Source of the DNA: Paramoeba atlantica | Lineage: Eukaryota > Protista > Discosea | Reading direction: 5' to 3' | Length of the DNA: 64,000 nucleotides | Assembly (NCBI GenBank): GCA_977017575.1 | Contig: CDRNVI010000014.1 | Location: 455,507 to 519,506 of the forward strand | Shown here: positions 1 to 64,000 of the stretch, piece after piece | Numbering within the stretch: position 1 is the stretch's first letter | Layout: each line of letters opens with the position of its first letter | Program-made: the position numbers and the translations under genes | Notes under the pieces: model-generated | Told to the model about the DNA's origin: nothing | Database searches by the model: none | Seen by the model: the letters and a program-made list of their open reading frames with translations, nothing else

Positions 1-654
1 TTCCCCCCATTTTGAAAACGAGCAAAATGTAAAACTAGGAAATGCATGCTACAACCGCACATACAAAACTACAACCGCACATCTCTAACTATATATTAAA
101 AAACGAGTGTAAGAAATCCATTCTGAAATCCACGGCGAGGGCATCCGGACATTAACATAATCAAATCACGAATATGATAAAGTAAAGAAGTATCTAATTG
201 AAAACATAGCTTATGTTGAACGTCTACTTCTCGTTATGCTATGGTTCCTCTTATGATGCTAGTAGATTTCTCCTATTGCTGAATAACGCGCGCTGTATAA
301 ATATTCAAAAAGGGGCCCTGGTACCACACAATTAAACTCAGAATGTTGAAGAAAAGGGAATACTTTGTGAAGGGGCTTAGCCCCCCACGCTCCGCAGCCG
401 TGGCTGGGGGTTGGTGGGTGGGCTTCGAAAACGTGTAAATAAACTTTGAAGAATAGCCTTCACACAACACAAAATCAACAAACAGAACAATATTTCTACC
501 AGAAACAATACATACATATTATCAATAATTTCACTTGAAATGTAATCATATAAAAGCTTAAAATACAGCGCGTACAATGCCCGCCGGCCACGTAAGTAAA
601 TAGCCCTCGCCTAAATTTCTTACCGTAAACTTTTAAAAGAAATTAAAGCTAAAT

Positions 655-3600
655 CTAGAAGCCATAAGTATCCTCCTCTGTACGGGGCTCCAAGAACCGA
701 CGCAACTGGCAGTTTAACACTGCCCCATTCAATTCTTGCAAATGCAGCGCAAAGTCTCGTTCCACCGCCTGCGGATTCATGGACGATTTCTCGGCCAAAA
801 TGTGTAGTAGCTCTCTTGTGTTGGCGTGAAGTGATCCGCTTGCAAGGATGGGTAAGCACCGAAAGTTGTCCTCTCTTAATATTTTGGTCGCCACGTACTT
901 GGTGCGTTTCCTCGTGATCGCGTCTTGGAGTGCTTTTGCTGGCTTGGTACCGAGAATGGAAGGAGCGAGCTCGTGTACGACTGTAAGGTCATAAAAGATC
1001 TCCCCTGTGGCCCAATATACTACCAAATCGGGGCCCGATCGATGCAACGCGCTGCCTTTGCACGCTGTTGCATGCTCCCTCTTTCGCTCTTCGGAAATTA
1101 CCTCCGAGCACCCGAGGCACGTGTACGATGAAAACTGACGGGGCTCCCGCTCGCATGGGATACCGGCCTTCATGCAAAGGTCGTAGATGTAACGAATCAG
1201 ACAATTGTGCTTCGTAGTCGAATTCGTTCCGGTGCACCTGACGCATCCCGGCACGTGGGTGAGAGCGGTCTCGCCGTTGATTTCCGTTTTGCAGCCCGGG
1301 CAGAGAAAGGATGAAGGGAGCTCCGGGTGACAGATACCGAGCCTCGGCATCACTGCTAGGGTGTATTGTCGCGTCGGTATAAATCGTTCGGTCGCGTGCA
1401 GCCACGAGTAGCTTCCTTTCCGAGTAGTTGCCTGCATTATCTGCGCAGTTTTCTTGGTTTCACACAGACGCGTTTTTATCGCCTTGTGTACTGCTTTCTC
1501 CGCAGACTCTTCTTCCGGTACAGCGGCCACTGTTGAGGCATCGCACGTCGCGACTTGAGCTGAAAACTTTTTTTGCTGCTCTAAAGCTGCGTGTTGCGAA
1601 GCCTCATATGCGGCCACTCGGATAGAGTCCGTTGAAGACAGGCCCAAACCACCCATCGACAGCGGCAAACGAGCCCACTCGACTTGATCGGATGTCAAAG
1701 GACCAAGCCATGCTTTCAGAACGTCTTCTACCTCTGAGTCAAATTCCTTCGCCATCTCTCCAGATGCCTCCGGCGCGTGCGTTCGAATCTGGTATCTTTG
1801 TCTCACATTGACGCATTTCGACAGGATGAGGCACGAGACATTATTTGCTCCCATTCTCCGCAATCTTCTAAAAATTGTTTTATGCTTACGAAGATTCCTT
1901 AAAAGAAGATTGCTGACCCGTTCATTTTCTCCGATGTATGCCCCTAGTGCTTTCAGGGCATCTGACTCAGAATTCACCCCGGCCATCTTTAGAGTCTCTG
2001 GAATTTCTCTACCTTCTCTCCCGCCAAACCACACACATTTTCTGTTAGCGAGTTGTACATCTCTCTCGCCCAAAAGGTCCCACAGTCTATAGAACGCTTT
2101 CGTCAAAAGATCCGCGTCGTCGGACACCAGATTTATGTCATCGATATAGGCAAAAATTTTCAGCGTTGGGTATTCAAGAGCCAATGTTGCGAGCATTGGC
2201 TGCATGAAGGTGCAGAAAAGAAAGCTGGAAAGCGGCGACCCCTGCCGCACACCTCGAGAACTACTAACCGTGCCGTGTAGCGTACCATCTTTCCCGTAGA
2301 ACAACAGTTCAGATGGTTTAGAATATTGCGCATGGAAGAGACGTTGGAAAGGACGAAGCGTAGCATAAGAGTACAGAGAGTCGGCGATGTGATCGCGATA
2401 CGGTGAATTGAATGCATTGCACAGATCAATCGACAGAATTTTTTCACCCTTCATGTAGCTCTCCTGAAGTTGATGCACGATGGACTCGCATCCTGATTTT
2501 TGCGATACCCCGTATTGCCAAGGAGCAAACAAAGTGCCAAGGGATCGTTCGTATTTCTGTAGCATAACCACTTCCGCTAGCTTCAGAAACATTTCCCCAA
2601 CCGCGACAGGGCGAATACCTCCGTCGGCTTTCGGAATAGCAACCAGCCGCGCTCTTTTAAGTCTTGTCATCACCTCGTCCGCTACCTTCCCGTTGATCAC
2701 ATCCAAGAGCATGTGACATAGGGCAGAGCAACATACTTCGTCATCCAGAAGTATGCGAACGATTCCATCCGTGGTTCCAGAAGGGCCAGGAGCTGCTCCC
2801 TTAGCAAGACGTCGTCCAGCCTCTCGAAGTTCTTGTGTCGATAAAATCGCCAAAGCTGGAGCATCTGCTGGAAGGTGGAATGTGCGTTCGGAATATGGAT
2901 GAAGCGTTTTCAATTTCGCGATCGTCTCCTCGTCAGACAGCTTGCGCTCGATTACCTCCTGGTCCAACACTTTTGTGGCCTTAGATGCACATCCCTCAAC
3001 GACCAACCGAATCGCTTTTTTGATCGCTCGGGCGTCCGAGGCTTCCTCATCCTCCATCGCATTCTCTGCCTTTTGGAGCTCGCGTTTCGATTTCATTGGC
3101 CTTCTGCGACGTCTACGCGTGTAGGCCTCACGAACAGCAGCTAAAGAGAACTTCATCGCCGACATCAGTCTATGCCAGATTTTGTTTCTCTGATCGTACC
3201 CACAGTCCGCATAGTCCCTGATCAATTCCCGGTAAACCGCTATGACGCACGGGACGAATTCCGATCCTATCGATTTGACAGTGGGAATTGGCTCCAAATC
3301 CAAATCACATTCCGTATTGGTCACGCTTGGAATTAATGGATCACTTTGATTTGTAGTGGGTGAGTCGCCAGGATTTCCTTGGGCTTCCGGTCCGACTTGT
3401 CCATCCATCCACACTATTCTGTATATCCTAACATTCGGTTGCGGTGGTAAGGTCCCCACGAAAGCTTCTTGTACTTGATGACCCTTAATCCCCTGATAGT
3501 CGATAGCTATTTTGCGAATGCCCGCTCTTGTTTTAACTGAATCCACCACTCCAATCGAGATATTCAACAAGGGCTGTCGATCAAAACTCCATGCAACTAC

Positions 3601-4782
3601 GCATTCATTCCCTAGTCGAGCGTCTTTAGTCTGCTGCGCTATTCGTTCTGGGCTCAGGGGGAAGTCAACACCAATCCGCACCGTAGCGTAAAGCGCTCGA
3701 ACTATCCGGGTGACCGCATTTACATTTCCTGATGTATCTGTGATTCGCAAATCTTCCTTTTCGAATCTCTGCTGCTCATGTGCTGTCGGCGGGCTATCGC
3801 AATCCAGAAATTCATTTAACACCTCATCAGGTGACATGATACCGGGTGTCAAGGGTCTAGGGGTGGCCTCTGTTACCAGAAAGGGTGGTGGAGAAGAATA
3901 TTGTGGAGACATGAGTTCTGCAACGGAAATATTCGTAACCGGTAGCGGAGACGGCAACTTCTGAAATGGGGACGACGGATCTGTTGCCGTATTTTCCGTG
4001 GCTTGAGTACGATTCTGCGTGGCCGCCACCGGTCTCTGCGTGGCCGCCACCGGGCTTTGCGTAGTTCTTTCTTGTGCCTGTGGGGATACCGCTCGGGCGT
4101 AAGAAATTTGTTTCTGGCTCACGGTGTTGGGCGACGTGTCAATGTCCCCCCCAATAATTCGTATTCGCGGGCGGTTCCCGTTCTTCGCCTCTTTTGGTCC
4201 ATCACAGTTCATGAGATTCAGCCTCTTGCCAAGGCGACGAAATATATTGGACGGCAGGTGTGCAGTTTTAATTTTAACCGTGGACCCGTTTCCTTCCGTG
4301 GACCCGTTTCCTTCTGTCATGCCACTGTTTTGCTGGTTCCCACGTTTGGGGTGTGCCTTCGGAGACGGAGGTGTTATTGAATTTGGAAGCGGAGGTGGCG
4401 GAGAGAGCGGCTCCCGAGGCAGGGGTAGGGTCGACTGCTGGGGCGGTTGCGGAGGCGACTGCGGAAGTGGTGACTGCGTAGGTCGCGATTGCGGGGGTTG
4501 AGGGGGGGGAGGGGCCTGCGGTGGAGGAGCGTTCGGCGATGAGTTCTGTGGGGGCGTGTCGCTCGGCGGCTTGTCGGGAAATTTCTTCTGTGATGACAAA
4601 GGCGGCAATTGCGTCGCTGGCGCGGCTCGAGGAGGTGGGGAATTCTGTGCGGGTGGAGCGCCACGTGGGGGAGAGTTCGGAGCGACCGGCGCCGATTTCT
4701 TTCTGCGGCGGGCTGGGGCTAGAGGCAAAATCTCGGGAGCTACTCCTGATTCTTTCGCCTTGGAGCGAGTTACCACTCCCAT
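655..4782 (-). CDS. CRE-like non-LTR retrotransposon ORF (family E), apparently intact: Pro-rich N-terminus, Tudor-like beta domain, RT, CCHC knuckle, RLE endonuclease
   Basis: Motifs GVRQGSPLSSFLF, AYIDDI, ARLPLSMGGLGL, CPGC..HVPGC..C..KHN, REPR..GPDL..YDLTV..RKRTKY. True start taken as MGVVTRSKAK (ATG at 4782), which follows an SL remnant and short UTR; the same N-terminus recurs at 32834. Confidence 0.9.
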   Translation of the reverse strand: MGVVTRSKAKESGVAPEILPLAPARRRKKSAPVAPNSPPRGAPPAQNSPPPRAAPATQLPPLSSQKKFPDKPPSDTPPQNSSPNAPPPQAPPPPQPPQSRPTQSPLPQSPPQPPQQSTLPLPREPLSPPPPLPNSITPPSPKAHPKRGNQQNSGMTEGNGSTEGNGSTVKIKTAHLPSNIFRRLGKRLNLMNCDGPKEAKNGNRPRIRIIGGDIDTSPNTVSQKQISYARAVSPQAQERTTQSPVAATQRPVAATQNRTQATENTATDPSSPFQKLPSPLPVTNISVAELMSPQYSSPPPFLVTEATPRPLTPGIMSPDEVLNEFLDCDSPPTAHEQQRFEKEDLRITDTSGNVNAVTRIVRALYATVRIGVDFPLSPERIAQQTKDARLGNECVVAWSFDRQPLLNISIGVVDSVKTRAGIRKIAIDYQGIKGHQVQEAFVGTLPPQPNVRIYRIVWMDGQVGPEAQGNPGDSPTTNQSDPLIPSVTNTECDLDLEPIPTVKSIGSEFVPCVIAVYRELIRDYADCGYDQRNKIWHRLMSAMKFSLAAVREAYTRRRRRRPMKSKRELQKAENAMEDEEASDARAIKKAIRLVVEGCASKATKVLDQEVIERKLSDEETIAKLKTLHPYSERTFHLPADAPALAILSTQELREAGRRLAKGAAPGPSGTTDGIVRILLDDEVCCSALCHMLLDVINGKVADEVMTRLKRARLVAIPKADGGIRPVAVGEMFLKLAEVVMLQKYERSLGTLFAPWQYGVSQKSGCESIVHQLQESYMKGEKILSIDLCNAFNSPYRDHIADSLYSYATLRPFQRLFHAQYSKPSELLFYGKDGTLHGTVSSSRGVRQGSPLSSFLFCTFMQPMLATLALEYPTLKIFAYIDDINLVSDDADLLTKAFYRLWDLLGERDVQLANRKCVWFGGREGREIPETLKMAGVNSESDALKALGAYIGENERVSNLLLRNLRKHKTIFRRLRRMGANNVSCLILSKCVNVRQRYQIRTHAPEASGEMAKEFDSEVEDVLKAWLGPLTSDQVEWARLPLSMGGLGLSSTDSIRVAAYEASQHAALEQQKKFSAQVATCDASTVAAVPEEESAEKAVHKAIKTRLCETKKTAQIMQATTRKGSYSWLHATERFIPTRQYTLAVMPRLGICHPELPSSFLCPGCKTEINGETALTHVPGCVRCTGTNSTTKHNCLIRYIYDLCMKAGIPCEREPRQFSSYTCLGCSEVISEERKREHATACKGSALHRSGPDLVVYWATGEIFYDLTVVHELAPSILGTKPAKALQDAITRKRTKYVATKILREDNFRCLPILASGSLHANTRELLHILAEKSSMNPQAVERDFALHLQELNGAVLNCQLRRFLEPRTEEDTYGF

Positions 4783-4816
4783 TGAAGAGTAAACGATTAG
4801 AAAATAATCAACAAGG

Positions 4817-4971
4817 ATTGGCCGCCAATTCGCTATTTGTGTCAGGTCGCCTTTTTTTGGAATAGGCACCTGAAGGACAATTTTCCAGGACGCAGGCGAA
4901 ACCCCTGTTCGATGAACCTCGTTTATAATATGTAATAAGGATTTTCTCAGCTCAGCATGTTCTGTGATCAT
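4817..4971 (-). pseudogene. Fragment of an APE-type LINE RT (start of RT domain)
   Basis: SWKIVLQVPIPKKGDLTQIANWRPI matches the LINE W..a.ivPIPKKg...nYRPI motif; abuts the SL remnant of the family E element. Confidence 0.75.
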
Positions 4972-4989
4972 TCTGAGATCATTCTGACA

Positions 4990-7683
4990 GCGACTTCGAA
5001 AACCCTGAGGAGTTCCCTCCGATTCAAAATACGGAGAGCATAAACTACCACGATCCTGGAGACCGAGCTACCGAAGAGAAGCAGAAAGAGCGAACTAGAG
5101 ATGAAACTGCAGAAACACAGGTACCAAGTCCAGAGTGCATTGATGCGCAAAACTTCGTCACGCAACGCGATTTTTTCGACTGCGAATCTCCCATTTCTCC
5201 TTCGACCGAAGTACTAGCGAGCGATGCCGCGGTGTCACCCGATGACGTTGCCCGTGCAATTCAGCAAGAAATAGACCCGAAGACTCAGTTCCCTATCCCA
5301 GCAGATGAAATAAACACCATGTCGTATAATGCAAAACCCGGAGACCGTTGCATTATCGCTTGGAGCTTTGACTGTACACCGGCGATGAACATTTCTCGTG
5401 GAGTGGTCCAGACTTCCCGTAAACGAGGTAATATCAGAAAGCTGGCTATGGAATACACGGGAGTACTCGGACATAAGGCAGGGGAAATATTTCCTGGACA
5501 TATCCCTCCGCAAGCCAACGTTCGTGTTTTCAAACTGATGTGGGACGCCAGCGTGCAACAAGATACGACCCATACCACACAAACTGTCAAATGCCGACAC
5601 ACAGAAGACGATTTGGACCTGGAGCCAATGCCAACTCTGCGCACAGTTGCACCGGAGTTTATCCCTTGCGTGATCGCAATCTATAGAGATATAGTACGTG
5701 ACTATGCCGATAGCGCGTATCCCCAACGCCACCGAATTTGGCACAAGCTCCTTTCCGCCATGAAATACTCGTTAACCACGATTCGTAAAGTCACTGTCAA
5801 GCGACGTCGACGACGCCCCCTACAATCCATGGAGTCGCAAACGCCAACAAACGAAGGAACAGGCTCCAGTCCTGATATTAATGTTAGCGATAAGCGGGCC
5901 ATTAAAAAGGCTACTAGTCTCGTGATGGACGGATGTGTTTCAAAAGCTACACGCGTTTTAGATCAGGAAATCGTTGCGAAGTCATTGAGCGACGATGACA
6001 CTCTTGCAAAACTTCGCGATTTACACCCCGATCTGCCGGTAAACTTCCAGATTCCACAAGACGCACCTATCACGGCATGCATCACGCCTGATGAGCTTAG
6101 AGAAGCCGGTAGACGCATGGCTAAAGGTGCTGCGCCGGGGCCGACAGGAACGACGGACTTAATTCTACGCATGCTATTAGATGATGAAGTATGTTGCGTC
6201 AGCTTAACTCACATGTTCACCGATTTGATAAATGGATCAGTTTCTGATGAAGTAATGAAGCGACTTAAGCGAGCACGTCTTGTTGGTATCCCGAAACCTG
6301 CAGGAGGAATACGACCGATAGCCGTCGGAGAGGTATGGCTGAAACTCGCCGAAGTAGTACTCCTACAACGGCACGAAAAAAAGCTCGCCCCACTATTCTC
6401 ACCGCATCAATACGGGGTAATGGTCAAATCAGGTTGTGAGCGTGTCGTACACGAACTGCGCGAAAGGTACATAGAAGGCTGCAAAATTCTGTCAATTGAT
6501 CTTAAAAATGCGTTCAATTCTCCTTCGCGAGATGAAATCGCTAAAGCAGTCTTCGCCTTCAGCTCCCTACGTCCCTTCTATCGACTATTTTGCGCAGAAT
6601 ACGGAAGCCCATCTGAACTTTTGTTTTATGGAAAAGATGGTAAACTTTGCAATACAGTCATGAGCGCGGCGGGCGTGCGCCAAGGATCGCCACTGTCCTC
6701 AGTACTATTTTGTGCCTTTCTCCAACCAATGCTCGAGACGATTGCCGATGAATTTCCAAGTATCCGCATATATGCTTTTGTGGATGACATAAGCTTTGCT
6801 TCGCAGGACGCCGACCTTCTGACTTCTGCGTTCCTCCGCATACGTGAGCTATTAGCCGAAAAGCGTGTTGAAATGTCCCCTACAAAATGTGTTTGGTTTA
6901 ATGGAATCGAAAATGTGCCAATTCCGCATGGGCTACAAAATGAGGGAGTAACGTCGGAATCAGGTTCAACAAAAATTCTTGGTGCGTTTGTCGGAGAAAC
7001 CCAACGAGTGAGCGACCAGCTCGTGCTAAAATTGAGAAAACACCAGACGGCATTCAGGCGTTTGAACCAGATGGGCGCCAGCAACGTGTCGCTTGTCTTA
7101 CTTTCGCGGTGTGTGAATGTAAGACATCGGTATCACATACGCGTCCATGATCCCGAAAGTTCCCTCGAGCTCACTCGACGATTTGATCAAGAGGTGACTA
7201 ACACTCTCAAGACGTGGTTTGGTAAATTGTCCGCGAATCAAATATCATGGGCGAGACTCCCATTGAAAAAGGGAGGACTCGGCCTCACACCCTCCGAACA
7301 AATTCGAGAAGCTGCGTTCAATAAATCGAAACAACAGGCAATGGAGCGACCAGTCTATCTTTCAGCTCCCGTCTGTGGCTTTGAATCAAGTGAGCGCACG
7401 CCGATGCTGTCTCAGGGTGAGTCGCAAACCCCGACCGACGAACCAACCTCAGAAGAATTGTACCATCAAGACATTCGCGACAGGCTCATGGAGACTCCTC
7501 GTCAAGCTGACATTATCCGAGCCGCGAGTACCAAAGGTAATTACTCTTGGCTGCAATCATGTGCTAAACTGATTCCCCCACGACTTTTTACGCTTGCTGT
7601 TATGCCAAGACTCGGTATAGCACACCCTAAGCTCCCAAGTCATCTAAAATGCCCAGGTTGCCATATCCTGCTTACGAGTGATA
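4990..7683 (+). mobile_element. Family E CRE-like element, truncated at both ends (ORF track 5232-7730; RT intact, RLE missing)
   Basis: DFFDCESP, Tudor-like block, GVRQGSPLSSVLF, AFVDDI, ARLPLKKGGLGL; breaks after CPGC at a T-run. Confidence 0.88.
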
Positions 7684-8050
7684 ATTTTTTTTTTTTTTTT
7701 TTTTTTATTGGGGGGGGGTATACGAGTTGAAAACAAACAATCAAATTAGCAATTCTTTTTCTGTCAATTTTTTTTTTTTTTTTTGCAGATAATAGGGGGG
7801 GAAGAGTACGAGTTCTAACTTTATATATGTATGTGCGGTATGACTTTCTCACTTACTTTCCCACTTGCTCAACTTCTTTCCCTCACTTCCCCCCATTTTA
7901 AAAACGAGCAAAATATATAACTAGCAAATACATGCTTTCCCATCTTACCAATTTTTTTTTTTTTTTTTTTTTTTTTTGACTTTCTCACTTACTTTCCTAC
8001 TTGCTCAACTTCTTTCCCTAACTTCCCCCCATTTTGAAAACGAGCAAAAC
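7684..8050 (-). repeat. Stack of short poly(A)-terminated retroposed modules
   Basis: T-runs at ~7685, ~7768 and ~7952, each followed by blocks (ggggtatacgagttgaaaacaa; gataataggggggaagagtacgag...ttccccccattttaaaaacgagc) that recur at 1-50, 24440-24600, 26415-26560 and 30050-30110. Confidence 0.75.
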
Positions 8051-8184
8051 GTTTCCAGAACGAGTCCAACATTTCCACAATTTCCACACTTATGGTCCTT
8101 CACTTTCCCTTACTCCACATACTTTCCACACCTACTCCCCTTTTTTGCTTCTCGATATTCACTGCTACATTTTTTTTTTTTTCA

Positions 8185-9612
8185 ATGGATTCGACAAAAG
8201 CAGTTCAAGTTTCACCAACAGTGTTGCAAGTCTCACCGGAAACACCCGTAACACACAACTTCCACGACTGCATATCGCCATCTCCGGAGCTATCCCAAAA
8301 GTGCAGGTCACCCAACACACGAGCTGCGGCAATGGACGATGAAGAAACGGGGGATGCTGTTACGCACGAAGCACGCAACACTACAATCGAATCCAAAAAA
8401 AATCAGAACAGTGCCATAATATTCGTAGGCCATAGCGAAGATGAAGTGGAGAAACGAGCCCTGGAGCTGATGCAGTCGGCGAAACCAATTTCTCAATTTC
8501 CCCTGTCTTCGGAAGAAATCTGGTCGCGCTCGAAAACCATAAAAAACGGAACGACCTGCACAGTAGCATGGACGTGGGACCGACAAACGACACTCAACAT
8601 TTCGCTAGGAAAAGTGGTAAAAACGTACAAACGGGCATCCAAAGGTAAACTTACTATTCAATATACAGGAGTCGTTGGACATAAGGCAGGAGAGAATTTT
8701 GATGGATGTATCCCACCACAAGAAAACGTTCGTGTCTTTCAAATTCTGTGGCACTGCGCCCCTCCTCCGATAGATTTTACGACACCGGAAGTGCTTGAAT
8801 ACACACCGCCGGTGGGAAGCACCCAACAAACAGCTCCTGACGAAGACGTAGACCACCTACCAGTGCCAACGGCGCGCAGCTTCTCCCCTGAGTTTGTGCC
8901 GTGCGTAGTTGCGGTGTACCGGGATATTATGTTCGCCTATGAAAAAAGCGACTACGCTGGGCGCCACAAAATCTGGAATCAAACACTTTCAGCTATGAAA
9001 GTCTCTCTGGTAACAATTCGAAGCTCTAGCGGACGACAACGACGGCGGAAACCACACAAGGAGCACACGAGCCCGCAGGACGGCTCATCAGAAGAGGCAA
9101 AGACAACTGCCGATGACGTGCGAGCAGTAAAGAAAGCGACAAGACTCGTGCTTGAGGGGTGCTCCACTAAAGCGGCCAAGGTCATGGGTCAGACCTTCAC
9201 CCGCAACATGCTGTCCGACGCCGAAACGCTGGAAAAATTGCGAATGCTTCACCCTGCACAAACATGTGACTTCAAACTGCCAGATGACGCGCCAATCATC
9301 GCCGGGGTCTCTCCAGAGGAGCTGCGTGCAGCAGGTCGAAGGCTAGCGAAGGGAGTCAGCCCAGGCCCAACGGGAACGACTGACAACGTGCTACGACTTC
9401 TGCTGGACGATGAAGTGTGCTGCACGAGCCTTTGTCACATGATGGCCGATCTACTGAACGGTTTTCTTTCGCGACAAGTTTTACGGCGGCTAAACAGAGC
9501 GAGGTTGATCGCTATCCCGAAACCAGATGGAGGCGTTCGGCCAGTTGCTATGGGAGACGTTTTTGGAAAGTTAGCGGGAATCATTCTTTTTCAACGCTAT
9601 GAAAATACCCTG
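8185..9612 (+). mobile_element. Family E element 5' portion (N-terminus to early RT), 3'-truncated
   Basis: MDSTKAV start; GTTCTVAWTWD...PPQENVRVF block; GVSPGPTGTTD; ARLIAIPKPDGGVRPVAMG; ends at RYENTL*. Confidence 0.85.
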
Positions 9613-10384
9613 TGACACAACCCGGTGCCAGTAAAACGAGGCACTAAATAATTAGGGTGGATGTCATTCTGGCAACGTAGAATGGGTGGCACCGCCCGGT
9701 ACCGAATATAACAAGGTACTAAGAAACTAGGGTGGGTGCCATTCGGGCTAATCTTTGGAATGTGTTTGTGTTTTTTTTATCCACCCTCAAAAGATAGAGT
9801 GGTTTTTTTGGTCAAGGGGCGCCTTATTTGCATTACCTAAGGCGCAGGGGTATAGCGCACCCCACCTCCCTAGCTGTAACCTAACTCCTCTCCAAGCGGA
9901 GGTCAGCCGTAGCTTGCTATGGCTGGCTCTCCGGATACGTCGCAAGACGTATTCGGACTGCCCGTTTGGGGAGTTGAGGGGCCATAACTTTTCGGAGTCA
10001 AAAGGCCCAATACATCATCATCATATACTACAAACAAGAAAAACAGTAAAAATTAAAACAAGCAATCCATGCCCAATCCATTCGCGCGTTCCGGACCGGG
10101 TCTTTCGACCTCTCCACGGCCTGACTTGTGAACCCTTCCCTTGTTATATGGGAGGGCGCAGGCGCGGGCCTGTGTCGACAGCGACACGGTCACGAAACAG
10201 GATGCTGGCCGACGGGGAGGAGATTCACTGCCCGTGTACTACCTCACTTGGGGTACCTAGCCCTCGCGGGCTAGGCGTGAGTATAGACTCTGTCGACCCG
10301 ACCAGCATCCGGGCTCACATTAGAGAGCCTCACTCATGAGAGCAAGGCTTGAGAATAGGTGGGTAAGACACAGTGGGTAGGGGC

Positions 10385-13300
10385 TTATGCCCCTACCAAA
10401 GACCCCGCTGGATCCGCCACGGGGATGCGTGACACCATCATCCGGGCCTGCGAACGCATGAGCGTAACATTCAGCTCCGTCAAGAGTTCATTTCGCGCTT
10501 GGCTCCGTGACAGAAACCCCTTGGACGCATTCGCCCGTTGCGTTCCGATATCCCGGAGTAACGCTAGGGCACTTTCACTCCAGGACCCAAAGGACTCTAC
10601 AACCATTGCTGTGAAGAGATGCCCGGCTTCGTCTGCTTCTTGTCGCTGTCGCGCCTTGGTCTCGGCATAGTGCGCGGCAAAAGACCCTGGGGTCACCCAG
10701 CTAGCATTACGGACTGAGTCCAAATACTTTAATTGCTGGGCGTGGGTGACCGCAAAGTCCAATACCATGCCTTGCGCCCGAGTCCCTTTTGCCAAGGATG
10801 CAGTGGGCAGGAAGACATCCGCAGGCCTCGTGAGAGCTCCTCCGGGGCCTCGGTTTCCGAGACTCATCTCGCGCCGTGGTCCCAATTGGGCCTTGGAACA
10901 GAAAGATGTGAATTGTTGTGCCAGGGAGTTGTGGCGGGCGATGATGCCATGCCCATTTTTACAGAGCAAGGCGTGTTCACCGTTCTTGAGGAGAGGGAGG
11001 GCACAGCCTTCGGCGGGACAAGGCCTATCCTCTGGGAAAACATCCACCCCCAACCACCAACGTGATAGCGTCCGGAACTCCGTGGGGGTGAAAGCCAACC
11101 CTCTTTGCTTTGAGGGTGTCACAAAAACCCAGTTTCCGGCCCCTTTACCTGACTGAGAAACCCAGCGTGCCCTTGTTCGGGCGTCTGCCCTTGCGTAAGC
11201 AGCATAGAACTCCTGTTCAGCGATTGCGTGGCTCAGGTGTTTTTGTCGTGGTACGATGGTTTCTGGTTCTGTGGTGTCGGGTAAAAGGGGGTGGCGGAGG
11301 GAATGGGAAAGTTTTCTTTTCGCCGGGCGTGACTGGGCGTCCCGTGCCTCGTTGTGGTAGTCTGGTGAGCTTGGCTTGAGGATACGTCCAGTATACAGAT
11401 CGACCAGGACAGTCCCAACTTTTTGATTTATTTCGCGTGCCGAATCAAGAAACCCTTCAGCTTCGGCTGCATCCCACTTATCCTTGTCGGAGGCAAAAGC
11501 CACAGAAGAAACGTATGCGGCCGAGTGGTGAAGCAACGATGAGCGAAGGCCGAATCCCCCGTAACGTTTGGGCCGTTGTAGTTGGTCAAGGGCGGGAAGA
11601 TCAAGAGGAAAAAGTGCGTGTTCCACAGCGCGCATGAGGTGAAAATCCAGCTGACGACAGAGTTCTCCGAGGCCTTGGGGAGGGGTGGTACGCAGTGCGT
11701 ATACCATTTGGCAGAATCCGGCGCACTGCCTTATAAGGGCGAGGGCCACTTGCGGGTCTTCTATCAGGGAAATGGCTTCCAACGTATCGCGGGCTGGCTC
11801 GATCGCGTGTGTCCTTAGGAAATTCGCACAGTGTTCTGGAGAGCCCACCGGACTCCCAAGGATATCAAAGTTTCCGTCATACCTTATTTTGTCGCTAGGA
11901 ATGTCGGGGAAAAAAGCAGAGGTGTGGGCAGACGCAGGGGGGGTGATGATTTCACATTTTGAGAGGTTCAGAAAGAGTCCCCACTGAGTTCCCACTTCCG
12001 CGAGAACGTCTAGTGCCTTCCGGACTTCCCGTGGTTCGCCAATGATCACACCGTCATCGAGATACCATAACTGTGTTTGGAGCTTTGTACGCGATGCGAT
12101 TTCCTCCGTTGCCCCCGACAAAACCAAAGAGAACAGGAGGGGACCTAGGGGATCACCTTGCTGCACGCCCTCGGCCGAAGGAATTAAATTGTCACCAAAT
12201 GTTAGACAGCTGTGGTTGGCGTAACACCACTCAACCCATGGGGACAACTCGGGGAAATGCTTTCGCGTGAGGAAGATAAACACCGGCCTACTGACATTGT
12301 TAAAGGCGTTGCGGAGATCCACTTTACAGAAGGTTATATTTTCGTTTTCCATGTTGTTGAGCATCAACCTACGACAATTGTGAATGACTCGCTCTGCTCC
12401 GGCGGGCGCCGCGACGCCGTACTGTTTGCGGCCGAAGAAGGAACTTGCCTTTTCCTTTAAAGAAAGACACGCTGCCTTGCTGACCAAACGTCGTAGCGTT
12501 TCCCCCGCAGCAATAGGCCTCACGTCTTCTTCGTCCTTTTCGAGCGCGCAGAGTCGTGCACCTGCAAAGAAGGGGTGTACTTCATCCGGGCCTCTGCCTG
12601 CTAAAAGGTGGTTCACAAAGGACGTGAGCGCCAGGAGTGGATCCATGTACTGGTCAACATGCTCTTGCAGTGCTGCTTGTAGGTGTTCGGGTCGAAGACC
12701 CATGGTTCCGGCGGAGGAGCCGCGGTGAAAACTATTCACGGCCTTTTTTACTTCCGATTCGTCCAGCTGTAAAAAGTCTTCTTTCAATGGTGGCAAAGGG
12801 CAGGAGATAGGATTCCCGTGGGAGCTAGGATGTTTCCTTTGCAACTTTCGCAATGTTTCTTCGTTGTGCGGCGCGAGGGGAGCTGCCGTCAGGGCTGCCA
12901 TTCCTCTGGAAAATTCCCCGTCACGGACCAGAAGTTCTGCTCGTACTATAGCCTTTTCCACGTCGTTCTCGTTGCTCGTGTTCTTCGGGCGTTTTCTCTC
13001 GTGATCGGACACAGCTTGAGACCAAAGGGTCGAGTATTGTCCTTCCATCCAAAGCTCCATTCTTTTGAGAATGTACGACGAGTAAGTGATATGGGCTTTA
13101 CGGCCTCCTCGGAACGGGGCTGGAAGGACGCACTTTGGAAGTAAGGCAAGGAGCGTCCACGCCCTCACTGAATTTTCGCGCACCGCTGTGGATAGGGCGT
13201 AAGTCAATATCTGGGCCCACATGCGTCGGCATCGGTGTGGGACGTCTTTGCAGGTGTTTATCGGTGTCGTGCATATTTGCTCCAGAGAGGGTAGCTCGGC

Positions 13301-14179
13301 CGTGCCCTGAACATCGTAGATGGCTTCTCCTAGGCATTCCGAGGGTTGCGAGGGTGGAGGTGATTGCACGGCGTGCCCTTTGCATTGGTTCACGTGCGCC
13401 GTCTTTTTGTTGAGAGCGTAATGTCGACCGCATGCGGCGCACAGAAAGCGGCCCTCTTTCTCCCACCAAACACTGGAAATTGCTTCCCCATGCCTGTAGG
13501 CCACGTGGTGGTAATAGTACTGCCACTGCCCTCCGTGGGCTTGCGTCTTCCAGGTACACCCATCTGCAGGGCACTCTCGTTGCGGCGGATCTTCCTCAGA
13601 AATGGGCGGGGTCGCAGGAACCTGGTCACTTGCCAGGGTCGGGGCCTGAGGAGTGGTCACTCGTGATACGTTTTCCGTAGGTTCGAGAACGTGGGGGCCC
13701 CGCGTGGTCTTGTAGTCCGCGGTTTCCGCTTTTCTTGCATTGGCTTTCTCTCGGGCCTTCTGAGGTTTCGTAGCGCCCCGAAGCTGACCCTTAGAACTCG
13801 GAGGTGTGGCGGAAGCTCTTCGACGAGGGAATTTCTTAGCCATGGAATTATTATCAAGCTGTGTGGTATCAACTTCGAGATTCGATCTGATGAGAACACG
13901 TGAGTGGTTCGTTTCTTCGTCGCCTCCATTTTCGCATCCTGTATCAGGCGTTTGTTGTTGAGTTAAGATGGAGGCGGCATTCGCGCACCAGTCATTAGGG
14001 ACATTCGCAGGAATCGGAGTTGTATATAGCAGATCATTATACGTGCTTGGATGCTTGATGAGGTGTGCGTTTCCAGCAAATTGGTCCCAAGATCCAGGTA
14101 GATGTGTGGATTCCTCTTGTAGGAATGTATCGTCGTCCATGAGGGGAAGTGTCTCTTCGTGTGGGCTGATACCAGACAT
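10385..14179 (-). CDS. Family A ORF (~1264 aa): conserved N-terminal block, two zinc-finger motifs, RT, CCHC, RLE
   Basis: CPADGC..HVAYRH and CAACG..HVNQC; GVQQGDPLGPLLF; WYLDDG; CPAEGC..HALLC..RHN; RPADV..LDFAV..K..VESFGSW. Confidence 0.92.
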   Translation of the reverse strand: MSGISPHEETLPLMDDDTFLQEESTHLPGSWDQFAGNAHLIKHPSTYNDLLYTTPIPANVPNDWCANAASILTQQQTPDTGCENGGDEETNHSRVLIRSNLEVDTTQLDNNSMAKKFPRRRASATPPSSKGQLRGATKPQKAREKANARKAETADYKTTRGPHVLEPTENVSRVTTPQAPTLASDQVPATPPISEEDPPQRECPADGCTWKTQAHGGQWQYYYHHVAYRHGEAISSVWWEKEGRFLCAACGRHYALNKKTAHVNQCKGHAVQSPPPSQPSECLGEAIYDVQGTAELPSLEQICTTPINTCKDVPHRCRRMWAQILTYALSTAVRENSVRAWTLLALLPKCVLPAPFRGGRKAHITYSSYILKRMELWMEGQYSTLWSQAVSDHERKRPKNTSNENDVEKAIVRAELLVRDGEFSRGMAALTAAPLAPHNEETLRKLQRKHPSSHGNPISCPLPPLKEDFLQLDESEVKKAVNSFHRGSSAGTMGLRPEHLQAALQEHVDQYMDPLLALTSFVNHLLAGRGPDEVHPFFAGARLCALEKDEEDVRPIAAGETLRRLVSKAACLSLKEKASSFFGRKQYGVAAPAGAERVIHNCRRLMLNNMENENITFCKVDLRNAFNNVSRPVFIFLTRKHFPELSPWVEWCYANHSCLTFGDNLIPSAEGVQQGDPLGPLLFSLVLSGATEEIASRTKLQTQLWYLDDGVIIGEPREVRKALDVLAEVGTQWGLFLNLSKCEIITPPASAHTSAFFPDIPSDKIRYDGNFDILGSPVGSPEHCANFLRTHAIEPARDTLEAISLIEDPQVALALIRQCAGFCQMVYALRTTPPQGLGELCRQLDFHLMRAVEHALFPLDLPALDQLQRPKRYGGFGLRSSLLHHSAAYVSSVAFASDKDKWDAAEAEGFLDSAREINQKVGTVLVDLYTGRILKPSSPDYHNEARDAQSRPAKRKLSHSLRHPLLPDTTEPETIVPRQKHLSHAIAEQEFYAAYARADARTRARWVSQSGKGAGNWVFVTPSKQRGLAFTPTEFRTLSRWWLGVDVFPEDRPCPAEGCALPLLKNGEHALLCKNGHGIIARHNSLAQQFTSFCSKAQLGPRREMSLGNRGPGGALTRPADVFLPTASLAKGTRAQGMVLDFAVTHAQQLKYLDSVRNASWVTPGSFAAHYAETKARQRQEADEAGHLFTAMVVESFGSWSESALALLRDIGTQRANASKGFLSRSQARNELLTELNVTLMRSQARMMVSRIPVADPAGSLVGA

Positions 14180-14224
14180 TGAGAGTAACCCGTACCTCGG
14201 AAAGAGATGAAATAGAAAATAATT

Positions 14225-14256
14225 CAACAAGGTACAGAAACTGTATCTTTATCGTT
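14225..14256 (-). other. Spliced-leader-like sequence at element 5' end (32 nt, AACG...TTG)
   Basis: AACGATAAAGATACAGTTTCTGTACCTTGTTG contains the ACAGTTTCTGTAC core and terminal TTG of kinetoplastid/diplonemid SL exons. Confidence 0.8.
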
Positions 14257-14407
14257 CTCCCCTTTTTTTTTTTTTTTTTTCTGAGCCTTCTCCCAAAGAT
14301 CGTTCGTATTATCCTAAATCTCGCAGGCATTCTAAACACGGATAATCGTTGTGAATAATAATAAGAACTTTTAAGAGCTTTTCTAATGTGCGAACTTGTT
14401 GGTCGAC

Positions 14408-16111
14408 TCACTGACGCAGTCCACCAATCCAATGTGCTTCTGGAATATACTCGCGGAGCTGCGATACAATAGTATACGCTGCTAGCTTTTCTATCTCAAG
14501 TTGGAAGGCCTCACGTACGTCTTCGTACTTTTGTTTGGCTCGTTGGGATAATGCCTTGAGGAGGGTTTTGGTGTCGTTGTGCAGAAGACCGCAGTCAGAG
14601 GCGGCCAGGCAACGAAAAGAGTCGCTTTCTACGCCTTTCTCCGTAACGTACTTTTTGAATTTCTTGTCGAGCACGTGCTGCATCAGCGCTGTACTTGTTT
14701 GTTTGGCATAGCTGCTGCAACAAGTGTGAACAACGGTAAAATCATACAGGACCTCCCCCATGTGGGGCCACATAATAGCAAGATCAGGACCGGATCGGAT
14801 TCTGCGGGCTTTGCAAGGATGATGTTCAGCTACTTCCGCTGAGATGGAACACTTGCACTTAGTACAGAAAAACGAAGAATGGATGCGCGGTTCGATAATA
14901 CAAGGGAGACCAGCTTTGGAGCACAAATCTGCGAGGTACCTCACTATGTGTGAGTGCTTTCTGGTGCAATTCATGCCCGAGCACCGGGAGCATCCTGCGA
15001 CGTGTGGTATAATGCTGGTAGGAGATTCATGGCCACAGCATCCAGGGCATATAACATCGGCCGGTGCGTTATGTAATCCGATGCCCAAACGCATCATCAA
15101 AGTGTATCGGAAGAGGTACGGGTTTACATAATTGCTGGTGCTTTCTAAATGCATGTTTGATTCCTTTGTACGCTTCAATAAAAGTCCCATGTGAGAATCC
15201 TTCTGCAGCTCAGTTATCTGTTTATCGTGTTCTGCACTTAGCTTCTTTTTCAATAGCTTGCGCGCTGCCTCTCCTCGACTTTGCGGTTGTTTCACAGCTT
15301 TTTCGCTGCCTTTCTGATCTACCGGAGCGTTATTGGGTTTAAGGTGCTCATCAATAGATTTGCTGGCAGTTTCGAAGAAATGTTTTTGCTTCAGAGTCGA
15401 GGAAATTAAGCCTAGGCCACCGAGTTTCTGTGGTAGAGCGGCGAGTTTCAGGGCGTTTGCGTCTGCTCCACTCCACTTTTCTAGAACTTTGTTTACTTGG
15501 TTCTCGAAGGATTGTGCTAGTTGGAAAGTAGCGCCTGGCCGATGTACTCGTAGATGGTAATCGTGCCGTGGAATCGTACAACGGCGGAGAATGGCAAGAG
15601 ACAAATTACTGGGACCCATAAGCAACAACCTGCGGAATAGGCACTTGTGTTTCTCCATTTTCTTGATCAGCAGATTTTCCACGACTTGGTCTGTGCCTAC
15701 GTATGCGCCTAAGACTTTTATCGCATCACTGCAAAAGTTTACTCCAAGTTTTTCCAACGGAGGAGGCTGAGCTATGTTGGGAATGTTCTTCTGAAACCAA
15801 TCGCATTTCTGGAAATTAATTCGGAGGTTCATCTCTGCGGCGATCTCACGCAGGTAAAAGAAAGCTGCCTCCAATGCTTGCACGTTTTTGGAGCTCAAAG
15901 TCACATCGTCTTGGTATGCTCGGATCTTCACGTCAGGATAGAGGTGCATGAGTTCTCGTAGCGGGCCTTGCAAAAGTGCGCAGAAGTACATTGATGAAAG
16001 TGCCGATCCTTGGCGAATTCCTGAAGAGCTTTCGATGGTAGCAAACAGAGCATTGTGCGCAAAAAATAGCAGCTCAGAGGGAATCCCATATTCTAGGTAG
16101 AATAGGCGCAT
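14408..16111 (-). CDS. Family B CRE-like 3' half (RT C-half + CCHC + RLE), copy 1; 5'-truncated
   Basis: GIRQGSALSSMYF, AYQDDV, ALPQKLGGLGL, CPGC..HVAGC, EPR..GPDL..YDFTV..KKFKKY. Confidence 0.85.
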   Translation of the reverse strand: MRLFYLEYGIPSELLFFAHNALFATIESSSGIRQGSALSSMYFCALLQGPLRELMHLYPDVKIRAYQDDVTLSSKNVQALEAAFFYLREIAAEMNLRINFQKCDWFQKNIPNIAQPPPLEKLGVNFCSDAIKVLGAYVGTDQVVENLLIKKMEKHKCLFRRLLLMGPSNLSLAILRRCTIPRHDYHLRVHRPGATFQLAQSFENQVNKVLEKWSGADANALKLAALPQKLGGLGLISSTLKQKHFFETASKSIDEHLKPNNAPVDQKGSEKAVKQPQSRGEAARKLLKKKLSAEHDKQITELQKDSHMGLLLKRTKESNMHLESTSNYVNPYLFRYTLMMRLGIGLHNAPADVICPGCCGHESPTSIIPHVAGCSRCSGMNCTRKHSHIVRYLADLCSKAGLPCIIEPRIHSSFFCTKCKCSISAEVAEHHPCKARRIRSGPDLAIMWPHMGEVLYDFTVVHTCCSSYAKQTSTALMQHVLDKKFKKYVTEKGVESDSFRCLAASDCGLLHNDTKTLLKALSQRAKQKYEDVREAFQLEIEKLAAYTIVSQLREYIPEAHWIGGLRQ

Positions 16112-16552
16112 GAAAGGCTTGAAAATGGGATTACCAAGGAGTGCCTCAGCAGTTGTCTTGCGCTTGTGCTACACTTTTCTTTTTCCGTACGAGACTAGAA
16201 ACCGCTTCGTTCCATAGCGCTAAGAATTCTCCATTGCGCCATCTAGCTAGACACTTCTTCACATGGGAAGCGTACGACGCTTTCGCGCGGTTACCTCCGC
16301 GGTGGGGGGCAGGTAAAACGCACTTGGGCAACATGGCGAGAAGCGTCCACGCTTGGAGTGTGTTTTCGCAGATCGCCGTGGATATACATCCACAATTCTA
16401 TTTTTTTTTTTTTTTTTTTTTTTTTCTGAGCCTTCTCCCAAAGATCGTTCGTATTATCCTAAATCTCGCAGGCATTCTAAACACGGATAATCGTTGTGAA
16501 TAATAATAAGAACTTTTAAGAGCTTTTCTAATGTGCGAACTTGTTGGTCGAC

Positions 16553-18256
16553 TCACTGACGCAGTCCACCAATCCAATGTGCTTCTGGAATATACTCGCG
16601 GAGCTGCGATACAATAGTATACGCTGCTAGCTTTTCTATCTCGAGTTGGAAGGCCTCACGTACGTCTTCGTACTTTTGTTTGGCTCGTTGGGATAATGCC
16701 TTGAGGAGGGTTTTGGTGTCGTTGTGCAGAAGACCGCAGTCAGAGGCGGCCAGGCAACGAAAAGAGTCGCTTTCTACGCCTTTCTCCGTAACGTACTTCT
16801 TGAATTTCTTGTCGAGCACGTGCTGCATCAGCGCTGTACTTGTTTGTTTGGCATAGCTGCTGCAACAAGTGTGAACAACGGTAAAATCATACAGGACCTC
16901 CCCCATGTGGGGCCACATAATAGCAAGATCAGGACCGGATCGGATTCTGCGGGCTTTGCAAGGATGATGTTCAGCTACTTCCGCTGAGATGGAACACTTG
17001 CACTTAGTACAGAAAAACGAAGAATGGATGCGCGGTTCGATAATACAAGGGAGACCAGCTTTGGAGCACAAATCTGCGAGGTACCTCACTATGTGTGAGT
17101 GCTTTCTGGTGCAATTCATGCCCGAGCACCGGGAGCATCCTGCGACGTGTGGTATAATGCTGGTAGGAGATTCATGGCCACAGCATCCAGGGCATATAAC
17201 ATCGGCCGGTGCGTTATGTAATCCGATGCCCAAACGCATCATCAAAGTGTATCGGAAGAGGTACGGGTTTACATAATTGCTGGTGCTTTCTAAATGCATG
17301 TTTGATTCCTTTGTACGCTTCAATAAAAGTCCCATGTGAGAATCCTTCTGCAGCTCAGTTATCTGTTTATCGTGTTCTGCACTTAGCTTCTTTTTCAATA
17401 GCTTGCGCGCTGCCTCTCCTCGACTTTGCGGTTGTTTCACAGCTTTTTCGCTGCCTTTCTGATCTACCGGAGCGTTATTGGGTTTAAGGTGCTCATCAAT
17501 AGATTTGCTGGCAGTTTCGAAGAAATGTTTTTGCTTCAGAGTCGAGGAAATTAAGCCTAGGCCACCGAGTTTCTGTGGTAGAGCGGCGAGTTTCAGGGCG
17601 TTTGCGTCTGCTCCACTCCACTTTTCTAGAACTTTGTTTACTTGGTTCTCGAAGGATTGTGCTAGTTGGAAAGTAGCGCCTGGCCGATGTACTCGTAGAT
17701 GGTAATCGTGCCGTGGAATCGTACAACGGCGGAGAATGGCAAGAGACAAATTACTGGGACCCATAAGCAACAACCTGCGGAATAGGCACTTGTGTTTCTC
17801 CATTTTCTTGATCAGCAGATTTTCCACGACTTGGTCTGTGCCTACGTATGCGCCTAAGACTTTTATCGCATCACTGCAAAAGTTTACTCCAAGTTTTTCC
17901 AACGGAGGAGGCTGAGCTATGTTGGGAATGTTCTTCTGAAACCAATCGCATTTCTGGAAATTAATTCGGAGGTTCATCTCTGCGGCGATCTCACGCAGGT
18001 AAAAGAAAGCTGCCTCCAATGCTTGCACGTTTTTGGAGCTCAAAGTCACATCGTCTTGGTATGCTCGGATCTTCACGTCAGGATAGAGGTGCATGAGTTC
18101 TCGTAGCGGGCCTTGCAAAAGTGCGCAGAAGTACATTGATGAAAGTGCCGATCCTTGGCGAATTCCTGAAGAGCTTTCGATGGTAGCAAACAGAGCATTG
18201 TGCGCAAAAAATAGCAGCTCAGAGGGAATCCCATATTCTAGGTAGAATAGGCGCAT
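16553..18256 (-). CDS. Family B 3' half, copy 2
   Basis: Protein identical to 14408-16111. Confidence 0.85.
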   Translation of the reverse strand: MRLFYLEYGIPSELLFFAHNALFATIESSSGIRQGSALSSMYFCALLQGPLRELMHLYPDVKIRAYQDDVTLSSKNVQALEAAFFYLREIAAEMNLRINFQKCDWFQKNIPNIAQPPPLEKLGVNFCSDAIKVLGAYVGTDQVVENLLIKKMEKHKCLFRRLLLMGPSNLSLAILRRCTIPRHDYHLRVHRPGATFQLAQSFENQVNKVLEKWSGADANALKLAALPQKLGGLGLISSTLKQKHFFETASKSIDEHLKPNNAPVDQKGSEKAVKQPQSRGEAARKLLKKKLSAEHDKQITELQKDSHMGLLLKRTKESNMHLESTSNYVNPYLFRYTLMMRLGIGLHNAPADVICPGCCGHESPTSIIPHVAGCSRCSGMNCTRKHSHIVRYLADLCSKAGLPCIIEPRIHSSFFCTKCKCSISAEVAEHHPCKARRIRSGPDLAIMWPHMGEVLYDFTVVHTCCSSYAKQTSTALMQHVLDKKFKKYVTEKGVESDSFRCLAASDCGLLHNDTKTLLKALSQRAKQKYEDVREAFQLEIEKLAAYTIVSQLREYIPEAHWIGGLRQ

Positions 18257-18695
18257 GAAAGGCTTGAAAATGGGATTACCAAGGAGTGCCTCAGCAGTTG
18301 TCTTGCGCTTGTGCTACACTTTTCTTTTTCCGTACGAGACTAGAAACCGCTTCGTTCCATAGCGCTAAGAATTCTCCATTGCGCCATCTAGCTAGACACT
18401 TCTTCACATGGGAAGCGTACGACGCTTTCGCGCGGTTACCTCCGCGGTGGGGGGCAGGTAAAACGCACTTGGGCAACATGGCGAGAAGCGTCCACGCTTG
18501 GAGTGTGTTTTCGCAGATCGCCGTGGATATACATCCACAATTCTATTTTTTTTTTTTTTTTTTTTTTTCTGAGCCTTCTCCCAAAGATCGTTCGTATTAT
18601 CCTAAATCTCGCAGGCATTCTAAACACGGATAATCGTTGTGAATAATAATAAGAACTTTTAAGAGCTTTTCTAATGTGCGAACTTGTTGGTCGAC

Positions 18696-20399
18696 TCACT
18701 GACGCAGTCCACCAATCCAATGTGCTTCTGGAATATACTCGCGGAGCTGCGATACAATAGTATACGCTGCTAGCTTTTCTATCTCGAGTTGGAAGGCCTC
18801 ACGTACGTCTTCGTACTTTTGTTTGGCTCGTTGGGATAATGCCTTGAGGAGGGTTTTGGTGTCGTTGTGCAGAAGACCGCAGTCAGAGGCGGCCAGGCAA
18901 CGAAAAGAGTCGCTTTCTACGCCTTTCTCCGTAACGTACTTCTTGAATTTCTTGTCGAGCACGTGCTGCATCAGCGCTGTACTTGTTTGTTTGGCATAGC
19001 TGCTGCAACAAGTGTGAACAACGGTAAAATCATACAGGACCTCCCCCATGTGGGGCCACATAATAGCAAGATCAGGACCGGATCGGATTCTGCGGGCTTT
19101 GCAAGGATGATGTTCAGCTACTTCCGCTGAGATGGAACACTTGCACTTAGTACAGAAAAACGAAGAATGGATGCGCGGTTCGATAATACAAGGGAGACCA
19201 GCTTTGGAGCACAAATCTGCGAGGTACCTCACTATGTGTGAGTGCTTTCTGGTGCAATTCATGCCCGAGCACCGGGAGCATCCTGCGACGTGTGGTATAA
19301 TGCTGGTAGGAGATTCATGGCCACAGCATCCAGGGCATATAACATCGGCCGGTGCGTTATGTAATCCGATGCCCAAACGCATCATCAAAGTGTATCGGAA
19401 GAGGTACGGGTTTACATAATTGCTGGTGCTTTCTAAATGCATGTTTGATTCCTTTGTACGCTTCAATAAAAGTCCCATGTGAGAATCCTTCTGCAGCTCA
19501 GTTATCTGTTTATCGTGTTCTGCACTTAGCTTCTTTTTCAATAGCTTGCGCGCTGCCTCTCCTCGACTTTGCGGTTGTTTCACAGCTTTTTCGCTGCCTT
19601 TCTGATCTACCGGAGCGTTATTGGGTTTAAGGTGCTCATCAATAGATTTGCTGGCAGTTTCGAAGAAATGTTTTTGCTTCAGAGTCGAGGAAATTAAGCC
19701 TAGGCCACCGAGTTTCTGTGGTAGAGCGGCGAGTTTCAGGGCGTTTGCGTCTGCTCCACTCCACTTTTCTAGAACTTTGTTTACTTGGTTCTCGAAGGAT
19801 TGTGCTAGTTGGAAAGTAGCGCCTGGCCGATGTACTCGTAGATGGTAATCGTGCCGTGGAATCGTACAACGGCGGAGAATGGCAAGAGACAAATTACTGG
19901 GACCCATAAGCAACAACCTGCGGAATAGGCACTTGTGTTTCTCCATTTTCTTGATCAGCAGATTTTCCACGACTTGGTCTGTGCCTACGTATGCGCCTAA
20001 GACTTTTATCGCATCACTGCAAAAGTTTACTCCAAGTTTTTCCAACGGAGGAGGCTGAGCTATGTTGGGAATGTTCTTCTGAAACCAATCGCATTTCTGG
20101 AAATTAATTCGGAGGTTCATCTCTGCGGCGATCTCACGCAGGTAAAAGAAAGCTGCCTCCAATGCTTGCACGTTTTTGGAGCTCAAAGTCACATCGTCTT
20201 GGTATGCTCGGATCTTCACGTCAGGATAGAGGTGCATGAGTTCTCGTAGCGGGCCTTGCAAAAGTGCGCAGAAGTACATTGATGAAAGTGCCGATCCTTG
20301 GCGAATTCCTGAAGAGCTTTCGATGGTAGCAAACAGAGCATTGTGCGCAAAAAATAGCAGCTCAGAGGGAATCCCATATTCTAGGTAGAATAGGCGCAT
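18696..20399 (-). CDS. Family B 3' half, copy 3
   Basis: Protein identical to 14408-16111. Confidence 0.85.
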   Translation of the reverse strand: MRLFYLEYGIPSELLFFAHNALFATIESSSGIRQGSALSSMYFCALLQGPLRELMHLYPDVKIRAYQDDVTLSSKNVQALEAAFFYLREIAAEMNLRINFQKCDWFQKNIPNIAQPPPLEKLGVNFCSDAIKVLGAYVGTDQVVENLLIKKMEKHKCLFRRLLLMGPSNLSLAILRRCTIPRHDYHLRVHRPGATFQLAQSFENQVNKVLEKWSGADANALKLAALPQKLGGLGLISSTLKQKHFFETASKSIDEHLKPNNAPVDQKGSEKAVKQPQSRGEAARKLLKKKLSAEHDKQITELQKDSHMGLLLKRTKESNMHLESTSNYVNPYLFRYTLMMRLGIGLHNAPADVICPGCCGHESPTSIIPHVAGCSRCSGMNCTRKHSHIVRYLADLCSKAGLPCIIEPRIHSSFFCTKCKCSISAEVAEHHPCKARRIRSGPDLAIMWPHMGEVLYDFTVVHTCCSSYAKQTSTALMQHVLDKKFKKYVTEKGVESDSFRCLAASDCGLLHNDTKTLLKALSQRAKQKYEDVREAFQLEIEKLAAYTIVSQLREYIPEAHWIGGLRQ

Positions 20400-20837
20400 G
20401 AAAGGCTTGAAAATGGGATTACCAAGGAGTGCCTCAGCAGTTGTCTTGCGCTTGTGCTACACTTTTCTTTTTCCGTACGAGACTAGAAACCGCTTCGTTC
20501 CATAGCGCTAAGAATTCTCCATTGCGCCATCTAGCTAGACACTTCTTCACATGGGAAGCGTACGACGCTTTCGCGCGGTTACCTCCGCGGTGGGGGGCAG
20601 GTAAAACGCACTTGGGCAACATGGCGAGAAGCGTCCACGCTTGGAGTGTGTTTTCGCAGATCGCCGTGGATATACATCCACAATTCTATTTTTTTTTTTT
20701 TTTTTTTTTTCTGAGCCTTCTCCCAAAGATCGTTCGTATTATCCTAAATCTCGCAGGCATTCTAAACACGGATAATCGTTGTGAATAATAGTAAGAACTT
20801 TTAAGAGCTTTTCTAATGTGCGAACTTGTTGGTCGAC

Positions 20838-22541
20838 TCACTGACGCAGTCCACCAATCCAATGTGCTTCTGGAATATACTCGCGGAGCTGCGATACAAT
20901 AGTATACGCTGCTAGCTTTTCTATCTCGAGTTGGAAGGCCTCACGTACGTCTTCGTACTTTTGTTTGGCTCGTTGGGATAATGCCTTGAGGAGGGTTTTG
21001 GTGTCGTTGTGCAGAAGACCGCAGTCAGAGGCGGCCAGGCAACGAAAAGAGTCGCTTTCTACGCCTTTCTCCGTAACGTACTTCTTGAATTTCTTGTCGA
21101 GCACGTGCTGCATCAGCGCTGTACTTGTTTGTTTGGCATAGCTGCTGCAACAAGTGTGAACAACGGTAAAATCATACAGGACCTCCCCCATGTGGGGCCA
21201 CATAATAGCAAGATCAGGACCGGATCGGATTCTGCGGGCTTTGCAAGGATGATGTTCAGCTACTTCCGCTGAGATGGAACACTTGCACTTAGTACAGAAA
21301 AACGAAGAATGGATGCGCGGTTCGATAATACAAGGGAGACCAGCTTTGGAGCACAAATCTGCGAGGTACCTCACTATGTGTGAGTGCTTTCTGGTGCAAT
21401 TCATGCCCGAGCACCGGGAGCATCCTGCGACGTGTGGTATAATGCTGGTAGGAGATTCATGGCCACAGCATCCAGGGCATATAACATCGGCCGGTGCGTT
21501 ATGTAATCCGATGCCCAAACGCATCATCAAAGTGTATCGGAAGAGGTACGGGTTTACATAATTGCTGGTGCTTTCTAAATGCATGTTTGATTCCTTTGTA
21601 CGCTTCAATAAAAGTCCCATGTGAGAATCCTTCTGCAGCTCAGTTATCTGTTTATCGTGTTCTGCACTTAGCTTCTTTTTCAATAGCTTGCGCGCTGCCT
21701 CTCCTCGACTTTGCGGTTGTTTCACAGCTTTTTCGCTGCCTTTCTGATCTACCGGAGCGTTATTGGGTTTAAGGTGCTCATCAATAGATTTGCTGGCAGT
21801 TTCGAAGAAATGTTTTTGCTTCAGAGTCGAGGAAATTAAGCCTAGGCCACCGAGTTTCTGTGGTAGAGCGGCGAGTTTCAGGGCGTTTGCGTCTGCTCCA
21901 CTCCACTTTTCTAGAACTTTGTTTACTTGGTTCTCGAAGGATTGTGCTAGTTGGAAAGTAGCGCCTGGCCGATGTACTCGTAGATGGTAATCGTGCCGTG
22001 GAATCGTACAACGGCGGAGAATGGCAAGAGACAAATTACTGGGACCCATAAGCAACAACCTGCGGAATAGGCACTTGTGTTTCTCCATTTTCTTGATCAG
22101 CAGATTTTCCACGACTTGGTCTGTGCCTACGTATGCGCCTAAGACTTTTATCGCATCACTGCAAAAGTTTACTCCAAGTTTTTCCAACGGAGGAGGCTGA
22201 GCTATGTTGGGAATGTTCTTCTGAAACCAATCGCATTTCTGGAAATTAATTCGGAGGTTCATCTCTGCGGCGATCTCACGCAGGTAAAAGAAAGCTGCCT
22301 CCAATGCTTGCACGTTTTTGGAGCTCAAAGTCACATCGTCTTGGTATGCTCGGATCTTCACGTCAGGATAGAGGTGCATGAGTTCTCGTAGCGGGCCTTG
22401 CAAAAGTGCGCAGAAGTACATTGATGAAAGTGCCGATCCTTGGCGAATTCCTGAAGAGCTTTCGATGGTAGCAAACAGAGCATTGTGCGCAAAAAATAGC
22501 AGCTCAGAGGGAATCCCATATTCTAGGTAGAATAGGCGCAT
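20838..22541 (-). CDS. Family B 3' half, copy 4
   Basis: Identical protein; preceded by an APE-LINE fragment instead of the family A fragment. Confidence 0.85.
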   Translation of the reverse strand: MRLFYLEYGIPSELLFFAHNALFATIESSSGIRQGSALSSMYFCALLQGPLRELMHLYPDVKIRAYQDDVTLSSKNVQALEAAFFYLREIAAEMNLRINFQKCDWFQKNIPNIAQPPPLEKLGVNFCSDAIKVLGAYVGTDQVVENLLIKKMEKHKCLFRRLLLMGPSNLSLAILRRCTIPRHDYHLRVHRPGATFQLAQSFENQVNKVLEKWSGADANALKLAALPQKLGGLGLISSTLKQKHFFETASKSIDEHLKPNNAPVDQKGSEKAVKQPQSRGEAARKLLKKKLSAEHDKQITELQKDSHMGLLLKRTKESNMHLESTSNYVNPYLFRYTLMMRLGIGLHNAPADVICPGCCGHESPTSIIPHVAGCSRCSGMNCTRKHSHIVRYLADLCSKAGLPCIIEPRIHSSFFCTKCKCSISAEVAEHHPCKARRIRSGPDLAIMWPHMGEVLYDFTVVHTCCSSYAKQTSTALMQHVLDKKFKKYVTEKGVESDSFRCLAASDCGLLHNDTKTLLKALSQRAKQKYEDVREAFQLEIEKLAAYTIVSQLREYIPEAHWIGGLRQ

Positions 22542-22589
22542 GAAAGGCTTGAAAATGGGATTACCAAGGAGTGCCTCAGCAATGGCGTT

Positions 22590-23440
22590 GCTGAGGTTCG
22601 TGCTCTTTCTATATTCATCTATTATCTTTATCCAACTTTTTTTATTCTGGGCTTTCAGTTTCCATGAGCAATCTGTTGTTATCCCAACTCTTTCCAGTGC
22701 AGCTACAAGGCTTCTACTATAGCATGGCAGGCTTCGTTTATATGTATTTCCTCTATTTTGAGTTGATCGATATTTGCCGAATAACACTCTGTTCGGGAAT
22801 CTATCTGGACCCATTCTTGCGACGTGTCCAGCAAACAGTAAACTTCGGGCATCTATTTGTGGCTGGAGTGGGTCCATTCCTGCGATCGATAGGCATTCCT
22901 TCTGGGAGGTATATCTTATTGCATCCTTCGCAGATTCTTGGTGCTGTTTATCATTGTAGGCGCTATTGTCGTTCTTGACCCATGGTATGCCGAAAGATGT
23001 TTTGATGTATCTTATATAGGTGCGGTTGAGTTTCAGATGCTGGGTTGGTGTAAGCGCCCACGTTGAGCTCGCATATAGTAGAATTGGTACTATACAGACT
23101 TCCAGGATGAGTCTTTTCGTTTTCCTTGTGATATCCTTGTCTTTCCACAAGTCTCTAAATTTTCTCATACCTGCGCAAGCTCTTCTTATTCTGTTTTCTA
23201 TTTCTTCTTCCAATGAAGCATCTTCACTGATGACTGTTCCAAGGTATGAGAAGTTCCGTACTTGTTCAATAGTTTCTTCTTGTGCTTTTATCTCGGATGT
23301 GTAATACTTTTCTGCTTTGCAAGGTTGAATTACCTGTGTTTTAGTTTTCCTTGTGTTTATCCTTATTCCCCATCGGTTCATAACCCCTACTACTGCGTTT
23401 AAGGTATTTTGCAGTTCCGTTTGTTGGGGTCGAAGTTCGT
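22590..23440 (-). pseudogene. RTE-like (APE-class) LINE RT C-terminal fragment
   Basis: GIRINTRKTK..VRNFSYLGTVI..EIENRI..PILLYASSTW; homologous to 35428-36140. Confidence 0.85.
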
Positions 23441-23449
23441 TTGTGGTTA

Positions 23450-23679
23450 AAGGTCTGGAACCAGAATATTTTCGATGTATAGCGGTAACAGACTGTGGGT
23501 TAATGCATGAAGAAACGAAGAACCTAATCAAAACCCTGGCGAAAAGGGCTGAGCTTGATTTCCAAAACACGCGAGATTCCTTTCAACTAGAAATCGAGAA
23601 ATTTGCAGCTTACACTGTCGTATCACAATTACGACAATACATCTCAGCAGAACAATGGCTAGGAGGCCTCAGCCATTGA
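23450..23679 (+). pseudogene. C-terminal end of a second family B-type element
   Basis: FRCIAVTDCGLMHEETK..FQLEIEKFAAYTVVSQLRQY aligns to the family B C-terminus. Confidence 0.85.
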
Positions 23680-23850
23680 AAAATAAAGTTCGCAAAAAGA
23701 ACCCTTGTCAAGACCGCTTATTTACCTCTGCGTAAAGTGGCAACTAAAAGAACATAGGAGGCCTCAGCCATTGAAAAATAAAGTTCGCAAAAAGAACCCG
23801 TGCCAAGACCGCTTATTTTCTCTGCGTAAAGTTGCAACTAAAAGAACATA
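23661..23850 (+). repeat. 95-bp tandem duplication spanning the stop codon and 3' UTR
   Basis: aggaggcctcagccattg...aaaagaacat at 23661 and 23756, with a few substitutions. Confidence 0.9.
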
Positions 23851-24028
23851 CCGCAAAATAATAATAGTGAGAGATTCGTTTTTATGCAATATACATATGG
23901 TATATATATATGCGCAAGTCCACGTCAATTCCAACAGCAACAACAACGCCTAAAGTCCAAAACAATCATGCGGTAAATTATTCCCTAAAAATCTGTAAAT
24001 AATACCTCAAAAAAAAGCAACGAGCAAA

Positions 24029-24029
<1 letters not shown>

Positions 24030-24063
<34 letters not shown>

Positions 24064-24412
24064 CGCCAAGTTGAATTTTTTTTTGGGTATATGAATTTAA
24101 AACAAGCAATCAAATTAGCAATTCTTTTCATTTCCACAGAAGTATATTTTCTTTTTCTTTTTTCTCAGCCCAAAACTAGCAATTCAATCTCCCCTAAGTA
24201 TATACGACAAATAAGACACAGTAAAAATAAAAACAAGCAATCCAGACCCAATCCATTCGCGCGTTCCGGACCGGGTCTTTCGACCACTCCACGGCCTGAC
24301 TTGTGAACCCTTCCCTTGCTATACGGGAGGGCGCAGGCGCGGGCCTGTGTCGACAGCGACACGGTCACGAAACAGGATGCTGGCCGACGGGGAGGAGATT
24401 CAAAAGGAGATT

Positions 24413-24445
<33 letters not shown>

Positions 24446-27356
24446 AGATAATAGGGGGGGAAGAGTACGAGTTCTAACTTTATATATGTATGTACGGTAT
24501 GACTTTCTCACTTACTTTCCCACTTGCTCAACTTCTTTCCCTCACTTCCCCCCATTTTAAAAACGAGCAAAATATATAACTAGCAAATACATGCTTTCCC
24601 ATCTTACCCACTTCCCCTTACCAATCTTACCAGCTTTCCAGGGAGGGTAAGGTCTCCCTCGGCTAGGAGGGGCAGACTTTCCCCGAACCATTCGCGCGTT
24701 CCGGACCGGGTCTTTCGACCTCTCCCAGCTTGCCTTGGTAACCCTTCTCTTGTTGTACGAGAGGGCGCAAGCAATGGGCCTGTGCCGACAGCGGCACGGT
24801 CAAAAGGTTTTTTTTTTTTTTTTTTTTTTTTGGGGGGGGGGTATACGAGTTGAAAACAAGCAATCAAATTAGCAAATCTTTTTGTTTCCACAGATGTACC
24901 TTTTGTTTTTTCTCTCAGCCCAAAACTAGCAAGGTCCATTCCCACTTCCCAACTTTCCCACTTCCCAACTTTCCCACTTCCCAACTTTCCCACTTCCCCT
25001 TACCGAACTTCCACCTTTCCAGGGAGGGTAAGGTCTCCCTCTGACTCGCCTCGCACCTACGCCACAAGAGGGTTTTTGATGATAAAGAAGGGGGGAGGCG
25101 AGGTCTTCTCCAATCCATTCGCGCTCCCATCTTCCTCATGCATGTTCCGAACCGGGTCTTTCGACCACTCCCAGCTTGCCTTGTTAACCCTTCTCTTGTT
25201 GTACGAGAGGGCGCAAGCAATGGGCTTCGTTTTGGGGCTCGTTTTTTTTTTGTTTTTTTTTTTTTTATATATGTATGTACGGTATGACTTTCTCACTTAC
25301 TTTCCTACTTGCTCAACTCGTACAAGATACAGAAACTGTATCTTTATCGTTAAAGATTTTTTTTTTTTTGTACGGTATCAGTTTTTTTTTTTTTTTTTTT
25401 TTCAAATTTATCTCTATAAATCAATCTACAACAAATCACTCTATTTGACGAAACCAAACCAAAGAAAAGAAAAAGAAAAAAAAAAAAAAATGCATCACCC
25501 TCTAATTCAGGAGCAGAGGAATCTCTGCAGAGGAATCACAATCTCTGCAGAGGAATCTTCCCTCTCCCTCCCACCACTCGTTTGGAATGTTTTTGCCGTG
25601 TCGATGAGCTACATGGTGATAAAATGCCTGCCATTTTCCGCTATGTGGTGGGGTTTTCCACGTACATCCTTCTGCTGGGCATTGACGTTCTACATCCTTC
25701 TGCTGCGTATTGGCGTTGTGGTATGTGGTAGGGGCAGAATCAGTATTCTTGCGCTTTGTAGCCTTAGTTGGAGAGAAAATGTGGGCGGATGAGGCCTCCG
25801 AAGTAATTCCCACGTTGTTTGCCACGACAAGGGAGTGATTTGTCTCTTCGTCCGCGGTCATTCTGCCTGTGTCCGGTGTAGGTTCCTCTGCCGCGATCTT
25901 GTAGGCTCTTTCGGTCCAGTGTTTAGGTACGTTTTCGGGGATAGGTGTCGTATACAAAAGTTCATTGTAGGTGCTTTGGCCGGAAATCAGGTGAGTTCCT
26001 GCGAATTGGTCCCAATCTCCGGGTTTGTGTGACTTTTGTTCCTGGCAAAAAGAGTCATCATCCATTGGTAACGCGTTGGCATCAAAGGAATCATCGGGCG
26101 GCATGGTTCGACCCTAGTAAGCAATGAAGAGAAAGAAAAATTAATTCAACAAGGTACAGAAACTGTATCTTTATCGTTAAAGATTTTTTTTTCTTTTTTA
26201 AGATTTTTTTTTCTTTTTTAAAGATTTTTTTTTCTTTACCGTTTTTTTGTTTTTAGTACTAAACCTACATACCTTAATCAAGTCGTAGTTTCTTAAATTC
26301 AATTTATAGAATGTTGTGTGTTCAAGAAACTCCAACATGAAATTTTCTTAATTTGCGTATATAGAAAACCATTTTATACATAAAATATCTTTTTTTTTTT
26401 TTATTTTTTTTTTTATAATAGGGGGGGAAGAGTACGAGTTCTGACTTTATATATGTATGTACGGTATGACTTTCTCACTTACTTTCCTACTTGCTCAACT
26501 TCTTTCCCTAACTTCCCCCCATTTTGAAAACGAGCAAAATGTAAAACTAGTAAATGCATGCTTTCCCATCTTACCCACTTCCCCTTACCAATCTTTCAAG
26601 CTTTCCAGGGAGGGTAAGGTCTCCCTCTGCTAGGAGGGGCAGACTTTCCCCTAACCATTCGCGCGTTCCGGACCGGGTCTTTCGACCTCTCCCAGCTTGC
26701 CTTGTTAACCCTTCTCTTGTTGTACGAGAGGGCGCAAGCAATGGGCCTGTGCCGACAGCGGCACGGTCAAAAGGTTTTTTTTTTTTTTTTTTTTTTTTGG
26801 GGGGGGGTATACGAGTTGAAAACAAGCAATCAAATTAGCAAATCTTTTTGTTTCCACAGATGTACCTTTTGTTTTTTCTCTCAGCCCAAAACTAGCAAGG
26901 TCTATTCCCACTTCCCAACTTTCCCACTTCCCAACTTTCCCACTTCCCCTTACCGAACTTCCACCTTTCCAGGGAGGGTAAGGTCTCCCTCTGACTCGCC
27001 TCGCACCTACGCCACAAGAGGGTTTTTGATGATAAAGAAGGGGGGAGGCGAGGTCTTCTCCAATCCATTCGCGCTCCCATCTTCCTCATGCATGTTCCGA
27101 ACCGGGTCTTTCGACCACTCCCAGCTTGCCTTGTTAACCCTTCTCTTGTTGTACGAGAGGGCGCAAGCAATGGGCCTCGTTTTGGGGCTCGTTTTTTTTT
27201 TGTTTTTTTTTTTTTATATATGTATGTACGGTATGACTTTCTCACTTACTTTCCTACTTGCTCAACTCGTACAAGATACAGAAACTGTATCTTTATCGTT
27301 AAAGATTTTTTTTTTTTTGTACGGTATCAGTTTTTTTTTTTTTTTTTTTTTTTTTC
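24030..27356 (-). repeat. Mosaic of poly(A)-terminated 3'-UTR modules with an internal ~0.8-kb duplication (24560-25380 and 26540-27356)
   Basis: Repeated ccattcgcgcgttccggaccgggtctttcgacc, aatcaaattagcaa and gtacggtatgactttctcac blocks separated by T-runs; SL-like copies at ~25322-25356 and ~27271-27305. Confidence 0.85.
25502..26183 (-). mobile_element. Family A 5' fragment with complete 37-nt SL (26147-26183), UTR and N-terminal ORF
   Basis: MPPDDSF..WDQFAG..YNELLYTT..PTPDTG..CPAEGC..HVAHRH; truncated within the second zinc finger. Confidence 0.88.
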
Positions 27357-27357
27357 A

Positions 27358-27562
27358 AACCCAGATTGAAAGGGGCGAGGGAGATACGAAGCAACAGGCG
27401 TGGCAGATTCCCACTGAAAAGAAATGGTATCTCCCCGCACGAGAAAAGTCTTTGCGCTTTCTAGCTCGGAGACAAACTTCGTGCGGGAGATACCATTTCT
27501 TTTCAGTGGGAATCTGCCACGCCTGTTGCTTCGTATCTCCCTCGCCCCTTTCAACCTGGGTT
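27358..27562. repeat. ~85-bp near-perfect inverted repeat with ~36-nt spacer (foldback/MITE-like)
   Basis: 27358-27442 is the reverse complement of 27479-27562 with one mismatch and one 1-bp indel. Confidence 0.92.
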
Positions 27563-28153
27563 ATACGGCGGGCCTTTCGAGGCGGTGCAGACCCTCTGGC
27601 GCGGGTGGTGCTTTACCTCGTGACAAGTAATCTTAAAGGAAACAAGCTTCTGAAATCTTTTTTTTGAAGGGCCCGCCCGGCTAACATTTTGCCTCTGGGA
27701 GGTCTATGTTCGATTCTACTTACGTCTTGTTTATGTTAAGCATTGAGCCCTTTATGTTGTACTTTAATAATGCAAAAGTGCACCTATGGGCACGTTCACT
27801 GGCTCAGTGAGACGGAACCGAGGTTCCCCCAACACTTACACCAGGTCGTGCATACGGAACATTTCGTTCGTTGACAGTTCTTTATGTATCTCTGCTTGTT
27901 TGGCCAACAGGCATTAAGCTCAGACGCCACGTCAAGGCGAGAGATAATTGTCTGAGGACCCTCTTCTCACGAAGAAGGTATTCAAAATGAATGTGATTTT
28001 CGTATCAATTTACTCTAATTTCTTTTCTATTTTCCACTGTACATTTCTTGTTCCACTGTATTTCTTGTTCTTCGCTCTTTTGCCCATACCGCTTCTACCG
28101 ATTCCCGGCTGACGATCTGAGCAAGTTCCGTACGAGACAGTTCAGACTGTGGT

Positions 28154-28277
28154 CACCCTTCCACAACATGGCCAGCTGGCCACCCTTCCACAACATGGCC
28201 AGCTAGCCACCCTTCCACAACATGGCCAGCCGGCCACCCTTCCACAACATGGCCAGCTGGCCACTCTTCCACAACAC
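28154..28277 (+). repeat. 27-bp tandem repeat (ccacccttccacaacatggccagctgg), ~4.5 copies
   Basis: Direct reading; no spacers. Confidence 0.9.
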
Positions 28278-28309
28278 TCTCCCACCCCCGTGGGACTCAC
28301 TCAGTGGAC

Positions 28310-29000
28310 TCACTCAACGTGAGCCACTGCCCACGTGGCAGTGCTCTGACTCTCTCACGTGCCACTGTAGGTACAGTGCCGATGCAGTCACTACCTTACG
28401 TGGCAGTACTCTCACTCTCTCACGTGCTACTGCAGCTGCACTGCATCACTGCAGTCACTGCCTCACGTGACATTGCCTCTCACTCTGCCACTGTATCTAC
28501 ACTGCAATCACTGCCTCACGTGGCAGTACTCTCACTCTCTCACGTGCTACTGCAGCTACACTGCAGTCACTGCCTCACGTGACACTACTCTTACTCTCGC
28601 ACGTGCCAATGCAGCTGCACTGCATCACTGCCTCACGGGGCACTGCTCTCACACTCCCACGTGCTACTGCAGCTACACTGCAGTCACTGCCTCACGTGGC
28701 AGTACTCTCACTCTCTCACGTGCTACTGCAGCTGCACTGCATCACTGCAGTCACTGCCTCACGTGGCAGTAATCTTACTCTCGCACGTGCCGCTGCAGCT
28801 GCGCTGCAGTCACTGACTCTCTCACATTCCACTGTATCTACACTGCATTCACTGCCTCACGTGGCAGTAATCTTACTCTCGCACGTGCCGCTGCAGCTGC
28901 GCTGCATCACTGCAGTCACTGCCTCACATAGCAGTGCACTTACTCTGGCACGTGCCACTGCAGCTGCACTGCATCACTGTGCAATCACTGCCTTCACTGG
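28310..29000 (+). repeat. Degenerate minisatellite built from CACGTG and CTGCAG motifs (~55-66-bp units)
   Basis: Recurrent gcagtcactgcctcacgtggcagtactctcactctctcacgtgctactgcagctgcactgcatca. Confidence 0.85.
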
Positions 29001-29326
29001 GATGAAGCAGGCGGTGTTATTATAATCAAGCATACGGACCAATCAGAGGGCAAAAATCTGAGCGCCCAACAGAGAGAGGAACTAGGAATCGACCGTCGCT
29101 CGATTAGAAATGCTTTAGTGACCGCCCGCGCCGGAAACGTAGGGAAAGCTACTCGAATTCTGGACAACGTCTACAAGGAGTCTATATGCTAGAACTACAT
29201 TGTAAATGGAAATATTTGTGGTGCATTTGTAGGAATTTGGAGTATGCCAGACGCATACGTTTAAACTTTAATATAATAAAATAAAACATCATTTCTTCTT
29301 TCAGTTGATTTCTTCAGTTTGATTTC

Positions 29327-29815
29327 TTAAAGAATAGTGCTTTTCTGATAGTCTTGAGGCTCCAAAAAATGTCGGAGCTGTGCGTATACTTCGGATCCGT
29401 TCAGCTCTTGGAGTAGCAACTTGAATGCCTGTTCGGTTTTTTGGGTATCCAACAGGCAGACATCCGTCAGTGATTTAATTAGGCTCCGTGTGCTCTTATG
29501 TAAAGACCCGCAGGACAAGACAGGAAGGCACTCAAAAGCTTCCGCCGGAATCATGCCACTATTGACATATGTTTCATTTTTCCGCTGTATAGCTTCTCGC
29601 ACGAGTTGGGAACACTTTTTATTCCGATGGGAAGGCGCGAGCTCGTGCACCACAGTTAGGTCGTAGAACACCACGCCACTGTTCCAGTAGATCGCAAGAT
29701 CCGGGCCTGAGCGATGAAACTGCCGTCCTCCGCATGTTTTGTGGTGGAGATGCTGATTGTTGTAGTCGACTGTATTTCCGCATGTTAGACAACTCCACGT
29801 GCTAACAAACTACAA
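29327..29815 (-). pseudogene. Family E RLE 3' fragment
   Basis: WSCLTCG..HHKTC..RSGPDLAIYW..FYDLTVVHELAPS..RKNETY. Confidence 0.88.
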
Positions 29816-30237
29816 CCTAAAACCGGATGGATTAGATGATCTTTGTTTTTGTTAAGACCTTTGTTTTCATTAAGACCTGTGTTTTTATTAAGAAAAAAAA
29901 ATAACAATAACAATATTCACTGGGTAAAAAAAAATAATCATGGTATTGATTTTCTTTTTTTTTTTTTTGCAATTAATAAGGGGGGAGAAGTATGAATCGC
30001 GGCATTGCCTCTATATTTTGACCCAGTAGACGAACCAAGTAGGTCCATTGGGGGGGGTATACGAGTTGAAAACAAACAATCAAATTAGCAATTCTTTTTC
30101 TGTCCACAGATGTACCTTTTTTCTCAGCAAAAAAAAAAAAAATCTTAATAATTATGTACGTGTATGAACTGTATGCATTTTCGCGTGAAATTGATTTTAT
30201 TCTTATGTGACTGTAAAAAAAAAAAAAAAAAAAAAAC

Positions 30238-32645
30238 CCCTGGTCGCCCTGGAATTAGCAAACGAAATCAATCACCAGGCCGACTTGGACCTACAATTAT
30301 GGTACCTTGACGACGGGGTTCTCATAGGCAAGGCCCAAGACACCAGAAATGCACTGGACACGATCGCCAGGGTAGGCCCTCGCTGGGGCTTGCACTTAAA
30401 CATGTCGAAGTGTGAAATCATTACCTCCCCTGCCTCGGCTAACGTGACAAATTTGTTTCCCGACATACCGGACACCAAAATCAACGTACGTGGCGACTTT
30501 AGCGTTCTAGGAAGTCCGATTGGATCCCCAGAGTATTGCTCCGAATACCTGACAACGCACGCCATTGAACCAGCAGAAACGGCGTTAGAAGCTATAACTA
30601 GAATCAAAGACCCACAGGTTTCAATGGCGCTTATTCGGCAATGCGCCGGGTTCTGCAAAATGGTCCACGCTCTCCGCACGACCCCACCACAATCACTTAC
30701 ACTTTTATGCGAGCGTCTGGATGATTTTCTCATGCACGCGGTAGAGTCATGTTTATGCCCCTTGCCTCCCTCTGCACGGTCCCAAATTCAGCGCCTGAAA
30801 AAACACGGAGGATTCGGGTTACGGTCAGCATCCTTTCACGCAACCTCAGCCTACGTTTCCTCGGTTGCTTTTGCAGCAGACATGGACTCTTGGGATCCAT
30901 CCGAAGTAGAAGGCTTTCTATCATCTATTGACGACATAAACGCGAAGGTTGGCACCAAGCTTCTCAACTCAAGTGGCCGTGTGTGCACTATCCCGCACCA
31001 CAAATGCGAAGAATTTCCTCCGAGGCATCGCCCCGCAAAGCGCCCACGCCAGCCGGATACCCATGATCCTACTTCATCTGCGAATCCCCCTTCCCTTCCA
31101 CACGATCGCCCCCCCTTGTCACCCGATGATCTCCCCCCTACGTCATGCCCATTGTATGCAACGGAGGATTGCTTTGACGCGAAGCTGCCGGACTGGGCGA
31201 AAAAGGGTATCCCCCGCCAAAGGGACATAAGCCACGCGATTTCGGCTACGGAATTTTCGCGAGCTTATGAAAAGGCTGACGCCAGGACTCGCGCACGTTG
31301 GGTCTCCCAGAGCGGGAAAGGGGCCAATAGCTGGGCTTTCGTAACGCCATCCAAAGACACTGGTCACGCCTTCACCCCAACAGAATTCCGTACCTTGTCC
31401 CGCTGGTGGTTGGGGGTACCAGTCTACGGGGAAGAATCAAAATGCCCCAGGGAGAACTGCACGCTCCCCCTTGACATACACGGAGACCATGCTCTCACGT
31501 GTAAGCATGGGGAAGGTATCATCCGGCGACACCACTCGTTAGTCGATCAGTTCGCTGCCACCTGAAGCCAGGCCCACCTAGCACCCCAGCGCGAGAAAAG
31601 CCTCGGGAATAGGGGCCCAGGGGGTGCCTTGACCAGACCGTGGGACGTCTTCATGCCGAGCCTCTTCCTCGGAAAACCTATAGTGCTTGACTTCGCGGTC
31701 ACTCACGCCCAGCAATCAAAATACACGGACACAGTCCGAAATGCTAGCTGGGTGGCCGCGGGGTCTTTCGCTGAGCACTACGCCTCCGACCAGAAAGCTC
31801 GACAGCGCCGTGAATCTGAGTCGGCGGGAAGCGACTTCACAGCAATGGTCGTAGAGAGCTACGGCTCTTGGAGCTCTAGTGCCTTAGCAGTACTTCGGAA
31901 AGTAGGAGAACGTCGGGCCAAAGCGTCCAACGGCATCCTCAGTGACGGAGCAGCTACGCTACAGCTCGTCACAGACTTGAACATAACGCTGATGCGTCGC
32001 CAGGCACGTATGATGATATCAAGAATGCCGGTAGACGACCTTCCCACTCCGCTGATCGAGCAATAGCTTGGTAACGGAGTAAGTAGCCCTCGTGGGATAA
32101 TCGTTTCCTAACCACACCGTTGTCGGCACAGGCCCACGTTAGCGCCCTCGGAAACAACTGATCTGGAAGCTGGTCGAGTCGACAGAGTCTATGCTCACGC
32201 CTAGCTCGCCGAGGGCTAGGTACCCCAAGTGAGGTAGTACACGGGTAGTGAATCTCCTCCCCGTCGGCCCGCATCCTGTTTCGCGACCGTGTCGCTGTCG
32301 ACACAGGCCCGCGCCTGCGCCCTCCCGTATAGCAAGGGAAGGGTTCACAAGTCAGGCCGTGGAGAGGTCGAAAGACACGGTCCGGAACGCGCGAATGGAT
32401 TGGGCCTGGATTGCTTGTTTCAATTTTTACTGTTTCTTGTTTGTAGTATATACTTAGGGGTGATTAAATTGCTAGTTTTGGGCTCAGAAAAAGTAAAGGT
32501 ACATCTGTGGAAAGAAAAAGAATTGCTAATTTGATTGCTTGTTTACAAATCATATTCCCCTCCCCAATGGACCTACTTGGTTCGTCTACTGGGTAAAAAT
32601 ATAGAGGCAATGCCGCGTTTTATACTTCTCCCCCCCTAAAAAAAA
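30238..32645 (+). pseudogene. Family A 3' half with one nonsense codon (TGA 31563-31565), full 3' UTR and poly(A)
   Basis: WYLDDG; 30207-31565 and 31629-32066 are the same frame; TGA replaces the Cys seen in QFTSFC of the intact copy. Confidence 0.9.
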
Positions 32646-32646
32646 A

Positions 32647-32772
32647 TCTTAATACAAAAAGTGATCTTAATACAAAAAGTGATCTTAATACAAAAAGTGA
32701 TCTTAATACAAAAAGTGATCTTAATACAAAAAGTGATCTTAATACAAAAAGTGATCTTAATACAAAAAGTGA
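32647..32772 (+). repeat. 18-bp tandem array (tcttaatacaaaaagtga) x7
   Basis: Directly after the family A poly(A) and before a degenerate SL-like 34-mer ending CTTGTTG. Confidence 0.95.
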
Positions 32773-32806
32773 TCTTAACACCAAAGAAGCTAACAGGCAC
32801 TTGTTG

Positions 32807-33033
32807 CTTTCTTTTACTTATTCTTATTTCTTCATGGGAGTGGTCACCCGCTCCAAGGCAAAGGAAACAGGAGCAGCTCCTGTGATTTTGCCTCTCGCCC
32901 CCGTTCGCCGCAGGAAAAAGACAGCGCCTGTTGCCCCAAAGTCTCCTCCAACCATCGCTGTCGTGGGGACGCATCCGACCGCTTCGCCCTCAAAGAGGTC
33001 TCCACCCCCCGCACCATCGACGCCATCGCCACC
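32807..33033 (+). mobile_element. Family E 5' fragment (UTR + MGVVTRSKAK...)
   Basis: N-terminus nearly identical to the element starting at 4782; interrupted at 33034 by an SL-led family A copy. Confidence 0.85.
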
Positions 33034-33510
33034 TCTTTAACGATAAAGATACAGTTTCTGTACCTTGTTGACTATATTTTATCTCATATTTTTCCCGGGT
33101 ACACGGCTACCTTAATGTCCGGAGACCACCACTTTGAAGAGTCAACGCAAATGGAAGAAGATTCGTTCCTGCAAGAAGAAGCAGCGCACCAACCAGGATC
33201 CTTGGACCAATTTGCGGGGAATGCTCAACTAATCAAACAGCCCACCTAATATAACGAATTGCTATACACCACACCGATCCTGGAAAACATCCCTGAAGAC
33301 TGGTGTCAGAAAGCCACCTTAATTTCGACTGACCAGCAAACACCAGACACTGGACACAGAAATGACGGCGACGAGGAAACGACCCACGCACGCGTTCTCA
33401 TCAGCACAAATCACAGCTCACGAACAACACAACCCACTAATGTTTCAGTTTCGAAAAAAATTTCCCGTCGCAAGTCACCGGCCACATCTCCGTGTGCTAA
33501 AGGACAACGC
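33034..33510 (+). mobile_element. Family A 5' fragment with complete 37-nt SL (33034-33070), ATG 33115 and in-frame TAA at 33247
   Basis: MSGDHHF..LDQFAG..PT*YNELLYTT..QTPDTG..EETTH. Confidence 0.88.
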
Positions 33511-34950
33511 GCGCTGCAATACGATGTGTGAGTATGCCAGATAGGACTTTCGCTGCAGGGCTCATTATTGAAATTGGGCGGTAGGATCCGGGATCGCAGG
33601 CTTTGCCTTTTGCTGCGCCTTTGTAGATTGGTATGATGTGGGAGTGCGTCCACTCTTTGGGAACCTTGGAGTTTTGCCAGCAAAGTTTCAATATCCATGT
33701 CATCCAAATAATTGCGGCTTTTCCTGCATATTTGAGATGTTCGGGGAAAATTCCGTCTGGGCCTTGTGCTTTCCTATTTTTTAGTGTAGACAGTGCGCGT
33801 TCTACTTCCAGTTCGTTTGGAGGATAACTATTTTCTTCTTTTTCCATGCGAAGGACATCGTCCTCTATGGCAGGGTACTTTAGTTCTTCTAGGTCTTGTT
33901 GTACTCTGGATAAATTAAATAGGGGGTTTGGTGTGTTAAATATCCTAGAAAAGGAAGTGGCCAGTGCTTGCGCTTTGGCCTCTGGGTCAGAGACCATTTC
34001 ATCTTTGTTTCGAATTGCAGGTTTATCGTTATTTGGTGGGTAGGTTAGTTTTGTCAATTCTTTTGTTAGTTTAAATAGCTTGTGGTGATTTCCCTCAGCC
34101 CTGACAGTCTCAATCTGCTTTACCTTTTGGGCGAAGTAGGTACGCTTTGCTAACCTGAAAGAACGAAAGGCTATTCGACGTTTGCAGCGATAATTAAGGT
34201 GTGCCTTCTCTTTTTCCTTAGAAGTTGAATGATGCGACTTGTATCGCAATAGAGAGTCTTGTTTTTCTGCTATCTTTCGTAAGAGTTCGTCATTCATCCA
34301 TGGGAGGTTGGTTTGGATACAAGTGTTAGCGCATGCTTGCTTGGATGTTTCTAAGAGAGCGATTTTTAGGTCACTCCATTCTGATTCTATATCCTCACTC
34401 AGTGAGTGATGCTGTAATTTTACGCCCATTAGCTCCTGGTACAATTGCATCGGACCCCATACGAGCAAAGAAATCTTTAACAATGTTAAGAGTTTCCCTT
34501 GTCGACGAGGTCTCGATGCAAAGAGTCTCCCTGTACAAACCGCAAATTCTACGTAGCGTACGCCACGGATTAGAACGGTTTCGCCGCAGACCTGCTTCAA
34601 TTTCGGCGCATTCCTGCCCAATCTGCGCCTCAATTTCTTCTCCGTGCTCTTTTAGCACTTCCTTGAAGTGGTCCGGTTTTCGACTCTGAAGAAATAAGTC
34701 GCGAAACCCTGAGATGCGCGGTGTTTCTGTACCCGGTGGTGTGTTTTCTGTCCCTGTAGGTGCGTTGGTCGTTTTTGGGGTTCGGTCCTTTTTTGAGAGT
34801 CTTTTCGCTGTGTCTACCATATTTTCCGATAAGTGTTCCCATGTGATCTCTTCCTCTTTCTTCGCCATTTCCCACACTGCTTGCTGGAAGGATGCCTTCT
34901 TCTCTTCATCTCCAAGTCTTGGCCAGGGTACCTTTCTTTGCCCCCCTGTG
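33497..34950 (-). pseudogene. APE-class LINE fragments (linker region and start of RT; probably two joined pieces)
   Basis: PWMNDEL, KAQGPDGIFPEHLK, VPKEWTHSHIIPIYKG..SYRPISIM; frame change near 34420. Confidence 0.82.
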
Positions 34951-35427
34951 ATAGTGATAGTGATTACAGGCGGTTACCCTAGTACAAGGATGTCGCCTCC
35001 CCTGAGAAAGCAGGGGAACTTGGGGGAAGGAGCCTGGTCGCTGGATCATCGAAACTCTTGCGAGTTTCGAATAGGGTATGCAAATCGGTGAGCGATTTGC
35101 TGCCTCCGCAGATCCTAGGACTTCCTTCCCCGGGCACGTGGAGAGCTAAGCCCTCGCTATTCGGCGAACTGGGTGTTAGCCCTGATTCATTCCGAATGCC
35201 CCACGTCTCCCGAAGGAGAAACTAGTGCCATATTCGGGAGTATCAAGTCTCAGCTTCAACGGTTTTTGGCTCCTCAGCTTCAACGGACCAAGTCTTCTAG
35301 GGTGTTATACCTTTGAGCGGACTTGGCTCCTCAGCTTCAAAGGGCTAAACCTCGGCTTCAACGAGCTCGTGTCTCTCCGAATTATGACCCTAGCCCTGGA
35401 AAGCTAAAAATAGGGAGCGAACAAACA

Positions 35428-36140
35428 CTATTTTTTCCGTATCGCGAATGGAGTTTTGCGTCTTCTTTTAAGATTAGTTTCTGACTCGTACAATTTAATT
35501 GCCTTATACCAGCATTTCTTATTTTGTGCTTTTGTTTTCCAATGTATGATAGGTCCCATATCTGCTCTTGAGAGCGCTGACTCTATGTTTCTCTGATATG
35601 TATGGGTTGTTTTCCTAGAAATGTACCTTGCCAATGTTTTGGCTTTGTATTTACCGAAGAGGATTTTATTTGGTACTCTTTCAGATCCCATTCTGGCGAT
35701 GTGGCCCACAAAATGGAGTAGTCTGATATCAATTTTTGCCTGGAGTGGCCCCATACCGGATAATCTTAGGCTTTCTTTCTGGGAGATGTACCTTGTCTTC
35801 TGTGACGCTATTATTTCCTGCTTATGGTTTCGGCATCGTTGAGGTGTATTTATCACCCACGGTATCCCCATTGCTACCTTCACTAATCTGATGTAAGTTT
35901 TGTTAAGCTTCTTGAGTAGTTGTACCGTCAGTGCCCAAGAAATGCATCCAAATAGTAGTCGGGATACGACGCATGCTTCAAAAATAGTTCGCTTGGTTTT
36001 CTTCGAAATGGATCGGTTCTTCCACAAATGTAGGAATTGCTTTAAATTGCTGTAGGCACCCTTGATCCTATTCTTTATGTCTTTGTCGAGTGTTGTGTCT
36101 TCGTCTATAACTGACCCAAGGTAGATAAAGTTCCGGACAT
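35428..36140 (-). pseudogene. RTE-like LINE RT C-terminal region
   Basis: RNFIYLGSVI..RTIFEACVVSRLLFGCISW..HIARMGSERVPNKILFG. Confidence 0.85.
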
Positions 36141-36239
36141 ATATGTATATGTGCCCCGTAGGGCCACGGTCAAAGAATAAATATTTTCAACAAGGTACAG
36201 TTTTTTTGCCAACAAGGTACAGTTTTTTGCCCCCCTGTA

Positions 36240-36706
36240 CCTTTAGAACGCCACTTGATTTTCACATCCGCCATAACGACGCAGTGTACTGTAGGCACTG
36301 GCGCCTTGAGTACTTTGTGCCTCCTAATGCTGGAGGCAAAGCGCTCACTGACCATGATGTGGTCAAGCTGTCTCCGCACTTTGTTGTCCCCACGCCTTTT
36401 GCTACCTCCCTTGTTGCCGACCTCCCCTTTTACGTGCATGTACTCGCAGGCCTTGTCTCCATTTTCCTCTCCTTCCCTTCCCCTCTTCACCATACCGTTG
36501 TTATTCGTCCCCTCTGGCTCTGATCCTTTCCTTCCCATTTCCACCTTTCCTTCTTCCCCCTTCTGCCTCACCTTCTCTGTTCCTACGTTGCGACGGTCCT
36601 TTGTCTCCGCCCTCCTGCCCGGCAGCTCACATGTCCATTTCCTCTTGCTCGGGCAGAGGGTGTGTGCTGACTTACAGCCAATGGAGCACAAGAGGCCTTT
36701 CAGCTG
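36240..36706 (-). pseudogene. APE endonuclease domain, C-terminal half (split by the YR element)
   Basis: RKWT..RQLDHIMVS..PTVHCVVMADVKI; continues the 43515-44201 reading frame. Confidence 0.82.
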
Positions 36707-36709
36707 AGA

Positions 36710-36929
36710 AATCCACGCCGCGGGGCATAATAAATAACATGTATCGAATAGTAAACAAAGAAACAACTAAAATGTATCTGATTGCTCACAAGCCCTATTT
36801 CCCAATCTCAAAACATAACATCAACATTAAACTGTAAATAATATGTTCTCACGACAATTTTAGGCCTGCAAACATATATGTCACTGTCACTCTGTTAACG
36901 GGGTTCCCTCCACCGGAACCCTCGACCAA
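36710..36929 (-). repeat. Split direct repeat B, terminal copy (220 bp; second copy 37135-37354)
   Basis: Near-identical at offset 425; contains a gggttcc/ggaaccc hairpin. Confidence 0.95.
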
Positions 36930-36953
36930 ATGGCTGGGGGCTCGGTGGGCGGG

Positions 36954-37134
36954 CACAAAAACTTTTGAAACGTAAGTAGAAAAAATAGCCTACCAAGAAT
37001 ATAAGAATGAATAATGAAATTACAACACTATTTGAAACAAATCATAATTTGAAGAAATTATGTGCCCCGAAGGGCCAAGCAGGCATAAACAACTCCCTGC
37101 CCCGCGGCTAAATTTCCAAACGTGGACTATTAGA
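36954..37134 (-). repeat. Split direct repeat A, internal copy (181 bp; second copy 43334-43514)
   Basis: cacaaaaacttttgaaacg...cgtggactattaga is identical in both copies. Confidence 0.95.
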
Positions 37135-38323
37135 AATCCACGCCGCGGGGCATAATAAATAACATGTATCGAATAGTAAACAAAGAAACAACTAAAATGT
37201 ATCTGATTGCTCACAAGCCCTATTTCCCAATCTCAAAACATAACATCAACATTAAACTGTAAATAATATGTTCTCACGACAATTTTAGGCCTGCAAACAT
37301 ATATGTCACTGTCACTCTGTTAACGGGGTTCCCCCCACCGGAACCCTCGACCAACCTGCCCGCACACACGTCACACAAAATAAAACCTGTATAAAAATGC
37401 CCGGACACATAGTAAATCATATATAGAAAAGAAATCATAATCAAACCTCACTTACAGAACTCGTACAAGGATAACGATAGCAATAGATGACCAGTCCACT
37501 GCCACGCCCTTTACAAGCTCACACGAGCTACACAGGTTACGCTTTCGAATTGCACTTCCGGAAGAAAAACATATAGTCAATCAGATATAGTAAGCGTATG
37601 TAAACTGTAATGTTTAATCTGTAGAACTACAGAGCTACCGAAATATAACATCCATCATGGACAACAGAGTAAAAGACATTATCTTCACCAGTACTGTAAT
37701 ATCAACTTCGCGAAGTAAGTATCAAATCTATTTTATATACCTCATGAACTTTTTCCTGGAGAGAACTCCCTTCCCTCCCTTTCTCGAACGGGTGTCCACG
37801 CGGGGACACCCGTTCCAAAAAGTTTCAAAGGATAAAAACGCGCTCTATTACCAGTTCACTGTATAATGCTTTGTGTCACTATATAAACTAGTTTATGAAT
37901 AACAAACGTACAATGCCCGTCGGCCAACTAACGTAAATATAATTCTCAGAAATCAAAATTTCCATTGTACAATTCTTTTCGTAAACTTTTAAACCTCTGC
38001 CCATGCACCAACTTGGGACCTAGAAGTGTGGAGCAACTAGGCGTGGTGTACGGCCGTGTCAACAGTGACGCGGTTAAAAAACATTAAGGCGTTAATCGTA
38101 GAATAAAGGAAACCTTTACTCATATTTACCTCACATTGGGGAACCTTGCTTCCGAAAAGGAAACAAGGCGTGAGAATAAAGCCTGTTAACCGATTAACAT
38201 CCATAACCTTCCAAAATTATAGGGACAACCTCCATACCCCAGGACCCCGTCCGCTCTTTTTTTTTTTTTTTTTTTTTTTTCTTGTCTTTTTTTTTTCTTT
38301 TTTGTATTTGGTGATCCTGTCCC

Positions 38324-40100
38324 CTAGGGTTTTCCTTCAATATGACTGTCTAGCTTACCAATATGATGATGCTGATTATCGCTGTATTTGTCGATGTTGC
38401 CTTTATATTTCTCAACCTTCTCTCTCTCAATCTCCTTCCCGCGACTGACAGCATCCGCCGGGTTCTCATCCGTGGATATGTACGCTGCCTTGACACAAAT
38501 ACCTTTGTCCTCTGTCAGTCGCAGGACTTCGCGCAATTCCATTGAAACCCCCTCTGACTTGGAGATCCTCCTGTTCAGTGCAGCCTGACAGGAGGTGTTG
38601 TCAACAAAAACATCCAAGCAGGTTCCACGGGGGCAATGCGCGGAAAACTTCTCGAGGGCTAAGCGGACTGCTGCAGCTTCCGCACGGTTCACCTCATACG
38701 AGGATGACTCAGGCCACGCCTCACCCGTAATCAAAACCTCTCCGCTGTCTAAATACATAATCGCTCCCCATCCTTTCACCGAGGCATCGGTGTAGAGACG
38801 ATGCTTGTGTGGAACAACATCGGGATGGGGAGGTGGAGACCGTGGAACATTCTCCAGCAACTCGTTTCTCCATTCTGCTAGCATGGAGCGAGTGACGACA
38901 GGGAGTGCGACCGGACGGTCACATAACTTCGGGCAACGGTTCAACAAGTTGATACGCCGTTGCGCCACCTTCAAAGCGAAATAAAACCGCGGCATATTGA
39001 GTCGGAGAACTGCGGAGCCATAAATGAGGCGCCCCACCACCGCCTCTAGGTCAACAAAGGAAATGTTGAAGAAAGAGTCGGCTCGCAGTTTCCTGATCAC
39101 TCGCGGTCCCAGGCAGACCGTATGCGCGTTATGGTCGAACGCCACCCCATTGAACACGTACTGTGCTACAGGGGGCTGACCCCGATCTTTGAAAAGACCG
39201 TTCGCCTTGTCGCAACGCTCGTCAATGAACTGAGCGTACGTGGTGGCCTCGGAGTGGGTTCCTGCAAACCGAACTCCGTCAACATAAACGTCGATAGCGC
39301 CTCGGTGAAACGAGTAGCGCTGAGAACAAATCGACGCCTCGCCAGCAATCGCGGCGGTAACCGTGTGCATAACCTCCGGTGCACACCTATGGCCCATCGG
39401 GAGGACGTTCATCTCAAACACGTCTCCACTGTTCGTTCTAAGGCGGAATTTGGGCCGCGCCCTCTTTGGGATACCAATCTGGTAAAATCCACACGTGAAG
39501 TCCCGCTTCACAGCCATCGGCTCGTGCGCCTTATGAAGATACTTGGAGGGATGATATAATGGGACCTTTGGTTCATATGATTTTAATCTATCGTTATCGT
39601 CCCTTGTCCATGAAATAAATCTTCTGCGCTGATTGCCCTCATCATCGGTCTCCACAACCGTGAAGGGAATCATGAACTGCATCGATGGGCGCTTTCTCAA
39701 CTCCTGCGCCGGGACCTTAGAGATTATGCCTGCGTCCTCCAACAATCGGACGTCCGCCTCAGGCAATGAACCTTTCACACTAGGTTCGGGGTACGGGGCT
39801 TTAGGTACCCATAATAATTCATCCACTACCTTGCGAAAACGAGTGGCAGCTGACATACTCATCCACTCCTTAACCTGATCCAAATGGATAACAGGTATCG
39901 ACTTCTTAACGTGCAAAGGTAGGTGAGCGTCGTGTGCCTTGGCTAGCCGTGAAGAGCGGCGTGCACAAACAACGGAGTGCCTGCGAAGGTAAGGCACTTC
40001 CTCGAAGCACTTTGCCACGTGCTCCGAGGTTACAGCACTGGGAGACGTGCTGAGACTCTCTGCGTCCCGAGAGCCCTTGCCGTTGTAATACTGCTTGCGT
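38324..40100 (-). CDS. RT-RNase H of the YR retrotransposon (start uncertain; frame open to 40702)
   Basis: RRRFI, KRDFTCGFYQI, VLPMG..AP, YVDG, LYTDAS..W, E..A, VDN, NPADAVSR. Confidence 0.88.
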
Positions 40101-41929
40101 TGTAGCGCAACAGTGATTCGACGTTGAGGTGTTTCGTGAGGTTCTGGACGTCCTCCATCCTGAGATTCCCGAGGGAGATCTCGTGGAATAGGTAAGTAAT
40201 CGCACCTCTTTTTATGGAATGTGTTCCATACCCGGGGCCGAGAAGTTGATTCATCCTGTGGTCCATCTCCCGGACCGTCGTGTAACACAGGCGTTGGCCT
40301 GGTCTCAAACTTCCCACAAACTGAGCCAGTTCGGGTGTTCCGGGGCCAGTCACTATCGCGTAGAGGTACGGCCGGTAAGGATTCAGACGGGTCGTCTTTG
40401 TCCCCCTGCCCCAATAAATGATTACCTCGTGACTGGCCACACTCACGAACTGCTCCCGCCTCAGGTCGGCGGTCTCGGTCCATCTCGCAGCGGCTTTCCA
40501 ACACAGGAGGCAACACATGCTCTCCTTTACGTTGAGATGACGTCTCAGCTTCTTTAGAAGAAGTGGCGTGATTGGAAGCATCTGCCGCGTGGGTTCTAGC
40601 CCCCCCTGCGCTTGCAGGGCCTTTACGTAGAGACTCAATGGGGTACCTTCGATTCCCATGAGCTCGAATAGAGTCCTCAAAATTATGCGCGGAAGATCTC
40701 AATTTAAGTCTTCCTCACGCCAATTGCTCGGTCCTTTTTCTTTCCGTATTGAAATAAACTGTATCTCAAAAGGTCTTAACAAAAACAAAGGTCTTAACAA
40801 AAGCCCGTGGAGCGCATATATTATATACGCGCCGATTACTATCAAATGTTCACATTCTAATAAACTAATATCCCTTTCTTTTCTTAAGAAGTATTTGAGA
40901 TGACAAGCTTAAAAACTTGTCTCAGTGTATTGGTCGTGAGCTAGAAACTGGCGGAGTTGAGCGTGGAGGATACTTCCTGCCTGTTCCTGGTGGAGTAGCG
41001 TAAATGTTTCCATTACGCTGTGTCTCTCTAGCCCGCAACGGTCCGCAATAGCCCACAGGAGATTCCGAGTGGCGTTGTGCATGGAACCGCAGGACAGAAC
41101 AGGGATACATTCAAAGCATTCCTTGTTTATCATGCCACTGTCAACATAGCGTACTCGCTTGCGCTTTATCGCTTCGTTCATGAGGAATGTCGTATTGTGT
41201 TTGATATTCGAGGGAGCCAGTTCGTGAACTACTGTGAGGTCGTAGTATTTCTCTCCTGAAGCCCATTGAATTGCGAGGTCGGGGCCCGTGCGACGCAGAG
41301 TACTTCCAACACATGTCCTGGTATGTTCCGTTTTGTTTTCAGGGTGGATCGTGGCTGCGCACGCAGAGCACTCATAGTAACTGAACTGACGAGGTTCACC
41401 TCAATGCCCCTGCGTACCCCATGCGCGTTGAGGTAGCGAGAGGCAGAGTCTCGAGGAAGAGCACCGCGTTTGCAGGATTCGCGGTGATTCCCTTCGCCTG
41501 GCAGTACTCGCGCAGGCGGAACCATAATCGCTCCCTTGTGGCCCACGTGGCCGTCGCCCACATGGGCTGGAGCGCCTCGCTCATCTGAGTGGCGCGGGGA
41601 TCTTCGGGGTGCATCTGGAGAATGGCCCCCAGTAATTCTTGGCGGCGCTTCCCGGGCGGCCGTAGAGTGGCGGCGGCGGTTGCGGCGGCGGCGGTTGCGG
41701 CGGCAGCGGTTGCGGCGGGAACGGAGAGCCGGGGTAGAGGGCGAGCCGGGAGGGAGAGACTGCGACGACGGAGACGTATCGGGGAGAACTGACGCGGAGG
41801 AGGAGTATTGCCACGCATGCGTGGCCGTCTTTCTCGTCGGCGGAGGAGCGGGGAGGGAATGGGGGTAGTAAATTCCACCCGTCGTCGCCTGGGACGACGG
41901 GCACGAGCAATAATTGGGGTGGGGAGCAT
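40030..41929 (-). pseudogene. Tyrosine recombinase ORF interrupted by a 724-bp CRE fragment
   Basis: N-part ..YAGALR (to 41405) continues as TLFELMG (40674 onward); catalytic AARWTE, KTT, HSIKRG, H..VESLLRY. Confidence 0.88.
40681..41404 (-). mobile_element. Family E RLE 3' fragment inserted in the YR gene, flanked by a TTGAGG direct repeat
   Basis: EPRQF..CSAC..HTRTC..GPDL..YYDLTVVHELAPS; cctcaa at 40675-40680 and 41399-41404. Confidence 0.85.
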
Positions 41930-41932
41930 TTC

Positions 41933-43333
41933 CTAGTGGAAAGCCCGCGATGCGCCGTAACGGTTGGCGCCGCCCACCACCCCGCCTCGAAAATCCTGTT
42001 GCGGGGCGCGTGTGGTACGGAACTGCCCCCCCTGTTGTTGAGATGTTTGCGGGCAATTCGATCGGAGGTGGCCTGGCTGATGACAGGCAAAACAAAACGG
42101 TCCCTGGCTGCGTCGTCGAGGGGCACGCTGCGCAGTCCGGCCCCTCAGTTGCTCGTCGACCACAAGCTGACCGTAGCGGTCCTGAGGGTCGTCGTCACGG
42201 TGCAACCGCTGTTGCACACGTTCGACTGCAACACCCGCCGCAGCCCAATAATGGTTGCGAAGCTCTTCGATGATGAGAAGGGCTACGGCGAGGTTGTGCT
42301 TCTCTAGCCAACCCTCTGTGTTGCGCGCAGCGTAAACCCATTCAGTCAACATTTTGAACAGGCGCTCGCGCTGCGGCGGAGGGTTGAAGCGTACCCCAAG
42401 CTGCGGAGCTTCGCGCAGCTCACGGATGAGTTCACGTGGCTTGAACAAATCATCCGTGTCGATCCACGGTTGCCAAGTAACCGGATCGTAGGGGGAGAAG
42501 CTTTTCGGGTCCGTAACACGGACGCGTTCAAACGCCGGAATCAAATCTTCAACTGGTTTCCCACCCGGCATCTGCGCCCGAACATGGGCAAGGTCCAAGG
42601 AGTGGTAGTTGATATCGGGATGGGGAAAACGGTAGGCTGTATTCACGTCCCCATCCCATTCTGTGAACAACTCAGTTGATTCAGGGTCATTGGGATGCGT
42701 CATATGCACCCGCCCTATAGCCGTCTGCCGTAGGCCATCTCGGGGAAGAGACCATACAGCTTCGACGGTGACCTCATACCGTTTGCGCAGAAGGTCAATC
42801 ACTTTCATGACAAACTCTTCTTTGCCCTGGATGGTCATGATTCCTCGGGCATCAAGGCGTGAACGCTGGGGCACCTCGGCGTGGTCAATGTCGAGGGCAT
42901 CGTATCGACGAGGCGAGCGAGAAGCCTCAACCTGGTCAGGGTTGAGGGTCCCCTTGCGACGAATTGGGGCCTCCGGAGCGTCGAGCGGAATAGGGTAGGG
43001 ACTGGTAAACGAGCTCGTGGGGAGACTCGGGAGATTACTTGGGAGCGGGCTTGGTGGTTCACGGGCCGGGCTCAAAGCTCTGCCAGATGGACGTATCTTC
43101 CGTCGCGCTGGGCCTGGGGTAGGGGGAACATGAGTGGGTTTCGCGGGTACCTGCGGAGCTGGCTGCGTCGGGAGAGAGGGAAGAGGGGGCCGTACGGGAG
43201 GACACGAGAGGGACTGGCGCTTGGAACGCGAAAATGACGAAGTTTCGATCGGTGTCGGGGCGCGGTCTCTTTTTGGAGAGCGATCACGATCCTGGCTTGG
43301 CTCGTGAGGAGCCCGCAAACGTTGGGATCTCAT
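41933..43333 (-). CDS. gag: Gag-like ORF with C-terminal CCHC zinc knuckle
   Basis: CFACHQPGHLRSNC; Pro/Arg-rich N-terminus; ATG immediately follows repeat A. Confidence 0.85.
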   Translation of the reverse strand: MRSQRLRAPHEPSQDRDRSPKRDRAPTPIETSSFSRSKRQSLSCPPVRPPLPSLPTQPAPQVPAKPTHVPPTPGPARRKIRPSGRALSPAREPPSPLPSNLPSLPTSSFTSPYPIPLDAPEAPIRRKGTLNPDQVEASRSPRRYDALDIDHAEVPQRSRLDARGIMTIQGKEEFVMKVIDLLRKRYEVTVEAVWSLPRDGLRQTAIGRVHMTHPNDPESTELFTEWDGDVNTAYRFPHPDINYHSLDLAHVRAQMPGGKPVEDLIPAFERVRVTDPKSFSPYDPVTWQPWIDTDDLFKPRELIRELREAPQLGVRFNPPPQRERLFKMLTEWVYAARNTEGWLEKHNLAVALLIIEELRNHYWAAAGVAVERVQQRLHRDDDPQDRYGQLVVDEQLRGRTAQRAPRRRSQGPFCFACHQPGHLRSNCPQTSQQQGGQFRTTRAPQQDFRGGVVGGANRYGASRAFH

Positions 43334-43514
43334 CACAAAAACTTTTGAAACGTAAGTAGAAAAAATAGCCTACCAAGAATATAAGAATGAATAATGAAAT
43401 TACAACACTATTTGAAACAAATCATAATTTGAAGAAATTATGTGCCCCGAAGGGCCAAGCAGGCATAAACAACTCCCTGCCCCGCGGCTAAATTTCCAAA
43501 CGTGGACTATTAGA

Positions 43515-44201
43515 GACCGCTGGGGGATCCATGCTCGGATTCGTCACGAGCGTTATCGGTGCATTGAAATCCCCCATGACCAATAAAGGTCTTCGTTTCC
43601 GTTCAGCCTTGACCTCACGACGCGCCTTGTCCAAGTCACCCAGAAATGCCGCATGAACGGCTTCTGAGGAGTCCCGTATTGGGGCATAGACATTGAACAA
43701 AGTGCTGGTCCCCTCCTCCAGGGGATACTCAGCTCCCATCACCCTGTTGCTCACCATCCAAACCTTCCGAAACGCATGCCGGCTCACTATGGCCATGCCA
43801 TTATATGAATCGCGTGCGGCGGCCGACTGCAAATACAGGTGAAACCTCTCCACTAGGTTTTCAACCTGCCTGTAGAGGATTCCATCCTCATGTCCTTCCT
43901 TCGAGAAATTGTATCTGGTCTCCTGAAGGCACATGACACCAACCCCCCTTACCTGCATGAAAGCAAGCACCTCGTTCAAACGGGTGCATCTTCGAAGAGA
44001 GAATTCATCTTCCCCCTCGAGTTTTAACGTCGTAAAGTTAAGCGTTGCAACGGTGGTGCTCTCCTTCACAGCGGAACCTTTGAGGTTCTCCGAATCTCGT
44101 TGGGCGTGTGTGCCACGCGACGCCCAGTGTGACCGAGGGCGGTGACGGGAGCTCCTTCGTTTCGCCTTTGCCGGGTTACTCACCTGCACCGCGCAGAGCA
44201 C
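43515..44201 (-). pseudogene. APE endonuclease domain, N-terminal half of a LINE
   Basis: TLNF, CLQET, NVYAP, VMGDFNA. Confidence 0.88.
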
Positions 44202-44907
44202 GACACCTGTATTCGGTAAGGGGGGGAACCCCCTTTTTGTTTATCCTAACTGGGTCGCCACTGCCACGGCATATCCTTTTGGCTGCGTCAGAAGGGGAAG
44301 ATGAGGTCAGGAGCCCGGCATTGGACCGTTGCCGGTGATGGGGCGTGGCGACCCCAGCCTTCCGACGTAAGGGTTTCCGAGCTGGCAGGAGGGAATGTGT
44401 CCGTTCCTATTCCTGTTCAACCCTTGTTCGCGGCGTCGTTAACCGCGTTCCGGGGCATAGACGGGGTAGCATCCCGTCGCCGAGGCATGTATGTCGTTAG
44501 CGAGCGCGCTAACCCTACCCCCTCGGTGGAGGTGGAACGGCATTGGTGCTAGCTGAGGTTTTATCCCTCCCCATCTCCCGGAGAAGCGAAGGGACTAGAT
44601 CCTTTTTTCTAGGCTAGGTCCTTCGTTTCTCCACGCTAGGAGCGCTCCTGGACTAACAATCCGGAGCAGTGGAGTTTTTAGCGAGTGAGCTACCAGAGTC
44701 TCTGACGCAATCCGAGATTCAACAAAACTCTGGTAAGCAAGTCTCGCACTACCCTGTAATGGGGTGTCTCCCCTGAGGTGCGTGGGTGGAAACACCCATT
44801 CATCTTGCCACTGGAAGGTGGCCAGCTCACTCGACCAAGAAAAGCCTGCCGGTTGGACACCGGGTGGCGGTCGAGGCGGTTGAGGCAAAGATTTTCTCCA
44901 TGTACGA

Positions 44908-44939
<32 letters not shown>

Positions 44940-45317
44940 GGAAGGGGAGAGTCGTGTGCGGCCTCGCCACGTACCGAACACGAAATGTACCGGCCAAAGG
45001 TTCACCTCGAGTTACCGAGGATCCCCCCTGAGTATGCCAGCCTACGCTTTTCAGATAAGCCGGCCCCTCACACACGACCTCGCCCTCCCAAACAAAGTGT
45101 CGCAACAGTTGTCGTGTCTCCACGCGACGCGAAGATGAGCCCCAACGCGGACAAACTTACAGAGCGCCCGCACCGCCCTCTGGCGGAGTTTAGCAGGCCC
45201 CTCTCGCTCGGGTGAACGAAAGATGACCCCCCGACCACGCTTGGTCCGTGTAAGTGTTTCAAAAACCTCTGTCCCCTTACACGTGCCGGAAGCATCCGCC
45301 ATGTTTTTATAAATAGA

Positions 45318-45472
45318 TTACAAAAAACGATGGTCTTACAAAAAACGATGGTCTTACAAAAAACGATGGTCTTACAAAAAACGATGGTCTTACAAAAAAC
45401 GATGGTCTTACAAAAAACGATGGTCTTACAAAAAACGATGGTCTTACAAAAAACGATGGTCTTACAAAAAAC
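45318..45472 (+). repeat. 18-bp tandem array (tcttacaaaaaacgatgg) ~8.5 copies
   Basis: Direct reading; lies at the broken 3' end of a family E element. Confidence 0.95.
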
Positions 45473-48050
45473 GGGGCATTATTGCCAACGTGAAAAGTCG
45501 CGAAGGAATGAATTTGGCGCAAGCGGTGAGCCAATTGTAATTCCCTTTCGCACTGGCCACACGAATGATATCAGCCTGACCCTTGTCTTTCATCAAAGAC
45601 TCGCGCACTGCATTGTGGTGGACTTCTTCCGTAACCGCTTCATCAGTGAGAGGTCGTTGGCTGGAGAGCGAGTTCAGCGCTGGCAAATCCATTAGAGTAG
45701 CGGGAGCTGAAAGATGAATTGGTCGCTCCATAGCTTCTCGTTTGGATTTGAAGAACGCTGCTTCGCGAATCGGTTCAGTTGGGGTGAGCCCGAGTCCTCC
45801 TTTCTTCAGTGGTAGCCTCATCCATGATATTTGGTCTTCGTTGAGGTTCCCGAACCATGAACATAGCGTGTTTGCCACCTGGGAATCAAACTGCCGACTG
45901 AGTTCCAAAGACGCATCAGGATGATGCACGCGTATGTCGTACCTGTGACGCATATTCACGCAGTGCGATAGTAAAACGATAGAGACGTTGCTGACCCCCA
46001 TGTGCTGTAGGCGCCGGAAAGCTGCTTGATGCTTCACAACTTTTCGGACTAATTTTTCGCTAACGCTTTCTTTCTCTCCGACGAAGGCCCCCAAAATTTT
46101 GGTAGCCCGGCTTTCGGATAAAACTCCCGCCTCCTGCAAGACGTGCGGAATGGGGATTCTTTCGATGCCTTCAAACCAGACGCATTTTGTTGGGGATAAT
46201 TCCACTAGCTTAGCAGTCAATAAAACTCGAAGACGGTTGTAAGCGTTGGCAATTAGCTCTGAGTCCTTTGATGCGAAGCTGATGTCGTCGATGTAGGCGT
46301 ATATGCGAAGTGCCGGGAATTCTGAAGCAACGATCTCTAAAATTGGTTGCATAAACGCGCAGAACATAATCGTGGACAACGGCGACCCCTGCCTCACCCC
46401 GGCTGAACTTTTCAAGGTGGCTCCAAGATTGCCGTTGCTCCCGTAATAAAGAAGTTCTGATGGACTGGAGTATTCGGCATTAAAGAGACGCTGAAAGGGG
46501 CGGAGACCGTGGAATCCGAACACGGCTCTTGCAATTTCATCCCTGGCTGGTGAATTGAAGGCGTTTCTGAGATCAATAGCCAGAATGGCGCATCCCTCTG
46601 TGTATTTCTCGTTAAGCTTATGCACGACATGCTCGCAGCCAGACTTTATCATAACACCAAACTGATAAGGCGCAAAGAGCGGGACAAGCTGTTTCTCGTG
46701 CCGCTGCAGAAGGACGATTTCGGCAAGCTTCAACCAGACCTCCCCCACAGCGATTGGACGAATTCCGTTTCCAGGTTTGGGAATCACTACAAGTCGCGCT
46801 CTCTTCACGCGTTTCATTACTTCTTCAGACAGTGATCCATTAATCAGGTCGGTAATCATGTGACACAAACTTAACGAGCACACCTCGTCGTCTAACAGGA
46901 TGCGCAAAATTGAATCCGTTGTGCCTGTTGGTCCTGGCGCCGCCCCTTTGGCCATGCGTCTTCCGGCCTCCCGAAGCTCGACAGGCGTAATACACGCTGT
47001 CATCGGAGCATCTTGCGGGAGGCGAAATGTGGTGGGGAGATCTGGATGCAAAGCACGAAGTTTTTCAATGGTTTCCGAGTCGCTGAGTGTTCGTGGTGTA
47101 ATTTCCTGGTTAATAACTCGGGACGCTTTGGAAACACACCCGTCTAATGTCAGACTAGTTGCTTTCTTGATGGCCCGTTTGTCATCTATAAGACGTGGTC
47201 CGTTGGCGGTGGAGGTGTGTCCGTTTTGAGATTCGCCGTCTTGCAATGACGAAAAATCGCGCGGGCGACGTCGACGTCGTTTCGCCGTTGCCTTCCGAAT
47301 TGTGGCAAGAGAATATTTCATGGCTGATAACGTTCGATGCCATATGCGGTTCCTTTGTGGGTATGGGGATTCTGCGTAATCTCGAACGATGTCTCGGTAA
47401 ATTGCAACTACGCAAGGAATGAATTCCGGTGCAACTGATCGCAGAGTAGGCATGGGCTCAAGATCTAGGTCGTTTTCTGTGTGTTGATAATTAACGCGAA
47501 GCTCCCGGTTAATTCTTTCTTCAGACCGGCAGCTTTTTATACTTCCAGGATCACTTTCCTGATGTGTGTTATTTTCCCACACGATCTTAAAGACGCGAAC
47601 GTTTGCTTGCGGGGGAATATGACCAGTGAAGGTTGTTCCGATCTTGTGTCCCACAATCCCCACATACTCCATGGTCCATTTGTTCAAGTGCTTTCTTTTC
47701 TGCGACGCTTTAACGATTCCTTGTGATATGTTGAGGCTTGTCGAACAATCAAAGCTCCAAGCCAAAATGCATCGGTCTCCCACTTTTGTGTGAAGGGTTG
47801 CGTCGTACAGCTCGTCTGGAGGGATAGGAAAATGAACCTTGGGGTCGATATGACGGAATTGTGACGCGACTCTTGGAAAGTCTGGCGTTTCACTGAAAAA
47901 CTGATGTACTGGATCTTCGACAAGGTTGGTATTTGCGTTGTCTCCAGAGTCGGAAAGTATATGTATTGGCGATTCGCAGTCCAGGAACTCGGATGCGATG
48001 GGAACCGGGGATGGAAGAGATCCCGGCACGATTCTAGCGTCGTTCCTTTC
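45462..48050 (-). mobile_element. Family E element, truncated before the RLE
   Basis: EFLDCESP, Tudor-like block, GVRQGSPLSTIMF, AYIDDI; close relative of 4990-7683. Confidence 0.88.
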
Positions 48051-48448
48051 CACGGTATTTTTTTTTTTAGTAAACAAAAGAAGTTTAAGAAACATAGTTT
48101 AGACCCCTTTCGGGGCAACAAAAGAAACGGCAAAAAACGCTTCTTCCTCAGCAGGAAGAAGGAAACTTCCTGTCTCTTCAGTTTGCCGGAGCGTAAATGG
48201 GTTATCCATGCTCATCAACAAACCTCCGAGACAAGAAGTCTCACTTTCCTCTGCTTCAGAGTACACAATCTCATCACTTATCCATTGAAAGCATTCCGCA
48301 ACACTCTCCATCTTTTTTTTTTTTTTTTTTTAAGAACACACTTTTGTCATTTTTTTCGCCAAGTTGAATTTTTTTTTTTTGCTGGCCGACGGGGAGGAGA
48401 TTCACTACCCGTGTACTACCTCACTTGGGGTACCTAGCCCTCGCGGGC

Positions 48449-51400
48449 TTTTTTTTTTTTTTTTTTTTTATAAAACGCGGCATTGCCTCTATATTTTTAC
48501 TCAGTAGACGAACCAAGTTGGTCCATTGGGGGGGGTATATGATTTGTAAACAAGCACTAAAATTAGCAATTTCACATTTTTTTTTTTTTAAAGTTAGGCT
48601 CAAAATAGAAACAAGCAACTGTACGAAAAGTAAAAGAATGTTCAACCGAGCAAACGGCCCAAAAAACAGCAAATAAGAACCCGTTCCAACCCCCAAAAAA
48701 AAACCTTCCCCAAAAAACGAATACCCAAAGCCCCAAAAAGAAACCACCCGAGAAAACCAGCAAATAGAAACGAGGTCTTGACACCGACTCCTTCACTTTC
48801 CTACTGAGCTCCTACTCCTCTTTTCCGTAACCTAAGAGCACTGTGTCAGGGGCCGCCGCTGGGGATCGTAATACAAGCATGCGAGCTTGCGACCTCATGA
48901 GGGTAATGTTGAGAGATGAAAGGAGGTGATGCAAGGCATCGCTTTTAGGGAGGGTATCCCCTGAGTTCGCCGACTTTCTAGTTGAAATTTCCCTAAGAAC
49001 CGCCATGGCGCTGGGACTCCAGGCGCCATAGGACTCTACTACCATTGCCGCGAACTTGTACCCAGCCGTGTTAGCCTCTTCCCGTTGTCTTCTCTTGTTT
49101 TCGGTAGCATAGCGCTCCGCAAATGACCCGGCCGTCACCCCGTTAGCGTCACGGACTGAGTCCGTATATTTTTGTTGCTGTACATGGGTGACGGCAAAGT
49201 CAAGCACAAGACCCTCGCCAAGCCCGAAATTTTTAATGAAGACATCACCAGGCCTGGTGAGGGCGCCCCCGGGCCCCTTGTTTCCCAAGCTCATTTCCCT
49301 CTGGGTAGTGAACCCAGCCTTAGAACATTCAGAAGAAAATTCTGCGGCCAGGGCATTATGCCGCGAGGTGATACCATGTCCACTTTTGCAAGCCAATGCG
49401 TGATCGCCCTCAGGACCCAACGGTTGGGTGCACTTCTCCATGGGACAAGATCGGGGACCCGGATATATTTGCTCCCCTAGCCACCAACGTACCAGAGTCC
49501 GAAACTCGGTTGGGGTATAAGCGTGGCCGTTCTTTTTCGACGGCAATACAAAAGCCCATTCTGCTGCTCCGTGCCCCGTTTCCGAAATCCATCGAGTCCT
49601 CGTACGTGGGTCAGCGAGGGAGAGTGCTTGATGAAACTCGTGAGATGAGATTGCATCGCTTAGATCTCGTTGCCGAGGGATTACTGATTCGGTACTGGAT
49701 TCTGTAATGCCACGTTTACTGAAAGGCGGAGTGGATGACAAGGCGAAACCTTTCAGTATTCTCCCTGATTGAATGTCTACGATGTCTTTCCCCACCCTTT
49801 TATTGACATCGCTTACGGCTTCTTCGAAACCTTCTGCCTCCGTGGGGTCCCAGCGATCTAGCTCCGATGCAAATGCGACAGAGGCGATATAGGCTGAAGT
49901 AGAGTGCTCTTCCGCGGAACGGAGTCCTAACCCGCCAAATCGCTTGTTTCGTTGTGTTTGACGGCGGGCCTCGGGGGTCAGCGGACGGAAAAAGTTCTCT
50001 ACCGCGCGTTGCACGGCGTCGTCCAAGCGCCGACAGAGATCCCGAAGTTCAGATGTTGGGGTTGTTCGTAGGGAGTAAACCATCTGGCAGAAGCCAGTGC
50101 AGTGACGAATGAGGGATAAGGCAACCTGGGGGTCTTCGAGGTGCGTTATAGCGTCCAGAGAATCTTCTGCCATTTCGACTGCATTGTTGACGAGATATTC
50201 ACGACAAAACTCTGGCGATCCAACGGGGCTTCCCAGAATGTAAAAATTGCCTTAGAGGTTTTTGTTAGGGCCAGGGAGATCGGGAAAAACAGAAGAACGA
50301 TGAGAAGATGCTGGGTGGGTAATAATCTCACATTTTGCAGCGTTGAGGTGTAGGCCCCATTGTGGACCCTTCATTTCGATAACGTCGAACGCGTGTCGCA
50401 CATCACAGGAAGTGCCAGCCAAAACGCCATCATCCAGGTACCAGAGGTTTAGGTCTAATTTGGGGGCTGCTGCGTGAATTTCTGAGGCGACTTCCCTCAT
50501 GACTAACGAGAAAAGAAGAGGGCCCAAAGGGTCCCCTTGCTGGACACCCTCACGAGATTTAATAACGCGTGTTCCAAAGGTAAGCTTACTTTCCGAAGTG
50601 TAGCACCATTCGACGTAAGGAGTAAGCGTGGGGAAATGCTCGCGTGTTAGTGCTATGAACCAGTCCCTTGAAACTTGGTTGAAGGCATTACGTAGGTCGA
50701 TTTTACAGAGAACAAAGTCGTCATCTTCCGTGCGAGCAGCAAAGGCCTGGCGACACAGATGTATAACTCGCTCGGCCCCGGCGGGCGTGGCTACCCCGTA
50801 CTGGTGGCCTTTGAAAATTTTGCGGGCTCGCGCTTTTACTGATAGGCAGGCCACTTTACTCACCAGACGGCGGAGCGTTTCTCCAGCGGCTATTGGGCGC
50901 ACGTCGTGTTCTCCCTTTTCCAAAGCACATAGCCTTCCTCCGGCAAAGTGGTCTTGAACGTCGAGTGGTAACTTCCCAGCGAGCATATGGTTGGTGAAAT
51001 TTGTGAGCGTGCCCAGTGGATTTGTGTGCCCGTCATTGTGATATTGCATTGCCGCTTGCACGTGTTCTGGGCGGAGGCAAAGTGCGCCACCTGATGATCC
51101 TCTGTGGAAGGTTGAGAGCGCAGCTGCGACTTCTTCCTCGGTGACTTTGAGCGGTTCTGTTTCCGGAGTTAAGCTGGGGGATGTTGTGGATGCGGAGATT
51201 CGTGGGGGGTGTTTGGCCTGAAGTTTGGCGTACGTGTTGTCGTCGTCTGGTGCTAGCGGCGAAGAAGTCAGTGCGGTCATGGCGCGAGAAAGTTCTCCGT
51301 CGCGGGCCAGTCGCTCCGCGCGAAGACACGCTTTCTTCTCCTCGTCTTCTAGGCTTGTTGCTTGCGCAGCACGTTTCTTACGATTCAAAGTCTTACATGT

Positions 51401-52888
51401 TTCGTTCCAAAGTGATAGATATTGTTTTGACGACCATTTGGCTAGACATTTCCGGACGTGTGAAGCGTAAGAAGTTTTCGCCCTATGACCTCCGCGCCTT
51501 GGGGCCGGAAACACACACTTTGGCAACATTGCAAGGAGCGTCCAAGCCTTAGTCGTGTTTTCCCGGACAGCTGAGGATAGACATTCGCAGAATATTTTGG
51601 CCCATGCTTGTCGGCAACTGTTTGGAATATCCTTGCAGGTGTTGATAGGCGCGGAGCATATGGAGGCTAGGGGCGGCAGAGGTTCGTCGATACTCATCTT
51701 TCCATTCTTGGCCTCTAGGTCAGCGGCTGTCTGTGCAGGTAAGGTGACGACTTCGGTTTGGGCGGCGCGCTCTGAGGGAGTAGTGGTTGCAGAATTGGTA
51801 GGGGCAACGGGTGCTTTCTGTTCTCGAGAGCGTGAGAGTTGAGAGGGTGAGAGTTGAAACTCGCAATGTTTCTCATGGGATTCTTGCTTTCCTAAGTCAT
51901 AGTGTCTGCAGCATTTTACACACAGAAATCTCCCTTCCCCTGTCCACCAAGAGTCTGAGACTTCCTCCCAGTGCTTGTGGGCAACATGGTTATAAAAAGC
52001 TCGCCATTGGCCACCGTGTGGCCCCGTCTTCCATGTACACGTCTCCACTGGACAGTTTCGCTCTTTGATCTGTTGGGTGTCCGTCGTCACATTTGCGGTC
52101 GATAAGCCATTGGCCGTTTCGGTGGTAAGCTCGCGACGCTTGCGTTTTCCATCTGGGGATTCAGAAGCGCTGTCGTTGGGAGGGCATTCTGGGACTGCAC
52201 CATCTCCACTGTCGGTTTCGGACTCTAGGTCTACTCGGGAGTGACGGTCGCTCTTGGGGTGCTTTTTCTTTTTTCGGCCTCCAGGGCTTCTGCTGACAGT
52301 AAAATCCAGGTCCTGTGGCGTGAGGTCAGGGAAAATGACTCTTTGCTCGTCATAGTTGTAACCATTCTGATTAGTTTTTCGGAGATATTTCCCTTTCACA
52401 GCCTGATTTGAAATCGTGAGTTGGCTGGGTGAAGAGGTTCCTAGTCCGGAGAACTTGAGAACAGAGTTTAATTCCTCATCATGACGAACATTGGAGTGAA
52501 CATCCGCTTCCGACATTCCTTCAACGTTCCCCGTATCTGGTGTAGGGCCTGCGCGCGATTTGATGATACTTCGAGCGATTTCTTCGGATCGCTGTGTCAA
52601 TTCCGGAGGAAGATCGTCAGGAAGTTTAGTAGTATACAGCGCCTCATCATATGTGCTTTCCCCGATCGTGAGGTGTTTGTTCGCTTCAAATTGATCCCAA
52701 GAACCCAATTCGTGTGAGGCGGCCTCGTCACCAAAGTTTGATTCTCGCTTTGCTTCGGGGTGTGTCGTGGAATGGGTCGTCGTTTTGTCGGCGTCGGGCA
52801 TAGGGGGGGAGGCTCGTGCCTGAAAAGTAATTGAAATGAAGAAAAATAATTCAACAAGGTACAGAAACTGTATCTTTATCGTTAAAGA
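48449..52888 (-). mobile_element. Full-length family A element (SL 52852-52888, ATG 52801, poly(A) 48449-48469) with a single in-frame TAA at 50252-50254
   Basis: 50252-52801 and 48812-50251 are one frame: NKNL*GNFYILGSPVG; all RT/CCHC/RLE motifs present. Confidence 0.9.
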
Positions 52889-52901
52889 TAAAGTTATCGC
52901 T

Positions 52902-53017
52902 AACACACTTTTTATAAAGAACACACTTTTTATAAAGAACACACTTTTTATAAAGAACACACTTTTTATAAAGAACACACTTTTTATAAAGAACACACTT
53001 TTTATAAAGAACACACT
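52902..53017 (-). repeat. 18-bp tandem array (tctttataaaaagtgtgt on minus strand) x6
   Basis: Lies between a poly(A)-ended 3'-UTR module and the SL of the next element. Confidence 0.95.
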
Positions 53018-53032
53018 TTTTTTTGTCTCTAT

Positions 53033-53290
53033 ATTTTTACTCAGTAGACGAACCAAGTAGGTCCATTGGGGGGGTATATGATTTGTAAACAAGCAATCAA
53101 ATTAGCAATTTCACATGTTGTAGCCCAAAACTAATAATTCAACCTGCCTTAAGTTACAGTATTTATGATTTTGATAACAATAATAATAAAAAGAAGCAAT
53201 TTATGCCCAATTCATTCGCGCGTTCCGGACCGGGTCTTTCGACCACTCCTCGGCCTGACTTGTGAACTTTTTTTTTTTTTTTTTTTTTTT
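53033..53290 (-). repeat. Family A-type 3'-UTR modules
   Basis: ctctatatttttactcagtagacgaaccaagtaggtccattggggg and ttcgcgcgttccggaccgggtctttcgacc blocks. Confidence 0.8.
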
Positions 53291-53454
53291 TTGACGCCTC
53301 AAGACCTCGACTTTTCGTTGAGCGGTGGAACCAAAGTAAGGAAAAAGAAAAAGCGTCCTAAAGGTTTAGACCCCTTTCGGGGCAATACCAATAATGATAG
53401 TCTCACAATGATAGTCTCCTAAATTTCATCTCGTATACTTATAAAGAAATCAAC

Positions 53455-54003
53455 TTAATATGCACTTGCGTACATCCGAGTCTTGCCTTGCGAACTTCCC
53501 AGAAACTGGCGTAACTGGGCGTAGACTTCGTTTCCATTTAAGTCTTGGAGTAATAACTTGAAGTCCATCTCCACTGTCTTCCTATCCAACATGGCTGCAT
53601 CCGCAAGTACATGTCTTGCGTTCTTGTGTTCTGGTGGAGAGAACCGCAAGAAAAGATCGGAAGGCATTGAAACGCGAACTCTGGAATCATACCGGTTGTA
53701 ACGTAGGTATCTTTCTTCCGTTTAATTACGTCTTGCATTAGTTTCACGCAAGTTTTAGATTGGTTCGATGGCGCAAGCTCGTGTATTATAGACACGTCGT
53801 AGAAGATTTCTCCGGTGCTCCAGAAAATGGCCAGATCCGGCCCCGATCGGTATAGCTGTCGACCGGTGCAACATTTTTCATGAGTCATTTTATTCTCGGG
53901 TTCGACCTTTCGGCTACACACACCACACCGCCACGTACTGAAGGCTCGCGGCTCTTTTTCACACGGTATCCCCGCCTTATTGGCTAAGTCGATCTTTCCA
54001 GTT
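53455..54003 (-). pseudogene. Family E RLE 3' fragment with a frameshift near 53625
   Basis: KAGIPCEKEPR..CGVC..HEKCC..GPDL..YDVSIIHELAPS..NGNEVYAQLRQF. Confidence 0.85.
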
Positions 54004-54218
54004 TGCCGGAGCGTAAGTGGGTTTTCCGTGCTCATCAACAAACCTTCAAAATGAAGAGTGTCTCGTCCTGCTTTCAACGAGCACATGATTTTTTTGCATT
54101 CGCATGCCACACTCAGTGCCTTTTTCACCTTTCCAGTGTCGTTTGCTTCGGAGCGCGGGCGAAAGCGAGGGTCCTCCGACGATGTGACATTTGAAAGGAT
54201 CATAAAAGGAATAAAAAT

Positions 54219-54250
54219 CAACAAGGTACAGAAACAACAAGGTACAGAAA
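54219..54250 (-). other. Two tandem 16-nt SL 3' halves (TTTCTGTACCTTGTTG x2) at the edge of the 10-mer array
   Basis: caacaaggtacagaaa at 54219-54234 and 54235-54250. Confidence 0.85.
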
Positions 54251-54254
54251 TGTT

Positions 54255-57200
54255 GGAAGAAAGAGGAAGAAAGAGGAAGAAAGAGGAAGAAAGAGGAAGA
54301 AAGAGGAAGAAAGAGGAAGAAAGAGGAAGAAAGAGGAAGAAAGAGGAAGAAAGAGGAAGAAAGAGGAAGAAAGAGGAAGAAAGAGGAAGAAAGAGGAAGA
54401 AAGAGGAAGAAAGAGGAAGAAAGAGGAAGAAAGAGGAAGAAAGAGGAAGAAAGAGGAAGAAAGAGGAAGAAAGAGGAAGAAAGAGGAAGAAAGAGGAAGA
54501 AAGAGGAAGAAAGAGGAAGAAAGAGGAAGAAAGAGGAAGAAAGAGGAAGAAAGAGGAAGAAAGAGGAAGAAAGAGGAAGAAAGAGGAAGAAAGAGGAAGA
54601 AAGAGGAAGAAAGAGGAAGAAAGAGGAAGAAAGAGGAAGAAAGAGGAAGAAAGAGGAAGAAAGAGGAAGAAAGAGGAAGAAAGAGGAAGAAAGAGGAAGA
54701 AAGAGGAAGAAAGAGGAAGAAAGAGGAAGAAAGAGGAAGAAAGAGGAAGAAAGAGGAAGAAAGAGGAAGAAAGAGGAAGAAAGAGGAAGAAAGAGGAAGA
54801 AAGAGGAAGAAAGAGGAAGAAAGAGGAAGAAAGAGGAAGAAAGAGGAAGAAAGAGGAAGAAAGAGGAAGAAAGAGGAAGAAAGAGGAAGAAAGAGGAAGA
54901 AAGAGGAAGAAAGAGGAAGAAAGAGGAAGAAAGAGGAAGAAAGAGGAAGAAAGAGGAAGAAAGAGGAAGAAAGAGGAAGAAAGAGGAAGAAAGAGGAAGA
55001 AAGAGGAAGAAAGAGGAAGAAAGAGGAAGAAAGAGGAAGAAAGAGGAAGAAAGAGGAAGAAAGAGGAAGAAAGAGGAAGAAAGAGGAAGAAAGAGGAAGA
55101 AAGAGGAAGAAAGAGGAAGAAAGAGGAAGAAAGAGGAAGAAAGAGGAAGAAAGAGGAAGAAAGAGGAAGAAAGAGGAAGAAAGAGGAAGAAAGAGGAAGA
55201 AAGAGGAAGAAAGAGGAAGAAAGAGGAAGAAAGAGGAAGAAAGAGGAAGAAAGAGGAAGAAAGAGGAAGAAAGAGGAAGAAAGAGGAAGAAAGAGGAAGA
55301 AAGAGGAAGAAAGAGGAAGAAAGAGGAAGAAAGAGGAAGAAAGAGGAAGAAAGAGGAAGAAAGAGGAAGAAAGAGGAAGAAAGAGGAAGAAAGAGGAAGA
55401 AAGAGGAAGAAAGAGGAAGAAAGAGGAAGAAAGAGGAAGAAAGAGGAAGAAAGAGGAAGAAAGAGGAAGAAAGAGGAAGAAAGAGGAAGAAAGAGGAAGA
55501 AAGAGGAAGAAAGAGGAAGAAAGAGGAAGAAAGAGGAAGAAAGAGGAAGAAAGAGGAAGAAAGAGGAAGAAAGAGGAAGAAAGAGGAAGAAAGAGGAAGA
55601 AAGAGGAAGAAAGAGGAAGAAAGAGGAAGAAAGAGGAAGAAAGAGGAAGAAAGAGGAAGAAAGAGGAAGAAAGAGGAAGAAAGAGGAAGAAAGAGGAAGA
55701 AAGAGGAAGAAAGAGGAAGAAAGAGGAAGAAAGAGGAAGAAAGAGGAAGAAAGAGGAAGAAAGAGGAAGAAAGAGGAAGAAAGAGGAAGAAAGAGGAAGA
55801 AAGAGGAAGAAAGAGGAAGAAAGAGGAAGAAAGAGGAAGAAAGAGGAAGAAAGAGGAAGAAAGAGGAAGAAAGAGGAAGAAAGAGGAAGAAAGAGGAAGA
55901 AAGAGGAAGAAAGAGGAAGAAAGAGGAAGAAAGAGGAAGAAAGAGGAAGAAAGAGGAAGAAAGAGGAAGAAAGAGGAAGAAAGAGGAAGAAAGAGGAAGA
56001 AAGAGGAAGAAAGAGGAAGAAAGAGGAAGAAAGAGGAAGAAAGAGGAAGAAAGAGGAAGAAAGAGGAAGAAAGAGGAAGAAAGAGGAAGAAAGAGGAAGA
56101 AAGAGGAAGAAAGAGGAAGAAAGAGGAAGAAAGAGGAAGAAAGAGGAAGAAAGAGGAAGAAAGAGGAAGAAAGAGGAAGAAAGAGGAAGAAAGAGGAAGA
56201 AAGAGGAAGAAAGAGGAAGAAAGAGGAAGAAGAGGAAGAAAGAGGAAGAAGAGGAAGAAAGAGGAAGAAAGAGGAAGAAAGAGGAAGAAAGAGGAAGAAA
56301 GAGGAAGAAAGAGGAAGAAAGAGGAAGAAAGAGGAAGAAAGAGGAAGAAAGAGAGAAGAGGAAGAAAGAGGAAGAAAGAGGAAGAAAGAGGAAGAAAGAG
56401 GAAGAAAGAGGAAGAAAGAGGAAGAAAGAGGAAGAAAGAGGAAGAAAGAGGAAGAAAGAGGAAGAAAGAGGAAGAAAGAGGAAGAAAGAGGAAGAAAGAG
56501 GAAGAAAGAGGAAGAAAGAGGAAGAAAGAGGAAGAAAGAGGAGAAAGAGGAAGAAAGAGGAAGAAAGAGGAAGAAAGAGGAAGAAAGAGGAAGAAAGAGG
56601 AAGAAAGAGGAAGAAAGAGGAAGAAAGAGGAAGAAAGAGGAAGAAAGAGGAAGAAAGAGGAAGAAAGAGGAGAAAGAGGAAGAAAGAGGAAGAAAGAGGA
56701 AGAAAGAGGAAGAAAGAGGAAGAAAGAGGAAGAAAGAGGAAGAAAGAGGAAGAAAGAGAAGAAAGAGGAAGAAAGAGGAAGAAAGAGGAAGAAAGAGGAA
56801 GAAAGAGGAAGAAAGAGGAAGAAAGAGGAAGAAAGAGGAAGAAAGAGGAAGAAAGAGGAAGAAGAGGAAGAAAGAGGAAGAAAGAGGAAGAAAGAGGAAG
56901 AAAGAGGAAGAAAGAGGAAGAAAGAGGAAGAAAGAGGAAGAAAGAGGAAGAAAGAGGAAGAAAGAGGAAGAAAGAGGAAGAAAGAGGAAGAAAGAGGAAG
57001 AAAGAGGAAGAAAGAGGAAGAAAGAGGAAGAAAGAGGAAGAAAGAGGAAGAAAGAGGAAGAAAGAGGAAGAAAGAGGAAGAAAGAAGAAAGAGGAAGAAA
57101 GAGGAAGAAAGAGGAAGAAAGAGGAAGAAAGAGGAAGAAAGAGGAAGAAAGAGGAAGAAAGAGGAAGAAAGAGGAAGAAAGAGGAAGAAAGAGGAAGAAA

Positions 57201-60200
57201 GAGGAAGAAAGAGGAAGAAAGAGGAAGAAAGAGGAAGAAAGAGGAAGAAAGAGGAAGAAAGAGGAAGAAAGAGGAAGAAAGAGGAAGAAAGAGGAAGAAA
57301 GAGGAAGAAAGAGGAAGAAAGAGGAAGAAAGAGGAAGAAAGAGGAAGAAAGAGGAAGAAAGAGGAAGAAAGAGGAAGAAAGAGGAAGAAAGAGGAAGAAA
57401 GAGGAAGAAAGAGGAAGAAAGAGGAAGAAAGAGGAAGAAAGAGGAAGAAAGAGGAAGAAAGAGGAAGAAAGAGGAAGAAAGAGGAAGAAAGAGGAAGAAA
57501 GAGGAAGAAAGAGGAAGAAAGAGGAAGAAAGAGGAAGAAAGAGGAAGAAAGAGGAAGAAAGAGGAAGAAAGAGGAAGAAAGAGGAAGAAAGAGGAAGAAA
57601 GAGGAAGAAAGAGGAAGAAAGAGGAAGAAAGAGGAAGAAAGAGGAAGAAAGAGGAAGAAAGAGGAAGAAAGAGGAAGAAAGAGGAAGAAAGAGGAAGAAA
57701 GAGGAAGAAAGAGGAAGAAAGAGGAAGAAAGAGGAAGAAAGAGGAAGAAAGAGGAAGAAAGAGGAAGAAAGAGGAAGAAAGAGGAAGAAAGAGGAAGAAA
57801 GAGGAAGAAAGAGGAAGAAAGAGGAAGAAAGAGGAAGAAAGAGGAAGAAAGAGGAAGAAAGAGGAAGAAAGAGGAAGAAAGAGGAAGAAAGAGGAAGAAA
57901 GAGGAAGAAAGAGGAAGAAAGAGGAAGAAAGAGGAAGAAAGAGGAAGAAAGAGGAAGAAAGAGGAAGAAAGAGGAAGAAAGAGGAAGAAAGAGGAAGAAA
58001 GAGGAAGAAAGAGGAAGAAAGAGGAAGAAAGAGGAAGAAAGAGGAAGAAAGAGGAAGAAAGAGGAAGAAAGAGGAAGAAAGAGGAAGAAAGAGGAAGAAA
58101 GAGGAAGAAAGAGGAAGAAAGAGGAAGAAAGAGGAAGAAAGAGGAAGAAAGAGGAAGAAAGAGAAGAAAGAGGAAGAAAGAGGAAGAAAGAGGAAGAAGA
58201 GGAAGAAAGAGGAAGAAAGAGGAAGAAAGAGGAAGAAAGAGGAAGAAAGAGGAAGAAAGAGGAAGAAAGAGGAAGAAAGAGGAAGAAAGAGGAAGAAAGA
58301 GGAAGAAAGAGGAAGAAAGAGGAAGAAAGAGGAAGAAAGAGGAAGAAAGAGGAAGAAAGAGGAAGAAAGAGGAAGAAAGAGGAAGAAAGAGGAAGAAAGA
58401 GGAAGAAAGAGGAAGAAAGAGGAAGAAAGAGGAAGAAAGAGGAAGAAAGAGGAAGAAAGAGGAAGAAAGAGGAAGAAAGAGGAAGAAAGAGGAAGAAAGA
58501 GGAAGAAAGAGGAAGAAAGAGGAAGAAAGAGGAAGAAAGAGGAAGAAAGAGGAAGAAAGAGGAAGAAAGAGGAAGAAAGAGGAAGAAAGAGGAAGAAAGA
58601 GGAAGAAAGAGGAAGAAAGAGGAAGAAAGAGGAAGAAAGAGGAAGAAAGAGGAAGAAAGAGGAAGAAAGAGGAAGAAAGAGGAAGAAAGAGGAAGAAAGA
58701 GGAAGAAAGAGGAAGAAAGAGGAAGAAAGAGGAAGAAAGAGGAAGAAAGAGGAAGAAAGAGGAAGAAAGAGGAAGAAAGAGGAAGAAAGAGGAAGAAAGA
58801 GGAAGAAAGAGGAAGAAAGAGGAAGAAAGAGGAAGAAAGAGGAAGAAAGAGGAAGAAAGAGGAAGAAAGAGGAAGAAAGAGGAAGAAAGAGGAAGAAAGA
58901 GGAAGAAAGAGGAAGAAAGAGGAAGAAAGAGGAAGAAAGAGGAAGAAAGAGGAAGAAAGAGGAAGAAAGAGAAGAAAGAGGAAGAAAGAGGAAGAAAGAG
59001 GAAGAAAGAGGAAGAAAGAGGAAGAAAGAGGAAGAAAGAGGAAGAAAGAGGAAGAAAGAGGAAGAAAGAGGAAGAAAGAGGAAGAAAGAGGAAGAAAGAG
59101 GAAGAAAGAGGAAGAAAGAGGAAGAAAGAGGAAGAAAGAGGAAGAAAGAGGAAGAAAGAGGAAGAAAGAGGAAGAAAGAGGAAGAAAGAGGAAGAAAGAG
59201 GAAGAAAGAGGAAGAAAGAGGAAGAAAGAGGAAGAAAGAGGAAGAAAGAGGAAGAAAGAGGAAGAAAGAGGAAGAAAGAGGAAGAAAGAGGAAGAAAGAG
59301 GAAGAAAGAGGAAGAAAGAGGAAGAAAGAGAAGAAAGAGGAAGAAAGAGGAAGAAAGAGGAAGAAAGAGGAAGAAAGAGGAAGAAAGAGGAAGAAAGAGG
59401 AAGAAAGAGGAAGAAAGAGGAAGAAAGAGGAAGAAAGAGGAAGAAAGAGGAAGAAAGAGGAAGAAAGAGGAAGAAAGAGGAAGAAAGAGGAAGAAAGAGG
59501 AAGAAAGAGGAAGAAAGAGGAAGAAAGAGGAAGAAAGAGGAAGAAAGAGGAAGAAAGAGGAAGAAAGAGGAAGAAAGAGGAAGAAAGAGGAAGAAAGAGG
59601 AAGAAAGAGGAAGAAAGAGGAAGAAAGAGGAAGAAAGAGGAAGAAAGAGGAAGAAAGAGGAAGAAAGAGGAAGAAAGAGGAAGAAAGAGGAAGAAAGAGG
59701 AAGAAAGAGGAAGAAAGAGGAAGAAAGAGGAAGAAAGAGGAAGAAAGAGGAAGAAAGAGGAAGAAAGAGGAAGAAAGAGGAAGAAAGAGGAAGAAAGAGG
59801 AAGAAAGAGGAAGAAAGAGGAAGAAAGAGGAAGAAAGAGGAAGAAAGAGGAAGAAAGAGGAAGAAAGAGGAAGAAAGAGGAAGAAAGAGGAAGAAAGAGG
59901 AAGAAAGAGGAAGAAAGAGGAAGAAAGAGGAAGAAAGAGGAAGAAAGAGGAAGAAAGAGGAAGAAAGAGGAAGAAAGAGGAAGAAAGAGGAAGAAAGAGG
60001 AAGAAAGAGGAAGAAAGAGGAAGAAAGAGGAAGAAAGAGGAAGAAAGAGGAAGAAAGAGGAAGAAAGAGGAAGAAAGAGGAAGAAAGAGGAAGAAAGAGG
60101 AAGAAAGAGGAAGAAAGAGGAAGAAAGAGGAAGAAAGAGGAAGAAAGAGGAAGAAAGAGGAAGAAAGAGGAAGAAAGAGGAAGAAAGAGGAAGAAAGAGG

Positions 60201-63200
60201 AAGAAAGAGGAAGAAAGAGGAAGAAAGAGGAAGAAAGAGGAAGAAAGAGGAAGAAAGAGGAAGAAAGAGGAAGAAAGAGGAAGAAAGAGGAAGAAAGAGA
60301 AGAAGAGGAAGAAAGAGGAAGAAAGAGGAAGAAAGAGGAAGAAAGAGGAAGAAAGAGGAAGAAAGAGGAAGAAAGAGGAAGAAAGAGGAAGAAAGAGGAA
60401 GAAAGAGGAAGAAAGAGGAAGAAAGAGGAAGAAAGAGGAAGAAAGAGGAAGAAAGAGGAAGAAAGAGGAAGAAAGAGGAAGAAAGAGGAAGAAAGAGGAA
60501 GAAAGAGGAAGAAAGAGGAAGAAAGAGGAAGAAAGAGGAAGAAAGAGGAAGAAAGAGGAAGAAAGAGGAAGAAAGAGGAAGAAAGAGGAAGAAAGAGGAA
60601 GAAAGAGGAAGAAAGAGGAAGAAAGAGGAAGAAAGAGGAAGAAAGAGGAAGAAAGAGGAAGAAAGAGGAAGAAAGAGGAAGAAAGAGGAAGAAAGAGGAA
60701 GAAAGAGGAAGAAAGAGGAAGAAAGAGGAAGAAAGAGGAAGAAAGAGGAAGAAAGAGGAAGAAAGAGGAGAAAGAGGAAGAAAGAGGAAGAAAGAGGAAG
60801 AAAGAGGAAGAAAGAGGAAGAAAGAGGAAGAAAGAGGAAGAAAGAGGAAGAAAGAGGAAGAAAGAGGAAGAAAGAGGAAGAAAGAGGAAGAAAGAGGAAG
60901 AAAGAGGAAGAAAGAGGAAGAAAGAGGAAGAAAGAGGAAGAAAGAGGAAGAAAGAGGAAGAAAGAGGAAGAAAGAGGAAGAAAGAGGAAGAAAGAGGAAG
61001 AAGAGGAAGAAAGAGGAAGAAAGAGGAAGAAAGAGGAAGAAAGAGGAAGAAAGAGGAAGAAAGAGGAAGAAAGAGGAAGAAAGAGGAAGAAAGAGGAAGA
61101 AAGAGGAAGAAAGAGGAAGAAAGAGGAAGAAAGAGGAAGAAAGAGGAAGAAAGAGGAAGAAAGAGGAAGAAAGAGGAAGAAAGAGGAAGAAAGAGGAAGA
61201 AAGAGGAAGAAAGAGGAAGAAAGAGGAAGAAAGAGGAAGAAAGAGGAAGAAAGAGGAAGAAAGAGGAAGAAAGAGGAAGAAAGAGGAAGAAAGAGGAAGA
61301 AAGAGGAAGAAAGAGGAAGAAAGAGGAAGAAAGAGGAAGAAAGAGGAAGAAAGAGGAAGAAAGAGGAAGAAAGAGGAAGAAAGAGGAAGAAAGAGGAAGA
61401 AAGAGGAAGAAAGAGGAAGAAAGAGGAAGAAAGAGGAAGAAAGAGGAAGAAAGAGGAAGAAAGAGGAAGAAAGAGGAGAAAGAGGAAGAAGAGGAAGAAA
61501 GAGGAAGAAAGAGGAAGAAAGAGGAAGAAAGAGGAAGAAAGAGGAAGAAAGAGGAAGAAAGAGGAAGAAAGAGGAAGAAAGAGGAAGAAAGAGGAAGAAA
61601 GAGGAAGAAAGAGGAAGAAAGAGGAAGAAAGAGGAAGAAAGAGGAGAAAGAGGAAGAAAGAGGAAGAAAGAGGAAGAAAGAGGAAGAAAGAGGAAGAAAG
61701 AGGAAGAAAGAGGAAGAAAGAGGAAGAAAGAGGAAGAAAGAGGAAGAAAGAGGAAGAAAGAGGAAGAAAGAGGAAGAAAGAGGAAGAAAGAGGAAGAAAG
61801 AGGAAGAAAGAGGAAGAAAGAGGAAGAAAGAGGAAGAAAGAGGAAGAAAGAGGAAGAAAGAGGAAGAAAGAGGAAGAAAGAGGAAGAAAGAGGAAGAAAG
61901 AGGAAGAAAGAGGAAGAAAGAGGAAGAAAGAGGAAGAAAGAGGAAGAAAGAGGAAGAAAGAGGAAGAAAGAGGAAGAAAGAGGAAGAAAGAGGAAGAAAG
62001 AGGAAGAAAGAGGAAGAAAGAGGAAGAAAGAGGAAGAAAGAGGAAGAAAGAGGAAGAAAGAGGAAGAAAGAGGAAGAAAGAGGAAGAAAGAGGAAGAAAG
62101 AGGAAGAAAGAGGAAGAAAGAGGAAGAAAGAGGAAGAAAGAGGAAGAAAGAGGAAGAAAGAGGAAGAAAGAGGAAGAAAGAGGAAGAAAGAGGAAGAAAG
62201 AGGAAGAAAGAGGAAGAAAGAGGAAGAAAGAGAGAAAGAGGAAGAAAGAGGAAGAAAGAGGAAGAAAGAGGAAGAAAGAGGAAGAAAGAGGAAGAAAGAG
62301 GAAGAAAGAGGAAGAAAGAGGAAGAAAGAGGAAGAAAGAGGAAGAAAGAGGAAGAAAGAGGAAGAAAGAGGAAGAAAGAGGAAGAAAGAGGAAGAAAGAG
62401 GAAGAAAGAGGAAGAAAGAGGAAGAAAGAGGAAGAAAGAGGAAGAAAGAGGAAGAAAGAGGAAGAAAGAGGAAGAAAGAGGAAGAAAGAGGAAGAAAGAG
62501 GAAGAAAGAGGAAGAAAGAGGAAGAAAGAGGAAGAAAGAGGAAGAAAGAGGAAGAAAGAGGAAGAAAGAGGAAGAAAGAGGAAGAAAGAGGAAGAAAGAG
62601 GAAGAAAGAGGAAGAAAGAGGAAGAAAGAGGAAGAAAGAGGAAGAAAGAGGAAGAAAGAGGAAGAAAGAGGAAGAAAGAGGAAGAAAGAGGAAGAAAGAG
62701 GAAGAAAGAGGAAGAAAGAGGAAGAAAGAGGAAGAAAGAGGAAGAAAGAGGAAGAAAGAGGAAGAAGAGGAAGAAAGAGGAAGAAAGAGGAAGAAAGAGG
62801 AAGAAAGAGGAAGAAAGAGGAAGAAAGAGGAAGAAAGAGGAAGAAAGAGGAAGAAAGAGGAAGAAAGAGGAAGAAAGAGGAAGAAAGAGGAAGAAAGAGG
62901 AAGAAAGAGGAAGAAAGAGGAAGAAAGAGGAAGAAAGAGGAAGAAAGAGGAAGAAAGAGGAAGAAAGAGGAAGAAAGAGGAAGAAAGAGGAAGAAAGAGG
63001 AAGAAAGAGGAAGAAAGAGGAAGAAAGAGGAAGAAAGAGGAAGAAAGAGGAAGAAAGAGGAAGAAAGAGGAAGAAAGAGGAAGAAAGAGGAAGAAAGAGG
63101 AAGAAAGAGGAAGAAAGAGGAAGAAAGAGGAAGAAAGAGGAAGAAAGAGGAAGAAAGAGGAAGAAAGAGGAAGAAAGAGGAAGAAAGAGGAAGAAAGAGG

Positions 63201-64000
63201 AAGAAAGAGGAAGAAAGAGGAGAAAGAGGAAGAAAGAGGAAGAAAGAGGAAGAAAGAGGAAGAAAGAGGAAGAAAGAGGAAGAAAGAGGAAGAAAGAGGA
63301 AGAAAGAGGAAGAAAGAGGAAGAAAGAGGAAGAAAGAGGAAGAAAGAGGAAGAAAGAGGAAGAAAGAGGAAGAAAGAGGAAGAAAGAGGAAGAAAGAGGA
63401 AGAAAGAGGAAGAAAGAGGAAGAAAGAGGAAGAAAGAGGAAGAAAGAGGAAGAAAGAGGAAGAAAGAGGAAGAAAGAGGAAGAAAGAGGAAGAAAGAGGA
63501 AGAAAGAGGAAGAAAGAGGAAGAAAGAGGAAGAAAGAGGAAGAAAGAGGAAGAAAGAGGAAGAAAGAGGAAGAAAGAGGAAGAAAGAGGAAGAAAGAGGA
63601 AGAAAGAGGAAGAAAGAGGAAGAAAGAGGAAGAAAGAGGAAGAAAGAGGAAGAAAGAGGAAGAAAGAGGAAGAAAGAGGAAGAAAGAGGAAGAAAGAGGA
63701 AGAAAGAGGAAGAAAGAGGAAGAAAGAGGAAGAAAGAGGAAGAAAGAGGAAGAAAGAGGAAGAAAGAGGAAGAAAGAGGAAGAAAGAGGAAGAAAGAGGA
63801 AGAAAGAGGAAGAAAGAGGAAGAAAGAGGAAGAAAGAGGAAGAAAGAGGAAGAAAGAGGAAGAAAGAGGAAGAAGAGGAAGAAAGAGGAAGAAAGAGGAA
63901 GAAAGAGGAAGAAAGAGGAAGAAAGAGGAAGAAAGAGGAGAAAGAGGAAGAAAGAGGAAGAAAGAGGAAGAAAGAGGAAGAAAGAGGAAGAAGAGGAAGA
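54255..64000 (+). repeat. Pure polypurine 10-mer array (AAAGAGGAAG)n, >=9.7 kb, runs off the window
   Basis: Direct reading; the only variants are scattered short deletions. Confidence 0.97.

What the first reader, a model, noticed from the sequence alone, without database searches (positions are those of the whole stretch)
14180..14261. Retrotransposons integrated with a spliced leader at their 5' end: apparent SL trans-splicing of element mRNAs
The same SL-like sequence sits directly 5' of several different elements: 14225-14256, 26147-26183, 33034-33070, 52852-52888, partial at 36188-36200 and 54219-54234, and an 8-nt remnant at 4809-4816. It always ends exactly at TTG and is followed by a different 15-50-nt U-rich UTR and an ATG. 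It is never followed by the GT of an SL RNA gene intron. Known: the ACAGTTTCTGTAC core and TTG end are typical of euglenozoan SL exons, and trypanosomatid CRE/SLACS/CZAR elements insert into SL RNA genes. Inference: these elements are trans-spliced, so the SL cap substitutes for an internal promoter or 5' ribozyme, and the SL-capped RNA is fully reverse-transcribed. No SL gene array is present here.
Basis: partly seen in the sequence, partly recalled or inferred. Interest (0 to 1): 0.9.

Follow-up and report, generated by a model that had tools for sequence, protein, structure and literature searches.

The report
Retrotransposons headed by host spliced leader
In this kinetoplastid-type protist, many jumping genes start with a DNA copy of the short leader the cell puts on its messenger RNAs, so they were copied back from leader-carrying RNA; how the leader is renewed each round is still unsolved.

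Summary
The sequence is the organism's real spliced-leader (SL) exon. It is identical to the exon of 5S-linked SL RNA gene arrays on other contigs. In the window it heads four R2/CRE-type non-LTR retrotransposons, and shorter remnants head at least five more. None is followed by the SL intron. Genome-wide there are about 640 such heads outside SL genes and one SINE family.

The heads look like cDNA ends. They stop at SL base 1-3, usually carry a non-gene T at position 2, show stuttered or inverted SL pieces, and often follow another element's poly(A).

Copying from SL-bearing RNA is solid; trans-splicing of each element's own transcript is not shown. All 33 intact heads of one superfamily share one junction after TG, and none has an AG acceptor. 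No copy uses the AG that ends the U-rich UTR. The commonest relic (10 nt) does not follow an AG. One copy carries 925 nt of SL-gene upstream DNA, so co-transcription from an SL gene, or RT template switching, remain live rivals.

The scan has already reported this phenomenon on many other pieces of this genome. I found no paper describing it.

The parts
14225..14256 (-). SL head (SL bases 7-38) of element E1. Six extra letters GGGGAG (14257-14262) lie between it and the poly(A) of the neighbouring element (14263-14280).
10385..14224 (-). E1 body: a 45-nt U-rich UTR (14180-14224) and a 1264-aa ORF (10385-14179) with zinc fingers, RT, and C-terminal CCHC plus restriction-like endonuclease motifs. 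It is an R2/CRE-type non-LTR retrotransposon.
26147..26182 (-). SL head (bases 3-38) of element E2. It is preceded by three stuttered A-run plus TCTTTAA units (26183-26240).
25502..26146 (-). E2: a 42-nt U-rich UTR and a truncated 200-aa ORF (MPPDDSF family, weak LsmAD-like match).
33035..33070 (+). SL head (bases 3-38) of element E3, inserted in the coding start of another element.
33071..33412 (+). E3: a degenerate, truncated relative of E1. Its head region is 72.6% identical to 13879-14256.
52852..52887 (-). SL head (bases 3-38) of element E4.
48577..52851 (-). E4: a 50-nt U-rich UTR, an ORF with RVT_1 (to 50252), a second frame (48812-50173) with the CCHC/endonuclease region, a U-rich 3' UTR and poly(A) at 48577-48589. 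Short poly(A)-tailed 3' fragments of other elements follow it.
54219..54250 (-). Two tandem 16-nt SL remnants (TTTCTGTACCTTGTTG) heading a 15-nt UTR and an ORF that runs to 53538. They abut the satellite.
36188..36222 (-). Two 13-nt SL remnants separated by GCAAAAAAA. They head a leader joined to the C-terminal RT region of another LINE family.
4809..4816 (-). 8-nt SL remnant heading a 26-nt UTR and the ORF of an RT element of the MGV..TRS family. The ORF ends at 655 and carries RVT_1 plus a C2HC finger.
32800..32806 (+). 7-nt SL remnant heading a 27-nt UTR and the ATG (32834) of a second MGV..TRS-family element.
27269..27305 (-). Short poly(A)-flanked unit of about 100 nt. It starts with SL bases 2-30 and then diverges. 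A twin lies at 25320-25356 inside a 1-kb duplication.

Best explanation
The heads are DNA copies of the 5' end of RNAs that carried the cell's genuine spliced leader.

Shown:
- The 38-nt exon of the SL RNA genes is joined, exactly at its 3' end, to the 5' UTRs of many different retrotransposons. Most are R2/CRE-type LINEs with an RT and a restriction-like endonuclease.
- The copies end in poly(A), lie outside SL genes and often sit in the poly(A) tail of an older element.

Inferred:
- The element RNA received the leader by ordinary SL trans-splicing, as every kinetoplastid mRNA does. That gave it a cap without a promoter of its own.
- The element's reverse transcriptase then copied the RNA almost to the cap by target-primed reverse transcription.
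- The U-rich UTRs are probably captured polypyrimidine-rich spacer.

Open: how SL-headed copies give rise to new RNAs with a complete leader at exactly the same junction.
For: - The exon is real. There are 34 promoter-plus-exon units and 39 introns in 5S-linked arrays, and the SL RNA fold has z = -6.3.
- The 23-mer occurs 828 times genome-wide. Only 189 copies are followed by GT, and these are SL genes plus one SINE family.
- Of 56 distinct heads read, 47 reach SL base 5 or earlier, with the mode at base 3. The base at SL position 2 is T in 22, A in 14, C in 5 and G in 0 of 41 heads, whereas the gene has A. This looks like a polymerase reaching a modified cap-proximal end.
- Stuttered, duplicated or inverted SL pieces at the 5' edge point to template switching.
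- Of the 56 heads, 27 directly follow an A-run, often the tail of another element.
- In L064, a 5'-truncated SL is the first base of an insertion when compared with uninterrupted family contigs.
- At least 20 unrelated UTRs carry the SL.
- A second public assembly record shows three more poly(A)-plus-SL heads.
- Run X5 holds SL-bearing contigs at depth above 1000 but none of the SL-gene flanks.
Against: - No acceptor-bearing source was found. All 33 intact AATTATTTTC-type heads are preceded by TG, none by AG or other sequence.
- That junction is the same in subfamilies about 72% alike.
- The U-rich UTR ends in an AG that ordinary rules would use, yet no genomic copy has the SL joined there.
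- The commonest relic (10 nt, 41 copies, at least 25 different UTRs) follows CTG, not AG.
- No RNA raw reads exist for this organism in the tools. The available contigs break inside the 38-nt SL.
- I found no clear SL-headed retrocopy of an ordinary host gene among 23 distinct heads.
Confidence: 0.55

Rival explanations
1. SL-gene co-transcription, in the manner of SLACS. Source copies sit directly behind a complete SL exon of an SL RNA gene and are transcribed from the SL promoter. The RNA then starts with the whole leader without trans-splicing. An integrating cDNA whose end is anti-SL can anneal to an SL gene exon and recreate such a fusion. The dispersed copies are its progeny.
For: - L064 (C41) has a 26-nt A-run, then 925 nt that are 99.6% identical to the SL-repeat upstream region, then the SL exon, then the element UTR. 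There is no intron.
- This model explains the invariant junction, the renewal from a complete SL and the missing AG acceptor.
- SLACS transcription is reported to start at +1 of the interrupted SL gene (PMC3447711).
Against: - 33 of 34 assembled SL promoters are followed by a normal exon and intron.
- The larger units on C74 carry their insert more than 318 nt downstream of the exon.
- Contig depths suggest the arrays are not grossly collapsed.
- Dozens of families with different UTRs would each need a fused source.
- L064 could instead be a template switch onto a read-through array transcript, and it is itself interrupted at 2815.
Confidence: 0.2
2. RT-level renewal. The DNA-encoded SL is inherited as part of a read-through transcript. 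The RT often switches template in the SL region, in register, onto the SL of any other cellular RNA, and finishes at that RNA's cap. Relics are the out-of-register switches.
For: - About one head in five shows visible out-of-register switching: SL stutters and relics of 7, 10 and 16 nt.
- Relic frequencies follow microhomology to the exon end. The 10-nt relic shares a TG with it (41 copies), while the 16-nt (about 16) and 22-nt (2) relics share only a G.
- The model explains the junction invariance and the lack of acceptors.
- End-to-end template jumping is a known property of R2 RT (my own knowledge, not checked here).
Against: - It predicts many copies with 5' transduced flank where no switch happened, and few were seen (L064 is one).
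- It needs another RNA for translation.
- Nothing here measures in-register switching.
Confidence: 0.15
3. Target-site origin. The elements insert site-specifically next to pre-existing SL sequences, as CRE/SLACS/CZAR do, so the SL belongs to the target and not to the element.
For: The elements are of the R2/CRE type, and the trypanosomatid CRE clade inserts at a fixed SL position (PMC12278014).
Against: - No intron or SL remainder follows the 3' ends in the window.
- A full SL follows poly(A) of unrelated elements, LRR genes and other flanks.
- SL 5' ends are ragged, with extra letters.
- SL genes are essentially uninterrupted.
Confidence: 0.03

Closest known systems
SLACS / CRE1 / CRE2 / CZAR (CRE clade) of trypanosomatids
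   Same: A non-LTR element with RT, zinc fingers, a restriction-like endonuclease and a poly(A) tail, closely tied to the spliced leader. SLACS RNA is reported to begin with SL-gene sequence (PMC3447711, PMC12278014).
   Different: Those elements sit inside SL RNA genes at one fixed point of the exon and carry only its first bases. Here the whole exon is joined at its 3' end to the element, the copies are dispersed (often in poly(A) tails), and the SL genes are uninterrupted.
Dinoflagellate retrogenes with DinoSL relicts
   Same: A DNA-encoded spliced leader at the 5' end marks a copy of processed RNA, and stacked partial leaders occur (PMC6050394, PMC5585692, PMC12014239).
   Different: There the tagged copies are host genes and the relics follow the AG inside the leader. 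Here the tagged copies are the retrotransposons themselves, and the commonest relic does not follow an AG.
R2 elements co-transcribed with 28S rRNA
   Same: The same enzyme type. The RNA 5' end can carry host target sequence that helps form the 5' junction (my own knowledge).
   Different: R2 frees its RNA with an HDV-like ribozyme. No Rfam ribozyme was found in this window, and the host sequence here is an mRNA leader.
L1Tc/ingi with the Pr77 internal promoter
   Same: A kinetoplastid LINE solving the 5'-end problem under polycistronic transcription (PMC1874656, PMC8190864).
   Different: Pr77 gives unspliced transcripts from an internal promoter, and no SL is written into the DNA.

Membership tests
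Kinetoplastid SL RNA gene | Exon followed by a GT intron with stem-loops, upstream promoter region, tandem repeats | tested here: not met
   The window copies lack the intron and promoter. True genes with all these features lie on C3, C11, C24, C74, C97 and C107.
Kinetoplastid SL RNA gene | Identity of the window sequence to the functional exon | tested here: met
   36 of 36 bases are identical to the exon at L036:1482-1519.
CRE clade (SLACS/CRE/CZAR) | RT plus C-terminal CCHC and restriction-like endonuclease, no APE domain, poly(A) tail | tested here: met
   RVT_1 is present. The best solved relatives are R2 RTs. The CCHC and RHN...D motifs can be read in the translations. A poly(A) lies at 48577-48589. 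No tree was built, so placement within the R2/CRE superclade is not resolved.
CRE clade (SLACS/CRE/CZAR) | Insertion at one fixed position inside SL RNA gene exons | tested here: not met
   The flanks are poly(A) tails, other elements and unique DNA. 33 of 34 SL genes are intact.
SL-relict retrocopies (dinoflagellate type) | Complete or truncated SL encoded at the 5' end of a poly(A)-tailed copy | tested here: met
SL-relict retrocopies (dinoflagellate type) | Stacked relics that begin after the AG inside the leader (repeated trans-splicing) | tested here: inconclusive
   16-nt relics (about 16) and 22-nt relics (2) follow an AG, but the 10-nt relic (41 copies, at least 25 UTRs) follows CTG.
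SL-relict retrocopies (dinoflagellate type) | Tagged copies are ordinary host genes | tested here: inconclusive
   None of 23 distinct heads had a clear host-gene domain. Only a small sample was read.
R2-type 5' processing | HDV-like self-cleaving ribozyme at the element's 5' end | tested here: not met
   No Rfam family reached its gathering score in window 1-54400. The UTRs are 15-50 nt and U-rich.

The most novel reading that the evidence does not exclude
The DNA-encoded leader is a heritable 5' module. SL-headed copies regenerate RNA or cDNA with a complete leader at exactly the old junction, without any AG acceptor. This could happen in one of two ways. In the first, the incoming SL RNA replaces the resident copy in register; its intron 5' segment is complementary to exon bases 21-32, so it could pair with the resident copy. 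In the second, the RT switches in register onto the SL of other cellular RNAs. Either way, any element that once acquires a leader would keep a self-renewing, cap-bearing 5' end.
Probability: 0.3. Interest if true: 0.85.

Novelty: new variant of a known kind. Interest (0 to 1): 0.65.

Why it matters
Retrotransposons in organisms with polycistronic transcription need a way to obtain a defined, capped 5' end. Three solutions are known: an internal promoter (Pr77), a ribozyme (R2, L1Tc) and residence in SL genes (SLACS/CRE). A leader written into the DNA of hundreds of copies would be a fourth. It would also provide a natural tag for full-length retrotransposition events. The base-3 stop and the T at position 2 read out the cap-proximal structure. 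The invariant junction without an acceptor poses a concrete, testable puzzle about trans-splicing or RT template switching.

Tried and rejected
- **Chance or low complexity:** rejected; none of 100 shuffles gave a match.
- **SL gene array in the window:** rejected; no intron is present.
- **AG-preceded master copy for the AATTATTTTC superfamily:** not found.
- **Progeny spliced at the AG ending the UTR:** not found.
- **SL gene variant with a duplicated 10-mer as the source of the 10-nt relic:** rejected; none of the 41 copies is followed by the intron.
- **One amplified family as the source of the 10-nt relic:** rejected; at least 25 different UTRs follow it.
- **RNA evidence:** only Logan contigs were available. 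They break inside the SL, so no junction could be bridged and no transcript starts could be read.
- **One X1 contig** joins SL plus A to L064 position 1630, just after an AG. This is a weak hint of an alternative acceptor.
- **Relatives in other organisms:** L074-L076 were truncated or uninformative.
- **Atlas search on an unknown SL-headed ORF:** gave nothing.
- **TSD search around E3:** failed because the interrupted element does not resume.
- **Genome letters:** I did not try to fetch more by another tool and used pattern counts instead.

Full report
**Observation**

The 23-mer core of the claimed sequence occurs exactly four times in the window: 14225(-), 26147(-), 33048(+) and 52852(-). 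Two further hits with three mismatches lie at 25320(-) and 27269(-). None of 100 shuffles gave a match.

I extended the hits against the SL gene exon found later. The heads then span 14225-14256, 26147-26182, 33035-33070 and 52852-52887. Remnants lie at 36188-36222 (two 13-mers), 54219-54250 (two 16-mers), 4809-4816 and, newly, 32800-32806. Each ends at TTG and is followed by a different U-rich UTR of 15-50 nt and an ATG.

The window holds no SL intron and no Rfam family, ribozymes included.

**What the elements are**

The ORFs behind the heads carry RVT_1. The 1264-aa ORF of E1 (10385-14179, minus strand) has N-terminal zinc fingers and a C-terminal CCHC motif followed by a restriction-like endonuclease motif. 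Its best solved relatives are R2 reverse transcriptases. Its 23 database relatives are unnamed RT proteins.

E4 (48577-52887) has the same layout and a poly(A) tail. A chain of short poly(A)-tailed 3' fragments of other elements follows it. The window as a whole is a nest of such elements.

**The leader is genuine**

The genome is 45.7 Mb in 248 contigs; the window is C14:455507-519506.

- The 23-mer occurs 828 times genome-wide.
- 189 of these copies are followed by GT. They fall into two kinds. The first is true SL RNA genes. The second is a dispersed non-coding family that starts at about SL base 11 and continues GTACATTTT.
- The true genes have a conserved upstream region (34 copies) and the exon AACTTTAACGATAAAGATACAGTTTCTGTACCTTGTTG.
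- Their intron begins GTATGAGAAGC (39 copies).
- They form arrays on C97, C107, C74, C11, C3 and C24, with a 5S rRNA gene on the opposite strand of each unit.
- The first 121 nt fold into three stem-loops, with the splice site inside the first (z = -6.3).

About 640 SL copies therefore lie outside SL genes and outside that SINE-like family.

**The heads are cDNA ends**

I read 56 distinct heads from 72 fetched loci plus the window.

- The exact SL match starts at base 1 in 11 heads, base 2 in 3, base 3 in 27, bases 4-5 in 6, base 7 in 6, and later in 3.
- In the 41 heads that include CTTTAACG, the base before it (SL position 2, A in the gene) is T in 22, A in 14, C in 5 and G in 0.
- The base before that varies.

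I read this as a polymerase that usually stops two bases short of a modified cap-proximal end and adds one letter. That is inference. If it is right, the leader cannot simply be passed on from copy to copy, because heads would shorten each round. Each round must start from a complete leader.

Many heads also carry stuttered, duplicated or inverted SL pieces at their 5' edge. Examples are L007, L010, L025, L028, L045, L047 and window 26183-26240.

27 of the 56 heads directly follow an A-run, often the recognisable 3' end and tail of another element. This agrees with earlier notes of this scan that new copies join older poly(A) tails.

In L064 a 5'-truncated SL is the first base of an insertion, when compared with the uninterrupted family sequence in public contigs. 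A second public assembly record (L073) shows three more poly(A)-plus-SL heads within 7.9 kb.

**Testing the trans-splicing reading**

I did this for the superfamily of E1.

- A search with 300 nt of UTR plus ORF start found 46 matches in at least four subfamilies, which are only about 72% identical to E1.
- Of the 30 I read, 26 have the SL joined to the same first UTR base (AATTATTTTC). The other four are one duplicated-UTR variant, two 5' truncations and one odd flank. None has an acceptor.
- A pattern search then found 33 intact copies of this UTR genome-wide, all preceded by G. None is preceded by AG, CG or GG, so all 33 follow TG, the end of the SL.
- The U-rich UTR ends in an AG (for example TTTCCGAG before GTACGGG in E1), which ordinary kinetoplastid rules would use. 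Yet no genomic copy has the SL joined to GTACG, GGTCG or GCACG.

So the junction is inherited unchanged while the leader itself is renewed, and the expected acceptor is nowhere in the assembly.

**Relics**

A census of SL ends followed within 14 nt by a second SL end gave 79 sites.

| Relic | Copies | Preceded in the SL by |
|---|---|---|
| 10 nt (TACCTTGTTG) | 41 | CTG |
| 16 nt | about 16 | ACAG |
| 22 nt | 2 | AAAG |

The 16-nt class includes window 54219-54250.

The 41 ten-nt relics precede at least 25 different UTRs, so they are independent events. None is followed by the SL intron, so no variant SL gene explains them. AG-preceded truncated heads are no more frequent than the reversed-pattern control.

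Repeated trans-splicing into a DNA-encoded leader therefore explains only the minority. The rank order fits microhomology with the exon end (TG for the 10-nt relic, G alone for the others). This points to RT template switching.

**A copy behind SL-gene DNA**

L064 (C41:279378-282666) has, in order:

1. a 26-nt A-run;
2. 925 nt that are 99.6% identical to the region upstream of SL genes;
3. the SL exon;
4. directly afterwards, the element UTR, with no intron.

No intron lies anywhere on C41. This looks like a retro-copy of an RNA that ran from SL-array spacer through the exon into an element. Two readings are possible. A source element may sit fused to an SL gene exon, much as SLACS is transcribed from +1 of its interrupted SL gene (PMC3447711). 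Alternatively, the RT may have switched onto a read-through array transcript.

Several points speak against fused sources as the general answer. 33 of 34 assembled promoters are followed by a normal intron. The enlarged units on C74 carry their insert beyond 318 nt from the exon start. Contig depths do not suggest badly collapsed arrays. L064 itself is interrupted at 2815 by another SL-headed element.

**RNA data**

Only five runs were offered, all as Logan contigs; one is guessed to be RNA. I laid them on L064. The contigs of X1, X2 and X4 break inside the 38-nt SL, so none bridges a junction.

The possible RNA run, X5, holds only SL-bearing contigs, at depth above 1000. It holds none of the SL-gene flanks, the 5S gene or the element. 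This is what poly(A) RNA with the leader on abundant transcripts would look like, but it proves little. One of these contigs carries a DNA-encoded SL with 291 nt of upstream flank that is also seen in the DNA runs.

**Comparison with known systems**

The held literature describes:

- CRE-clade elements inserted at a fixed point of SL genes (PMC12278014);
- SLACS transcription from the SL gene start (PMC3447711);
- the L1Tc Pr77 promoter, which gives unspliced transcripts (PMC1874656, PMC8190864);
- dinoflagellate retrogenes tagged by DinoSL relicts (PMC6050394, PMC5585692, PMC12014239).

Five searches found no report of kinetoplastid retrotransposons headed by a full DNA-encoded leader.

This scan has already reported the same phenomenon on many other pieces of this genome, so it is not new to the scan.

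- the census showing an invariant junction with no acceptor;
- the absence of progeny spliced at the UTR's AG;
- the base-3 stop and the T at position 2;
- the predominance and independence of the 10-nt relic;
- the C41 copy.

**Verdict**

Copying from leader-bearing RNA is strongly supported (about 0.9). Trans-splicing as the way the leader gets onto the element RNA is the most likely single reading (0.55) but is unproven. Co-transcription from SL genes (0.2) and RT-level renewal by template switching (0.15) remain live. Insertion next to resident SL sequences is essentially excluded.

Noticed in passing
window 54251-64000: A pure G+A satellite, (GAAAGAGGAA)n, runs for at least 9.7 kb to the window end. 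An SL-relic-headed element abuts it.
   Followed up: no
window 14263-22581: About four tandem units of 2145 bp, 99.8-99.9% identical. Each is the 3' part of an RT element with its own poly(A) of different length (18-25 A). This is a tandem array of 5'-truncated copies.
   Followed up: partly
window 24414-25402 and 26387-27351: A 1-kb duplication (95.9% identical). Each copy holds a poly(A)-flanked unit of about 100 nt that starts with SL bases 2-30 and then diverges (CTGTATCTTGTAC).
   Followed up: partly
L064 (G000:C41:279378-282666): An A-run, then 925 nt of SL-gene upstream region, then the SL exon, then the element UTR without an intron. A second SL-headed element is inserted at L064:2815.
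   Followed up: partly
G000:C83:132963-133065 (also C6:27054, C87:74357, C87:106915, C25:199046): SL exon plus intron without the SL promoter. The C83 copy covers SL RNA bases 4-106 only, so it is probably a retro-copy of the unspliced SL RNA.
   Followed up: no
G000:C11:3493-4109 and C24:267208-267504: Mini SL units of 297 bp (176 nt of promoter plus 121 nt of SL RNA) lie beside normal units of about 2.56 kb. C74 has two 7.3-kb units with a 4.6-kb insert in the spacer.
   Followed up: partly
L001-L004 (G000:C1:8252-26552): A 5093-bp tandem array in which TGA plus SL bases 3-38 lies between two direct copies of a 34-nt sequence. It may be an SL-only insert with a target duplication that was later amplified.
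   Followed up: no
L031-L042 and about 150 further sites: A dispersed non-coding family starts at about SL base 11 and continues GTACATTTT with nested hairpins. Its SL part carries mutations, unlike the LINE heads. Earlier notes of the scan call it a SINE.
   Followed up: partly
window 52906-53010: At least five tandem copies of a 20-nt unit (AAAGAACACACTTTTTAT, read on the plus strand) lie directly upstream of the E4 head.
   Followed up: no
L074 (Logan SRR22388088 contig): A relative of the E1 protein, 39% identical and from another organism, also follows an A-run. Its leader is a different 70-nt sequence with no kinetoplastid SL core.
   Followed up: no
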